DNA of 62,791 nucleotides, the filler included. It is 8 parts of 8 records of this genome, joined end to end, with 100 filler letters (N's around TTAATTAATTAA, not from the genome) between each part and the next. Parts side by side here need not be neighbours in the genome. Positions count along the whole stretch, not along the records: positions 33,206 to 42,135 come from SRR31147125_19153; 7 more parts are not named here. The stretch is one strand, 5' to 3'. Positions 1-62,791 of this stretch are shown one piece after another. The first letter of the stretch is position 1. Each line of letters opens with the position of its first letter. Under the pieces are notes generated by a model. That model was not told the origin of the DNA. It did no database searches and saw nothing but the letters and a program-made list of their open reading frames with translations. The translations under genes and the position numbers were made by a program.

Positions 1-731
1 TTTGCCATTCTACCAATCGGGATTCGGTCACAATAATTTTCCTGAAACTTTTGATCTTGAGTGTCTCTATAAACGCCTGAAAGAGTGAGCGAATTCACCC
101 TAATATTTTTTCTACCCCAATATGTAGCTAAATAGCGCGTAAGATTATATATTCCTGACTTTGCTGCACAGTATGCAACAGGTTTAATAAATGGAACTCC
201 CGTAGTCTCTTCTTTGTACGCATAAATATCTTGTACAGGCGAAACCATTCCATAAATTGATCCAACATTAATTATAGATCCACCTTTTCCTTTACTAACT
301 ATTCTTGCACCAACAGCTTGACAGCACAAAAATGTTCCAACAAGATTTACATCAACAACCTCACGAAAAACTTCTTCAGGAAAATTCTCAAAAGGTCCTG
401 ACACCTCTGGCGGGGCGCTCGGTTGTGTATCAATCCCTGCATTGTTCACTAATACATCTGGAACATCCGACCAAGTTTTTTCGATCTCATCAAGCGCACT
501 TTCTATATTCTCTTTCTTACAGATGTCAACCTGACAAAATATTATATTTGAATTATTATATTGCTCTTTCGTAAAAGTGTTCTCTATACGCTCGCTATTA
601 ATTGTTCTCCCAAACACCGCAACCTTAGCTCCCCTTTCAAGTAGAGCTTTAGAATATTGTGATCCTAACTGCCCTAGCCCACCTGTTACAATACATATCT
701 TACCTTCCACATCAAACATATGATCAATCAT
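1..731 (-). CDS. SDR-family oxidoreductase, 3' end truncated by the window edge (not in the ORF track)
   Basis: Manual translation MIDHMFDVEGKICIVTGGLGQLG...LVNNAG...INVGSIYG...AYCAAKSG gives the TGxxxGxG-like, NNAG and YxxxK motifs. GGAGG RBS upstream. Confidence 0.9.
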   Translation of the reverse strand, partial: MIDHMFDVEGKICIVTGGLGQLGSQYSKALLERGAKVAVFGRTINSERIENTFTKEQYNNSNIIFCQVDICKKENIESALDEIEKTWSDVPDVLVNNAGIDTQPSAPPEVSGPFENFPEEVFREVVDVNLVGTFLCCQAVGARIVSKGKGGSIINVGSIYGMVSPVQDIYAYKEETTGVPFIKPVAYCAAKSGIYNLTRYLATYWGRKNIRVNSLTLSGVYRDTQDQKFQENYCDRIPIGRMA

Positions 732-901
732 TCACTATATCCTCCATATTTATATTGTAATATCTAATTTTTATATCCATTTTTCTCATTATTTTTATAT
801 ATGCTCGCGATATTTTTTAATTAAAATCTGGATTATTCCACTACAAGATTTCTTTTTATCATGTCTCAAAAAAATGTACCCATTATTTAGATTTATGGTA
901 A

Positions 902-2386
902 TCAAGTTTCCATCTCTTTTTTCTTTTTTGCTTGTTTTCGGAAATGAGACACCAAAGTTAAAACAATTATTATAATAAAACCAATAGAAATCGGTCTTGT
1001 AAACAATATTGAATAACTACCATCAGATATAAGCAAGGCTCTAGATAGATTCTGCTCTACCGTCGGTCCTAATATGATACCAAGCAACACAGGCGCAACA
1101 GGATAATCCGCTTTAAGCATGAAATATCCAATAGTTCCTGCAGCAATTGCTGTGAACACATCGAACATATTGTTTCTCATCGAGAATGCACCAACAAGCG
1201 CTAGTGCAAATATAATAGTTGTAATAATATTTTTAGGTAAAAGCAATACTTTTGCAAAAATTCTAACTCCAAAAAGACCAATTGTGATTATAAATAAGTT
1301 TAATGTAATAGTACTTGCAAAAACTGAATATACAATTTCTGGTGAATCCCTGAATAATAATGGTCCTGGTGTAAGACCCAACACCATCATCCCTCCAAGT
1401 AAAACAGCTGTTCCTGCCTCACCAGGTATTCCGAGCGTAAACATTGGTATAAGCGCACCATTCACACATGCGTTGTTCCCAGCTTCTGGAGCTGCAATAC
1501 CCTCAATTGACCCTTTACCAAACTCTTCGGGATGTTTGCTAGAACGCTTCGCTTCACCATATGACAAAAATGCTGCGATATCAGTACCCGTTCCTGGAAC
1601 AGCTCCAACAAAGGTGCCTATAAGTGCTGACTTTACTACGTGCGGTAAAATTCTGATGGCATCACCTATTGAAATTCCAATTTTCTTAATATTTAACTGC
1701 TCCGCTTGTGGTTTGTTATATTCTTCAACACCATTTAGTGCTTGCGAAACAGCAAAGAGACCAATCAGCATCGCTTGGAGCGAAACACCACTAATTAAGT
1801 TCAAACTATTAAACGTAAACCTCAGCGAACCACTAATTGGGTCTACCCCCATTGTTGCGACAAGCAATCCTATAAGACCTGCAATATACCCCTTTGTGAG
1901 CGATTTCCCAGATACAAAACTAATCATTGTAAGTCCGTAAACGGCTAACCAAACGTATTCTGTAGCTCCAAACTTCAAAGCCACTTTTGCAATCATCGGA
2001 GCTAACAAACTCAAAATTAAAGCACCTATCAGTCCGCCAACTGCCGATGCTATCGTTGCTGTAGCAAGCGCACGACCTGCCTCACCTCGCTTTGCCATCG
2101 GGTAGCCATCAAGCAATGTTGCGCCTGCTGCTGGCGTACCAGGTGTTCTTAGTAAAATTGCAGATACTGATCCTCCGAAAATTGCTCCAGAAAAAATACC
2201 AATCAGCAAACCAATCCCTATATCTGATGGCAAGGCATAAGTAAAGGGCAATAACAATGTCATACCCATCGTGCCTGTTAAACCCGGCAGTGATCCAATA
2301 ATAATTCCTGCAATAACACCAATAAATAAATATAAAATCGCACCATTAGTAAAAATAGTAGCAAATCCATCTAATAATAGTTCCAT
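902..2386 (-). CDS. tctA: Tripartite tricarboxylate transporter large permease TctA
   Basis: 494 aa, highly hydrophobic, with LLRTPGTPAAGATLLDGYPM and APEAGNNA motifs typical of TctA. Confidence 0.95.
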   Translation of the reverse strand: MELLLDGFATIFTNGAILYLFIGVIAGIIIGSLPGLTGTMGMTLLLPFTYALPSDIGIGLLIGIFSGAIFGGSVSAILLRTPGTPAAGATLLDGYPMAKRGEAGRALATATIASAVGGLIGALILSLLAPMIAKVALKFGATEYVWLAVYGLTMISFVSGKSLTKGYIAGLIGLLVATMGVDPISGSLRFTFNSLNLISGVSLQAMLIGLFAVSQALNGVEEYNKPQAEQLNIKKIGISIGDAIRILPHVVKSALIGTFVGAVPGTGTDIAAFLSYGEAKRSSKHPEEFGKGSIEGIAAPEAGNNACVNGALIPMFTLGIPGEAGTAVLLGGMMVLGLTPGPLLFRDSPEIVYSVFASTITLNLFIITIGLFGVRIFAKVLLLPKNIITTIIFALALVGAFSMRNNMFDVFTAIAAGTIGYFMLKADYPVAPVLLGIILGPTVEQNLSRALLISDGSYSILFTRPISIGFIIIIVLTLVSHFRKQAKKKKEMET

Positions 2387-2396
2387 ATTCTCTCCT

Positions 2397-2864
2397 TTAA
2401 GCCAAAAATTGTAGCCATCCGCCTGGCAAAGGCACCCTCAACGCATAATGAAATAACACATAAATGAATGTAGTAGATGCAATTGGCACCAATATTAGAG
2501 GTAAAGCATTTCTAATCTTTAAAAGCCACAAAATAAAAGCCATTAATGCAATGGTACAAATAACGAATCCCACGGGTTTTAATAAAATTCCATAAAGTAT
2601 GATCGTACCAATCATAATAAATACTTCTTTCTTATTTTCAATCGTAATATTAGTCGTAACTTTTCGTCTAAAAACTCCAACTAATAATACGGTTGCAGCA
2701 ATACTCAAAAGTGTACATATGATTCTTGGCCAAGCAGAAGGATCTAGAGAATTGTCAATTGATTCTCTAAATTTACTTGACTCATAAAAAATAAAAGCTG
2801 ATAGTAAATAAAGTACTATCGCTATACCAAAATCAACCCAGTTTATCTTTTCTTTTGATCTCAT
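2397..2864 (-). CDS. tctB: TTT small permease TctB
   Basis: 155 aa, about 4 TM segments, C-terminal LRVPLPGG, located between tctC and tctA. Confidence 0.9.
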   Translation of the reverse strand: MRSKEKINWVDFGIAIVLYLLSAFIFYESSKFRESIDNSLDPSAWPRIICTLLSIAATVLLVGVFRRKVTTNITIENKKEVFIMIGTIILYGILLKPVGFVICTIALMAFILWLLKIRNALPLILVPIASTTFIYVLFHYALRVPLPGGWLQFLA

Positions 2865-2890
2865 AACTAAAAACCTTCCGATTATATTTA

Positions 2891-2929
2891 AGTTCTCCTC
2901 ATTTTATATAATATCAAACGAGGAGAACT
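2891..2929. other. Intercistronic inverted repeat between tctC and tctB
   Basis: AGTTCTCCTC (2891-2900) pairs with GAGGAGAACT (2920-2929). Likely an mRNA-stabilising or attenuating stem after the binding-protein gene. Confidence 0.55.
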
Positions 2930-2948
2930 ATTAGTTAATTATTTTTGA

Positions 2949-3992
2949 TTATTTTGTTAAACCTAGTTGTTCACATACTTTCTTCATATCGGCAGCAGTG
3001 CTATCGCATAGAGCTTTGTAATCAGCAGTATTCTCATACTTGATCCCTAGTCCCATATTATTCATCGCTTCAATAAAGCTAGGCTCTTGAGCCATTTTTT
3101 CGAATGCAGCATCAAGTGCAGCAACTTGAGCTTCATCCATTCCTGCAGGTCCACCGATTCCACGGAATGTAGATAGTTGAACATCATATCCTTCTTCAGC
3201 CATTGTTGGAACATCTGAAGAGAAAATATCCATTCTCTCTTCAGAGAATGTAGCTAAAACACGAATGTCTCCTGCTTTTTCTAATGCACTAACTTCTGCG
3301 CCTGAATATGTAACAGCATCTATCTCGCCACCAAGAAGTGCAGCATTACCTGTTGCTGAGCCATCATAAGGTACATATCCAACATCAATTTGAGCAGTAT
3401 CAGCAAACAGTGCACCAGCTAAATGCCATAAAAAACCAGTTCCTGAATGAGCGATTTTAAGTTCGCCTGGATTAGCTTTTGCGTATTCCACAAACTCTGA
3501 TACAGTTTGGAAAGGTGAATCAGCTGCTACGGCTAAACACGCTGGATCAGCATTAACGTTCGAGATTTGAGTAAAATCACTAAAGTCAAATGTATAAATA
3601 CCCTGTTCCTTTAGAAAAGAAAGTTCAACAGGCAAAACCGCCAAAGTGTAACCATCTGGTTTAGCAGCCATTAGAGTAGCCAGTCCTGCCGCCCCTGTAC
3701 CACCAGTAATGTTTTCGACATTAACTTTTACACCGAGGTATTTTTCAGCATTTTCTGTCAGCTTTCTTGCAACAGTATCAGTACCACCACCAGCGCTCCA
3801 AGGAACGATCATGGTAATGTTCTTGTCAAATAAACCTTCTAATTCAATAGGCTCTTCTGCTACTTCGTCAACAACTTCCTCAGGTTTTGCAGTTTCTGTT
3901 GCTGGCTCTTCAACTACAGGTTCAGTTTTTGTACAACCTATAAGTGATACCGCCAAAACAGCAACAAGTAGAAATACAACTAATTTTTTCAT
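2949..3992 (-). CDS. tctC: TTT substrate-binding lipoprotein (TctC/Bug family)
   Basis: Lipobox LIGC; IVPWSAGGGTD, NITGGTG, KPDGYTL and VPYDGS motifs. Confidence 0.93.
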   Translation of the reverse strand: MKKLVVFLLVAVLAVSLIGCTKTEPVVEEPATETAKPEEVVDEVAEEPIELEGLFDKNITMIVPWSAGGGTDTVARKLTENAEKYLGVKVNVENITGGTGAAGLATLMAAKPDGYTLAVLPVELSFLKEQGIYTFDFSDFTQISNVNADPACLAVAADSPFQTVSEFVEYAKANPGELKIAHSGTGFLWHLAGALFADTAQIDVGYVPYDGSATGNAALLGGEIDAVTYSGAEVSALEKAGDIRVLATFSEERMDIFSSDVPTMAEEGYDVQLSTFRGIGGPAGMDEAQVAALDAAFEKMAQEPSFIEAMNNMGLGIKYENTADYKALCDSTAADMKKVCEQLGLTK

Positions 3993-4025
3993 TTTATTCT
4001 CCTTCGTTTTTCTTATTTAAATCGG

Positions 4026-4943
4026 TTAAAGTTTTCCGATTTCAATCAAAACATCTTTTACTACTTTCATTTCATCCGCTGTTGCAGGTGCTAATGGGCT
4101 TCTAGCTGGTCCCAATTTGATACCTGTAACAAGTTCAATTGCTGGACGTAAAATAGAGTTAGGTAAAATCCTTCCGTTTTGTCCAGTCGTTTTGCAAAAT
4201 CTATAAATTGGTATAAATGCCTCTTTTGCTTTTTCGTTTTCACCTTTTTCGAACGAATCGAAGATTGATCTAATTTCATCTCCAAATATGTGTGCACCTC
4301 CACTTACAATGCCCATAGCCCCTTGAACAATAGTAGGAAGAAGCATTATGTCATCACCATTATAGATAGCAAAGTTTGGATCAGCATCTTTGGATGCTAA
4401 GAAAAAGTCTGTTATTTGTGTTGGGTTAATTCCGGCCTCATCCTTAACACCAACGATATTAGAAATCTTAGCCAATTCACCAACAACTTCTGAGCTCACA
4501 TTAACACCAACAAAAATTGGAATATTGTACAACATAATTTTTGCATCTGTATTTTCCGCTAAAGTTTTAAAATGATTATATATCCCTTCTTGTGTAGGTT
4601 TATTATAGAACGGACATACCACCATACAAAGATCAATTCCAGCTTTATAGGCTTCATTTGTTAGCGCAATAGTCTCTTTTGTTGATGCGCAACCTGTTCC
4701 CCCGATTACTGGCATTCTTCCCGCAGAAGTTTCTACAGCAACCTGCATGAGTTTAACTCTTTCATCAAACGTAAGCAAGCTAGCTTCACCAGTTGTTCCA
4801 GTAACTATGATAGAGTCACAACACTTGTTTTGAATTAAATATTCAATCAGTTCTCTATATCTATCATAATCAACTTCCTCCTTTTTATTATAAGGAGTAA
4901 TTATTGGTAATAAAATTTTACCGTATCTTTCTAAATTATGCAT
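4026..4943 (-). CDS. DapA/NanA-family class I aldolase or dehydratase
   Basis: GTTGE, LYNIP and VGVKD (Schiff-base Lys) motifs. Confidence 0.9.
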   Translation of the reverse strand: MHNLERYGKILLPIITPYNKKEEVDYDRYRELIEYLIQNKCCDSIIVTGTTGEASLLTFDERVKLMQVAVETSAGRMPVIGGTGCASTKETIALTNEAYKAGIDLCMVVCPFYNKPTQEGIYNHFKTLAENTDAKIMLYNIPIFVGVNVSSEVVGELAKISNIVGVKDEAGINPTQITDFFLASKDADPNFAIYNGDDIMLLPTIVQGAMGIVSGGAHIFGDEIRSIFDSFEKGENEKAKEAFIPIYRFCKTTGQNGRILPNSILRPAIELVTGIKLGPARSPLAPATADEMKVVKDVLIEIGKL

Positions 4944-4994
4944 TGTTAAAATTTCCTTTCAAAAATCATTTACTTATTTTGTAATATTTTAAGA

Positions 4995-5012
4995 TTGTAT
5001 GATGTCGTACTT
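4995..5012. promoter_or_regulatory. Putative GntR/FadR operator 1
   Basis: TTGTATGATGTCGTACTT, an imperfect palindrome repeated at 5150 and 5962. Confidence 0.8.
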
Positions 5013-5014
5013 TC

Positions 5015-5043
5015 ATAGTATAGTATGTCAAAGTGAATGTCAA
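5015..5043 (-). promoter_or_regulatory. Sigma70-type promoter for the aldolase-tctCBA-SDR operon
   Basis: Minus strand TTGACA (5043-5038), 17 nt, TACTAT (5020-5015), immediately followed by operator 1. Confidence 0.7.
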
Positions 5044-5130
5044 TAGTTTTTAGTAGTTTTTTAAATACTTACTAAAAATCATTTAATAATCACTTCAACT
5101 AAATTATTGCTTTCAATTTACTAGTTATTA

Positions 5131-5167
5131 TGCTATAATTTGTTTGGCATTGTATGATGTCATACTA
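5131..5167 (+). promoter_or_regulatory. Extended -10 promoter and operator 2 upstream of the GntR gene
   Basis: TGcTATAAT at 5131-5139; TTGTATGATGTCATACTA at 5150-5167. Confidence 0.75.
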
Positions 5168-5198
5168 TAGAGCTATGTTCAATTAGCGAGGTGCAAAA

Positions 5199-5912
5199 AT
5201 GAAAGAAATAAAAAGAATATCTATCACGGATGCCGTTGTAGATAGCATAAAAGAATCAATTGAGTCTGGTGAATATAAAGTAGCTGAAAAGCTTCCAACA
5301 GAAGCCAAACTTTGTGAATCTCTGAAAGTAAGTCGAACCTGTTTGCGTGAAGCGATACGCGTTTTACAAGCACTTAATTATGTTTCACTAGTTCCTGGCA
5401 AAGGCGCTTTTGTCTCAAACACGGTACCTACCCTCAATAATAATGCTGATAACTGGTATGACGTAGAGAATGCGAAATTTCATGATTTTATGGAAGTTAG
5501 AATGGCGATTGAAACCTTGGCTGTGAAGTTATCTGTTGAAAGAGCAAGCAAAAAAAATATTCAGGAGTTACATGAAATACATGAGTCCTTTGTAAATGCC
5601 AATGAAGAGCAAGACTTAGTTCAACTGATAATGCTTGATGAGTTGTTCCATACAAAGATCATAAGTTTTACAAACAACCAGCTTTTAATAAACATCAATA
5701 AGGAGTTAATTAAAAGCTTTAGGGTTTACCGTGGCAATTCATTTATGAGTAATAATGCATATATCAACGCAATGATACCACATTATAATATAATTCAGTG
5801 CTTTGAATCTGGAAACGCATCTGGCGCTGTTAAGGAAATGATTAGTCATTTAGATATTACTGTTAAGGATATGGAAGACTTGCTAAAGAAGAGCAAAAGT
5901 CAAAACAAATAG
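5199..5912 (+). CDS. GntR/FadR-family transcriptional regulator
   Basis: wHTH KLPTEAKLCESLKVSRTCLREA and FCD-like domain (LDELFH). Confidence 0.95.
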   Translation: MKEIKRISITDAVVDSIKESIESGEYKVAEKLPTEAKLCESLKVSRTCLREAIRVLQALNYVSLVPGKGAFVSNTVPTLNNNADNWYDVENAKFHDFMEVRMAIETLAVKLSVERASKKNIQELHEIHESFVNANEEQDLVQLIMLDELFHTKIISFTNNQLLININKELIKSFRVYRGNSFMSNNAYINAMIPHYNIIQCFESGNASGAVKEMISHLDITVKDMEDLLKKSKSQNK

Positions 5913-5922
5913 TAATTACCTC

Positions 5923-5979
5923 TTGACATTATTAATAAGATAGGTTTTAATTAATGCAACATTGTATGATGTCACACAA
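5923..5979 (+). promoter_or_regulatory. Sigma70 promoter and operator 3 upstream of the second aldolase
   Basis: TTGACA (5923-5928), 17 nt, TTTAAT (5946-5951); TTGTATGATGTCACACAA at 5962-5979. Confidence 0.78.
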
Positions 5980-6013
5980 TATTAGTTTCATCCAATAATT
6001 TCAGGAGGTATAG

Positions 6014-6895
6014 ATGGAAAAGATAATTGAAGGTATTATTCCACCGATCGTAACACCATTTAATCATGACGGATCAATTAATGAAAAACTATTTGCAAAA
6101 GAAATCCACATTAGCGTTAATGCAGGCGTTCATGGAATTAGTGTAAGTGGAAGCACTGGCGAAGGACCAACAATCCGTGATGAAGAATTGCGCGATCTAA
6201 TCACTGTCGCAAAAGATATTGTAACCGATAATCAACCAATAGTATGCGGCATCATGCGTGCATGTACAAGAGATGCTGTGCAGGCGGGATTTGCAGCAAA
6301 AGCAGCAGGTGCAGATGCACTTATGATTACACCTACTGCTTATAATGTCTTGGTACCAAACGAAGAAGGTATGTTTGATTTTTACTCAACTATTTCAAAA
6401 GAAGTAGAGCTTCCAATAATTATTTATAATGTAATCCCACAGAACACTGTTTCTCCATTGCTTTTCAGCAAATTGCTGAATGAAACCAACCATGTTATGG
6501 GTATTAAGCAAAGCGTTGGCGGCGTTCCTGCATTATATGCTATGCAAATGCAGCGCGAAGATAGAGGAAAATTATACGCCGCAACTGATGATATGCTTTA
6601 CACTTGCTATTCACTTGGTGCACATGGCGCAATTTCTGCAATTTTGGCGGTATTCCCGAAATTGTGCGTAGAAATGTGGAACTGTTCTCAAAATGGCGAC
6701 TTTGAAAGAGCTCAAGAAATACAAGATTTATTATATCATCCATGGCAATGTATTGCGGGCAACCAATTCCCGATTCGCTTAAAATATGCACTCGAAGTTA
6801 TGGGTAGGGATCCTGGTTTTTGCAGAAGCCCCATTGCATATCTTCCTGACGACGAAAAAAGGAAAATCGAAAAGGCTTTTGAGAAATTAGGTTAG
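6014..6895 (+). CDS. Second DapA-family aldolase
   Basis: GIIPPIVTPF, GSTGE, IIIYN and GIKQS motifs. Confidence 0.9.
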   Translation: MEKIIEGIIPPIVTPFNHDGSINEKLFAKEIHISVNAGVHGISVSGSTGEGPTIRDEELRDLITVAKDIVTDNQPIVCGIMRACTRDAVQAGFAAKAAGADALMITPTAYNVLVPNEEGMFDFYSTISKEVELPIIIYNVIPQNTVSPLLFSKLLNETNHVMGIKQSVGGVPALYAMQMQREDRGKLYAATDDMLYTCYSLGAHGAISAILAVFPKLCVEMWNCSQNGDFERAQEIQDLLYHPWQCIAGNQFPIRLKYALEVMGRDPGFCRSPIAYLPDDEKRKIEKAFEKLG

Positions 6896-6953
6896 CTAAG
6901 ACAAAATATCACCTTATTAATTAAAATAAGTTATTAAGATTTTAGATTATCAT

Positions 6954-6977
6954 AAAAGTCTTCGAAGGAGGACTTTT
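6954..6977. terminator. Probable intrinsic terminator
   Basis: AAAAGTCTTC-GAAG-GAGGACTTTT hairpin about 60 nt after the stop codon. Confidence 0.65.
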
Positions 6978-7106
6978 AGATATTCTAAATTCTCAATGAC
7001 GGGATCAACTGTAGGAAAATTACATAATGATAAATTTGAGGTTGTTATCACTAGTTGCATCAAGTATTTCATTTAATTTGTTGAACAGATCAAGTGAATG
7101 AATTAG

Positions 7107-7475
7107 CTGTCGACCTCAAAACAGAATCTATTGCTTTTGATCAAAATTTTTCAGTTGTTTATATAAGAAATTTAGTTTAATATTGATTCATAAACTCAAA
7201 GGATCAGCTTCCTTAAATGCTAAAGCAACTTAAAATATTTATATAATACTCGAGAGAATCCTTATTTACAATTAAACAATTTATCATACTGAAAACACTA
7301 ACTGACGATGATAAAGTCATTCAAATATTAGCTTTAACTAAAGAAGTCCAAGACCTCATACTAATCCTTGTTTCAAAGCGAACCCAATATATCTTTCAAA
7401 ATACTAACCGCAAATCAGCAATCGCACTTATATTTTTTTGATTTTCAAGCTTGATTAGATTTTTGAGGTCGACAG
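7107..7475. repeat. 369-bp segment bounded by perfect 15-bp inverted repeats
   Basis: CTGTCGACCTCAAAA (7107-7121) and TTTTGAGGTCGACAG (7461-7475). No transposase inside. Confidence 0.7.
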
Positions 7476-7769
7476 GTTAAAAAACGTCAAAATGCATCTC
7501 TCAAACGAGAGCAAAAAAATCAGCCAAAAAATCGCTGTAACCCTCATGAACACTGGCTCATAGGGGTGTGCATCTTTTTTGACCGAAAGACCTGGCTCTT
7601 TCGGTTGAATAAGATGTTCCATATATTATCGTATCAAACTTGCACCATTTCCTTTCATTCCAACGACGTTATTGACAATTTGCTTAGGATATAATTCATC
7701 TTCGCCACAATCTTATCCATCAAAACGAAGTCGTTTCTTCTACCGCTTTAGACTTATTATATCAGTAAT

Positions 7770-7994
7770 CTAAATTGTTATTATCGCTACTATACGTTTT
7801 ACAATAGGAAGCAAAATTATTCCGGTTGGTATAGCAACAATTATTGCCTTGCTCCATGTATTAATAAACGCTGCCCATAGTCCAGAACCAAATCCCAAAT
7901 TAATAATTGTTAATGCAAATGACATCACTGTAGCCATTAATGTTGCCATAATGATCGCTGTTAGTATACCCGAATACTTCTTCTCTATTTTCAT
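7770..7994 (-). CDS. Small two-TM membrane protein (DUF2798-like)
   Basis: 74 aa; pattern MATLMATVMSF...W...IVAIP...LPIVKRIV resembles DUF2798. Confidence 0.7.
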   Translation of the reverse strand: MKIEKKYSGILTAIIMATLMATVMSFALTIINLGFGSGLWAAFINTWSKAIIVAIPTGIILLPIVKRIVAIITI

Positions 7995-8048
7995 ATACTT
8001 TCCCCCTCAGTATTATCTAATTATCAAATGCTGCTTTATCAATATTTC

Positions 8049-9255
8049 TTACTCTCCAAAGAACAATTTTTGTTTGTACTCTACTGGGGTTAACCCTGTA
8101 ATTTTTAAATCGCTGACTAAAATATCTTTGGTTTGCAAAGCCAACCCTTTCTGCAACCCAGTATATTTTATTACGAGAATCTTCTAGAAGATTCTTTGCT
8201 TGCTCAATTCTGATATTATTAATGTAGTCTATAACATTAATTCCTGTTTGTTTCTTAAAAAGATTTGATAAATATGTTGGGTGGATATAAAGCTCCTCTG
8301 CCAACACCGCCAAAGATATTTTTTTGTTGTAATTTTCTTTAATATAATTTATAACGTCAACTACAAGTGTTGAATAAGCTTTTTCATCAACACTTTCTTT
8401 ATCTGATTTTTCATTATTTTTCAATATTGAATGTCTATCTTTATCTTTATGAATAGACATCAACTCATAATTCTTAGATGAAAGTTCCAATATATTATCT
8501 GTATATCTAACCTCTTTAACGTTAATACTCATGTTATTCATATTAACCTTTTTGATTATCATATCTGATGTATAACTATTGATATTTTCATCACATAAAA
8601 CCATAACGTTATAGTTACTTATGCTCGGGTAGATAAAAACTTTGAAACCTTCGAGCCCCAAGTCAATATCAGCTACATTTTTAAATTCTTTAGAGCTGCA
8701 GGTAAAGCGAGCAAGCCAAAATCTACAATTTTGCAAGCCACAATATTCCAAACTTTCGGATATTTCATCACCACTTAATCTTTTTGTTTCAAAAAGCATA
8801 TTATAGATAAAGTTTTTTGTAATTGAATCAATATTTTTAATGATAAAATCATCACTTTTCTTGATTTTTCTTTTCTTATCTATTATAGATTTTGTTTTTT
8901 CTATCGCAAATTTCAAATCATTTACTGAGACTGGTTTAATTATATAATCAATAGCTTCTTGTTTTAATGCTTTTTGAGCATACTCAAACTCAGTATACCC
9001 ACTGATAAATATTACGTGCACATCATGATCTCTTTCCCTTAAAATATCTACAAGTGTCAATCCATCAACATTAGGCATATTAATATCAGTCAAAATCAAA
9101 TCAACCTTATCCCAGTCGCAAAATTCTAATGCTTCTTCTGCATCTGTATAAACTTCGTATACATCCCAATCATTGATTGAATTTTCAATTATATTTTTTA
9201 TTCCATTACATATTATAAATTCATCATCAATGATCACAATATTCATCTTATTCAC
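8049..9255 (-). CDS. YesN-like response regulator (REC + AraC HTH), with an apparent 1-nt deletion near 8100
   Basis: IIDDE, LILTDINMP and YIIKP in REC; AraC HTH. Adding one A restores KKITGLTPVEYKQKLFFGE*. Confidence 0.9.
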
Positions 9256-9260
9256 CTTCT

Positions 9261-10860
9261 TTATATAGGAAGAATTATTCTTATCTTCGTTCCTCTTCCA
9301 AACTCACTCAAAATATGGAATTCCGCTTCGTGATACATGTGCTTAATTCTTCGCTCAACGTTCTTTAAACCAATATGGCTTTTGTTTTCAGATAATTCAT
9401 ATTCACCCATACTTATTGCATCTACTTGCTCTGCACTCATTCCAATTCCATTATCAATTATTTCAATTACATAGTTCTTATTTTGTAATTTACCTAGTAT
9501 TTTAATAATATTGTTGCTTTTTCTCCCCGAAAATCCATGTGTAATCGAGTTTTCTACTATAGGCTGCAAAGTAAGCTTAGGTAAAACAATATGTTTAGAT
9601 TGTTTTACATCTATGTAATACTCAAGCGCACCATTGCTGTTTGCATAATGCAAAAACAAATAATCTTTTACATTATTAATTTCGTCTTCAAGCTTAACTT
9701 GAGAAGAGGTGCTTTCTGCAGAATAACGAAGCAACTTACCTAATGCAACTATAGATTCACTGACTTTTTCTTCACCTTTTTCTATGAGTCGCCAATTTAT
9801 CATATCAAGCGTATTATGAAGAAAGTGAGGATTAATTTGAGCCTGTAAAGCCATAAATTCTGCTTCTTTTGTCATAAGTTCTTGTTCGTATTTTTGTTTA
9901 ATAAGCTTATGTGTGTTTTCTACCATAGCATCAAATATATCAGAAATCTCACCGATCTCATCAACTCGTCTGGCATTTATTCGGACATCAAAGTCCCCTT
10001 TCCCAACACGGCTCATTTTTTCTGCTAAATATTTTAATCCTTTTGTTACATAGTCAGATATCCTGCTTGCTAAAAGAAAACAAGCCAGCAACGAACATAT
10101 CAATGTAATAATAAGAATTAAAACCGTTCTATTAAAGGTTTCACTTAAATCAGATACTCTATTAACAGATACTAAATACCATCCCATAGCTTCATTTTGA
10201 ATATAGGAAACTATGCTTTCATCACGATAATCCGTTTTTGCCACAGAGAAAGAGCTTCGCTCAACTTTGGTATCAATTCTATCAAGGATATCTACATCTA
10301 TTATAGATTTATCCATATTCATAGGTAAAACGACTGATTTATCAGGAGAAATCAAGTAGAGTGAAACATTTTTAATTTCTTCACCCGAATATTCCATATT
10401 AGAAAAAGAATTTTCTTTCAGAGCAAAAATTAAAAGTCCTTTAATTTCGTTACTCGAGTAATCCTTTATTACCGCCGCTGCAGATATTCCTCCTAAAGGT
10501 TCAAGTAATATACTATCTTTAGCATAAGACTCATTCAAATCATTTTCACTCAGCCATACTAATCCGCCATTATACTTCTCAGCTTCTTTAAAAGCATTCA
10601 TATTCTGTATATCAAAACCAGCTGGCAGATAGTAAGTGGCTCTTACACTATATGTATTAGAATTCATATCGATTATTGAGATATCAAGATACTCATAATT
10701 ACTTATCGCCTTGCTATTAAGGTAATCAACAATATCTCTTTTTGCTTTTCCTACCTCAAGCTCTGATACAAGATTTAGATTCTGCTTAATTTCATCTCTT
10801 ATCACAATATTAAGAGCATCTGCATTAAATGACTCCATTCTGCTTTCAAGATCCTGATTA
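9261..10860 (-). CDS. YesM-like sensor histidine kinase, 5' truncated at the contig end
   Basis: HAMP, LQAQINPHFLHNTL, LQPIVENSITHG and IIDNGIGM motifs. Confidence 0.93.
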
Positions 10861-10960
10861 NNNNNNNNNNNNNNNNNNNNNNNNNNNNNNNNNNNNNNNN
10901 NNNNTTAATTAATTAANNNNNNNNNNNNNNNNNNNNNNNNNNNNNNNNNNNNNNNNNNNN
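10861..10960. other. Artificial contig spacer
   Basis: N-run with central TTAATTAATTAA (stops in all six frames). Confidence 0.99.
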
Positions 10961-11037
10961 AGCTGTCAAAAACTGTGCTAAGCAAGGGTGATATTATATT
11001 TGTAACCAAAGACTAAAGCAGGTTGAAATGATATTCA

Positions 11038-11547
11038 ATGGAATATAATGAAAAGTTAGAATCTAATAAAGAAAAAATTACTAAGCAAATCGAAGTAATT
11101 TTTAATAAGTATAAGGTTCAAACTGTAGGTTGGGACTATATAGATTGTATTGTTATGAAAGAAAACGCTAAAGACTTTGTTGAGGAAATAAGCGCTTTGG
11201 GGATTCTTATTCATGCGATAAGTTGGTGGTGCTATGTTAATCCAAAAGAATCTAATAGAAGAGGATGCCCGCATGGTTACGGCGGACCAAGATCGAAGTT
11301 TTATGAAGGGTGGTTTAGTGAACTTCCTCATAATTTTTATCAAATAAATAAAGGTACACTAAATCAAATACTTCAGTATTATGAAAGCCAGCTCATATAT
11401 TCAACGAATTTAAATACCTTCAAAGAATATAAAAGAATCATTGATTCACCATTTAGATATATGCCAAACGAGTATATTCCGGTAAACGATTGTATTACAC
11501 CGGCATTTTGGCTGTATGTTCCAGATGATTGGAGAAGAATTGAATAA
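11038..11547 (+). CDS. Hypothetical protein
   Basis: 169-aa ORF with distinctive SWWCY and GCPHGYGGP segments; function not recognised. Confidence 0.7.
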   Translation: MEYNEKLESNKEKITKQIEVIFNKYKVQTVGWDYIDCIVMKENAKDFVEEISALGILIHAISWWCYVNPKESNRRGCPHGYGGPRSKFYEGWFSELPHNFYQINKGTLNQILQYYESQLIYSTNLNTFKEYKRIIDSPFRYMPNEYIPVNDCITPAFWLYVPDDWRRIE

Positions 11548-11719
11548 CAATAGCAACTAGAAATCAACTTAGTCAAACACCGGTCATTTTATTATGGAAA
11601 GTGAAGTTTTGAACACCCCAAACTATCAATTTATAACATTTTAGGTAAAAAAACTTTATTAAATTAAGAAATAGTGTTATTATATTTACATTAAATAAAG
11701 TCATAAATATAATAAAATT

Positions 11720-12178
11720 ATGAGGAGCAGCAAAATGGATGCTATCGATGTAGGCATATTAAATATCTTGCAGCATAACGCCAGAACTTCAGTAAAGGAC
11801 ATCAGTGACCAGGTCTCTCTGTCGGCGCCTTCGGTAAAAGAAAGAATAAACAAGATGATGGATTCCGGACTTATACGGGAATTCACTGCCGTGCTGGAGC
11901 CAAAAAAGCTGGGTAAAAACCTTACTGCATTCATGTTCTTAACGCTGAAAAGACCAAACGTAAACGACAAATTCCTAAACATGATAGAGTCAGAACAAGA
12001 TGTGCTTTTCTGCTATTACCTGACCGGAGATTTCGATTATATGATTCAGATAGTAACCGATGATTCGGCAAGGCTTGAGCAGGTATTATCTAAGATAAAG
12101 AGCACTCAGGAAGTTGCAAGAACACGAACGGTGATAGCGCTGTCTACAAAAAAAGAAAAACACTCTGTTGCGCCTTAA
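11720..12178 (+). CDS. Lrp/AsnC-family regulator, likely controlling ald
   Basis: MDAIDVGILNILQHNAR...VSLSAPSVKERI and LTGDFDY motifs; directly upstream of ald. Confidence 0.92.
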   Translation: MRSSKMDAIDVGILNILQHNARTSVKDISDQVSLSAPSVKERINKMMDSGLIREFTAVLEPKKLGKNLTAFMFLTLKRPNVNDKFLNMIESEQDVLFCYYLTGDFDYMIQIVTDDSARLEQVLSKIKSTQEVARTRTVIALSTKKEKHSVAP

Positions 12179-12201
12179 ATTAATTATTTAGGAGCTGCAT
12201 T

Positions 12202-13307
12202 ATGATTATTGGTGTACCTAAAGAAGTAAAAAACAACGAAAACAGAGTTTCACTTACGCCGGCGGGCGTCCACAAGCTTAAAGAAGAAGGACATAAAATA
12301 GTTGTACAAAGAGGCGCAGGAGTCGGCGGCGGTCTGGCTGATGAAGAATATATTAAGCAGGGCGCTGAAATGGCAGAGACAGCAAAGGAAGTCTTTGACA
12401 CAGCCGATATAATAGTTAAAGTAAAAGAACCGATAGAGAGCGAATACGAACTTTTCAAACAAGGTCAAAACCTTTTTACATATCTACACCTCGCACCAAA
12501 CAAAAAACTCACACAGATGCTTCTTGAAAAAGAAATCACGGGAATAGCTTACGAAACGCTTCAGCTTGCTGACGGCTCTCTTCCGCTGCTTATACCTATG
12601 AGCGAAGTTGCAGGGCGGATGTCTATACAGGTCGCCGCTATGCTCCAGCAGAAGTATTATGGAGGAAGGGGAATGCTTCTTAGCGGAATCCCGGGCGTTC
12701 TTCCGGCAGAGGTCGTGATTATAGGAGGCGGTATCGTTGGCAGCAATGCTGCACAGATGGCTGCAGGTATGGGGGCCAATGTTACAGTAATAGACACGAA
12801 TCAACGCCGTCTTGCAGAGCTTGACAACTTATACAGAGGTTCGATCAACACGCTGATGTCCAACCCGTATAACGTCGCTAAAGCTGTTCAAAAGGCAGAC
12901 GTGCTTATAGGAGCAGTGCTGGTAGCAGGGGCAAAAGCGCCAAAGACAGTGAGCGAAGCAATGGTAAAGAGCATGAAACAGGGTTCTGTTATAGTTGACG
13001 TCGCCATAGATCAGGGGGGACAGTCGAGACTATAGACAGGATAACGACGCACGACAACCCGTCTTATGTAAAACACGGTGTCGTGCACTATTCTGTGGCA
13101 AATATGCCGGGCGCAGTTGCTTATACGTCCACACAGGGGCTTACGGGCGTTACGCTGCCTTGGCTGGAGATGCTTGCAAGTAAAGGCATTGAGAACGCAA
13201 TAAGGGAAAGTGAGCCGCTAAAGAAAGCGCTTAACACTTATAAGGGCATGGTAGTCTGCAAACCGGTCGCAGATGCACTCGGATATCCTTACAGTATTTT
13301 CGAATAA
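12202..13307 (+). CDS. ald: Alanine dehydrogenase, frameshifted at the G-run near 13015
   Basis: MIIGVPKEVKNNENRV, PMSEVAGRMS, IIGGGIVG, VDVAIDQGG; continues in another frame as HYSVANMPGAV. Confidence 0.95.
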
Positions 13308-13322
13308 ATCTAAAGATGAATG

Positions 13323-13351
13323 GACTGCTCTAGTACGGGCAGTCTTTTTTT
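13323..13351 (+). terminator. Intrinsic terminator after ald
   Basis: GACTGCTC-TAGTAC-GGGCAGTC followed by a T run. Confidence 0.85.
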
Positions 13352-13406
13352 GTAACAATCAAAAAGTTTTTGTGGTATAATATAGCTATTAAGGGGAGGG
13401 AATATA

Positions 13407-14569
13407 ATGGCAAAATTCGTAATAGTGGTAATGGACAGTGTAGGAATAGGGGAACTACCCGATGCCGCAGAATACGGAGACCAAGGTTCAAATACAGTAG
13501 GAAACATATTGAAGCACGCAGGGCTGCACATACCAAACCTTGCAGAGCTTGGGATGGCCCGCCTTGTTGAAGGTTTGGAATCGGATAAGATAACAGGAGC
13601 ATTTGGAAGAGCGGAAGAGAAGTTTGCGGGCAAGGACACGACAGGAGGACACTTTGAAATAGCAGGGCTGGTTCTAGACAAGCCGTTTCCAGTTTTTCCG
13701 GACGGTTTTCCTGCAGAGTTTATGGAACGCTTCGAAGAGGCAGTCGGCAGAAAAATTATCGGCAACTATCCGGCTTCGGGCACAGAGATAATACAAAAGC
13801 TTGGTAAACAGCACGTAGAAACGGGCGCACTTATTGTATATACTTCAGCGGACAGCGTTTTTCAGATAGCGATGCATGAAAAAGTTATACCGATTGAAGA
13901 GCAGTACAGAATATGCGAAACTGCAAGAAAGATGCTGGTAGGTGATCTTGCCGTCGGGCGTGTAATATGCCGTCCGTTCGTAGGCACAGAAGGCAACTAT
14001 GTTAGAACGAAAAACCGAAAAGATTATTCGTTCGAGCCGCCGGGCGTTACTATACTTTCGGCGCTTGAAGCGGCAGGATACGAAGTTGCAGGTGTTGGAA
14101 AGATAGAGGATATCTTTGCCGGTGTGGGGCTTACGAAGACAAACCATACTACTGATAATGACAGCGGAATAAGTGCGACGATAGAATTCATTAAACAAGA
14201 CTTCGACGGCGGTCTGATTTTTACCAATCTCGTAGACTTTGACATGCTGTACGGACACAGGAATAACGTTGAAGGTTACAGAGACGCTCTGGAGGCTCTG
14301 GACAGCCGTGTACCGGAGGTCATTGATGCGTTGCACGATGAAGATATAGTGATATTTACAGCAGATCACGGCTGTGACCCTACAACTAAAAGCACTGACC
14401 ATTCAAGAGAGTATATACCAATTCTCGTTTACGGAAACAACGTAAAGCCGGGGTGGATATAGGCACAAGAAAAACGTTTGCAGATATTGCAGCAACGGTG
14501 GCTGAGTTCTTTGGTCTGCCTAAGTGGAGTGAAGGGGAGTCGTTCCTAAGTGAAATAACGAAAGGATAA
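13407..14569 (+). CDS. deoB: Phosphopentomutase, frameshifted at the G-run near 14450
   Basis: VMDSVGIG, GKDTTGGHFE, NLVDFDMLYGHR and TADHGCDP motifs; the tail GTRKTFADIAAT is in another frame. Confidence 0.95.
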
Positions 14570-14574
14570 ATATT

Positions 14575-15393
14575 ATGACGATTGACAGAATAAACAGCGC
14601 TTATGATTATTTAAGCAAGAACGTAAAAGCAAGACCTGAAGTTTGTATTGTCCTCGGAAGCGGACTTGGCAGTTATGCGGGTTCTATTGAAGATGCAGAG
14701 ATAATTGAATATAAGGACATACCTGGCTTTCCCGTGTCCACAGTGCCCGGGCACGCAGGCAGGCTTATATTCGGCAAAAAACATGGCGTAAGCATAGCGT
14801 GTATGCAGGGAAGATTCCACTGCTATGAAGGCTACAGCGCCGCAGAGACGGTAATACCTCTGCGCTCTCTTATAAAGCTCGGTTTAAAGAAACTGCTGAT
14901 AACTAATGCAGCCGGAGGAATAAACACGGACTTCGACCCGGGCGATATAATGATAATCAAAGACCATATTAACTTTACGTTTTTAAACCCGCTGGAAGGA
15001 CCGAACCTTGACGAATTCGGACCTAGATTCCCGGATATGTCTTATGCATATGACAAAAAGCTGGTAACCGCTCTTCTGGATGCAGCAAAGGACAACGGTA
15101 TAAAAGTAAGACAAGGCGTTTACATGATGTTTAAAGGGCCGTCTTTTGAAACTCCGTCAGAAATCAAAGCTGCGAAACTGCTTGGTGCAGACGCAGCCGG
15201 TATGTCGTCTGTGCCTGAGATAATTACGGCAGCGCATGCAGGCGTAGCTTCCTGTGCATTGTCGTGTATAACCAACATGGCAGCGGGCATACTCGACCAG
15301 CCGCTCAGCCACGAGGAGGTAATGGAGACAGGGAAGATAGCCGCAGACAATATAAAGACGTTGATAGACGGATTTTTAAAACTAGTAGGATAA
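14575..15393 (+). CDS. punA: Purine nucleoside phosphorylase (trimeric type)
   Basis: VLGSGLG, STVPGHAG, QGRFHCYEG, TNAAGG, GPSFET and ITNMAAG motifs. Confidence 0.95.
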   Translation: MTIDRINSAYDYLSKNVKARPEVCIVLGSGLGSYAGSIEDAEIIEYKDIPGFPVSTVPGHAGRLIFGKKHGVSIACMQGRFHCYEGYSAAETVIPLRSLIKLGLKKLLITNAAGGINTDFDPGDIMIIKDHINFTFLNPLEGPNLDEFGPRFPDMSYAYDKKLVTALLDAAKDNGIKVRQGVYMMFKGPSFETPSEIKAAKLLGADAAGMSSVPEIITAAHAGVASCALSCITNMAAGILDQPLSHEEVMETGKIAADNIKTLIDGFLKLVG

Positions 15394-15565
15394 AAAACAT
15401 AAAAGTTTGAGCATGGGCTTCCGGGCTTTTTAATAGATTAATGAATGTGTAGATAATGACTATGTCAGCTATTTATTGATATATAAATAATAATTATTGA
15501 AAAACAATAAAAAACTTGTTATAATAGAGCTGTGATGATTAAGTGAATCATCACAGGAGTAATTT

Positions 15566-16440
15566 ATGACTAAAAAATTCTTGTATTCGAAACGCAAGCT
15601 TATAAGACGTATTATAATACTTGGTTTGGTACTGGCGCTTATGCTTTTAATATTAGCCGCTTTCAACAATGGACTAGTTATCAGGAAATACGAAGTTCAA
15701 AGCGATAAGATACCTTCAGGCACCAGTCTTCGGATAGTTGTCATAGCTGATCTTCACAGCGTTTACTTTGGGGATAATCAGGAGAGACTGATAAATAAAA
15801 TTAAGAATCAGAAGCCGGATATGATAGCGCTTGTTGGCGATATTATAGACGACCACGAAAGTGAAGAGGGAGCAATCGTTTTCCTCGAAGGTATTCAGGG
15901 AATAGCGCCGACTTACTATGTACTGGGTAATCACGAGATATGGTCAGGCGAATATCAGCGTATGATGGATCTGGTTTCGAGCTACGGATACATTGTTCTT
16001 TCCAATGAAAGTGAATACACAACTATGAACGGTATAGACCTATGCATTTGCGGTACAGACGATCCGGATATTCTTGAGTATTCAAATGAGGAGGAAATAC
16101 GCTCCATGCTGTCTGATGAAGAGTTGTTATACGTTTTTTCCCAGATTGACGAGAACACGTTCAATATTCTTCTTGCACACCGTCCAGAGCGCTATCATAT
16201 ATATCAGCAATACGATTTTGACCTCGTTTTCAGCGGTCATGCTCACGGGGGCAAATACGTATACCCGGAATAATCAATGGTCTATTTGCTCCGAACCAAG
16301 GCTTGTTCCCTAAATACGCAGGAGGAGAGTATAAAGAAAACGGCCAGACTATGATAGTCAGCCGTGGTCTTTCGTTCAACGAAATTGTACCGAGAGTTTT
16401 TAACCCGCCGGAAATAGTAGTTGTTGATTTAAAAAGCTAA
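15566..16440 (+). CDS. Membrane-anchored calcineurin-like metallophosphoesterase (YkuE-like), frameshifted near 16250
   Basis: ADLH, VGD, GNHE, LAH and SGHAHGG motifs; the corrected frame continues QIRIPG...PRVFNPPEIVVVDLKS*. Confidence 0.9.
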
Positions 16441-16494
16441 CCGACAACTTTTTTCAATAAACGTCCATTAAGCGTTTTGCCTGTAGTTATATGC

Positions 16495-16908
16495 TTATTT
16501 CTTAAAGTCAGGTTTTGTTAATGACGGATCTTTAACGACTTTAGCGCTTTCTTTAACCGGTTCTGCTCCAATAGTCATATTACCCTTGTATACGACGCCT
16601 TTTTCTGCTTGTATGGAAGCTGCGTTTACATCGCCGTTAAGTTTAGCGCTTGCAAACAGAGTCAATCCGCCCGCTGCGGTAACGTTGCCATTGACTATTC
16701 CTGCGATCTGTACATCCATACCGTTTACAGCGCCTTCTACAAGAGCGTTTGGTCCGATATGTACGTTTCCTGTAGCGTTGACATTACCGTTTACGCGTCC
16801 GTCAACTTTAATATTGCTTTTTGTCTTCAAATCTCCGGTAATAACTGATTCTGTAGAGATGTATACATCCATCTTTGTAGAGTTGTCCTGAAAAATGCCC
16901 TTTGCCAT
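16495..16908 (-). CDS. Bactofilin (polymer-forming cytoskeletal protein)
   Basis: Beta-helix repeats ITGDLKTKSNIKVDGRVNGNV...VEGAV...LNGDV. Confidence 0.92.
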   Translation of the reverse strand: MAKGIFQDNSTKMDVYISTESVITGDLKTKSNIKVDGRVNGNVNATGNVHIGPNALVEGAVNGMDVQIAGIVNGNVTAAGGLTLFASAKLNGDVNAASIQAEKGVVYKGNMTIGAEPVKESAKVVKDPSLTKPDFKK

Positions 16909-17102
16909 TTTTTACTACCTCCATGATTGATTATAAATAATTACTATATTATTATATCAGACAATGTGGAATAAAAAAGGTGGTTAAAGAATTTTTAAAG
17001 TTCCAATTATCGCTGTTATACTAAAAATTGCTCATAATATGGCTATAAATAGCATAATACGCATAAAATTGACACGATATTTTCTATAATGTATTTTACT
17101 TA

Positions 17103-17315
17103 CTAGAGTTGCTGCTGCTGAAGTGCTTTTAAGTCATCCGCATATGCTGCGGCATTCACTGCTGACGATATCGCAAATCCGACACATACAATTACTATTA
17201 AGACCAAAGCGCCTATTAAAAAAGTGAAACTACGGCGGCTTAAATTCATTACAGAAGTTTTTTTACTTGCATTCGTTTCTGAAGATATTATTATACTAAT
17301 GTGTTCTTTTCTCAT
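17103..17315 (-). CDS. Small single-TM protein (about 70 aa) sharing an N-terminal motif with the upstream NlpC/P60 protein
   Basis: Likely start MRKEHISIIISS after an AAGGA RBS; TM helix, then short helical tail. Confidence 0.6.
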   Translation of the reverse strand: MRKEHISIIISSETNASKKTSVMNLSRRSFTFLIGALVLIVIVCVGFAISSAVNAAAYADDLKALQQQQL

Positions 17316-17326
17316 TTTATTTGTCC

Positions 17327-18736
17327 TTATTCCGGGCGTGCGTACATGAATATTTTCCATGTTTTCCCGTCTTTGCCCCAAAGCGGACGAATAACAACGC
17401 ATCCGTTTCGAGAGCTAGCATCAATTATCTTTCCATCTCCAATATATATACCAACGTGATGGATCTCATTCCATCTTCCGCAGTTGCAGTCTTTCTTTGA
17501 CCAGAATATAAGGTCGCCTGGCATAAGGTCGGACTCTTCGATTTCATAGCCGTTGTCGAAACAGTATCTTGCCTGCTCTGCAGAAGAAGTAGGGATAGAT
17601 ATACCTGCCTGATTATAAACCCACCATGAAAAGTATGAGCAGTCAACATAATTTTCGATTCCTCTTTTTGATTTAGAGTAAGGGCTTCCCAGTCTTATAA
17701 GAGCCGCTTTTACTACTTCTGCACCTTTTGTGTCCGGGAGATTTTGAATTATTTGTTGAACATCTGCATTGTTCATACCGCCAAAAACGTCTACGCCAAG
17801 AAGCTCGTTAAAATATATATAGTAATCAGAAGACATGAGCTGCTCAATCTTTTTCTGCTGTTCTATATCGAGATCGAAAAGCTCTGACCCTTCTGAATAT
17901 GTTAGGCTGTTTATACTGATATAGACATATAAAACAACATCTCCTGTATCTTGGTTAGGCGCCTCTATGACAGCAATGCTCTCCTTGTTCATACTAGTGT
18001 AGATTTCACTTAGAAGCTCCAGCCTGTTCGATGGAACGCTTAGCAGCTTCTGGTCATCATCATACATAGTTTTGGCTACGAAAACAGACAAAACATCAGC
18101 CCAGTTATTTACAATTTCACTGTCTCCTTCAAAGTCTCTATCATAGAGGATATGATACTCAACAGGCTCTCCCTTGATAATATCTGACAATATTTTCTCA
18201 TTTATCTTTTTTTCAAATTCTTTATTTATGATATCAATAGCATCTTTCATTGATACGCTGACAATTTGATTGGATGCACTGTAATCGTCAACCGTTTCTT
18301 CTCTAACCATAGTGAGCTTCTCTGACGAAGGGCCGGATGAAGCAGTTTCGCTTTTTACCTCATAAGAATCGTTCATACGTGGCAGCATTTCAGCAGCTTC
18401 ATAATCAGGCAATGTGTCGACAAGAGAAACTGATATCTTTATAGGAGTTTCTTCCTCAGTTTGCAATGCCGGTTCACTGCTGTATTCAATTGAGCAGATT
18501 TCCTCTTCAGTGCTTAGCTGTGCAATGCATAAAGAATATTCTTTCATTTTTAACCTTGAAAAAGTTATTATACTTATACAAAGCCCTAACGTTATGACCA
18601 TAGCGCAAACTGATGTGACAAGTGACCTCTTCGATATACTGTAGACATGGGCACGTTTCCTTGCATCTGCTTGTGAAGATATTATTATACTGTACCGTTC
18701 TTTTGCTAATACTGGTTTTTTCACATATTTCTCCAA
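17327..18736 (-). CDS. Membrane-anchored NlpC/P60 (C40) cell-wall hydrolase
   Basis: C-terminal LGSPYS...YVDCS...PGDLIFW...HHVGIYIG; N-terminal TM segment. Confidence 0.9.
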   Translation of the reverse strand: MEKYVKKPVLAKERYSIIISSQADARKRAHVYSISKRSLVTSVCAMVITLGLCISIITFSRLKMKEYSLCIAQLSTEEEICSIEYSSEPALQTEEETPIKISVSLVDTLPDYEAAEMLPRMNDSYEVKSETASSGPSSEKLTMVREETVDDYSASNQIVSVSMKDAIDIINKEFEKKINEKILSDIIKGEPVEYHILYDRDFEGDSEIVNNWADVLSVFVAKTMYDDDQKLLSVPSNRLELLSEIYTSMNKESIAVIEAPNQDTGDVVLYVYISINSLTYSEGSELFDLDIEQQKKIEQLMSSDYYIYFNELLGVDVFGGMNNADVQQIIQNLPDTKGAEVVKAALIRLGSPYSKSKRGIENYVDCSYFSWWVYNQAGISIPTSSAEQARYCFDNGYEIEESDLMPGDLIFWSKKDCNCGRWNEIHHVGIYIGDGKIIDASSRNGCVVIRPLWGKDGKTWKIFMYARPE

Positions 18737-18938
18737 GTAGTTTTTAGGCCTATGTTCTTATATAAACGGTTTAAAAATTTTGAAAACACAAATTTTTTGA
18801 AATATATGAAAAAATCTAGCTCAAAAAAAGAATAAAGTAATTATTCAAACGATTAGGGTATAACTTTATTTTCTTTATTTCTAATAGAAAGAGAAGAAAT
18901 GACTGTAAAAATGATGAAAATCAACATTATAGCTGCGA

Positions 18939-19038
18939 NNNNNNNNNNNNNNNNNNNNNNNNNNNNNNNNNNNNNNNNNNNNTTAATTAATTAANNNNNN
19001 NNNNNNNNNNNNNNNNNNNNNNNNNNNNNNNNNNNNNN
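18939..19038. other. Artificial contig spacer
   Basis: N-run with TTAATTAATTAA. Confidence 0.99.
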
Positions 19039-19123
19039 GAACCATGATGAATCCCGAAAGCTTTCGGGAATCCGCTTGTCCGGAGGTGTGGAGAGGGTGG
19101 GAGTAAGATCCGCCCTTACCGAT
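19039..19123 (+). mobile_element. Degenerate group IIC intron 3' end (DV/DVI) containing a palindrome
   Basis: GAACC...CCGCTTGTCCGGAGGTGTGGAGAGGG...CCCTTACCGAT resembles class C DV-DVI; TCCCGAAAGCTTTCGGGA at 19052-19069; related copy at 25616. Confidence 0.6.
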
Positions 19124-19146
19124 TAGCTGGTGTTTTATAAGCTAAA

Positions 19147-19613
19147 CTAAACTAAACATTTTTTCAATAGAACTAATTGTCCTAAATGATATGCATTATG
19201 ATCAGCAATTAATAATATTTCTCGAAATATTGTATATTTTGGTGCATGAGAAAGTGGAGAATATAAATTAGTATCTGGATTCGTTAGTATATCTGCTGCT
19301 GAGTTAAGATCTGACAAGAGATTTTCAACTGTACTTTTCCATACGTTTTTACTCGCTTTTATTTCTTTTAACGGCCAATACTCATCGGGCCACTTTGGGG
19401 ATACATGATTTGGATTATTAATGAATTCAATAATATCCCATTGTGCGATTCTCATATGTTCTAATAATTTCAGGGAGTATAATCAACATGTGGCAACTGC
19501 CTATTTATATGTTTGAGAGGATAATCTTTTAAAGTTCGTTCAATAGATAAATGAGCATTCTGACCTTTAAGTAAGAATAGCAATTGTTCTCTAATTATTT
19601 TTTCAGAATCCAT
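19147..19613 (-). CDS. DinB/YfiT-family protein, with a 1-nt deletion near 19470
   Basis: MDSEKIIREQLLFLLKGQNAH...YTP(W)KLLEHMRIAQWDI...REILLIADHNAYHLGQL, with the DinB His motifs. Confidence 0.85.
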
Positions 19614-19717
19614 AATTGTGTTATTTCTCCATTAATAATAGTCATTAATTTTCTTTTTACACCCCGTTTTAATATCATCTAAGCAGAAATCACAACTAGA
19701 AGACAATATATTCATTT

Positions 19718-20168
19718 CAAAATCCATGATCTTGACAAGACCTTTTTCTGTGAGCATTATATTGCCGCTTTTGATATCCCGGTGAATAACACCCTTTTCA
19801 TGCGCTGCATGTAATCCTTCGGCAGCTTGTCTGGCGATTTTAATGGCTTCTTTGAGCTTTAACGGCCCGGATTGGAATTTTTCCCTTAATGTCTATCCCT
19901 CAATGTATTCCATGGCAATGAACATATCGCCCTCATGTACATCAATCCCGTAAACCGTGGCAATGTTCGGGTGGTTCAACGCCGCCGCAGCCTGGGCTTC
20001 TTGGATAAAGCGGGCTTTGTCCTCATCTGAACCAACCGCATTCGACGGTAAAAACTTGAGCGCTACCGTGCGTTTGAGTTTGGTATCCTCAGCTTTGTAA
20101 ACAACATCCATTCCGCCCTGGCCGAGTTTTTTTACTATTCGATAGTGGGATATTTCCTTTCCAATCAT
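19718..20168 (-). pseudogene. Truncated Hanks-type Ser/Thr kinase pseudogene
   Basis: GGMDVVY (G to D), in-frame TAG at 19893-19895 where GQTL is expected, a frameshift after HRDIKSGN, and homology ending at KIMDF. Confidence 0.85.
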
Positions 20169-20243
20169 CTCTATCTCATATTAATTTTTTTGAAATGATA
20201 CTTTAATTGATTGCTCAAAACACTTTTGTCAAATTGTTCCTGT

Positions 20244-20585
20244 CTAATCTTCGATAATGATTTTCGGTGTAGAATATCCCTCGGCAAAATCATTACCAAA
20301 TCCACAATAAACGGAATATGGAAAGGTACCTGTGCTTGTATTAACCGTAAATGAATCAGTCATTCCGTCTTGCCCAACATGGATGAGTAAATTTTTATCT
20401 ATTTCACCAAACAATACATCAGCATTAGGAACAAAAACGACACTATTTGTATTTTTAGTATAAAAGCTTACAGTATCGCCTTTTCTGAGATAGAGAATAG
20501 GCGGCAACACAGCATTTTTTTTAGGTTGATTTTTCATATCTATGTCAAAGACAATCTGTACATGAAATAAAATTGGATCTCTCAT
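20244..20585 (-). CDS. Hypothetical beta-rich protein, possibly cupredoxin-like fold
   Basis: 113 aa, LRKGDTVSF...GTFPYSVYC...PKIII; GGAG RBS. Confidence 0.65.
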   Translation of the reverse strand: MRDPILFHVQIVFDIDMKNQPKKNAVLPPILYLRKGDTVSFYTKNTNSVVFVPNADVLFGEIDKNLLIHVGQDGMTDSFTVNTSTGTFPYSVYCGFGNDFAEGYSTPKIIIED

Positions 20586-20647
20586 AATTATGCTCTCCTT
20601 TTTACTTAATTATGATTTAGATAATATGCCAATGACCAAAAGATTAA

Positions 20648-23220
20648 TTATTTGCCAATTTCTTGTAATATTTTTTGAAAACGGATGTCATTTTTCAAAT
20701 CTTGTAATTCAGGATTATTATCAATATATGCCGGTGAATGTCCCATTTTCAAAGCTGATTCAATATATTCAAGAGCGTGATCACGCTTGCCCAATTGTTC
20801 ATAAATCTCTCCAATATGAAAAATTATAGAATAATCTGTTGGCATTAGTGCCAAAACCCGTTCTAATAAATTGATTGCTTTTTTATTCTTACCCAATGTT
20901 GCGTAATATCCAGCTAGGTCAGCCAATACCTCCGGATCATTGGGATTCACAGATAATTGTCTCTCACCGTATTCAATTGCTTTATTGTAGGTTTTTGCCG
21001 CTATATCTTTCTGATCCTCACTCCAATAATAACAAGACGCCAGATTTCCCCAGATTTTATAATTTTCACCTGAAATTGCGACAGCGTGTTCTAACATCAT
21101 GGCAGCATCAGCAAAACGACCTTGATAAAAATACAGAGTACCCAAATTTGAGTAGGCAGTATAATTTGGTTCAATACGAAGCGATTTTTCAAATTCTTCC
21201 CGTGCTTTATCCCACTGCTCGATATAAAAATAGATTCCACCCATATTATTAAAACCACGTACATTATCTGGAGTAAGTATGGTAACCTGTTTAAATTGTG
21301 CTATTGCATCCTCATAACGGCTCCGTCGGTAATAATAGGCACCAAGTTTGTTATATCCGGCCCAATAACCAGGTTGTATTTCAATAGCTCTGCGATAATT
21401 TATTTCAGCATCATCATACCGGCCAATCGCCTCGTTGGTCTGGGCTAATCCCATAAATGCTTCAGCATGTACCGGATTTAATTTTAATGTACTGCGGAAT
21501 TCTTCAATAGCTTCTGAATAACGACCGGTCTCTTCATATATCATACCAAGTGTCACATGAACGAGAGCCAATTGATTATCTATTTTTAATGCTGTATTAC
21601 AGTAATTCACTGCATCTTTAATGAGCTGTACATTCCGGTTGATTTGGTATTTCCGCAAACAAGCTTTAGCGAGCCCCGCATAGGCTAATGCATATTGTGA
21701 ATCTTTACTTAGTGCCTGCTGAAATAAAGAGATTGCTGTATTCACATTGGATAATTTTTCGTAACGTAAAAGGTATCCCTGTCCATGCAAATAAAGATTA
21801 TAAGCCTCAGAATTTCCGGTTTCACCTGCTAATAAAACTTTCCGCTCATGCGGTTTAAGGTCTATTGCCAACATATTTGTTAATTCGTCAATAACTTTAT
21901 CTTTTACAGCAGGCATATTCTTCAATCTGTCTTCAATGACAGAAGACTCTAGTTGCCGAAGACTCTTTACATCCACTAAATTTAGTGTAAGTGTAATTAT
22001 TTCTTTTACACACTGAACACTACCCGTAATCGCAAGTGTAACGCCAAAAAACCGGAGGGCATCACTGGGGCTGTTAACATTCTGCTTTCGTAGCTCGCTT
22101 GAAGGTACAACCCATAATGAGCCTCGGAAACGCTGTAATTCAGTCAATTTGCTGGATAGTGTTTCCATCAGGCCATCAATAAAAACCTGGCTAAGGGAGT
22201 CTCCCACTATATTATTAAAGGGAATAATCGCAAGGTGTTTTTCCTCAGGAATATTCAAAATTCCGAACCTTTGTCTAAAATTCCCCCAAGCTAAAACAAT
22301 CAATAATACAACAATTGCTAAAAGAAAAGTTCTGACATACACTGACATTTTGAAAATTTTTCGATGCTGTTTTTTTCTTTGACTTTTAATCGTTTTCCAT
22401 TTTTAATTTCATTCTCAATATCACACAAGTCCATCCAAAGTTCGTGGATGTTCTGGTATCGTTCATCAGGATTCTTTTTAAGGCATTTATCAATGAGAAT
22501 TTCAAGCTTTGTTGAATGATCCTGTCTAATTTGACTAACTGGCTGATAATCTTCCATAAGAATTGAATAAAAAACAGCTTGTTCGTACTCTCCTTTAAAA
22601 GGAAGATTCCCAGTAATTGCTTCGTACAAAGCAACTCCTAATGACCAGAAATCAGTACGACAATCAATTTCCTCTCCCCGGGCTTGTTCGGGGGACATAT
22701 AAAAGGAGGTTCCTTCAGTCAATTTCATTTTAGTGGATCCCTGTTGCCCGATAAGTTTCGCCAATCCAAAATCCAGAATCTTGACAACGCCATCTGAAGT
22801 GATTATAATATTGGCAGGTTTTATATCCCGGTGGATGATTCCTTTTTCGTGGGCTTTACTTAGTCCTTCTGCTATCTGGATAGTAAGGTTGATGGCTTCT
22901 TCAATTTCAAGTGAATCTCGCTCTATTTTTTTCTTTAGCGTCTCACCTTCATAACAGTCCATAACAATAAACAACTGACCATCATCTGTCTCGTCAATAT
23001 CATGGATGGTGCAGATGTTGTTATGTTGAAGGGCAGACGTAGCTTTTGCTTCCTGGATAAAACGCTGTTTAGCATCGGGATCACGCACCAAATCGGCTGG
23101 CAGGAACTTGAGGGCAACAATCCGGTCGAGTTTCGTATCCTCGGCTTTGTAGACGACACCCATTCCGCCTTCGCCGAGTTTTTCGAGGATTTTGTAATGG
23201 GATATGGTTTTGCCAATCAC
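20648..23220 (-). CDS. Ser/Thr kinase - TM - TolB-N-like - TPR protein, one gene split by an indel in the A-run near 22370
   Basis: LGEGGMGVVY, HRDIKPAN, DFG and YMSPEQ motifs. Adding one A fuses the kinase ORF to KQHRKIFKMSVYV..., followed by LAIIPF and many TPRs. Confidence 0.9.
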
Positions 23221-23348
23221 GATACTCTTCCTTTTGAGTCTCGATTGGTCTAAAACTCCGGAATAACTGAATTAAATTTTGTATTAATAAAAAGATATAT
23301 TGAATTTGGTTTTCAATCCACCACATATTCAAAAGGAAGAAAACTGGT

Positions 23349-23690
23349 CTATATTGAGAAGCTGGCAACAGCGCGGTCGGATGATTCGTAGGTATCAAAA
23401 ATCGTAATCATTTGAGTAATCATGAAGAGGCTGTTTACTTTATCCGTGGCACCGGCAATCTTTAGAACGCCATCACCATTTTTTAATGATGTGTGGCAGG
23501 ACATGAGCATGCCCAGGCCCTGGCTGTTCATCCATTTGACTTTGGAAAGATCGATAACTACTTTTTTAACCTGATCGTTAATTAAACTTTTAACCTTTGC
23601 ATGAACTTCCCAGGTTTCGTTTCCACCCATTAATTTGCCGCTAACAGTCAGGACAGCAACGTTATTTACAATTTTTTCTTTTACAGACAT
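23349..23690 (-). CDS. STAS-domain anti-sigma factor antagonist
   Basis: VIDLSKVKWMNSQGLGML with the conserved phosphoacceptor Ser. Confidence 0.93.
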   Translation of the reverse strand: MSVKEKIVNNVAVLTVSGKLMGGNETWEVHAKVKSLINDQVKKVVIDLSKVKWMNSQGLGMLMSCHTSLKNGDGVLKIAGATDKVNSLFMITQMITIFDTYESSDRAVASFSI

Positions 23691-23712
23691 TTTTGCCTCC
23701 CTTGAAATTATG

Positions 23713-25009
23713 CTAAGAAATTCTTTTTACAATTAGTATTGTCATATCATCCATTTGCGGCTGTGTCCCGGCATGTTCTTTAATATTTTCAAACAGCTCA
23801 TGGACAATAATTGCAGGTGATTTGTTTTTATTGCTATTAATAAAGTCGATAAGTCTTTCAATCCCATATTCTTCTTCGGCGTCATTCATTGCTTCTGTAA
23901 TTCCGTCTGAATAGGCAAACAGCATGTCATCAGGCTCAAAGGTTATGATACTTTCCGGGAAGTCATAATCATCCAAAAAACTGAGTGGAATCCCGGTTTC
24001 AATTAAAGGTCTCGGATCCTTTTTAGCAGAAAAAAGAATCGGTCTGTCATGTCCGGCATTTGAATAATGAAAATTATGATTTTGAGGATCCAGTACTCCG
24101 TAAAAAAAAGTAGCAAATCTATGCGAATCTGTACTTTTATGCAGTAATTTGTTTGACTTTTTAAGACAGACACCTGGAGAGCAGATATCCAGAGTTTGGG
24201 CCCGAATTGTTGCCTGCAAGTTGGCCATGAGCATAGCTGCCGGCAGTCCTTTGCCGGAAACATCGCCGAGACATGTGGCAATACGGCCGTCATCAATGGA
24301 TATAAAATCGTAATAGTCGCCTCCTACAACCTGGGCAGGTCTGCTGACGCCGGTTAGTTCATAACCGGGAATGTTGGGTAAACATTTCGGTAATAGTCCC
24401 GTTTGTATATCATACGCAAGCCGCAATTGCTCCTGAACCAATAGCAATTCTTGTTCTTCTTCATATAAGCGAGCGTTCTCTAAAACCTGTGCTGACTGAC
24501 CGGCAATGATTGTTAACAAACGTTGGTCTTCTTCGCTGAATGATTCTTCTGTTTTTTTATTCAAAACAGTCAAAATACCGATTACATGAGATTTTGCAAG
24601 TAAAGGTACACATAAAATATTTTTGATGGATTCATCCCAGTTTACTCCAACAAAGCGGCTATCATTGCGTGGATTTGATAACAGTAACGGCTTTTTATGT
24701 AATAACATATATCCAAGGAGAGCCTGATCCATATGGAATGGTTGGTGGGACGTTGAACTTACCATAGTTCGTACAAGGGTCTGTGAGGATGATTTCTGGC
24801 TATCATCAACCATAATTATTGTTCCCTGTTCCCCATGCAAGGCCCTTAAGGAGCGGCTGATAATTTTTTGCATAATAGCCTGAGAATCTGTTGAAGCGCC
24901 AATTTCACGAGCCAATTCATTTAAAACAGAAAGCTCTTCAACAGCACTTTTTAACCTTTTTTTCTTTTTCAAGTTTATTTATTGTTTGCTTGTCAACATC
25001 ATGACTCAT
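23713..25009 (-). CDS. GAF + PP2C (SpoIIE/RsbU-like) phosphatase; true start probably 25009, with an indel near 24960
   Basis: GAF domain, VGGDYYD, GDVSGKG, YSDGITEA and DDMT motifs. The corrected N-terminus reads MSHDVDKQTINKLEKE. Confidence 0.92.
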
Positions 25010-25502
25010 TTTAAATTCCAATAAATTAGATGAGGTTTTTGAAACATAAGCGAATATTTAAAGATTCTTGACAATTTATATATTTTGAGCTGCAATAAAA
25101 AGGCTGTATAAAATGATAAAAGATCCCAATCCTTAGAGATATTCAAAAAACTTAATAAACATATACTATTATGGCAAAAGTCCCAAAGTCACTACCGCAC
25201 ATTTCCATTCCCTGTTACAGAACTAGATAAGAAAATAAATTATAAAATTAGGCTATGCGTTTGCATCAACTCACGATCAGAAACTAGATACACAAAGGGA
25301 CGGATTCAATAGAATTGAAAGTTTTCAAAAATTCGCATCTGTAGGTAATGAAGAGGCTATACGTTATCTGCGGAAAGGAAATTCTGGTTGTAGGGAAGTT
25401 GGAAAGATAAGAATGTTTATAAAATATAATTTTTATCGATTTATTATCTTAAACAATCATGGTATTTTTATTATTTCGGTAAGAGAGTGTATGCTCTTTT
25501 AA

Positions 25503-25704
25503 TACTATGGCATTTGAAAGTTATCAGAACTTGTAGTAGCCTGACGATTCATTCTCGAAAAGAATCGGATATAGTTTGTGTTCGTGAACTCGATTGCTTT
25601 TTTATTATCCAAAGTGAATTATGATGAATCCCGAACGCTTTCGGGAAGCCGTATGTCCGTTGGAGCGGGGGAAGGGATCGGAGCAAAATTGGGCTTTACC
25701 TGCT
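25503..25704 (+). mobile_element. Decayed group IIC intron remnant (RT C-terminus plus DV/DVI)
   Basis: Broken frame WHLKVIRTCSSLT...IVCVREL/IAFxYPK* resembles group II RT/maturase ends, followed by GAATT...TCCCGAACGCTTTCGGGA-AGCCGTATGTCCG..., similar to 19039-19123. Confidence 0.55.
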
Positions 25705-26139
25705 TGTGTGTGTTGAATTGCTATTAAACTTTATAATAAATAAGAATCGCTTTGGAAAATAAGCGAAATATTACGCTTAATTGTAATAGTTTTAATGAAC
25801 TCAGTCAGCTGATTTAACCAGGCTTTATTTATAGGAAAGAAATGATTTTAATTGCTTATAAATTATAATAAATTCTGATTAGTAAATAAATACGATTAAA
25901 ATTTTGGAAAAGAAAAACATTGATATAAATCTTGTTTAGTACTAATTTTACTCATAATAAAATTTGCCGGCAATTTTTTAATAATATATACCAGGGAAAA
26001 CAGTACACGAACACGGCCTATGTTTTCAGTGAGATTCAAACCGTTCAGGAAAATAAATGGAATCAAAAAGTTATCATATAATTGCCATTGAGCAAAAAAG
26101 ATAAATGTATTTAATTTTTCTGTTCAGGAGAGAAGAGAG

Positions 26140-27444
26140 ATGAAAACCAGACGTATATCAAGGTTAAACCGCAGGGATTTTATCAAAACGAACCTTGCGG
26201 GAATAGCAAGCCTTTCCGGGATCAAAAGCACCTCATTATTTAGCCAGGACACTAGTACAAAAACGCGGGTAGTTGTGGTAAAAACACAGGACCGCCGTCA
26301 GGGAGTGAATAGCATAATGGATGCCCTGGATTACGCACCGATGGAAGGCAAGCGGGTTCTGATCAAGCCGAACTTTAATACTGCTGATCCGGCACCTGGA
26401 AGTACGCACAATGATACGCTCGAACAATTAATAACAGAGCTGCGAAGTCGCGGCGGCGAGGACATAACCATCGGTGAATCGAGTGGACCTCCAGCCACCA
26501 GAAATGTGATGGAACAGAAGGGCATTTTAATAATGGCCGAAAATTTGAATGTCAATGTCATCAATTATGAAAAACTCCAGGGAGACGAATGGATTCATTT
26601 CAATCCCGAGGGAAGTCACTGGGCTAATGGATTTTCTATTCCCCGTGTTGCGGTTGAGGCGGAATACTTTGTGTCAACCTGCTGCCTGAAAACACACGCT
26701 TATGGCGGTGTATTCACCATGTCGCTAAAACTTTCTGTCGGGCTGACACCGAAATCAATTCGGGGAGGAATGCACGCTCTTAGCAGAACCCACATGCGGA
26801 AGATGATCGCTGAACTCAACCTTGGTTACAAACCGGATCTGATTGTGCTTGACGGTATTGAAGCTTTCACGGATGGTGGTCCTTCGCAGGGAACGCTGAA
26901 ACAGGGAAATGTGTTTATAGGCGGGACTGACAGAATTGCAGTTGACGCTGTCGGATTAGCAGTGCTCAAGGATCTCGGATCTAATGAAGATATTATGGGC
27001 AGAAACATTTTCGTGCAGGAACAGATTCAGCGTGCGGTTGAACTCGGTCTGGGCATCAGTTCCCCAAATCAGATTGAATTCATTACTCCCGACGAATCCA
27101 GCAGAATATATGCGGACAAACTCCGGGAAATACTTGATGAATCAGGATCGGTAGGTGTTAAAGAAGAAAGTCAATTGCCGTTAGATTACCATATTTCAAA
27201 TTTTCCGAATCCTTTTAATCCAATAACGACAATTCGATATAGTCTTCCGAGAACGGGCAAAGTATCATTGAAGATTTTCAATTCTCTTGGTCAGGAAGTT
27301 TCAACGTTAGTTGATAATGTTGTCAAAAAACCGGGTTTATACGAAGCTGTTTTCCATGGTGGTAATCTGCCTTCAGGAATGTATTTCTACAAGTTGTTTG
27401 GTTCGGGATTTTCAAAGACCGGAAAGATGTTGCTAATGCGATAA
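26140..27444 (+). CDS. DUF362-family protein with Tat signal and C-terminal T9SS/FlgD-like Ig domain
   Basis: RRDFIK; VLIKPN, LKTH and LDG motifs; tail NFPNPFNPITTIRYSLP...SGMYFY...KMLLMR. Confidence 0.88.
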   Translation: MKTRRISRLNRRDFIKTNLAGIASLSGIKSTSLFSQDTSTKTRVVVVKTQDRRQGVNSIMDALDYAPMEGKRVLIKPNFNTADPAPGSTHNDTLEQLITELRSRGGEDITIGESSGPPATRNVMEQKGILIMAENLNVNVINYEKLQGDEWIHFNPEGSHWANGFSIPRVAVEAEYFVSTCCLKTHAYGGVFTMSLKLSVGLTPKSIRGGMHALSRTHMRKMIAELNLGYKPDLIVLDGIEAFTDGGPSQGTLKQGNVFIGGTDRIAVDAVGLAVLKDLGSNEDIMGRNIFVQEQIQRAVELGLGISSPNQIEFITPDESSRIYADKLREILDESGSVGVKEESQLPLDYHISNFPNPFNPITTIRYSLPRTGKVSLKIFNSLGQEVSTLVDNVVKKPGLYEAVFHGGNLPSGMYFYKLFGSGFSKTGKMLLMR

Positions 27445-27544
27445 GGAAAATATTCCTAATGTACGATAGTATCATATGACTATCGGAATGTATTAAACAC
27501 ATATTCGGGATGAGGCGGCACTTTACACGACATTTCTCAGGATC

Positions 27545-27965
27545 TTACATATTGACAAGCCAGTCTTTTCCCTGTTGTTGCACACCTTTTTCCATAAAAG
27601 TCAGGAATCTTGACCGAAGTGTCTCACTCAATAATGCTCTCTTGACCGGGGGTAATCTTAAAAATCCCCCGAAAAATCCTCGCATGAACTTGTGAGTAAT
27701 GCTTTGAGGATTATCAAAGAGCTGATTCTGAAGCGTTCCCTTCTCAAGAGCTAACAAGAGAACTTTTTGAAATGTCGTCTCAGGCGTAATGACTCGTTGT
27801 TCTCGTTGAACAAGCTTTATACTTTCTGCGGGGCATTTTAGCCCACAAACTCCACAACCAAGACATAGTGATATATCTATCTCCGGAGTTTTCTTTCTTT
27901 TTGATTGAGGATCACGATAGGGAATCATGTTAATGGCATCAACAGGACAAACCTGAGCACATTTC
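27545..27965 (-). CDS. 4Fe-4S dicluster protein, C-terminal part
   Basis: CAQVCPVDAI and CLGCGVCGLKCP motifs. Confidence 0.85.
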
Positions 27966-28065
27966 NNNNNNNNNNNNNNNNNNNNNNNNNNNNNNNNNNN
28001 NNNNNNNNNTTAATTAATTAANNNNNNNNNNNNNNNNNNNNNNNNNNNNNNNNNNNNNNNNNNNN
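27966..28065. other. Artificial contig spacer
   Basis: N-run with TTAATTAATTAA. Confidence 0.99.
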
Positions 28066-28076
28066 TCTCCAGGCTG

Positions 28077-28892
28077 TTAATCACATAAAATGTACATATC
28101 TCTTTTTGGGTTAATACAAAGTACAGGATATTCTTTTGCTTTCTTAATAATTTTTGTTTCGGGAAGTCCAACTATTAGATCAATTAGACTTATATTTTTA
28201 CTTGATGGTATTATTAACAAGTTCGATTTTGATTTGTCACAAATCCGTAATGATTCAGAAGGAAGTCCAAAACTACCTTTTTTTGCTGTAATGAATTTTA
28301 CGTCCAAATGAAGTTTTAGAAGTAGCTTTTCTATAAATTTTATATTCTTTCGAATCTTTTTTGCCTGATCCTTGTCTTTGTCATTAGCGCCTAGAACTAT
28401 TGTATGTGAATTATTAAATCGCCCAAAGTAAGATGCCCAAAGAGAAGTGTCTTTCATTACTTTTCTGAAATCAACAGGTAATAGTATTTTGTCATAACGA
28501 AGTTGCTGCTCGTTACTCCTATTTACAAATAAAAATGGAATTGGGCTTAATTGAAGAGCTGGGATTTTTTGTTTTAGCTTATCACTAGAAAGAATGAGCA
28601 TAATTCCGTCATACTGTTCTGCAATGCGGTCAATAGTTTCGGTTAAATTGCCTTTCAGTGTTAGACTTGATATTGACAAGCCCGGCAGATCTTTTTTCAG
28701 TTTTCGAATTATTATTGCGAGACTTTTTTGGATGGATAGCTTTTCATCACGTCCTTTATTTCCGAGTGCATGAAACAGGCACAGTTCCTTTTTGAAAATG
28801 TCAGCAAGACGAACGCCATGTACGATAGCATCATTCATCGATTGTGAAAAATCACAAAAAACCATTATTCGTTGATCTGACAAGTTGCTCAT
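28077..28892 (-). CDS. Tandem universal stress protein (USP) domain protein
   Basis: IMVFCDFS, KILLPVDF and PVLCINP, a Bacteroidota double-USP pattern. Confidence 0.85.
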   Translation of the reverse strand: MSNLSDQRIMVFCDFSQSMNDAIVHGVRLADIFKKELCLFHALGNKGRDEKLSIQKSLAIIIRKLKKDLPGLSISSLTLKGNLTETIDRIAEQYDGIMLILSSDKLKQKIPALQLSPIPFLFVNRSNEQQLRYDKILLPVDFRKVMKDTSLWASYFGRFNNSHTIVLGANDKDKDQAKKIRKNIKFIEKLLLKLHLDVKFITAKKGSFGLPSESLRICDKSKSNLLIIPSSKNISLIDLIVGLPETKIIKKAKEYPVLCINPKRDMYILCD

Positions 28893-29019
28893 TTAAGATC
28901 AAATCTATTTAAAAAAAATAAAACATGATATTAAAAACCTTTAAAATGCTAGACTTAATGAAATATATCAGAACTTAAAGTAGAGTTATTTGTAATTTTA
29001 TAAAAATTAAACTGCAGTT

Positions 29020-31079
29020 ATGCTTACACGAGAACTAATATGGCCCAAAAGTATTGTTGTTATTGGTGCTTCTAATGATGTTTCAAAGCCAGGGGGCAAA
29101 CTTCTTAAAAACTTAATTGATAATGGATATAGCGGTGATTTGCATGTTGTGAATCCAAAATCAGAAGAGGTTCAAGGAGTAAAGTCATACCATTCGATTC
29201 AGGAATTGCCAGAGGTTGAAACTGCTGTTCTTGCCGTACCTGCAAAATTGTGTCCTCAAATAGTACTCGAATTGTGCCGGGATAAGAATGTCAAAGGCAT
29301 CATTATAATATCTGCCGGATTTAGTGAAGAAAGTGAAAATGGAAAGAAATTAGAAGAACAAATTGTAGCAACTGTTAACAAATACGATGCGTCTTTAATT
29401 GGTCCAAATTGTATCGGAATTATAACTCCGGCTCATGCTAGCGTATTTACAACTCCAGTCCCAAAACTCGACCAGATGGGCTGCGACTTTATTTCCAGCT
29501 CAGGGGCAACTGCTGTTTTTATTATGGAGTCAGGAATTCCCAAAGGACTGCACTTTGCGAGTGTTTTTTCTGTTGGTAATTCAGCTCAGGTTGGGGTTGA
29601 AGATGTGTTGGAGTTTATGGATGATGTTTTTGATCCTGAAAAAAGTACCCGAATAAAATTACTGTACATCGAAAGTATTAATAAGCCCGATAAGCTTTTA
29701 AAACATGCTACTTCGTTAATAAAAAAAGGCTGTAAAATTGCTGCGATTAAGGCTGGTTCAAGTGATGCTGGCAGTAGGGCAGCCTCTTCGCATACCGGTG
29801 CAATGGCCAGTTCTGATTTAGCTGTAGAGGCATTATTTCGAAAAGCAGGAATTGTACGCTGTTATGGAAGGGAAGAACTGACTACCGTAGCGAATGTGTT
29901 TATGAGCAAGGAGATGAAAGGTAAGCGTATGGCTATTGTTACTCATGCAGGTGGCCCCGCAGTAATGCTTACGGATGCATTGGAAAATGGAGGTTTGAAA
30001 ATTCCTCATATTGAAGATTCATCTCAAAAACTAGCATTGAAAGAAAAGCTTTTTCTGGTTCTTCAGTCGAAAATCCGATTGATTTTTTGGCTACTGGAAA
30101 TGCAGAACAGCTTGGCGAAATTATTGATGCTTGTGAAAACGATTTTAAGGAGATTGATGGAATGGCTGTCATTTTTGGTAGTCCTGGGTTAGTTCAGGTT
30201 CGTGATGTTTATAAAGTATTGGATGAAAAGATGGAGACTTGCAAAAAACCGATTTATCCAATTCTTCCTTCTGTAATTAATGTAAAATCAGACTTGGCCT
30301 ATTTTCTTTCCGGAGGAAATGTTAATTTCCCAGATGAAGTTCTTTTAGGAAGGGCGCTCACTAAAGTTTATAATACCCCCAGACCTCATGATGAAGGGAT
30401 TTTTCTGGATGGAATAGATATTCCTGAAATAAGACGAATTATTGATGAAACTATAGATGGATATCAGTCTCCTGAACTAGTACATCGTTTGTTTGACGCT
30501 GCAGGGATACCACGTGTGAAGGAATTGGTGGCTTCTACTATTGATGAAGCAATTGAGTTCGCAGGTGATATTGGATTTCCATTGGTGATGAAGGTGGTTG
30601 GTCCTGTACATAAAACAGATGTAGATGGTGTGGTATTGAATGTGCATGATATGGAAACTGTAAAACGGGAATTTCAGCGAATGATTAAGATTCCTGAAAC
30701 CACATCGGTGTTAATGGCTGAAATGGCTTCGGGTATTGAATTGTTTCTGGGTGCAAAATATGAAGACCGATTTGGGCATGTAATGCTTTGTGGCATGGGT
30801 GGTATTCTTGTTGAAGTATTGAAAGATGTTACTTCTGGATTGGCTCCACTGGGAATGTGTGAAGCCTCATCTATGATTAAAAATCTAAAGTCGTATAAAA
30901 TTATTAAAGGTTATCGAGGACAGGAAGGTGTTAATCAGCGAAAGTTTGCTGAAATAATCGTTCGCCTCTCAAGTCTTCTTCGATTTGCTATTGAAATTAA
31001 GGAAATTGATATTAACCCATTACTTGGGAAAGGTGATAAGATTGTAGCTGTTGATGCACGGATACGGATTGAAAAATAA
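29020..31079 (+). CDS. ADP-forming acetate/acyl-CoA ligase (fused alpha-beta), frameshifted near 30050
   Basis: PKSIVVIGAS, IGPNCIG, AASSHTGAM, NPIDFLATG, HKTDVDGV and EIDINPL motifs. Confidence 0.93.
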
Positions 31080-31183
31080 GTAATTACGCTCAATAGCTAG
31101 TAATTGTAATGTGTTTTTTAATAATAATATAAGTTTTGTAAAAATAAGCAGCTTATAATGTCATGCTGCCTTTTGTTTTGTAG

Positions 31184-32125
31184 TTATTTGTAAGAGGTAT
31201 GTTGACTTATACTGGGTCTCATTCCATTTTCTATCACTACGTTTAATGTTGTATCTAATAAGCTGGTTTGATAAATTATTCGAGGTTTATTTAAGTCTTC
31301 AAATCCTGAGAAATAAATTCGATCCTGTTTATCAATCCATAAATCTATTGCGCAAAGCCCTTTTTTTGATATCCTTCTTATTCGTTTGGTGTTTAAATTA
31401 TAGCAGAATATAGCACTTGATGGTTCGTTTAGCCCTTCAATATGTTCATCAATTCCACCATCGAATATTAATGTTTCGTTGTCTAAAGCCAATAAAAAAC
31501 GGGTAGAACTAGTGAAATAAAATTTGGTTTCAAATAATTCTTCCAAATCAAATTTTTCAATTAGTTCTCCGTTTGTATTATATTTATAAAGTATGCTTAA
31601 GTCATGACCAAAAATAAATTTTCCATCATTACTCCATGTTGGAGCATATAACCCATTTAGCGAGCTAATTATTACTATTTTAGAATTAGGGTTATTGGGG
31701 GTTATTAATCCAATTTGCCAATTATTTGTCTGAATACAAAATGCTAGATATTCTCCGGTTGGAGACCATACAGCATTGTAATAATTGTTGTTATTGATAT
31801 TTAGGCCTTTTTTTGTTTTATTTTCAGTATTAATTAACCTAACGAATCGCATATGATCATCCCCTAAGTTTGAAGTTTCAGTATAAGCAATCCACTTGCT
31901 GTCAGGAGATATACATGGGTCAAGTCCTTTAGTTAAATTCGTTATTTTCTTAGTATGAAAATCAAAATAGCTTACAAATTCCCCATTTTGAAATGCCATT
32001 TTTCTATTATCCACAATTTTCATATCCTTCGTATCTCTATTCTGCTCTTGAGATAACTTTTTTGAATTTGTCTTGCATGAGCTATAGAATACTACAAACC
32101 CAATAATTAATAATACTTGTTTCAT
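31184..32125 (-). CDS. TolB-like beta-propeller lipoprotein
   Basis: Lipobox YSSC; PD40-like repeats ISPDSKWIAY, WSPTGEYLAF and WSNDGKFI. Confidence 0.8.
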   Translation of the reverse strand: MKQVLLIIGFVVFYSSCKTNSKKLSQEQNRDTKDMKIVDNRKMAFQNGEFVSYFDFHTKKITNLTKGLDPCISPDSKWIAYTETSNLGDDHMRFVRLINTENKTKKGLNINNNNYYNAVWSPTGEYLAFCIQTNNWQIGLITPNNPNSKIVIISSLNGLYAPTWSNDGKFIFGHDLSILYKYNTNGELIEKFDLEELFETKFYFTSSTRFLLALDNETLIFDGGIDEHIEGLNEPSSAIFCYNLNTKRIRRISKKGLCAIDLWIDKQDRIYFSGFEDLNKPRIIYQTSLLDTTLNVVIENGMRPSISQHTSYK

Positions 32126-32210
32126 TATTTGTTAGTTTGATGTGGAGGGTAACTCGTTTGTCGATTGTGAAAATTGAATATATAATAAAATCTGAGTATG
32201 TTATTCATTA

Positions 32211-32240
32211 AGAAACCCCGGATTGGCTGATCCGGGGTTC
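32211..32240 (-). terminator. Intrinsic terminator after the EF-G paralogue
   Basis: AACCCCGGAT-6nt-ATCCGGGGTT hairpin, followed by TCTT on the minus strand. Confidence 0.75.
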
Positions 32241-32283
32241 TTCGTTTTAGTTTAGTAAAACTATTCTTGGATTAGAATTGGTT

Positions 32284-33105
32284 CTATTCTTCTTCCTGCT
32301 CGGCAGCGTAAGCTTTAAGCAGTTCATCTTGTACCTCTTGTGGTACTTTTTCGTATGCATCATAGGTCATGCTGAAAATTCCACGCCCCTGAGTCAATGA
32401 ACTTAACGATGTAATGTATTTGTTCATTTCTTTTAATGGAACTTTTGCATTAATTTTTTCATAACCTTTTTCGCTACCCATTCCCATAATTAATGCACGG
32501 CGTCCTTGAAGATCACTCATCACATCACCCATGCGATCACTTTGCACAAGAACCTCAAGATCGTAAACTGGTTCGAGTATTTTTGGTCCTGCATTTTTAA
32601 AGGCAGTTGAGAAGGCATTACGTCCGGCAAGTTTGAATGAAATTTCATTTGAATCAACCGGGTGCATTTTTCCATCATAAATATAAACACGGATATCACG
32701 GGCATATGATCCAGTAAGAGGTCCTTCGTTCATTTTTTCCATAATTCCTTTTAGAATTGCAGGAAGGAAACGGGCATCAATTGAACCACCAACGATGCAG
32801 TTGTGGAAAACCAACTTGCCACCCCAATCTAAAGTGTGCTCTTCAGTATTTCTAACTGAAAGTTTTTGCTCTTTACCATTCATGTTGAACATTTTCTTTT
32901 CAGGAACACCTTCAACATAAGGTTCAATAATCATGTGCACCTCACCGAATTGTCCAGAACCTCCAGATTGTTTTTTGTGACGATAATCTGCCTGAGCAAA
33001 TTTGGTGATTGTTTCGCGATATGGAATTTTTGGATCGTGGAATTCAATGTCAATTTTATACACATTTGTATAATACCACTTCAGTGTATTGATGTGATAT
33101 TCTCC
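32284..33105 (-). CDS. fusA: Elongation factor G paralogue (EF-G2 type), C-terminal domains
   Basis: PYRETI, HKKQSGGSGQFGEV, DGKMHPVDSNEISFKLAG and ILEPVY motifs, with an insert in domain IV. Confidence 0.92.
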   Translation of the reverse strand, partial: GEYHINTLKWYYTNVYKIDIEFHDPKIPYRETITKFAQADYRHKKQSGGSGQFGEVHMIIEPYVEGVPEKKMFNMNGKEQKLSVRNTEEHTLDWGGKLVFHNCIVGGSIDARFLPAILKGIMEKMNEGPLTGSYARDIRVYIYDGKMHPVDSNEISFKLAGRNAFSTAFKNAGPKILEPVYDLEVLVQSDRMGDVMSDLQGRRALIMGMGSEKGYEKINAKVPLKEMNKYITSLSSLTQGRGIFSMTYDAYEKVPQEVQDELLKAYAAEQEEE

Positions 33106-33205
33106 NNNNNNNNNNNNNNNNNNNNNNNNNNNNNNNNNNNNNNNNNNNNTTAATTAATTAANNNNNNNNNNNNNNNNNNNNNNNNNNNNNNNNNNNNNNN
33201 NNNNN
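33106..33205. other. Artificial contig spacer
   Basis: N-run with TTAATTAATTAA. Confidence 0.99.
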
Positions 33206-33323
33206 GGAACTCTTTCTTTCCGGCCTGAAAGGGGCTGTGGAGGAAGTGATTCAGTTTTCAGGATTCCAGACCATCATCAATATTGTTGATACCCCGGATC
33301 AGGCCTTGGATCACCTTGCTTAG
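33206..33323 (+). CDS. STAS-domain protein C-terminus (not in the ORF track)
   Basis: Manual translation ELFLSGLKGAVEEVIQFSGFQTIINIVDTPDQALDHLA* matches the end of anti-anti-sigma STAS proteins. Confidence 0.75.
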
Positions 33324-33357
33324 ATTCCGCCACAACACCGGTAGCCCGGCCAAAACC

Positions 33358-35652
33358 ATGAGATTGATGTTGAGAAAAACAGGACCGGTGGTCCTGCTCC
33401 TGTTCTTTTTTCTGCTTGGCCCTGGTCCTGGGGTTTTTGCGGCCCACACCCGGGAAAAACCCCATGTTCTGGTCCTCAATTCCTATAATAAGGGGTATGC
33501 CTGGACCGACAATCTGGTCCGGGGGATTGAGGATGTCTTCCGCTCCCGGCCCGGCATCGTCACCAAGGTGGAGTACATGGACGCCAAGGTCAATAATTCT
33601 ATTCCCTATTCTCTGTTGCTTAAAAGCCTCTATGATGCCAAGTACAGGGATAATCCGCCTGATGTGATCATTTCCAGTGACGATGATGCCCTAAGGTTTT
33701 TAAGGGCCTACGGGGAAAGACTTTTTCCCGGGGTGCCCCTGGTTTTTTGCGGGGTGAATAATTTTACCCCTGCCAAGGCCAAAGGACTTTCCCTGTATAC
33801 CGGCATTAATGAGGCTGCTGATTTTAAGGCCAATCTCTCCCTGATTTTAAAACTTCATCCCGGGACCAAAACCGTTTATGTGGTCAATGACCGGATGACA
33901 ACGGCCGGGTTTTTAAGATCTGAATTTATCCTGGCCGCCCTGGGGTTTACGGGCCGGGTGGACTTTGTCTATATGGATAACCTTTCCATGGCCGAGTTGA
34001 GGGAGAGGCTGGCCCGCCTGCCGGACAAGAGTGTTGTTTTTTACCTTTCCTTTTTTAAGGACAGTACCGGTCAAACCTTTACCCCTAAGGAGGCGGTGCC
34101 CATGATTACGACGGCCTCGTCCGCGCCTGTTTACGGGGCCGTGGATTATATGCTCGGCCTGGGGATCGTGGGAGGGATGCTCAAAAGCAGCTATTACCAG
34201 GGAGAGGCCGCAGCCCGGCTGGCCCTTCGGGTCCTTGACGGCGAACCGGTCCAAAGCCTGCCGGTTGTCATGAAAAGCCCCAACCAGTATATGTTTGATT
34301 ATACCGTTCTTAAGGCCAGGTCCGTTGACACCGGGCTTCTGCCCAGGGGCAGTATTTTAATCAACGAGCCTGAAACCCTTTATTATAAGTATAAAAAGCT
34401 GATTTGGACCACCGCATTTATCATGGCGGCCCTGGTGGCCTATATTGTGGTGCTCTTATTTAATATCAGAAAACGGATCCGCGCCCAGAAGGGGCTACAG
34501 ACCATTATCCATTCCACATCATCCATCCTGAACTACCAGTCCCCGGATGCCTTCAGAAAAGATCTGGCCGGTCATTTGAACCGGTTGATTCCCCTGCGGA
34601 CCCTGCCGTTTTTGTTTAAGCGGCGTCCGTCAGATTCCCCTGAAGGGGAAGGAAGCTTTCCTCTGCCTGTGGACGATGCGGACCGGGCGGCCATGGACGG
34701 GATGGGGGAGAATGAGTCCCGGATGCTGCTGGCCGCCCTGAAAGAGGAAAAGAGCCGTGTGAATCACAGAACCGGGGTGGCCTATTTTAATTCCGCATAT
34801 CTGCCCGGGAACCTTGCCGTTCTCAGCGGTTCCCGGAACCTGGATGACCTGGACCGGGACCTGCTTGAAATATTTGCCGGTAACGTTACCATGGCCGTGG
34901 ACAATCTTGAAAAACTCAGGATTGAAAAATCCCTTGAAACCGCCACCCAGATTCAGATGAGCATGCTTCCTGGGGATTTCGACACGTTCTCCAGGGAACA
35001 CCATATCGATCTGAACGCCTTTTTGAATCCGGCCAAAGAAGTGGGGGGCGACCTTTATGATTTTTTTGCCGTGGACGAAAACCATCTCTGCTTCGTGGTG
35101 GGGGATGTTTCCGATAAGGGGGTGCCTGCAGCCCTGTTCATGGCCATGGCCACCACCTTGATCCGGTCGGCTGCCGAAGGAAACCCCAGGCCCAACCAGA
35201 TCATTGCCAAGGCCAATGACGCCCTGTCCAGAAATAATGAGCAGTCCATGTTTGTCACCGTCTTTCTGGCCATCTTTAATACCGCTACCCGGGAACTTGC
35301 CTTTACCAGTGCCGGGCACAATCCCCCCTACCTTGTCCGGCCCGACGGAGAGGTCCGCCAGATCAAGGTGCAGCCGGGCCTGGTCATGGGCGGATTTGAA
35401 GGGGTGCCCTACGGGGTAGAGCAGATCCGGCTTGAAAAAGGAGACGGCCTTTATATTTACACTGACGGTGTGACCGAAGCCATGGACACTAAAGAAAGAT
35501 TTTACCAGGAAAAACGGCTTGAGGCGGTGCTGGCCCGGAATGGAAAGGCCCCGGCCAGGCAGGTGACCCAGCAGGTGGTCAAAGATGTTCAGGCCTTTGT
35601 CAACGGCGCGCCCCAATCCGACGATATCACCATGATGTTTGTCAGGGTATAA
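33358..35652 (+). CDS. Membrane sensor phosphatase: periplasmic ABC-binding-like domain, TM, GAF-like region, PP2C (SpoIIE)
   Basis: Signal peptide, VLVLNSYNKGYAWTD, TM helix, EVGGDLYD, GDVSDKG, YTDGVTEA and SDDIT motifs. Confidence 0.9.
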   Translation: MRLMLRKTGPVVLLLFFFLLGPGPGVFAAHTREKPHVLVLNSYNKGYAWTDNLVRGIEDVFRSRPGIVTKVEYMDAKVNNSIPYSLLLKSLYDAKYRDNPPDVIISSDDDALRFLRAYGERLFPGVPLVFCGVNNFTPAKAKGLSLYTGINEAADFKANLSLILKLHPGTKTVYVVNDRMTTAGFLRSEFILAALGFTGRVDFVYMDNLSMAELRERLARLPDKSVVFYLSFFKDSTGQTFTPKEAVPMITTASSAPVYGAVDYMLGLGIVGGMLKSSYYQGEAAARLALRVLDGEPVQSLPVVMKSPNQYMFDYTVLKARSVDTGLLPRGSILINEPETLYYKYKKLIWTTAFIMAALVAYIVVLLFNIRKRIRAQKGLQTIIHSTSSILNYQSPDAFRKDLAGHLNRLIPLRTLPFLFKRRPSDSPEGEGSFPLPVDDADRAAMDGMGENESRMLLAALKEEKSRVNHRTGVAYFNSAYLPGNLAVLSGSRNLDDLDRDLLEIFAGNVTMAVDNLEKLRIEKSLETATQIQMSMLPGDFDTFSREHHIDLNAFLNPAKEVGGDLYDFFAVDENHLCFVVGDVSDKGVPAALFMAMATTLIRSAAEGNPRPNQIIAKANDALSRNNEQSMFVTVFLAIFNTATRELAFTSAGHNPPYLVRPDGEVRQIKVQPGLVMGGFEGVPYGVEQIRLEKGDGLYIYTDGVTEAMDTKERFYQEKRLEAVLARNGKAPARQVTQQVVKDVQAFVNGAPQSDDITMMFVRV

Positions 35653-35665
35653 AATAAGGAAAACC

Positions 35666-36441
35666 ATGGAACCAGAAGATGATACCATGGGGTCCGGCAG
35701 GACCCTGGAACTCCCCCTGCGGCAGGGCAAACCCAGGCAGTTCGGCCTGACCGCGGTTACGGACCTGGGCATTCCCATTGGGGAACTGGACCGGATCCTT
35801 TCAGCCTACCATTCCTTTGTGGATATCGCCAAACTGGGGATCGGTTCGGCATATATTGAGCCCTGCCTGGAAGAAAAAATAAAATTGTACCGGGATTACG
35901 CCATTCCGGTCTATTTTGGAGGCACCCTTTTTGAAAAATTCTATATTCAGGGAAAACTCAGGGATTACCTGGGGTTTCTCAGAAGCCGGGGCATCGACTG
36001 GATTGAATTGTCCTCGGGCATCATTGACCTGCCCATGGAAAAGACCCTGGACCTGATCCGGGAACTGAAATCCGAATTCACCGTTGTGGTGGAGGTGGGG
36101 AAAAAAAACATGATTTTTCCCTTTCCATTGAAGCCTGGAAATCCAATACCAAATCGGCCCTGGAGGCCGGGGCCGTCTACGTGATCCTGGAGGGACGGAA
36201 TACGGCGGACACAGGAATTTTTCACGCTGACGGCACCCTGAACCGGTTCCTTCTGGACGAGGTGCTCAAAACCTGTGACAGCCGCCGCCTGATTTTTGAA
36301 ACCCCAACCCCCAGGAGCCAGAGCATGATCATTTCCATTGTGGGGGCCAATGCCAACCTGGGCAATATTTTTGTCCGGGACCTGGTTCTGGTGGAATCCC
36401 AGCGCCTGGGACTGAGGGAGGAAACCTTTGATATTGTGTAA
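35666..36441 (+). CDS. comA: Phosphosulfolactate synthase (ComA family), frameshifted at the A8 run 36101-36108
   Basis: GLTAVTDLG, DIAKLGIGS, FGGTLFE, IELSSG, EVGKK, VILEGR, LIFETP, NLGNI and RLGLREETF motifs. Confidence 0.88.
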
Positions 36442-36451
36442 AAAAAGGTAA

Positions 36452-36994
36452 GTGCCCATGGAACTTTTTATCATACGGCATCTGCCCACGGCATATAATG
36501 TCCGGGGGGTCCTCCAGGGAAGGCGGGATATTCCCATCCTCCCCCCGGATACGGCACAAATGGCAGTTATCCGTGCCAATAGGGAAACACTGGGGGATAT
36601 GGGAACCTTTGACCATGTGCTCACCTCCACCCTGAAGCGGACCCGGATGACCGCTGCCCATTATGTGGCGGACCACAGGGCCGATTCCCTTCTGGATGAA
36701 CTGGATTTCGGCCCCTATGAGGGCCGGCCAAAGGCTGATCTTCTAAGGGAGCAGCCCCTGTGGCGCAAACGGCCTGACCAATTAATCCTTGGAGAGCCAT
36801 TGTCAGCCCTTGGGGAAAGGGTGGGCCGGTTCCTTGAGATATACGAAACCAGAGGAAAAATCCTGGTCTTTGGCCATGGGGCATGGGCACGGGCCCTTTT
36901 GTCCCTGGTCGACTCCGGCAGCATCCGGGGGATGAACCAGATCCGCATCCCCAACAATGCCTTGGTCCGGGTCCGGCCGTCAAAGGAGAATTAG
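36452..36994 (+). CDS. Histidine phosphatase superfamily protein
   Basis: IIRHLPT, STLKRTRMTA, LDELDFGPYEG and VFGHG motifs. Confidence 0.88.
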   Translation: MPMELFIIRHLPTAYNVRGVLQGRRDIPILPPDTAQMAVIRANRETLGDMGTFDHVLTSTLKRTRMTAAHYVADHRADSLLDELDFGPYEGRPKADLLREQPLWRKRPDQLILGEPLSALGERVGRFLEIYETRGKILVFGHGAWARALLSLVDSGSIRGMNQIRIPNNALVRVRPSKEN

Positions 36995-38412
36995 GTGGAA
37001 GCCAAGGCAATTAAAAGGGCGCCGGCCGATAAGCCTCTGATCTGGCTTTTGCTGATCATTGCACCATTATTTCTTTATTTCTATTTGACCCATCTGGGCC
37101 TTGACCGGCAGATTGCGCTTTTTTCGGCCATTACGGCCGTCACCCTGATCGCCTGGGTCTTTTCCCTGATGGCGGATTTTGTTCCTGCTGTCCTGGCCCT
37201 GCTTTTGCTCATGGTTTTCGGGCTGGTGCCCAGGCAGGTCGCCCTTTCCGGGTTTTCCTCGGACGGGTTCCTCATCGCCTTCAGTGTCATGGGCCTGGGC
37301 GCGGTCATCACCGCTTCGGGTCTTGCCAACCGGTATACCCTTTGGGTGCTGGCAAGGATTCCGGCCCATTCATTTGCTTTTCAGGCTGTGGGGTTTTTCA
37401 CGGGGCTGGTCATGAATCCGGTGGTACCCACCATCACGGCCCGGGCCGCCATCACAGGGCCTGTGCTCAATCACATGGCCCAAAAAATGGACCGGGCCGA
37501 CCTGAAAAAGCAGGGGACCCTCCTTTATCTTTCCGGACTGGACGGGATTAATTACCTTTCCCCAGTCTTTTTGACCGCAGCCCCTGCCAACCTCATGGTT
37601 TTCGGGCTTTTTCCGGCCCAGGAACAGGCTGCCTTTCAATTTGCCTCCTGGGCTGCTGCCGCATCTGTGGCCGGCCTGATCATGCTGGTCTCCTATTTTC
37701 TGGTTTCCCTGTTTTTTTTCAGGGGATATGCCCGGGTAAAGATGGACAAGGACGAGATCATCAGCCAATACCGACATCTGGGGCCCATGACCTGGGAAGA
37801 GTCCACTGCCCTTTTGGGAATCGCCCTTCTGGCCATAGGGATTATCACAGGGGGGATGCACAGGATTCCCATTCCCCTGGTGGCCTTTGGGGTGATCAGC
37901 CTGCTTTTGGGGGTGAATGTCCTTTCCCGTAAATCCTTTATCCGGGAGATCGACTGGGCATTTTTATTTCTCATGGCAGGTATCATCGGGATCATGGCCA
38001 GTATGAAGCACATGGGACTGGATGAGATGATTGTGGCCCGGTTCCAGGGGTTCCAGGCTTTTATGCGCCTGGATTTTTACCGGTTTGTCCTGGTCCTCAC
38101 CGGTGCCACCCTCCTGGTCCGGCTCTTCATGCCCCTGAATGCCGCCATCGTTATCCTTGCGGCCGCCTTGGTGCCCATGGCTGCCGGCGCCGGGATCAGC
38201 CCCTGGGTGGTGGGATTCATCATCCTCATCATGGCGGAAACCGCTTTTTCGGATACCAGTCTCCCTATATTCTTTTTTTCCGGAATCTGACTGCCGGCCA
38301 TATCCCGTATTCCGAGGCCCGGGTCAGGATATTCCACGGTCTTCTGGTCCTCTGTAAACTTTTGGCCGTATACGGGTCCATTCCCCTGTGGAAGACCCTG
38401 GGACTCTTATGA
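36995..38412 (+). CDS. SLC13/DASS-family anion transporter, frameshifted near 38245
   Basis: ALSGFS, SGLANR, VPTITAR, VFLTAAPAN and IDWAFL motifs; the corrected tail ends SIPLWKTLGLL*. Confidence 0.85.
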
Positions 38413-38426
38413 AAAGGGGGCAAAAG

Positions 38427-39480
38427 ATGACTAAAAAGAATATCAGCCGTATCCTCTGCCTGGTATTTTTCATGCTGATCCTGGCGGCTGCGGTGGGCTT
38501 TAATATGTCAAAATCCGTTGTGATGGTGCTCCACAGCTATCACCCGGATTATGCCTGGACCCGGGATGTGGACGAGGGGCTTAAACGGGTGATGGGTCAG
38601 TGGACCCATTGTTCGGTGGTCCGGCATTATATGGACGGAAAAAACTTTCCGACCCTGAATGGCTTAAGCGGGCGGGCATCATCGCCCGTAAGGCGGTAAA
38701 GCGGAACCGGCCCAGGGTGCTCATCGCCGTGGATGACCTGGCCCAGTCCCTGGTCGGCAAATACTTTCTCAACCATCCGGACATGGATATCGTCTTTGCC
38801 GGGGTGAACGGGTCTGTATCGCCCTACGGGTATGACCGGGCCGACAATGTCACCGGGATTTTCGAAAGAAAACAGCTTAAGGCGGTCAAAGAGGCGATCC
38901 AGGCCATTGAAGGGAAAAAAGAGCGGCCCAATCCCAATCCGAAGCTGGCCTATCTTTTGGACGGTTCCCGCTCCCTTGCCCGGGGACGAACCCATATCGA
39001 CGATTTTACCTGGGATCCCCTGGTATATACCGGTTCTTTCGTGGCCACCTCCCTTAAGGGATGGAAAGAGGCCATCCTTAAACTCGGGGAAAAAGCAGAC
39101 TATATTCTGGTGGCCAACTATAGGAAGCTCATTGATCCGGGGGCGGGTATGCCGCCCCCGGAGCCGTGATGGCCTGGACCGACGCCCATTCAAAGGTTCC
39201 GGTCATCGGGATCAATGCATTTAATGTGGAGGACGGGGCCATGATTTCCATCGGGGTTTCCCCCTTTGAGCAGGGGGAAACAGCCGCATCCATGGCGGCC
39301 CGGATTCTGGAAACCGGAATGAGGGCCGGGGCCATTCCCATGGTCAAGAGCAAGCAGTATATCGTGGCGATCAGGGAATCCTCCCTTGACCGCCGGAGCA
39401 TGAAGCTGCCCGCTGTTTACGAGGCCTTTGGCAGGGCCACTGAAAATTTCATTGAAAAAGGCGAGGGCAGCCGCCCCTGA
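38427..39480 (+). CDS. Stand-alone periplasmic ABC-substrate-binding-like protein, with indels near 38640 and 39160
   Basis: Signal anchor, VMVLHSYHPDYAWTR, LIAVDDLAQ, VFAGVNG, NVTGIFE and SPFEQGETAA; same family as the sensor domain at 33358. Confidence 0.8.
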
Positions 39481-39487
39481 GATTTGA

Positions 39488-40801
39488 CTATCTGTTTGCC
39501 TTTCTCCAATTTTTGAGCCCTTTGCCGAAGGGGTCAAAAAGAAGCTCGTAATTGGGTATCTCTTCTTCTGAAAAAAAGCTTACCTTGGAAGAACAGAGGA
39601 TCAGTACGGTTCTCAGATTGTTTCTTTCATAACAGGGTTTGGCAAAATATGAACGGACGCCATGGGGGATGAAAAGCGCCCAGTCTATGGGCTTTATACT
39701 TTTAAAGGTATCATCCACAATGAGATAATCGAGTTTGTATTTTTCGATATTTTCAGCAATGGTCCCTTCAAAATTATAGGTGGCCCCCATTTTAAGGCTT
39801 TTAAAGGCGTCTCCGTATGCAAAAACTTTGATTTTACCCCGTTTGATATAGATATCCGAGTACATAATGGAATCAAAACCCTCATCCTGGAATTGATTTT
39901 TCAGAAGGCAATCAAGGATGTCGGGCATGGTTGACAGCTTGGCCACTTTAGCCGTTAATTTTGAAACAAAACGCTGACGTTTGTCTTCAACCGGAGATTT
40001 CTTATCATCAGCATATGCTTTTTTCTTTGATTCTTCCGCGTATACTTTATGAATTGAGAGTCTTAAAACGGTTTTTCCTTTAAAATTCAGGCTTCGGACG
40101 ATACATTCAGCATAGAAGGCAGAACGCTTTTTTCCATGGAGGAGGAGTTTTCCTTCCCATGTACCGTCAAAAAGTGATTTTTCATATATCTTGGATATAT
40201 GGAAAGAAATTTCCTGATGGTATAGGTCCTGAAAGGTGAGCTTATTGAATTCATTAAAACTGTAACCGAGGAGTTCTGCGGCCTCGCTGTTATGGGAAAG
40301 CACTTTTTTGTTTTCAAAATCAATGAGTATAATAGGGTAATCAAATTGCTCGACCATGGCCAGGCGCTTTTTGTCCACCTCACAGGTCTGGGTGATAAAG
40401 GGCACGGTTTCGCTGATATCCTGAATATATCCGACATAATGGGAGGGGTAGTCCGCGCTGGGGGCACCAACAATCTTTATCCATTCATAGGACTCTTTCC
40501 CATCTATTTTTATGCGGAAGACAATGGAAGCCGGGCGCCCTTCAGCCATGGCGCTTTTAAAAGACCTGAACCGAATAATGTCATCGGTGCAAATGATACT
40601 TTCAGCAAAGTTCATACTTTTAAGCAGCAATTCTGTATTGTCGCCTAAACCTTCAATCTTGAAATCATTTAAAAATTCAATTTTATTGCGTATAAGATCC
40701 ACTTTCCAAAAAAGTGTTTGGACAGAATCAATGAAGCTTAAAATGTCTTCAATTTTAAAATCAGTCTTATGCAGAAAGGTGTCGTTTTGATTCTCTTTCA
40801 T
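39488..40801 (-). CDS. PAS-PAS-GAF-like sensory protein with no recognisable output domain
   Basis: PAS motifs (WIKIVG...GYIQDIS; HNSEAAELLGYS) and C-terminal GAF-like GVRSYFAKP. Confidence 0.75.
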   Translation of the reverse strand: MKENQNDTFLHKTDFKIEDILSFIDSVQTLFWKVDLIRNKIEFLNDFKIEGLGDNTELLLKSMNFAESIICTDDIIRFRSFKSAMAEGRPASIVFRIKIDGKESYEWIKIVGAPSADYPSHYVGYIQDISETVPFITQTCEVDKKRLAMVEQFDYPIILIDFENKKVLSHNSEAAELLGYSFNEFNKLTFQDLYHQEISFHISKIYEKSLFDGTWEGKLLLHGKKRSAFYAECIVRSLNFKGKTVLRLSIHKVYAEESKKKAYADDKKSPVEDKRQRFVSKLTAKVAKLSTMPDILDCLLKNQFQDEGFDSIMYSDIYIKRGKIKVFAYGDAFKSLKMGATYNFEGTIAENIEKYKLDYLIVDDTFKSIKPIDWALFIPHGVRSYFAKPCYERNNLRTVLILCSSKVSFFSEEEIPNYELLFDPFGKGLKNWRKANR

Positions 40802-41279
40802 AATTATTTACCTGCAAGATCTCCTTTTTGGCTCAAACCGGTATGATCAGGTTTGGGTTTATATATACGGATCGTTAAAAGGGGGATGGGGCTTTGAAAT
40901 CGGGGAATAAGGATATAATCTCGATAAATCCGTTTGCTATGCAATGGTTGAGTCGTCACAAAATAGTTAGGTGTAATAAGAATCCGTATTGGGAATTTAC
41001 TATATCCATTCTAATGCGGTCCCTGAACAGAACAAACTACGTGTGGGACCTTTTGTCAAGCATAATATGCCCGGGTTTTGTGAACCCTTTAAAATTTTGT
41101 CAGTGCCTGAACAGCCTTTATTTCCCGGCCAAAACGATACCATAACGCCTTTCATTTTTTTGACCTCGTCACAAGGGGCCGATATTTATATCTGTCCGGT
41201 TTCCGGACAATTTTATCTCTATCAAATTTGACTCACAAAAACCATAATACCATGAAAAAGAATCTGGTGGGTTATTGTA

Positions 41280-41295
41280 AATTGGTCTATCCAAT
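41280..41295. promoter_or_regulatory. Possible FadR/LldR-type operator
   Basis: AATTGGTCTATCCAAT upstream of the GntR gene, close to the TGGTNNNACCA consensus. Confidence 0.5.
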
Positions 41296-41368
41296 ATTGG
41301 GTGTTTTTGTTAATATTGGGTGCGGATTTTATATTGACGTTTTGTCTGAAAATTATTAATGGGTTGGT

Positions 41369-42135
41369 ATGGCCAAAACAAGGGGCGCTATGGAAAAAAC
41401 AAAAAAAGAAAATGTGATGGGCCGCATGATTGCAATTGTCCAGGAAAACCAGATGAAATCCGGAGACAGATTGCCTTCGGAAAGGGAAATGGCAGAGACG
41501 TTTAAAACCAGCCGTGCAACTGTGCGGGAAGTGCTCAGATCCATTGAAGAGAAGGGGCTGCTTAAGGTCGTGAGGGGAAGCGGCGCTTATTTAAATTGTG
41601 ATTTTACCGAATTTAAAAATGTGCTCCAGGCCTCCTGTCAAAAGACGGTTTCCCAGACAATCAGAGAGTATTTTGAAGTCCACGCTGTTTTTGTGGCAAA
41701 TATGGCCAGGGTTGCTGCCTTGGAAGCGGATGAGAAAAAACTTGAGGATATGCGTAAGACAACAGTCAAGATGAGTGTGGCGCTTATTGACAGGAATTAT
41801 GAAAAATTTGTTTTTCAAGAGAACCGTTTTTTTATGATTCTTGCGGAGATGAGTAAAAATTTTCTTTTTCTGAAACTCATGGGGCTTGTAATTAAACAGC
41901 ATAGATTTGTCTGGGACGAGGTTGTAAAGGAAAAACTATTCCCGAATGAAACGTTTTTTGCCGGCTATGTGAATATTTATAATGCATTGAGGGCGGGAAA
42001 TCCCTCAATAGCCTGTCTCAAGGTTCAAGAAAGCATATTTGACGTACTTGATCTTCTGGTTGACAAAGTTGATCCTTCTTTTAAAGGCACCAAAGATTAT
42101 CTAAAGAGCGTATTGGAGGTCGAAATTGAACACTA
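41369..42135 (+). CDS. GntR/FadR-family regulator
   Basis: GDRLPSEREMAETFKTSRATVREVL...GSGAY; ends at the contig edge. Confidence 0.9.
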
Positions 42136-42235
42136 NNNNNNNNNNNNNNNNNNNNNNNNNNNNNNNNNNNNNNNNNNNNTTAATTAATTAANNNNNNNNN
42201 NNNNNNNNNNNNNNNNNNNNNNNNNNNNNNNNNNN
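42136..42235. other. Artificial contig spacer
   Basis: N-run with TTAATTAATTAA. Confidence 0.99.
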
Positions 42236-42957
42236 GTTAAATAAGAGTTAAGGTGATTAGCCATACTCCATATACTCTTTGCAAGCGTGTCTATTTCTGT
42301 TTTTGTGTGAAATTTAAAATCAGAATAATCAGGGTCCAATCCAATATTTTGAGTTAGTTTTGATAGCCTTTGCATTGGCTTAGAAAGGTTTCTTGCCATC
42401 ATAAAAGACATCATAAAAGCAACAATAGTTCCTATTATCATACTTAATATACTACTTGATAAAAGGTTTTTTCTCATGTAGCTTATGTTATCAAATGGTA
42501 TAGCAATCCTAACATAATGGTCTTTTTGATATATAGCTACATATATCATATTGATGTTAATAGTGTTTGAAAACCTTGTGTAACTTATAACGTCATCGCT
42601 TTTTTCATCATAAAGCTTTTTAGCACTAATAATCTCTGGTCTATTAAGGTGATTATCCATAGTCTGTGCGTCAGAAATTGAATCTCCAAGAACGATACCA
42701 TCCTCGTCAATCAATGTTATTCTGTAAAACTGGCTAATACGCGTTTTACTTTCTAAACCAAAGTTCTTAGCAAACGATTCATACTCTGATTTTTCCATAT
42801 TATTAGTAAGTTTTGCAACTACTCTTGCCATAGAAACAGCATCTTGTTCTGTTTCTTGGTACATAAAATCCTGCATTACTGCAAAAACAATAATCACTGT
42901 TATTAAAACAGCGATTATAGCAGTGATAAATCCATATACTAGAGTTTTTCTTAACAT
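42236..42957 (-). CDS. phoR: PhoR-like sensor kinase, N-terminal part
   Basis: TM, RITLIDEDGIVLGDS...MDNHLNRPEI, TM and HAMP; follows phoP. Confidence 0.85.
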
Positions 42958-43021
42958 ACAAAACCTTTCAATATCAATAAAAACACTATAGTTGTCATAT
43001 TGGCCAAAAGATTATATAGAC

Positions 43022-43729
43022 TTATTCCTTTGGCACAACAAACTTATACCCAACACTACGGATAGTTCTTATAAAACTTGCTTCCTCTGGGCTATCTTCG
43101 ATTTTAAGCCTAAGTTGACTTACATGAACATCAACAGTTCTGGTTTCACCAAAATAATCATAACCCCAAACTTCATCTAGGAGCTGCTTTCTTGTTAACG
43201 CTCTTCCTTCATTCTTCATAAAATAGTACAAAAGATCAAACTCTTTTGTTTTTAGTTCAATAGGAACATCATTTTTATAAGCCTCTCTTGTAACTGGGCT
43301 TATCCTTAAGTTATGCAATTCAATCTCTTTGTTGTCATCCTTTTGAACCTGTCTATCAATTCTACGCAGTATAGCCCGCACTCTTGCAATAACTTCTCTA
43401 ACAGAAAACGGCTTAACAATATAATCATCTGCTCCAAGCTCTAGTCCAAGAACTCTGTCGCCCTCTTCACCTCTTGCAGTAAGCATAATGATTATGATAT
43501 CTTTAGTCTTTTCGTTTTCTCTGATTCTTCTTGATATCTCAAACCCGTCGATACCAGGAAGCATAAGGTCTAAAAGAACAACATCTGGAGGATTATCCAT
43601 TATGGCCATTAAACCTTCTTCTCCGCTTAAAAAAGCTTTCGCTTCAAAGTCGGAGCTTTTGAGTTTATAAATCAAAAGCTCACTTATGTGCTTATCATCT
43701 TCAATAACATAGATAGAATTTTTGCTCAA
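43022..43729 (-). CDS. phoP: OmpR-family response regulator (PhoP/PhoB)
   Basis: LLDLMLPG, GLELGADDYIVKPF and TRTVDVHV motifs; located in the pst operon. Confidence 0.9.
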   Translation of the reverse strand: MSKNSIYVIEDDKHISELLIYKLKSSDFEAKAFLSGEEGLMAIMDNPPDVVLLDLMLPGIDGFEISRRIRENEKTKDIIIIMLTARGEEGDRVLGLELGADDYIVKPFSVREVIARVRAILRRIDRQVQKDDNKEIELHNLRISPVTREAYKNDVPIELKTKEFDLLYYFMKNEGRALTRKQLLDEVWGYDYFGETRTVDVHVSQLRLKIEDSPEEASFIRTIRSVGYKFVVPKE

Positions 43730-43744
43730 AACATTTTCCTTTCA

Positions 43745-44404
43745 CTAACGAGTAATACGTTTATGCTTTCCTGTTTTGTTAAACACAACCCATTCACCAA
43801 TATTCACAGCGTGATCAGCAATTTTTTCGAAGTACTTTGTTATGTTCATAAGTTGAATAGCTTGCTCAGTAACAGCAGTATTGCTTTTAATTATGCCAAG
43901 AAGCTCTTCATTTATCTTGCTGTATAGCCAGTTTACTTCATAATCTGCTTTACATGCTTCTTTAGCTAACTCTACATCTTCTCTCATAAATGCTGTTATC
44001 ACCTGGTTAACCATAGATCTTGCCATATTTGCAAGTCTTGGTAAGTCTATTAGTGGTTTAACGTATTTCTCTTCTTTTATATCTAATAGTATACTACAAA
44101 TATCCTCTGCATGGTCAGCAATTCTTTCAAGATCAGTAATAATTTTAAAAGTACTTGTAATAGATCTCATGTCATCAGCCATAGGAGCTTGACGTAAAAG
44201 AATATCTATGCAAAGTTTTTCAATCTTTCTCTCGATCTTATCTATTGCATCATCACCATCAACAACTTCTTGAGCAATTGTCATATCTTTTTCTTCCATA
44301 GCTTTTATAGTTTTTTCTATAGCAGTTTCTGTAAGAGAAAGCATTTCAACAAGCTTTTCATGCAGCTTATCTAAATCCTCTTGAAACGTAATTCTATGCA
44401 TCAT
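43745..44404 (-). CDS. phoU: Phosphate signalling protein PhoU
   Basis: RQAPMADDMR, DLERIADHA and EKIADHAVNI motifs. Confidence 0.95.
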   Translation of the reverse strand: MMHRITFQEDLDKLHEKLVEMLSLTETAIEKTIKAMEEKDMTIAQEVVDGDDAIDKIERKIEKLCIDILLRQAPMADDMRSITSTFKIITDLERIADHAEDICSILLDIKEEKYVKPLIDLPRLANMARSMVNQVITAFMREDVELAKEACKADYEVNWLYSKINEELLGIIKSNTAVTEQAIQLMNITKYFEKIADHAVNIGEWVVFNKTGKHKRITR

Positions 44405-44427
44405 AATTTCTAACCCTCCTTTAAGGT

Positions 44428-45183
44428 TTATCCAAACCTACCAGTAATATAATCATTTGTTCTTTGATCTTTTGGCATCTTGAACAACTTATCTGTTTTA
44501 TTATACTCTATAATTTCGCCTAACAAGAAAAATGCTGTTTTATCAGATATTCTTGCTGCTTGCTGCATGTTATGCGTAACTATAACAATAGTATATTCTT
44601 TTTTAAGTTGATGAATCAAGTCTTCAATCTTTAAAGTGGCAATCGGGTCAAGTGCTGATGTCGGTTCATCCATAAGTAAAACTTCTGGGCTTACCGCTAA
44701 AGCTCTTGCTATACACAACCTTTGTTGTTGTCCACCAGACATAGATAGCGCGTTTCTTGAAAGAATATCTTTAGCTTCATCCCAAAGAGCAGCTCCCTTT
44801 AGACTTTTTTCTACTATAGCATCTAACTCAGATTTTTTACGTATTCCATTAAGCTTTGGAGCATATGTAATATTATCATAAATGCTCATTGGGAATGGAT
44901 TTGGTTTTTGGAACACCATTCCAACTCTTCTTCTAAGATCAATAACGTCAAAAGATTTATCATATACATCTTCGTTATCGAGTAGTATTTTTCCTTCTAC
45001 TCTTGTTCCTTCAATTGTATCATTAATTCTGTTCAACGTCCTTAAAACTGTAGATTTACCACAGCCAGAAGGTCCAATGAACGCAACAACTTCTTTTTCA
45101 TTGACTTGAAGGCTTACGTTTTTTATAGCATGAAAATCACTATAGTAAAAATCCAAGTCCTTCACTTCCATTTTATAGCTCAT
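44428..45183 (-). CDS. pstB: Phosphate ABC transporter ATPase
   Basis: [33 protein letters not shown] and YITGRFG motifs. Confidence 0.97.
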
Positions 45184-45195
45184 CGTTTTCTCCTT

Positions 45196-46635
45196 TTATG
45201 CTACGTTTTTCATCTTATCGTATTTTTCAACAAGTTTTGTTCCAAGGTTAACAAAAACAATCATAACTATAGTAACAATACCCATTGCACATGCAAGCTC
45301 AATATCTCCTGTCTCTTTAGCAACAATATACGTCCTAACTGTAATTGTAGAAGCACCTTGTAATATTCCTTCTGGTATTCTTGCAACTGTTCCCGCTGTA
45401 AGAACTAGCGCCGCTGATTCTGCAACTATTCTACCAATAGAAAGCAATATACCAACAGTTATACCAGAAATACAGTTAGGTAAAACGATATGGAATACTG
45501 TTTCAAGCTTACTTCTTCCAAGAGCATAAGATCCTTCTCTAAGCGCGTTTGGAACCCTTAGTATAGCTTCTTCTGTTTGACCAATCAATATTGGCAACAG
45601 CATAATACTTAGTGTAAATGCACCAGATAATAGTGAAAAACCTAATTTTAATGTTGTAACAAAAACAAGCATACCAAACAGACCGTATATAATCGAAGGT
45701 ATTCCTGCCAAACATCCTGTTGCAAATCTTATAAGATTTAAAAGTTTTCCTTTTTTAGCGTACTCTGCCAAGTATACTGCACTAAATATAGATATTGGCA
45801 TAGCTATTAAAAGCGAAAGTAGAATCATAGCAAATGTATTTACCACAAGTGGAAAAACACCTTCGCCAGGTCTTATAATTTTAATTCTAATCTTACCTTG
45901 TTTTACATTCGCATATTCCTCTTCAAAATCACTTATCGAAATATCTGAAGTAGTTATTTGATCAAACTTTTCTATTAGATCGCCTTTTCTAAGTGAATAT
46001 GAAACGTTCTTTATCGTTGTTATATATGATTTTTTATAAGGAGAAGTACCATGTACTTTCACAACTTCTAAAAAAGTTCCATCAGCAAATTCTCTTTGTA
46101 CTAAATCTAAGCCAAACCCAAAACCGCTTGAAAAATCTATATTCTTCTTTACTTTTTTATATTCCAAAATAGCTTCGCTCTGCGGCAAAGTAGCACCTTG
46201 TGGTATCACCTCAAAAGGAAGCGTCTTAGATTGTAATTCCTGTGCCATTGCATCAATCTCTTCAACACTCATTCCTTCAACAGACTTACCATCTATGCTT
46301 AAAATTATATCCCCAGCTTTTGTTGCAGTTTTAACTTTTTCGACTTCTTTTTCTGTTCCATCCTTAAGCATAGAATCTTTATCAATCGATTCAACGCTTA
46401 TATACTCCTTTTTGCCGTGTTTTTCTATACCAACTTCAATTCCAAGGTCTCCGGTGTTTTCAACCTCAACGTAAGTAACTTCATCGTCAAAATCAGCTGA
46501 TAAAAAATGCCAGCTCAACTTCGTTGCACCTTTATATACAACAAACCCTAAAATAAGCGCTAAAAAACCAACAACAATTGCCCCAGAGATAATCATCAAC
46601 GATTTATATATTTTATCTTTTATTTTCGCACTCAT
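45196..46635 (-). CDS. pstA: Phosphate ABC permease PstA with an insertion of about 210 aa containing two PDZ-like segments
   Basis: AVYLAEY, LAGIPSIIYGLFG, REGSYALG and GRIVAESA motifs; soluble insert after TM1. Confidence 0.92.
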   Translation of the reverse strand: MSAKIKDKIYKSLMIISGAIVVGFLALILGFVVYKGATKLSWHFLSADFDDEVTYVEVENTGDLGIEVGIEKHGKKEYISVESIDKDSMLKDGTEKEVEKVKTATKAGDIILSIDGKSVEGMSVEEIDAMAQELQSKTLPFEVIPQGATLPQSEAILEYKKVKKNIDFSSGFGFGLDLVQREFADGTFLEVVKVHGTSPYKKSYITTIKNVSYSLRKGDLIEKFDQITTSDISISDFEEEYANVKQGKIRIKIIRPGEGVFPLVVNTFAMILLSLLIAMPISIFSAVYLAEYAKKGKLLNLIRFATGCLAGIPSIIYGLFGMLVFVTTLKLGFSLLSGAFTLSIMLLPILIGQTEEAILRVPNALREGSYALGRSKLETVFHIVLPNCISGITVGILLSIGRIVAESAALVLTAGTVARIPEGILQGASTITVRTYIVAKETGDIELACAMGIVTIVMIVFVNLGTKLVEKYDKMKNVA

Positions 46636-46637
46636 AA

Positions 46638-47532
46638 TTAATATTTACCCATCTTTTCAGTAATTCTTTGCATAATATAATTGATTATGATAATAAATAT
46701 CATAAGAATTGCACCTGTTGAGAACAGTACTTCTGCATGCAAGCCAGCAGCATATCCCATCTCTAGAACAACATTTGTTGTAAGTGGCCTTACTTGCGAG
46801 AATATGCTTTTTGGAAGACCAGCAATGTTGTTACCCGCAACCAATATAACCGCCATAGCTTCACCAATAGCACGACCAACACCCAAAATAACACCAACTA
46901 AAATTCCGCGCCTTGCAGCAGGAATAACAACATGAATGGTTGTATATGTTTTTGAAGCACCAAGTGCATAAGATGCACTTCTAAACTCTTTTGGAACACT
47001 GCTTATCGCATTTTCTGCTAACGCTATCATAGTAGGTAAAATCATCATGGTTAAAACAATTATAACCGCCAGCAATGATTGTCCTCTTCCTTCTGGTGAA
47101 AACTTATCTATCATAGGTACTATAAACCCAAGTCCAAAAACACCATAGATTACAGAAGGTATCCCTGCTAAAAGCAATACTCCAGCTTTAATAACTTTTG
47201 CAACCTTTTCGTTTGCTATCTCAGCCAAATATGCCGCTGCAAAAACGCTGATTGGCAAACCAATAATAACCGCTCCTAATGTTCCAAGTACAGAACCTAC
47301 TATCATATAAAGTATTCCGTACTTTGCTTTACTTAAATCATCATTAGGACGCCACTCTAAACCAGAGATAAACTCCCAAAAAGAATATGTTCCTTCTTTG
47401 TTTCCTGGTATAAAGGGTTGAATACCTTTTGATAGAATAAATATAGCAATAAAAGCAACAGCAAAAATTGTGATTACAGACGAGAATCTAAATACACCCT
47501 GAACAGTGTTCTCAAATAGTCTTTTGTTTTTT
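46638..47532 (-). CDS. pstC: Phosphate ABC permease PstC, 5' truncated
   Basis: LAGIPSVIYG, ASYALGA and GRAIGEAMAV motifs; the frame stays open to the contig end. Confidence 0.93.
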
Positions 47533-47632
47533 NNNNNNNNNNNNNNNNNNNNNNNNNNNNNNNNNNNNNNNNNNNNTTAATTAATTAANNNNNNNNNNNN
47601 NNNNNNNNNNNNNNNNNNNNNNNNNNNNNNNN
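47533..47632. other. Artificial contig spacer
   Basis: N-run with TTAATTAATTAA. Confidence 0.99.
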
Positions 47633-48242
47633 TTTGACAAACAAGGTCAGAAGAAAACCCTATTCGGTTGTTTTGTTTGATGAGGTGGAAAAGGCCCACC
47701 CCGATGTGTTCAACCTTTTTCTCCAGCTTTTTGACGACGGCAGACTCACCGACAGCCAGGGCCAGGTGATCAATTTTTCCAACACCATCATTTTGATGAC
47801 ATCAAACCTGGGGTCCGAGTTTATCCAGCCCGTTGAGACCGAAGAAGATGCCCAGTCCATGAACCAGGGCATCATGGCGGCTGTGCGGTCCCATTTCCGT
47901 CCGGAATTCCTCAACCGCCTGGACGATATTCTGGTCTTTGCCCAGCTTACCATGGATGTCATGAAACCCATTGTGGAGATTCAGCTCAACCGGCTGAACC
48001 GGCTCCTTTCCGACAGACAGATCACGCTTTCGGTGGATGACCAGGTCAAAGACCTCATTGCAAGGGAAGGATTCAACCCCCTATACGGGGCAAGGCCCCT
48101 GAAACGGGTGATACAGGCCCGGCTCCAGGATCTTCTGGCCGAAAGGATCATCCAGGGGGAGATAAAAGACGGTCAGCGTGTTCAGGTCACTGCTGATGAG
48201 GATCAAATTATTATCAGTGCCGCGGAGAATAACGGTCAATGA
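47633..48242 (+). CDS. ClpB/ClpV-family AAA+ ATPase, C-terminal part
   Basis: PYSVVLFDEVEKAHPDV, DDGRLTD, FRPEFLNRLD and YGARPLKR motifs; stop overlaps the tssM-like start (ATGA). Confidence 0.9.
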
Positions 48243-51200
48243 ACCTGGTTAAAAAAATATTTGCCAATCCCTATCTCCAAAGCATGGTGCCTGACAGCAC
48301 CCTTGCCAAGATGGCCATGTTTCTGGTTCTGGTGCTCATCTGTCTTCTGGTCTATTTAATCATCAAACGGAGAAAAAAGGCGGATGCAGCCGGGGCCCAA
48401 CCTGAGCCGGATCAGGAACCGGGGCTGGCTCCCGGGAGCCTGAAACGGATCTGGAAACAATTTTTAAAAACAATTCCGGTCCGGTTTCGAAGATCCATTT
48501 TAATGTACCAGCCCTATATTGTGCTGGGTGAGGCAGGAAGCGGCAAAACAAGTTTGATCACCGCCTATACGGACTGGAAAAATCAGGCCAACCAATTTTA
48601 CCCCAGCCTCACCCAGGATACCCTGGTGCAGGTCTATCTGGGATCAAGAATCGTGGTACAGGAAATTTCGGCATCCCTGCTCAGGGATACGAGCATGGAG
48701 ACCCGGAAAGCCCTGAAAAACCTGTGGAAATCCTTTAAGTCCAAGAAAACCCTATCCGTTATCATTGCCATACGGGGAGAGGACCTGATCACAGGAGACC
48801 CTGACAGCCTCAGGGAACAGGCCCAGATGATCCGGGGAAAGCTCAATATCCTGTCGGAAATGTTGAGACAACCGGTCCCGGTCAAGATTTGTCTGACCTT
48901 TATGAACCAGATGACCGGATTTTCACAGGTCTCAAGGTTTATGGAAAAAAACGGGATCCCGGTTGAACTGAAAACCGCCGACAATTCGGGGCTGGCCGAT
49001 CTTAAAGAGGGGTTTTCCCCCTTTGAAAAATACCTTGTCAATGCACTGGTTTCAGAATCCCCAAAAGACTATCTTGGGATCCTTTCATTCTTCAGGAAAG
49101 GGCCTGACCTTTTGGCAGGGATCTCACGGTTTGCCCGGATACTGACTGACACGGATCCCCTCTCTGCCGCCCCTGCCGTGACAGGGATTTATTTTACCGC
49201 CTCCGCCCTGGAACAGGACAAGCCCCTGTCCAATCCCTTTAAGCCCAAGGTTTCCATCAAAAAACTGAGGGCCACCCATCCCCGGAATAAACACAGGATC
49301 GCCGCTGCCGTCCTTGCTGCAGCCGGTATTTTTTATCTGGGGTTTTCCTATACCTATAAACTGAATTTGACCCGCCAGATAACAAAAGACCTGGATGAGA
49401 TTCATGAAAAGGGGATCCGGACAGGACTGACCGGGGACCCATTGTTTTCCCGGGCCTCAGAAATGATCAAGGCATGGGAAAGGGCTGGGCAAAAAGATCT
49501 AAGCCCCAGGTTTTTGATTGATTTTTTCCCTGATGCCCAGGCACAAATCCAAGACAGAATGAAAGAGATCAGAACCGCCCTGCGCGGGCAAATCGTCGAA
49601 AATGTCCTGGAACCGGAACTGGTTTCCCTTGGCCGGGGAACGGAAGGGGAAGGGAAAACCTGCTCCTCCTGGCCCTGATTTACGCATCAAATGCCAATGA
49701 ACTGGGTAAACTCATCCATGACCATATGGATCTGTGGACAGATACCTGCCATCTGCCGGCGGAATTGATTTTAGGGTATATCCGGTTCAGTGATCAATCC
49801 TGGCAAAAGTCCATTGCCCTTGACGGGCGGCTGAAACGGCAGAAAGGGGGCCATGCACCCAGGGCGCGTTCCTGGATCCATTATTTAAAACGAATTGAAA
49901 CATATGAAAAAAAATCTTTTATTCCCCCCAGAACCCTTGCACGGCTCCAGGCTGAGGCGGGGCGGCACGTCACCGGAATTCAGCAGTCCCTCCGGGATGA
50001 TTGGTTCGGACACCTGAAAAAACGTCTGGCCGAAGAAACCGTCCTGAAAGACGATCTTGTACCGGCCCTGTCCGTGGGGCAGAACCATGAAAATGACCTT
50101 AAGGCATTTAAGGCTTTCCTCCTTTTTTTGAAAATCTGAGGGTCGAGCGGTTTGATACGGACCAGATCCATCTGGCAGCAATGTTTGAAAAACTGGAGGT
50201 CATGGCCGGGTATGAAGAAAAACAGAATTTGGATTTTCAGTTTAATCTCGGAGGGCAGGATTTTTATTTTAATTCCGGAGAATTGCACGATTTAATGACA
50301 AAGACCGCTATGGCCGTGCTGCTCCAGGATTTTATCAGTGCCCACGGCCGTTTACCGGGCCAATCTTTTTTTCATCCGGCAGATGAGTACCAAGGGCTGG
50401 TTGTGGAGATTTCTGCAAAAGAGCAGTTTTATTTTACAAAACGGGCCGTGATTGACGGACGGTATACCAAAGCCGTCTATGATGACCAGGTAAAACCCGT
50501 TTTGGAGAAACTGCCGGATCTTCTGGCAGGTCTGCCGGTGTCACGGCCGGTAAAGCAGCGGTTTGAAAATTTCATGTCCAGGGAAGTGGACGCCTATATT
50601 CAAAATTATATTCAGGCCTATGAAAAATACTATCGGGGATTCAGGCTCGACGCAGATTCAGAAGCGGAGCTCAGGTTTGTTTTAACCCGGATGACCCTTC
50701 CCGTATCCAGCTTCCAGGAATTTTTAGGCCTGATCAATGAAAATATCTCCCTGGAACTGAAAGATAATATTTATTTTGATCTGATTAAATCACGGCTGCG
50801 GCATTTAAACTTCATCCCCATGCTCATGGCGGCGCCAAAGGGCGGGCTGCCCGAGCTTGAAAAATACAAGGCCATATTAAGACAGATCCGGGAAGACCTG
50901 TCTGCCGCTGCCAAACCGGAAAAGACAGATAAGGGCGCAGAATTTGTCGATCTGAAATCCATGCTCCCTCCATTGGGCAGGATCAGCCTGGATATCTTCC
51001 TTGACGGGCCCGGCTCCTACAGGAATCTGATTTTAAAATGGGGAACCGGCCTTGGCATCCCTGATAGATGGATCGCCCCCTTTGTGCAGCCGGTTGATCA
51101 GCTTTATCTTCTGGGCCGGGCCCAGATCGAAAATTTAATGGAGACCCGCTGGCAACATCTTGAAACCGCCTGTGTTTCGCCGGTGCTGGACAAATTCCCC

Positions 51201-51854
51201 TTCAACCCCAAGGCTGCAGCCGTGGCAGGTCCTGAAGCCATCAGAAAACTGGCCCATCCGTCAGGAATGTTCTGGTCGGACTTTTCAAAATTTTTGGCCC
51301 CCATGTGCCAAAAGAACGGAAACGGCGCCTGGCAAAAACGGCCCTCAACCCAGGCGGCCCTGAACTATCCTGCTGCCATGTTTGACCGGGTGAATTACCT
51401 GAAAAAACTGTCCAGGGTCTTTTACACCCCCCAGGGAGACCCCAGGCCCATAGCATTTGAAGTCATGCCCCATCCCCTCCCATCCAGGGAGAAGAAATTG
51501 CTCTTTGTGGTGCTGTCCTATCTTCGGTCCGGCAAAATGTCGGTATTCGGGTTTAACCAGCAGCCGACCTGGCACGGGTTTTCCTATGAATGGTGGAACC
51601 AGGAAACCGCATCTGTGGGGGTGGAATTCATGGAAAAAACCGATGCGCCCGTAAAGCTGTTTTCAAACATTGCAGAACCCAAGGCATTTTGGAGCCTATA
51701 CCGGCTGCTGGACCAGGCGGACACCCCAGAGCCCGGGACCTGGATGTGGGAGGTCAAAAGCCCGGGGGATGTCAAATGGAACCGGGCGGTCTCCTTTTCC
51801 ATCCGCCCTGACCCCTGGGCCCTGTTAACCCCTTTTAACCGGGATAATGAATGA
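48239..51854 (+). CDS. tssM: T6SS membrane protein TssM/IcmF (PdpB-like), about 1200 aa, split by indels near 49650 and 50125
   Basis: N-terminal TM, Walker A GEAGSGKT, second TM, C-terminal KFPFNP; the three ORFs join through homopolymer runs. Confidence 0.8.
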
Positions 51855-52329
51855 GATGATGAAGATGATGAAAATTTCGGCGTTTAAAGGTGTCCTTCCT
51901 GCCGTATTTATTCTTTCAGGATTGCTGTGCTGCCTGTTTTTCACGGGCTGCGGCGGGAAACAGCCGAAGGTGATATTTAAAATCAAGGCGGACAAAAGCG
52001 CCAACAGCGGGGAACCGGTCTACCTGGTTGTCCGCAAGGTCAATTCCAGTGATTTTGTGACCCAGGACTACCAGAGCATTGCAGGCATGGTGATGCTGAA
52101 CCCGCCTGATGAGACGGTGATTTCAACCAACCTGATCATTCCGGGTGAAAATATGAAAATAGAGTTTTCAAAACCGGACAACCGCTCTCTGGGGGTTTAT
52201 TGCATGTTTACCCGGCCGGACCAGTGGAAGGTTTTCATGCAAAAGCCCCTTGAAAAAAAGTACAAATTCATCCTGGAGGAAAATAATATCTTTTTAAAGG
52301 GGGATGCCCCGTTAATGAAAGAACCGTGA
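51847..52329 (+). CDS. T6SS lipoprotein (TssJ/IglE-like)
   Basis: Lipobox FTGC; follows tssM; ANSGEPVYLVV, DYQSI and WKV segments. Confidence 0.75.
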   Translation: MNEMMKMMKISAFKGVLPAVFILSGLLCCLFFTGCGGKQPKVIFKIKADKSANSGEPVYLVVRKVNSSDFVTQDYQSIAGMVMLNPPDETVISTNLIIPGENMKIEFSKPDNRSLGVYCMFTRPDQWKVFMQKPLEKKYKFILEENNIFLKGDAPLMKEP

Positions 52330-52333
52330 AATT

Positions 52334-54060
52334 ATGGACAAAGGATTTAATCTGACAATGATGGCATCGGGACTGGATCTGGACAGGTTCCAGGCGCCTG
52401 AAGACCTGCCCTGGCTCGAACAGGCACAGGGGGACAGCCTTTCCTTTTACAGGGCCGTGTGCCGGTTTCATGACAGCCGTTGGGAGGGTCCGGCCAAGAG
52501 TAAGGCGTTCTCCCATTATGATTTGTATCATGAGCTGATAACCCGGCATCTTCAACGGCAGAGACCGGCATTGATCTGGTATGACCCGTCCGGGCAGTGG
52601 CAGAAATTTTCCCATGGACAGCTTGCAAAAGAGGCTGAGCAACTGGCCGGGCAATGGGAACATCTCAAGGTGGGACCGGGATCCCTTGTCTGCATTATCA
52701 CCCCCTTTGGCCCTGATTATCTGATTGCCATGCTGGCAGGGCTTTACATGGGGGCACAGCTCTCCTTTATCCCCCCGGGGTAAAACCATGGTCGCCAAAA
52801 GGCTTGAAGTCCTGGATCCGGATCATCTCTACATAGATCCCCTTTACCTTGGCCTGCTTCCGGAAGGGGAAACCCGGGTGATGCCGGCAAAATCCAAGGA
52901 TCGGACCGACCACCCGGAAAAGGCCTCCCATACCTATATGACAGGGGACACGGTTTTTAAGTGTTTTGACCCCATGGATGCGGATCTGTTTACGCCAAAA
53001 GAGGTTTCAGTTGATTCCGTTTACCTGTCCGGCGTCCGTGACGGGCTTTTTGCCCTGAGATTAAAAGACGGGGGAACTGTGGCCGCCCCGGGCTTTAACG
53101 ATCTTCCGGCCCAGCCCGCCCTGGTCCTTTCCGTCCTTTTAAACGGCGGCGCCTTTCTCCATCTGCCCATGAAATCCATTGAAACGGATCCGGATCTGCT
53201 GGCAGTCCATCCTTTGGCCGCCCTGGGGGTCACATCCAGGCTGCGGGATATGCTCATGGCAAGACCGGTCCGGAAGGCGCGGATCTGGGATGCATGGTTC
53301 AGGGATCCGGCCGAATCTTCGGATATGGATATCTGGGACCGGTTCATCGGCAAGCTTGAACTTGAAGATATTCCGGCAGGTGCGATGCTCTGGAACACCG
53401 GCCTGGGCGGCTGTGTTTTATTTTCCTGCGCAGGAAAGGCCAGGCACTTCAGAATGTGCTCTCCCTTCCCGGCACCCGGTGGCAGCTTGCACTTGCCTCG
53501 GATGAAACCTGTGAAGCGGCCGGTGGCATGGGACTTTTCCAGGTGGATAAGGCGCCCGGGGAAATAGAACCCGCATTTTCACCGACACCCTGCATCCTGG
53601 TGGATACAGGGATGGAAAAACTATTTGTGGGTTTGAATCTGCCTGCCAGGAAGGGATCTGCCTGCCTGAAAAACAAATTATTGCCCTGGCCCAAGGGCAG
53701 GAGGGGTGCCGGAACGCCGTGCTTGTCCGGATTCCCCAGGCCGGAAAAGCCGGGGTTGAAAAGTTTCATTTGCTTATTTTTACGGGAATGGCGTCACGGA
53801 TTGATCCGGCCGGATTGATCCGGAATATATGCAGATCCATTTCTACTCACATTGGGGAGGAATGTCTGCCGGACAGGGTTTTATTGTATCCTGTTTTTCC
53901 CAGAACCCTTCAGGGAGAGGGCATTGATTCCGCCTGGTGTTCTGCCCAGTATGTGAGCGGCGGTTTGAACCGAAAGTCCAACAGCGGGGTTTTTCTGGCG
54001 ATTTCAGGCTGCGGGAGCTGGTGTTCAATGGGTGAAAACATAAGAAATAAAGCAAAATAA
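52334..54060 (+). CDS. Adenylate-forming (ANL/AMP-binding) fold protein of about 570 aa, apparently degenerate; split by several indels
   Basis: RPALIWYD...FSHGQL...LKVGPGSLVCII...IAMLAGLYMGA is an ANL N-terminus; successive ORFs 52334, 52725, 53456 and 53719 join at homopolymers. Confidence 0.65.
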
Positions 54061-54090
54061 AAGATAATCCAATAACCTTAAGGAGGCAGT

Positions 54091-54615
54091 ATGGCAATTC
54101 AGGACGAAATACCCAAATCGCGGTTGACACTGCGGTATCGGACGGAAGTGAACGGACAGCCTGAAGACTTGAGTCTTCCCATGCGGTTCCTGGTGACAGG
54201 GGATTTTTCCCAGGGGTCTTCAAAGGATAGAAAATCTGATTTAGAAGAACGCAGCACCCGGAATCTGGACGGCAAAAATACAGATGCTGTAATGAAGGAT
54301 ATGGGGATCTCCCTTGATTATGCGGTCTCCAACAAGGTCAATCCGGACCAGGAAGAAGACCTTCAGGTTAAGCTTGATTTTGACAGCATGAAATCCTTTT
54401 CCCCGGACCAGGTGGCCAAAAATGTGCCGAAAATCAAAGGCCTTTTAATGCTCAAGGAGCTTCTCCAGGAAGTGGTGTCCAATGTGGATAACCGCAAAGG
54501 ATATCGCAAGCTTTTAAACGAATTGATGAGCAATGACGAGGCCTTGAAAAAAATGATGGAAGAACTCAAGGATTTTGAAGGCTTTAAGCTGCCCTCACAA
54601 ACGTCTGAGCAATAA
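54091..54615 (+). CDS. tssB: T6SS contractile sheath small subunit (IglA-like)
   Basis: LPMRFLVTGDFS and FDSMKSFSPDQVAKNVP motifs; AGGAGG RBS. Confidence 0.93.
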   Translation: MAIQDEIPKSRLTLRYRTEVNGQPEDLSLPMRFLVTGDFSQGSSKDRKSDLEERSTRNLDGKNTDAVMKDMGISLDYAVSNKVNPDQEEDLQVKLDFDSMKSFSPDQVAKNVPKIKGLLMLKELLQEVVSNVDNRKGYRKLLNELMSNDEALKKMMEELKDFEGFKLPSQTSEQ

Positions 54616-54638
54616 TTTCAGGGAAGGGAGTAAAAGAT

Positions 54639-55599
54639 ATGGCAGATACAGATCAGAAAGCCGCCGAAACAAAAACTGCGGAAGAGGCCATTGACCTTAA
54701 ACGGTTTTTGTCAAGCATGAGGTTGAGTACCGAGGTGAAGGACCCCACGCCCATGATCGCGGACGGGCTGGAAACCATTGTCGAGGATGTGAGCGAGGAA
54801 AACCGTTTCATTTCAGGCATGGCGGCCCTCCTGTACAATGTGGACACCACTGCCGGCCGCCTTGACAAAGGAAGCATCTTTGAAGTCATTGCCCGTATCG
54901 ATACCATGGTCAACGATCAGATCAATGAAATCATCCACCATGATAAATTTAAAGAATTGGAATCCAATTGGCGTTCCCTGAATGAACTCATATTAAATAC
55001 CAATTTTAAGGCCGATATCATGATCGATATCCTGGACGTGACAAAGGACGAGCTTTTTGATGATTTTGAAAGCAATGCCGTGGATATCACGGGCAGCGCC
55101 CTGTTCCAGAAGGTCTATATTGCAGAGTACGACCAGTACGGCGGCAGGCCCCTGGGCTCCATCCTCGGTCTTTACGAGTTCGAACACACCCCGGATGATG
55201 AGTTCTGGCTGCGGATCATGGGCAAAGTCGCTGCCGCAAGCCATGCCCCGTTTCTGGGTGCGGTTTCGCCCAAGTTTTTCGGGTGTAATTCCATTCAGGA
55301 ATTGGAAGCCATCAAGGATTTGGAAGGATTGATGAACCATCCCAAGTACGGGTCATGGAATAAGCTGAGGGAGTCTGAAGAGGCGGCGTATATCGGGCTG
55401 ACCCTGCCCCGGTATATTGCACGGTTGCCCTTTGATCCTGAAACCAATCCCTGCAGGGAGCTGAATTTCACAGAGGCGGTCACCGGAGACAACGACCAGG
55501 ACTATCTGTGGGGAAGCGCCACCATGCTCTTTGCCCAGAACATGGTAAAATCCTTTGAAACCTCAGGCTGGTGCCAGTATCTGAGGGGGCCCAAAGGGG
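54639..55599 (+). CDS. tssC: T6SS contractile sheath large subunit (IglB-like), 3' truncated
   Basis: FKELESNWRSL, EYDQYGG, AAASHAPF and YLWG motifs. Confidence 0.95.
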
Positions 55600-55699
55600 N
55601 NNNNNNNNNNNNNNNNNNNNNNNNNNNNNNNNNNNNNNNNNNNTTAATTAATTAANNNNNNNNNNNNNNNNNNNNNNNNNNNNNNNNNNNNNNNNNNNN
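55600..55699. other. Artificial contig spacer
   Basis: N-run with TTAATTAATTAA. Confidence 0.99.
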
Positions 55700-56950
55700 T
55701 CCATCAAAATCGTATTTGCATTTATTTGCATGTAAATACACCCACGACCAATGGCCAGAATAATTGTAATTTTCTCCACCAAAAAAACCAGTAATATCTA
55801 CTACATGGTCGTAAAATGACATATGAATATTTTTTGCACCACTATCAATCAAACGTTTATAAATTGGTAAACATGTTTCTTCGGGCACGGTTGTTTCATC
55901 GTCGGCCGAATGTACAAACCAAATTGGCACATTCTTGATGCTTTCAATCTGTGTGTCGGTAAGATATGCAGACTTGTAGGCAACAGAACTAATAAATCCA
56001 GCTGCAAAATAATCGGGATGTAAAAGCAATAGTTTTAAACTTTCATAACCACCATTGGAACAACCGCCTACATAAATTCTGTTGGCATCGATTCCAGGAT
56101 TGGCAGCAACGTATTCTTTAATTAATGCCATTAGAGGTTCATTATACATATCATTTTCTTCACCGCTTGTTGAACTTCCTTTCCCTGTATCCATCCATCT
56201 TGTAGGACATTGCGGAACCAAAACATAAGCCCCTGAAAAATAGTCCTGAATTTCATCGGATGCATAGTTTGCCGCCTTGTTGCCTAACAATGGAATGGTC
56301 GGGTCTGAACCACCTTCTCCACCACCGTGTAACCATATTAAAAGTGGAGACTTTTTATTTTCCGTTTTCGGAATAAATGAGGCATAAGACATAGTTATAT
56401 CTTTGTAAGTAAAACTTCCCGAGAGGTCGAATTTATCAACAATTGGCATTATTTGTTTTGCCTGGGTATCCCATTTTTGGTTTGTTGAAGTATTTGTAAT
56501 AGTCATTTCATAATCTATCCAGGTGGTTCCCCGGCAATTTTCTCCTCTGAAATATTGTAATGGAGACCCGATTGATAAATTTGGCACAACCAACATAACC
56601 AATGTTACATTTTCTCCCTCTTCGAGTCTGTTTCCCTCTTCATCGGAAACATATCCATAAACAACAGTTCTTTCTCCGGATGCATTTTGGGCTATTTCGC
56701 CACAATCCGATTTCCTTTCCACATGAACTTTATAATCGTTTATTTCGACAGAAGTAACCGTTTCTTCCATTGGAAGAATTACTTTACTTACCGCAGCTCC
56801 CCAGTCGTAACCTTCAATTACGACGGTATATTCGCCAACATTCATACTATTTCCTGACTGTTGAATCTTTTCAGATTTTCCATTGGATATAAAACCAAAG
56901 AACGACAGTGTTAAAAACACGAAGAATGACACCACATATTTTCTTTTCAT
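55700..56950 (-). CDS. Secreted alpha/beta-hydrolase (esterase/peptidase) with N-terminal Ig-like domain, 3' truncated
   Basis: Signal peptide; WLHGGGEGG, GCSNGG (GxSxG), ADDETV and GHWSW motifs. Confidence 0.85.
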
Positions 56951-57004
56951 AATTCTATTAGATTTAAGTTAAACGACTTAATTTTAGTTTTGAAGTAAAT
57001 ATTT

Positions 57005-59183
57005 TTAAAAACGAATATTATATTTCAACTTTAATCGACCTGAATTTGAATCCATAAGATATTCCTGCCCTGACTTATAAAACCCGGAATTCCACACTAA
57101 AATCAACTCATTTCCAGGTTTAACAATCCATTGAAAACGCGATTGCCAGCCTATATTTTCACTTTCATTATCGTATTGAAAATAGTTATATAACGAAAGA
57201 TTTGGACTAAAAAGAACATTTGCATTAAACTGGTAAACATTGGCTGCAAAACTTCCATCCGGCAAATCAATAATATTTCTGTTTAACGATCCTCCAAAAA
57301 GAAAAGGCACACCAATTTTCCAGTTAGCCTCTAATTTAATGTTTTTTCTTTTCCCATTATAGAAATCTCCGAATCCAAATGAAAATTCGCCCCAAATAGC
57401 TCTTGCACCCCTGGTTTTAACCTTTAGCTCATTTTTCCACCACGAGTATTCGCCTTTTGTTATAATTTTATCTTCGAATATGTTAAAATCTTCTTCCAGC
57501 AATTCGTACTCGTTTGAGAGTGAATAACTTATTTCATCGCCCGACAATAAACGCAAACCAACCGGACTTAATTCCAGTTCGCGAGTTTCAAGTATTCCGG
57601 TTTCCAGGTTGGAAATGTAACTAAAACTGCCCCCGGTTTCAATCTGAAGAATTCCATACTTATTTAAACGAGGCCAAAAGTAAGGCTCCCATATGTTTCC
57701 AGAATATTTACACGCGGGACAAATCCCATACCTGCCAGAAAATTATCGCCAATTTGGTAATACCCCAGTTTCCCATTAATTAAATCGTTTGGAAAAAGAA
57801 ACTGAAATCCGAAAGTTCCGTTCTTATTATTTGCTACATTTTCGGTTACAGACTTCATTCCGAATAAAATTAAACCAGCATTTTTATCCTTCAGAAAAGA
57901 TGAAGTTGACAATTTCAGATCGAGACCGGTAACAAAATTTGTTTGATTGCTCGTTGCATTACCATAAGTTCCAATAATTCCAACGGATGATTCCTTCCAA
58001 AAATTCCGGCTAATTCTGGAAACATAATAGTTGTTAATGCCATTTTCCCTGTCATCGTTTATATACATCATTCCAATATTCCAATCGTTCACAATTCCTG
58101 TAAACTTTGCCGCATAATTAATTGGTATTGGCTTTCCTGCTGAATCCAGTCCCATTCTACGTGAAAAAAATGCGATCAATTTTTTTGAAACCGGGCTTCG
58201 TTTTTCGCCTTCGTTTCCAAATTGGAAATAACTGGCTCCATCAAGAAAAAAGCTTCTTTTTCGGGATAACTTATGCTAAATCGTGTTAGATTTATTCGGC
58301 GGTTGTCGACTTCTGTTTCGGCAAAATCGGTATTAACAGAGAGTGAAGTTTTTAATCCGGAGGTAATTTGATAACTGATATCCATTCCGGCTGACAATTT
58401 ATACTTAGAATCATCTCCATTTGCATGGTCGAATCCTGTAACAAGATAGGGTGAAATATCCAATCCAATTCCCTGCGAAATTCCACTTATTCCTTCCAAT
58501 GTTCCGGCATCCGATATTTGGCTGGTTCTACTGTTTCTATTTACCTTTGGCCAATAACTTGATTCTATATTATGCTCTATTTCCCGTGCAAATTTAATTC
58601 CCCAATTATCATTACTTTCATCGAATCCAAGGGTTAAAAAAGGGATAGCAATTTCTGCTTCCCATCCATAATCTGTAATTCTTGCTTTGCCTTCCCATAT
58701 TCCATTCCAATCACGGTTAAGCACAGCTCCATTATTACTTATCAAAGCATCAAATTTAGAACCACGTGGATTTATAGAAAGATAATAACCGTTTCTTTTG
58801 TCGAAATAAGTGTCTAATAGAATCCTTATTCGATCATCGGTTCCCAGGGTGGCATCACGAAGCATTTCTTTTGCAGAAATCAGTCCAGGATTATCCCAGC
58901 ATTTTACAGCAAAATAGATATTTTTTGAGTCGTAACAGGTATAAAACTCTGTTCTTTCTGAAACAGGTTCCCCAAAATTTGGTTCTTGCTGATATAGTTC
59001 ATTTACCATAAATGCAATATTCCAAACTGCATCGTCAACTTTCCCATCTATTTGTGGAGCAACATCAACTTTTACAGCTTTAATTATTGACTGTGCCTGG
59101 GAACTGTAAACCAAGAGAAAAACCAGAAATAACAGATTTGATACTTTTCGGATAACTATTTTTGTCATAATAAAAAAAATCAC
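57005..59183 (-). CDS. CBM9-like + DUF5916 outer-membrane protein, split into three ORFs by indels
   Basis: PQIDGKVDD, WEAEIAIPF, VNTDFAETEVD, YPEK and FFSRRMGL motifs; ends in Phe (KYNIRF). Confidence 0.8.
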
Positions 59184-59625
59184 AGCTTAAATAAGCAACA
59201 ATACTAGAGTTTAGAAAAAATCACAGCTAACTACATTATGTTATTCATAAGATGCAATCCTGGTTTTTTAAATCTTTTATTCAAATGCAATACCGATAAA
59301 ATTGATTAAAAGTATTTGCCTAATTATATTAATAGGGTTAATAAGTACTTTTCCCTTGGTTTTTTCTGAAAATAATTAAAATTTTCTCCAATTTAAGTTC
59401 ATTTAAACCATAGCTTTCTTAGTACTGAAAAAGGAAATTTCGATAAATTAAGCTCACATAAAACATTGAATTTTACAGCCGACAACATCTGTAATTAATT
59501 CAAATCCGGATTAAAGATTTCCTGGCATTAGTGCTACATATACCATAAAATTTCATCCGGATTTTACTATTATTAAATTTTATATGCTTATTTAATTATA
59601 TTCAACTTAACAAAAAAATGCACAT

Positions 59626-60717
59626 TTATAATCCTGCGGCTTCGTTGGCAACCTCAATTGGAGTTATTACCGTTGCTGTTCCATAAATCATAATTGCTTG
59701 CCCAACCGCATTTGGCCAAGCATCGGTATATTTCATATCGGTAACATGAATAAGTCCACTTCCATCTTCAAGCCATTTCCCTTCAAGAATTCCATTTGTC
59801 AGCGTTGCAAAATTCTGCACAAACCGCCAATCCATATACCCCAAATCAGTCAGTTTTTTATTTGGTGTTATAAAACCTCCATAAACATTCTGCCACCAAT
59901 GTCCGGTAAAAACTTTCATTGAATACCTTTCGTAAGGCAAATAATTAGCCATTATTTTCTCCACCATTTTCTTTGAATCTTCGGCAGCGACTTTTATTTT
60001 TTCAACACTTCGAAGACTTTGACCAAATCCGGAGCCGATACAATCACCGGTAAAAAGTAACATATCGGGTTTAACAAGATAAGCTGTTCCGCCATCAGAA
60101 TGTCCTCTGATTAAATAAGTTTCAACAATTTGACCATCGCCCAAATCGAATGTTTTTTCGCCCTGATTAAAAACGGTTAAGATTGATGGATCTATATTGT
60201 GGTCGTTTTTAAGTCTTTCCAAATCTTCACCCTTACCAATCCAAATTTTTACATTCTGGTCTGCAAAAGCACCTGCCATTCCATTATGGTCGGGATGATT
60301 ATGTGTTATGGCAATTTCCAAAGGAAGATCGCCTGCTAATCCGTAAACCACTTCATGAAGTTCTTCTGCCGCATTTTTACGCGGAACGATTAAGTTTGAC
60401 TCACGACCTTTAATATAATTATTCCCAAGGTCGATCATTAATGCCTTTTCTGAACCACAAACCAAATACATATCAACACCCCAGCCTCCACTTTTTGTTT
60501 TCTTATCGCCTGGATCGTTTATCTGATATGCCCCATCGCTAATTTGACGAATAAGATATGAACCAAACCTTACCTCATCGCCCGGAATATTTAGTTTAGA
60601 AGGATCGAAAGAAACCTTTGTTTGCGCAAAGCCCGAAGTAGAAAATACCATACAGCAAAGCAGTAAAACCACCAAACTTTGTGGTCTTATATTTTTTTTC
60701 AATTTTTTAGTTAACAT
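59626..60717 (-). CDS. Secreted MBL-fold metallo-hydrolase
   Basis: THNHPDHNG, GHSDG, FTGD and TGH motifs; signal peptide from MLTKK. Confidence 0.87.
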   Translation of the reverse strand: MLTKKLKKNIRPQSLVVLLLCCMVFSTSGFAQTKVSFDPSKLNIPGDEVRFGSYLIRQISDGAYQINDPGDKKTKSGGWGVDMYLVCGSEKALMIDLGNNYIKGRESNLIVPRKNAAEELHEVVYGLAGDLPLEIAITHNHPDHNGMAGAFADQNVKIWIGKGEDLERLKNDHNIDPSILTVFNQGEKTFDLGDGQIVETYLIRGHSDGGTAYLVKPDMLLFTGDCIGSGFGQSLRSVEKIKVAAEDSKKMVEKIMANYLPYERYSMKVFTGHWWQNVYGGFITPNKKLTDLGYMDWRFVQNFATLTNGILEGKWLEDGSGLIHVTDMKYTDAWPNAVGQAIMIYGTATVITPIEVANEAAGL

Positions 60718-60745
60718 ATTTTCAATTTTATGTGATTTAATATTT

Positions 60746-61852
60746 CTATAATTCAATACTATTTTCAGTCATTTCCAATCCGGCTGCTTCATAAGCCTGT
60801 TCCAGTGGTAATATAATTGTGCCTGTACCATAAACCATAATTGCTCTTCCTTCTGCCGATCCCCAGGCATCGGTATAAACCATATTCCCGATATATGTAA
60901 CTCCGCTTCCATCTTCGAGCCATTTTCCTTCCAATATTCCATTTGAACAATTAGCTACATCCTGAATAAACCGCCAATCGAGGTATCCAATATCAATTTG
61001 TTGTTTGTTTGGGTGAAGAAATCCGCCATAAGCATTCTGCCACCAGTGCCCGGTATACACTCTCAATTCGTATCTTTCGTAGGGTTTATAATTTGCTTTT
61101 ATATATTCAACCAGGTTCTTTGAGTCTTCGGCAACTTGATGAAGCTGTTCAATCGTTCTAAACGCCTGTCCAAAACCTGATCCAAGCGCATCGCCTGAAA
61201 TAACTAATCTGTCTTTTTTAATTAAATATACAACGCCACCCAAACTATGTCCTCTAACCATAAAAGTTTCAACAATATGGCCACCACCAAGATCAAATGT
61301 CGTCTCTTCAGGCTTAAAAAGTGCATATACCGATGCATCGACGTTATGTTGTTCTTTGGGTTTAGTAAGATCCTCACCTTCAGGCATCCAAATAGTTACC
61401 TTCTTATCGAGGTTAAGAAATGCGGCAGTCATTCCGTCATGATCGAATTCAACGTGTGTTATTGCAATTTCGAGTGGTAAATCACCTGCCAGGCTAAATA
61501 CAACTTCTCGTAGTTCTTCAGCTGCATTTTTTCGGGGAGCGATTAAATCTTTTTCATAACCATCAATATAATTATTACCCAAATCAAATAACATAGCTTT
61601 GCTTTCGCCGCAAACCATGTACATATCGACACCCCAGCCACCACCTTTTGTGTTTGTATCGCCGGGATCATTTAACTGATATGAATTATTTCCAATTTTT
61701 CGAATCAGATAGGAACCATAATTTACTTCATCGCCAGGTTTAATTAAAACTGTTTTATCGAAGCGTTCAATTTGGTTACACGATTGAATAAATAATGATA
61801 AACAAGAGAAAATTACTAAAATGGGAAAAACAGATTTTAGCTTTTTTTTCAT
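60746..61852 (-). CDS. MBL-fold hydrolase lipoprotein, paralogue of 59626-60717
   Basis: Own start MKKKLKSVF...IQSC (lipobox); THVEFDHDG, GHSLG and SGD motifs. Confidence 0.82.
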   Translation of the reverse strand: MKKKLKSVFPILVIFSCLSLFIQSCNQIERFDKTVLIKPGDEVNYGSYLIRKIGNNSYQLNDPGDTNTKGGGWGVDMYMVCGESKAMLFDLGNNYIDGYEKDLIAPRKNAAEELREVVFSLAGDLPLEIAITHVEFDHDGMTAAFLNLDKKVTIWMPEGEDLTKPKEQHNVDASVYALFKPEETTFDLGGGHIVETFMVRGHSLGGVVYLIKKDRLVISGDALGSGFGQAFRTIEQLHQVAEDSKNLVEYIKANYKPYERYELRVYTGHWWQNAYGGFLHPNKQQIDIGYLDWRFIQDVANCSNGILEGKWLEDGSGVTYIGNMVYTDAWGSAEGRAIMVYGTGTIILPLEQAYEAAGLEMTENSIEL

Positions 61853-62791
61853 TTCAAATAAGTTTAATTTTTTTCTTGATGAAATATATTCTTCCATCAT
61901 TTCCTGATATGCTTTTATTACGGCAGGTTCGGCATACCCGGGTTTCAAAGCATTATAAATTGCTTTTTCAGAAGGCATAAGATATGCTTTGTCGGTAGGA
62001 ATGTAACCGGCATTATTTTCTGCCGATCTTGGCATTTTTGTCACAATAAGAGTACGATCGAACAACGACTGCTCTTTAATGTGCATACCAATTTCAGAGA
62101 AAAAATCGCCAGACACACCTGCAATTGCAATGTCTCCAATCATTACCAAATGAAGTGGAATATTTACAGGATCGCCATCAATCATTTCCACTTTTGAAGG
62201 AGCCTGATAACCTCCAACCGGTACATTTGGATCCCTTGGATATTTTCTTTTCCGTCCGGGACAAGTTACAACTGTTTTCTTTGCCCATATATCAACATTT
62301 GAAACTGTGTTTTTTGTTGATTTTATTAATCTTACAAATTCTTCACCGAGCCTGCGCGAAAGCACTTCGAGAATAGCATAACCTCCCGGGCCTGTATCAA
62401 AAACATCAGGGTGATCCTGGTTATAAGTAGCCATAAACAAAGGATTCTGGTCGCCGGCAGCACCATCAGCATAAACCACCGTAATATCGTCGAAATGATT
62501 TTCTATATACCTTGAAGTAGCTCCCGGTAAATCGCCTGAGAGTTCAGGGTGACCATCTTTTGTAGTTGCACGATACATTGTAACAGCATGACAAGGATAA
62601 TTTGCATAAACGGCAAATGGTTTTCCCGAAAGGTCGGTAAAAGTTACAGCTGTAACCGTTTTATCTGATGGTCCTTCCGGATTATACCCCATATGATAAC
62701 CTTCACCAATTTTCTCATCTCTGTTGGTATTTACATATGCTTTGCCGGTTGCATAACCTACTTTTGCAGGTTGCATATTCTTATTTGCCTG
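61853..62791 (-). CDS. Neutral/alkaline ceramidase-like amidohydrolase, 5' truncated
   Basis: NYPCHAV, LSGDLPG, GAAGDQNP, GDFFSEIG and GYIPT motifs. Confidence 0.8.

Follow-up and report, generated by a model that had tools for sequence, protein, structure and literature searches.

The six genes at positions 33206–39480 are one copy of a conserved operon of sulfur-cycling bacteria, in which, judging from sequence, a ComA-family enzyme and a histidine phosphatase quite probably make sulfolactate. They lie in a window of 62,791 nucleotides, the whole stretch of DNA analysed, which consists of eight contigs joined by seven linkers (each 44 N, TTAATTAATTAA, and 44 N). We are nearly certain that the genes are intact and that the cluster is a functional unit, and think it likely that the DASS permease and the binding protein (SBP) encoded directly after it work as a pair. 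The full proposal, in which synthesis, inward transport by the DASS-SBP pair, and sensing would form one circuit, is put forward tentatively, at somewhat less than an even chance. We found no account of such a cluster in the literature searched.

Gene Content and Conservation of the Cluster

The preliminary description of this DNA had pictured six packed, co-oriented genes, and a Pfam scan confirms them, all on the + strand (Table 1). Successive genes are separated by 34, 34, 10, 0, and −4 nt, the last being an ATGA stop/start overlap. The contig that bears them runs from 33206 to 42135, and the start of the cluster coincides exactly with the start of the contig at 33206; the only other genes that the Pfam scan finds on this contig encode a PAS protein and a GntR regulator. 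The STAS tail falls below the PF01740 cut-off because only 38 amino acids of it are present on the contig, and it is 47% identical to residues 75–108, the end, of the full STAS protein in locus L096.

Table 1. Features of the cluster and its borders (positions in the window)
Feature	Positions	Strand	Evidence and remarks
Artificial contig joint (44 N, TTAATTAATTAA, 44 N)	33106..33205	.	One of seven linkers
STAS C-terminal tail (anti-sigma-antagonist type), 38 aa, cut by contig start	33207..33323	+	PF01740 16.6 bits (cut-off 22.6), profile positions 74–106 of 106
Membrane sensor PP2C phosphatase	33358..35652	+	SpoIIE 184 bits, DUF3369 53 bits, ABC_sub_bind 25.1 bits
ComA-family phosphosulfolactate synthase	35687..36441	+	Two Pfam pieces, E 9.6e-38 and 2e-14; one A missing in 36101–36108 (inserted behind 36100)
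His_Phos_1 phosphatase, ComA-linked subfamily, RHLxT motif	36452..36994	+	Pfam 83.5 bits
DASS/IT-superfamily permease, narrow subfamily	36995..38412	+	Na_sulph_symp 91 bits; one T missing in 38245–38249 (inserted behind 38244)
Membrane-anchored PF04392 binding protein (SBP)	38409..39480	+	Start overlaps DASS stop (ATGA); one A missing in 38639–38644, one G in 39139–39143
Seven bases between convergent stop codons	39481..39487	.	G+C drop from ~56% to ~39%

The gene set also stays together elsewhere, as a synteny search suggested in the preliminary description now shows. The order of the window, PP2C-ComA-His_Phos-DASS-SBP, is kept in 8 of 18 metagenome loci (L083–L088, L092, and L094), while two others (L089 and L096) have the shuffled order ComA-PP2C-DASS-SBP-His_Phos-STAS-kinase-cyclase. 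In a further five (L091, L093, L095, L099, and L100), a PF13469 sulfotransferase is found instead of ComA and His_Phos. Relatives of the PP2C protein adjoin the cluster in all 13 metagenome loci with upstream DNA.

Integrity of the Reading Frames

Several features of the record could be read as signs of real frameshifts in pseudogenes, or of an assembly chimera or contaminant. The record is a string of short contigs, four frameshifts fall within 6.3 kb, and the cluster forms a 54% GC block with a GC3 of 0.64–0.72, against 0.21–0.30 on the other contigs, and a sharp drop in G+C at 39480. All four frameshifts, however, lie in homopolymers (A8, T5, A6, and G5, in the order of Table 1) and are one-base deletions in the record relative to contigs of the public run X1 (depth 77–87), which carry one extra base at each of 36100, 38244, 38638, and 39138. 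By frame arithmetic, the extra base restores the frames of all three broken genes, which argues that the operon is not decaying, and the genes are intact in all of the related loci compared. The junction at 39481..39487 is spanned by a single 7446-base contig of run X1 (depth 76.8) that shows no differing base. X1 is the only public run in which this DNA was found, and it may be the sample behind the record's assembly, so that this comparison is not fully independent. The indels had been flagged earlier as errors to be confirmed, and the X1 contigs bear this out; decay or artefact is, in our judgement, highly improbable. The contig of the cluster and the low-GC contigs of the record may stem from one organism or from two.

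A Putative Route to Sulfolactate

In the first step of the proposed mechanism, ComA would join sulfite to PEP, and a dedicated histidine phosphatase, not ComB, would strip the phosphate to give 3-sulfolactate, as its family and gene context suggest. In an alignment of 31 sequences, 22 columns are invariant, and the ComA fragment of the window matches every one of them. In the ComA tree it falls in a 100/99 clade, every member of known context being linked to His_Phos and DASS, and all His_Phos-linked ComAs split from the Bacteroidota type at 100/99. Among 80 ComA genome loci, a His_Phos homologue lies directly 3′ of ComA in 21 and one gene further in L004, and the pair occurs across phyla (Bacillota, Bacteroidota, Verrucomicrobiota, and Pseudomonadota). 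All 15 His_Phos sequences compared have the residues R9, H10, R63, E83, and H142.

Priestia megaterium has the order ComA-His_Phos-CysH-Sat-CysC, opposite genes that encode an MFS transporter and TauE. Apart from the exchange of ComB, this arrangement corresponds to that of the B. subtilis sulfolactate genes yitCD/yitBA-yisZ (PMC517825). ComB (PF04029) went undetected in four of the five genomes, all Bacillaceae, with ComA and His_Phos beside CysH-Sat-CysC; in the fifth, PF04029 is present away from ComA. The ComA–His_Phos pairing, the CysH-Sat-CysC context, and the missing ComB support a phosphatase in the place of ComB. An earlier suggestion to this effect has thus gained good comparative support, and we propose the enzyme as a putative 2-phosphosulfolactate phosphatase. 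The B. subtilis spore genes yitD (ComA) and yitC (ComB), with yitBA-yisZ, likewise place ComA and then a phosphatase in a non-methanogen. In contrast to the arrangement in PMC517825, the phosphatase here is His_Phos_1 and not ComB (PF04029), and the partners of the pair are DASS-SBP and a PP2C sensor instead of functions in sulfate activation or the control of sporulation.

The presence of a ComA-family enzyme could also point to the first steps of coenzyme M synthesis, by the archaeal ComABCDE or the bacterial Xcb route. In the archaeal pathway (ComA-ComB-ComC-ComDE), PEP and sulfite give phosphosulfolactate, which is then dephosphorylated; in our comparison, for which control genomes were used, this first reaction and the following dephosphorylation would be common to the cluster as well. 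However, ComB, ComC, ComD, and ComE are found neither on the contig nor in the 18 related loci, the ComA fragment of the window reaches 95 bits with the archaeal equivalog TIGR03849, for which the cut-off is 280 bits, and the neighbouring genes serve transport and signalling. We give coenzyme M synthesis scarcely any credence, in agreement with the preliminary description, which had also noted correctly that comB/C/D/E are missing from the contig (Pfam scan), and sulfolactate itself is probably the end product. Its assignment of the host as a probable sulfate reducer, on the other hand, is not supported, since a Pfam scan of 52 other ORFs in the window detected no sulfate-reduction gene, and the named relatives comprise both sulfate reducers and sulfur oxidisers.

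Pairing of the Permease with a Binding Protein

The SBP gene follows the DASS gene in all 16 metagenome loci with DNA downstream of DASS (L094 and L098, whose sequences end too soon, were left out) and at 11 of 11 places in nine gammaproteobacterial genomes. No ComA was found in any of the five DASS-SBP gammaproteobacterial genomes searched for it, so that the linkage, present at 27 of 27 assessable places overall, includes genomes without ComA. In the window, as in L084 and L089, the stop codon of the DASS gene overlaps the start codon of the SBP gene. A search for longer forms returned no DASS-SBP fusion protein but one unrelated match, which is weak evidence; an 883-aa open frame in L105, considered as a candidate fusion, resolved into two ORFs.

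The predicted structure of the SBP (pLDDT 96.6) has an N-terminal helix at residues 2–27, and its best solved fold matches are the PF04392-type binding proteins 3LKV, 3LFT, and 6HNI. The fold search yields only a generic binding-protein fold, with LuxP among the matches, and the solved relatives nearest in fold have amino acids, not oxyanions, as ligands. The permease has a weak DctM match (26.2 bits) and, at 98 bits, lies so far under the DASS subfamily cut-off of 198.6 that its substrate is not readable from the family name.

Partnerships of SBPs with elevator carriers are described as an emerging theme in the available part of PMC12344293, according to which SBPs confer directionality on uptake, the known partnerships serve uptake, and TRAP membrane parts have the DASS fold in common. 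Pairing was inferred there from co-localisation and translational coupling, which is the same kind of evidence as that for DASS-SBP here. As in TRAP, TTT, and TAXI-GltS, an elevator-fold carrier gene lies beside a periplasmic SBP gene and is translationally coupled with it. The present carrier differs in being DASS-like and without a DctQ-like part, and its SBP in being membrane-anchored and of PF04392, a family known from ABC systems; the accessible portion of PMC12344293 makes no mention of a DASS–PF04392 pairing, and the term PF04392 has zero occurrences in it. The constant pairing of DASS and SBP favours SBP-dependent uptake over export. In the second step of the proposed mechanism, built on this observed gene pairing, DASS and the translationally coupled, membrane-anchored SBP would form an elevator-type, SBP-dependent secondary transporter that works inward and may take up or recapture periplasmic sulfolactate or a close dianionic analogue. 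A circuit of synthesis, sensing, and re-import would in its logic stand closer to AI-2 LuxPQ/Lsr, or to the recapture of ectoine, than to a dedicated exporter.

The preliminary description had instead proposed that DASS exports the sulfolactate and that the SBP and the PP2C domain sense it, as part of a sulfite overflow valve or an autoinducer-like signal; such export could proceed by exchange. Indeed, the biosynthetic genes share an operon with a sole carrier, no gene of the cluster consumes sulfolactate, and elsewhere ComA and His_Phos are paired with a transporter or an attaching enzyme (MFS in Bacillaceae, and in L017 and L004 an AMP-ligase accompanied by MBOAT or radical SAM). The swap of both for a sulfotransferase reads naturally as a new maker with unchanged handling. 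Malate, of which sulfolactate is the sulfonate analogue, is typical of the substrates of DASS carriers, and some of these carriers are exchangers. The claim of export is nonetheless weakened by the tie of SBP to DASS regardless of ComA, because the known SBP partnerships serve uptake and we know of no small-solute exporter that requires an SBP. We consider export unlikely, if far from negligible. As a separate observation that counts against re-import, the maker of a dead-end dianion must release its product, and DASS exchange could serve for this.

An alignment of 12 SBP sequences from ComA-type and sulfotransferase-type loci has 92 invariant columns, and the two types differ by four fixed substitutions, all conservative. 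This sameness argues against export and fits poorly with strict sensing of the product: for the SBP to bind what the enzymes make, both enzyme sets must yield near-identical molecules, and otherwise the ligand is something else. It is best accounted for if DASS and SBP bring in sulfate, sulfite, or thiosulfate for ComA (sulfite) or the sulfotransferase (PAPS), with PP2C sensing the same external anion and the sulfolactate or sulfate ester put to internal or surface use. Both enzyme types use sulfate-derived sulfur, the top Pfam family of the permease is Na_sulph_symp, genes for sulfate activation accompany the pair in Bacillaceae, and a SulP-STAS-cNMP protein faces the cluster in L096. However, at the subfamily score given above the family name is no guide to substrate, the nearest solved SBP relatives do not bind oxyanions, and the product is left without a role. 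Sulfate reducers and sulfur oxidisers, to which the named relatives belong, also produce sulfite and APS internally. Import of a precursor therefore appears distinctly unlikely.

A Proposed Periplasmic Sensor and Partner Switch

The PP2C protein consists, in order, of a hydrophobic N-terminus, a periplasmic PF04392 domain, a second membrane helix (aa 347–372), DUF3369, and SpoIIE/PP2C. Its periplasmic domain and the product of the last gene had been placed in the same family, which holds: the motifs quoted for them are both present in the translations, and in L084, a relative, alignment of the free SBP with the N-domain of the PP2C protein gives 26% identity over 317 residues (E 5e-16). In the third step of the proposal of synthesis, sensing, and re-import, this paralogue of the SBP would detect the solute that the SBP binds in the periplasm, and the PP2C domain would dephosphorylate the STAS protein of a partner switch. 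Of the 18 metagenome loci, 8 contain RsbW-like kinases and 5 contain STAS genes; the switch of relatives includes an RsbW-type kinase as well, and one form of it has a nucleotide cyclase.

RsbU-RsbV-RsbW is a partner switch of PP2C, STAS, and kinase, and in Pseudomonas SiaABCD, SiaD follows SiaC. Relatives of the cluster resemble these systems in combining a PP2C protein with a sensory N-terminus, STAS, and a HATPase_c_2 kinase, and, like SiaD after SiaC, a nucleotide cyclase follows in L089 and L096; the NCBIfam match of the PP2C protein to SiaA is weak (45.9 bits, cut-off 700). In contrast to both systems, the input here is a periplasmic PF04392 domain, and the kinase and output lie off the contig of the window; unlike in SiaABCD, the cyclase is class III and not GGDEF. 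Like the AI-2 circuit (LuxS/LuxP-LuxQ/LsrB-LsrACD), the proposed one would produce a small metabolite, detect it by means of a periplasmic binding-protein fold, and bring it back through an SBP-dependent transporter. Homology between the two stops at the shared fold, and they differ in chemistry, in the class of carrier, and in signalling output. Finally, the sensor in relatives has links both to nucleotide cyclases and to forms of DASS that bind cNMP. These links are compatible with feedback on export and, as a point against re-import, suit feedback on an exporter equally with control of an importer.

Gene Content and Integrity of the Cluster

The preliminary description named six co-oriented genes in the cluster, which encode the tail of a STAS protein, a sensor PP2C, ComA, a His_Phos_1 phosphatase, an SLC13-type (DASS) permease, and a membrane-anchored PF04392 binding protein (SBP), and Pfam confirms each of them at its assigned place. 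The genes are separated by 34, 34, 10, 0, and −4 nt, the last being an ATGA in which the stop codon of DASS overlaps the start codon of the SBP. Because the cluster begins at the first base of its contig (33206–42135), the contig includes only the end of the STAS gene. The catalytic domain of the PP2C (PF07228) is matched at full length (184 bits, profile positions 2–191 of 192). In a hydrophobicity scan, its PF04392 domain is flanked by a hydrophobic N-terminus and a helix at residues 347–372, which puts the domain in the periplasm.

As deposited, the record gives Pfam matches to ComA in two pieces and to the SBP in three, and four frame breaks are located in homopolymer runs (A8, T5, A6, and G5). 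The public sequencing run X1 contains 97% of the sampled words of the cluster stretch, and its contigs, at a depth of 77–87, differ from the record solely by one added base behind 36100, 38244, 38638, and 39138; X1 is possibly the source sample of the record, and the two are not independent. Frame arithmetic on the coordinates shows that the insertions restore ComA, DASS, and SBP. That the indels are errors, a point the preliminary description had left to be confirmed, is thus borne out, since one extra base per site repairs every frame. One X1 contig of 7446 bases agrees with the record at every base from 38245 to 42135 and spans the junction in GC content, and another extends 5962 bases upstream of 33206. 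As these contigs restore the frames and cross the junction, the operon is intact and the junction was not created by the deposited assembly; pseudogene decay and an assembly chimera are both rejected on this ground. The genes are also uninterrupted in all relatives of the cluster.

Conservation in Metagenomes

A scan with a DASS alignment yielded 18 metagenome loci (L083–L100), which were sorted by tblastn and Pfam. The order seen in the window, PP2C-ComA-His_Phos-DASS-SBP, recurs in 8 of the 18 (L083–L088, L092, and L094), so that the gene set is conserved together, as the preliminary description had proposed to check by synteny; L088 and L092 seem to be two samplings of a single organism. 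Two more loci (L090 and L097) are cut off, yet compatible with this order, and L098 is too short to assign. A rearranged form, ComA-PP2C-long DASS-SBP-His_Phos-STAS-HATPase_c_2 kinase-class III cyclase, is found in L089 and L096, both of 35–37% G+C. The long DASS of these two loci carries a 300-aa N-terminal extension that has no Pfam match and is 38% identical between them. In the remaining five loci (L091, L093, L095, L099, and L100, the last two of which look like duplicates), PP2C-DASS-SBP is followed by a PF13469 sulfotransferase, mostly together with a kinase and a STAS gene, and neither ComA nor His_Phos occurs within the fetched DNA. One or the other sulfo-group enzyme set is thus found wherever a locus is long enough to judge.

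The ComA–His_Phos Pair

ComA matches PF02679 in two pieces (profile positions 3–135 and 163–242 of 243; 130 and 54 bits, cutoff 25.2), and the unmatched stretch is accounted for by the frameshift that the X1 contigs repair. The N-terminal fragment, which is the part scored, holds 22 of 22 invariant columns in a 31-sequence alignment. Against the archaeal equivalog TIGR03849, the score of 95.2 bits is below the cutoff of 280, which is a harsh test for a fragment of 140 aa. The nearest relatives of the fragment are 57–69% identical to it, and their named sources include Desulfobacter sp., Desulfobacter vibrioformis, and a Halobeggiatoa. No relative was found in a metagenome scan with the single fragment as the query. 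A scan of genomes with a ComA alignment gave at least 80 loci, mostly from Bacillota and Bacteroidota, with no Desulfobacter-type genome among the matches listed.

In 21 of the 80 loci among the matches listed, a His_Phos homologue (32–48% identity by tblastn) starts no more than about 50 bases past the ComA stop, and in one more (L004) it lies one gene further away. The other 58 listed loci, mainly from Chitinophagaceae, have no His_Phos homologue detectable by tblastn. In the five of these loci that were examined, the Bacteroidota-type ComA is flanked by genes for a TPR protein and a shikimate-dehydrogenase-like protein, a separate conserved context. In the ComA tree, a 100/99 branch separates all His_Phos-linked copies from the rest. 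The window's ComA belongs to a clade, also with 100/99 support, in which every member of known context shows the DASS arrangement.

His_Phos scores 83.5 bits against PF00300 (cutoff 21.7), and all 15 sequences compared share R9, H10, R63, E83, and H142. These are a catalytic Arg-His, a second Arg, a Glu, and a second His, the residues expected of branch 1 histidine phosphatases. The score against the CobC alpha-ribazole phosphatase model TIGR03162 is 66.6 bits, below its cutoff of 162.9, and the ComA-linked phosphatases are also far under the GpmB cutoff; the best solved relative, with the L084 homologue as the query, is CobC (E = 7.4e-10). In the window and in the genome loci with the pair, the phosphatase gene adjoining ComA is His_Phos_1 and not PF04029 (ComB). 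PF04029 was found in one of five genomes carrying ComA-His_Phos, where it lies 0.7 Mb from ComA.

Priestia megaterium and its relatives carry ComA-His_Phos-CysH-Sat-CysC opposite an MFS carrier and a TauE protein, an operon that corresponds to the yitCD plus yitBA-yisZ set of Bacillus subtilis with ComB replaced. According to the accessible portion of one report, the B. subtilis genes are inferred to make spore sulfolactate, and no sulfolactate was found in spores of B. megaterium (PMC517825). Judging from this context, the ComA–His_Phos pair probably makes 3-sulfolactate. If so, His_Phos would be a nonorthologous replacement of ComB, which would name a currently unnamed family across at least four phyla and bring sulfolactate synthesis to light in many genomes that now give no sign of it. 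Coenzyme M synthesis is rejected as the role of the cluster, as ComB, ComC, ComD, and ComE are absent from the contig and from the 18 related loci. The misNOPQ cassette of misaugamycin, in the portion of its description available to us, uses ComA for a sulfoacetyl group with no phosphatase and in this differs from the cluster (PMC9136965). In openly accessible publications, with subscription journals largely uncovered, we found no description of ComA joined to a histidine phosphatase or of the whole cluster.

Other genome loci place the ComA-His_Phos pair beside an AMP-binding ligase, which in L004 is accompanied by a radical SAM/B12 enzyme and in L017 by an MBOAT acyltransferase, or, in two Bacteroidota (L013 and L021), inside polysaccharide loci with two unassigned proteins of 390–430 aa. 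These contexts look like make-and-attach uses of the pair.

The DASS Permease and Its Binding Protein

The permease matches Na_sulph_symp at 91.2 bits (cutoff 27), along with CitMHS (57.5 bits) and DctM (26.2 bits), and its score of 98.3 bits against the TIGR00785 subfamily is below the cutoff of 198.6. Relatives at E ≤ 0.001 number 62 among the 8000 candidates scored. By these profile and search scores, DASS belongs to a divergent, narrow subfamily. For 9 of the 62 relatives, the longest contig has the same length as that of a ComA match, which hints at linkage. D. vibrioformis is named as the source of both ComA and DASS homologues.

The coupling of DASS to the SBP extends beyond the window. 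In all 16 metagenome loci that could be assessed, the SBP gene follows DASS. Of 400 gammaproteobacterial species sampled, nine have a wider-family DASS at E ≤ 1e-80, and the same kind of SBP comes after DASS at 11 of 11 places. The PP2C is absent beside DASS-SBP at these 11 places, and ComA is absent from all five of the gammaproteobacterial DASS genomes searched. The core of the cluster is DASS plus SBP.

The SBPs are about 346 aa long with a single N-terminal hydrophobic helix, and the last third of the window's SBP matches PF04392 at 40.7 bits; 146 representative relatives were collected at E ≤ 1e-30. The predicted structure (pLDDT 96.6) has a type I binding-protein fold, with 3LKV, 3LFT, and 6HNI as the best solved matches. 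Since these belong to PF04392 and have amino acids as ligands, and the fold is otherwise generic, no ligand can be deduced from the model. Pfam shows no ABC permease or ATPase genes beside the SBP in the window, and the ABC_tran/UPF0014 pair after the SBP of one Pfam-scanned metagenome locus (L085) is unrelated. Likewise, Pfam finds no DctQ, DctP, TAXI, or Tct proteins in the cluster, the weak DctM match lying under the stronger DASS matches. A search for longer forms, weak as it is, found no DASS-SBP fusion. An open frame of 883 aa in L105 was rejected as such a fusion, as it consists of two ORFs parted by a stop.

TAXI-GltS has been argued to be a new binding-protein-dependent secondary transporter on the basis of colocalization and translational coupling, and the membrane parts of TRAP transporters have the DASS fold, as set out in the accessible part of that work (PMC12344293). 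The same features are seen for DASS-SBP, with the exception of fused forms. The literature covered, which largely excludes subscription journals, gave no publication on a DASS carrier paired with a PF04392 protein. If the pairing is constant, a DASS-like carrier always accompanied by an SBP would lengthen the short list of binding-protein-dependent secondary transporters and offer a new system for studying how elevator carriers are coupled to SBPs.

Sensing and a Working Model

The binding domain of the PP2C and the SBP are paralogous (26% identity, E = 5e-16). The window shows the PP2C and the STAS tail of a putative partner switch. Among the 18 metagenome loci, 8 have an HATPase_c_2 kinase and 5 have STAS. 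The kinds of system that the cluster would bring together are known ones, namely, a sulfolactate route, a partner switch, and an SBP joined to an elevator carrier.

The model that we prefer, though we hold it with less than even confidence, is that the cluster serves to make, sense, and re-import its product. ComA and His_Phos would yield sulfolactate, DASS and the SBP would act as one transporter, and the PP2C would read the same periplasmic solute and act on the STAS/kinase switch. To our knowledge, SBPs confer uptake in all known systems, so the transporter would work inward. The preliminary description had DASS exporting sulfolactate, an outward direction that shares the enzymology of the preferred model and runs counter to the behavior of known SBPs; we regard it as unlikely. 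Constancy of the SBP is, as far as the alignment goes, the main difficulty for any product-centered model. Across all 12 aligned sequences, from ComA-type and sulfotransferase-type loci alike, 92 columns are invariant, and the four fixed substitutions that separate the two types are all conservative. Such retention of positions suggests either that both enzyme sets give near-isosteric dianions or that there is a common ligand, such as an oxyanion. Import of a sulfur oxyanion precursor would fit the second case and is, in our estimation, a little less probable again than export.

Returning to re-import, a broader proposal is that DASS with its PF04392 partner represents a further, undescribed class of SBP-dependent transporter and, with a paralogous sensor domain on the PP2C or, in relatives, on a nucleotide cyclase, forms an extracellular organosulfonate circuit, in which sulfolactate is made from the sulfite pool of sulfur-cycling bacteria, its periplasmic level is read, and it is taken back up. 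We advance this as speculative and on balance doubtful; were it true, sulfolactate would be a signal or a managed solute and not a pathway intermediate. In sulfate reducers and sulfur oxidizers, the synthesis of sulfonates or sulfate esters is tied to a putative partner switch that would sense the periplasm. This suggests extracellular sensing or management of small organosulfur acids, which would be testable in cultured candidate carriers such as D. vibrioformis.

The DASS-SBP family shows links to cyclic nucleotides. Among the gammaproteobacterial contexts, DASS-SBP of L115 adjoins a receptor whose PF04392 domain is fused to a class III cyclase, and the DASS of L114 has an N-terminal cNMP-binding domain, as do the listed DASS relatives P0138–P0145. 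A cyclase and a SulP-STAS-cNMP protein lie beside the cluster in L096.

Composition and Host

The eight contigs of the window are separated by seven identical linkers, each of 44 N, TTAATTAATTAA, and 44 N, and since the window is a concatenation, neighborhood across the joints is meaningless. The cluster (33206–39480) has about 54% G+C and a GC3 of 0.64–0.72. GC3 is 0.44 in the other two genes on its contig, which encode a PAS protein and a GntR regulator, and 0.21–0.30 in three genes sampled from other contigs. The change in G+C is located in seven bases between two convergent stop codons. Named relatives of the cluster proteins come from sulfate reducers (Desulfobacter and Desulfotalea) and sulfur oxidizers (Thiodiazotropha, Halochromatium, and Halobeggiatoa). 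The preliminary description took the host to be a probable sulfate reducer, for which nothing in the window speaks; a Pfam scan of 52 ORFs on its other contigs found no dissimilatory sulfur genes.

Coordinates and features of the cluster, related loci, and the window
Feature	Location	Remarks
PP2C		764 aa; PF04392 binding domain, DUF3369, and full SpoIIE/PP2C domain (Pfam)
PF13469 sulfotransferase	L091 5934–6812; L093 8245–9222; also L095, L099, L100	Replaces ComA and His_Phos
Priestia megaterium operon	L009 7339–13863	ComB elsewhere in same genome
Long DASS	L089 8915–11386; L096 9131–11410	N-terminal extension
ComA-His_Phos with ligase and radical SAM/B12 enzyme	L004 9971–14488	
ComA-His_Phos with ligase and MBOAT acyltransferase	L017 4348–8630	
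ComA-His_Phos in polysaccharide loci	L013, L021, around 10000–13700	Bacteroidota
ComA between TPR and shikimate-dehydrogenase-like genes	L023, L035, L051, L064, L076, around 8300–11700	
PF04392 receptor-cyclase fusion	L115 4449–8950	
cNMP-binding domain on DASS	L114 3269–6708	
Cyclase and SulP-STAS-cNMP protein	L096 13821–18104	
Artificial 100-base joints	10861–10960, 18939–19038, 27966–28065, 33106–33205, 42136–42235, 47533–47632, 55600–55699	
Type VI secretion contig	window 47633–55599	Entire contig
Second partner-switch-like set	window 22321–24972	Minus strand
TctCBA region	window 905–6892	First contig

Elsewhere in the window, one contig is given over to components of type VI secretion (ClpV-like tail, IcmF-related, IglE_N, VipA, and VipB), at about 51% G+C and a GC3 of 0.60–0.64, amid contigs of 34–40% G+C; since its composition differs from that of its neighbors, it is either foreign DNA or a second organism in the record. 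On a low-GC contig, genes for a GAF-SpoIIE phosphatase, a STAS protein, and a Ser/Thr protein kinase form a set that is partner-switch-like and unrelated to the cluster; a gene for a TPR protein comes next. Finally, a TctCBA tripartite tricarboxylate transporter is encoded on the first contig alongside two DHDPS-family genes and a gene for a GntR/FCD regulator, an arrangement that looks ordinary.
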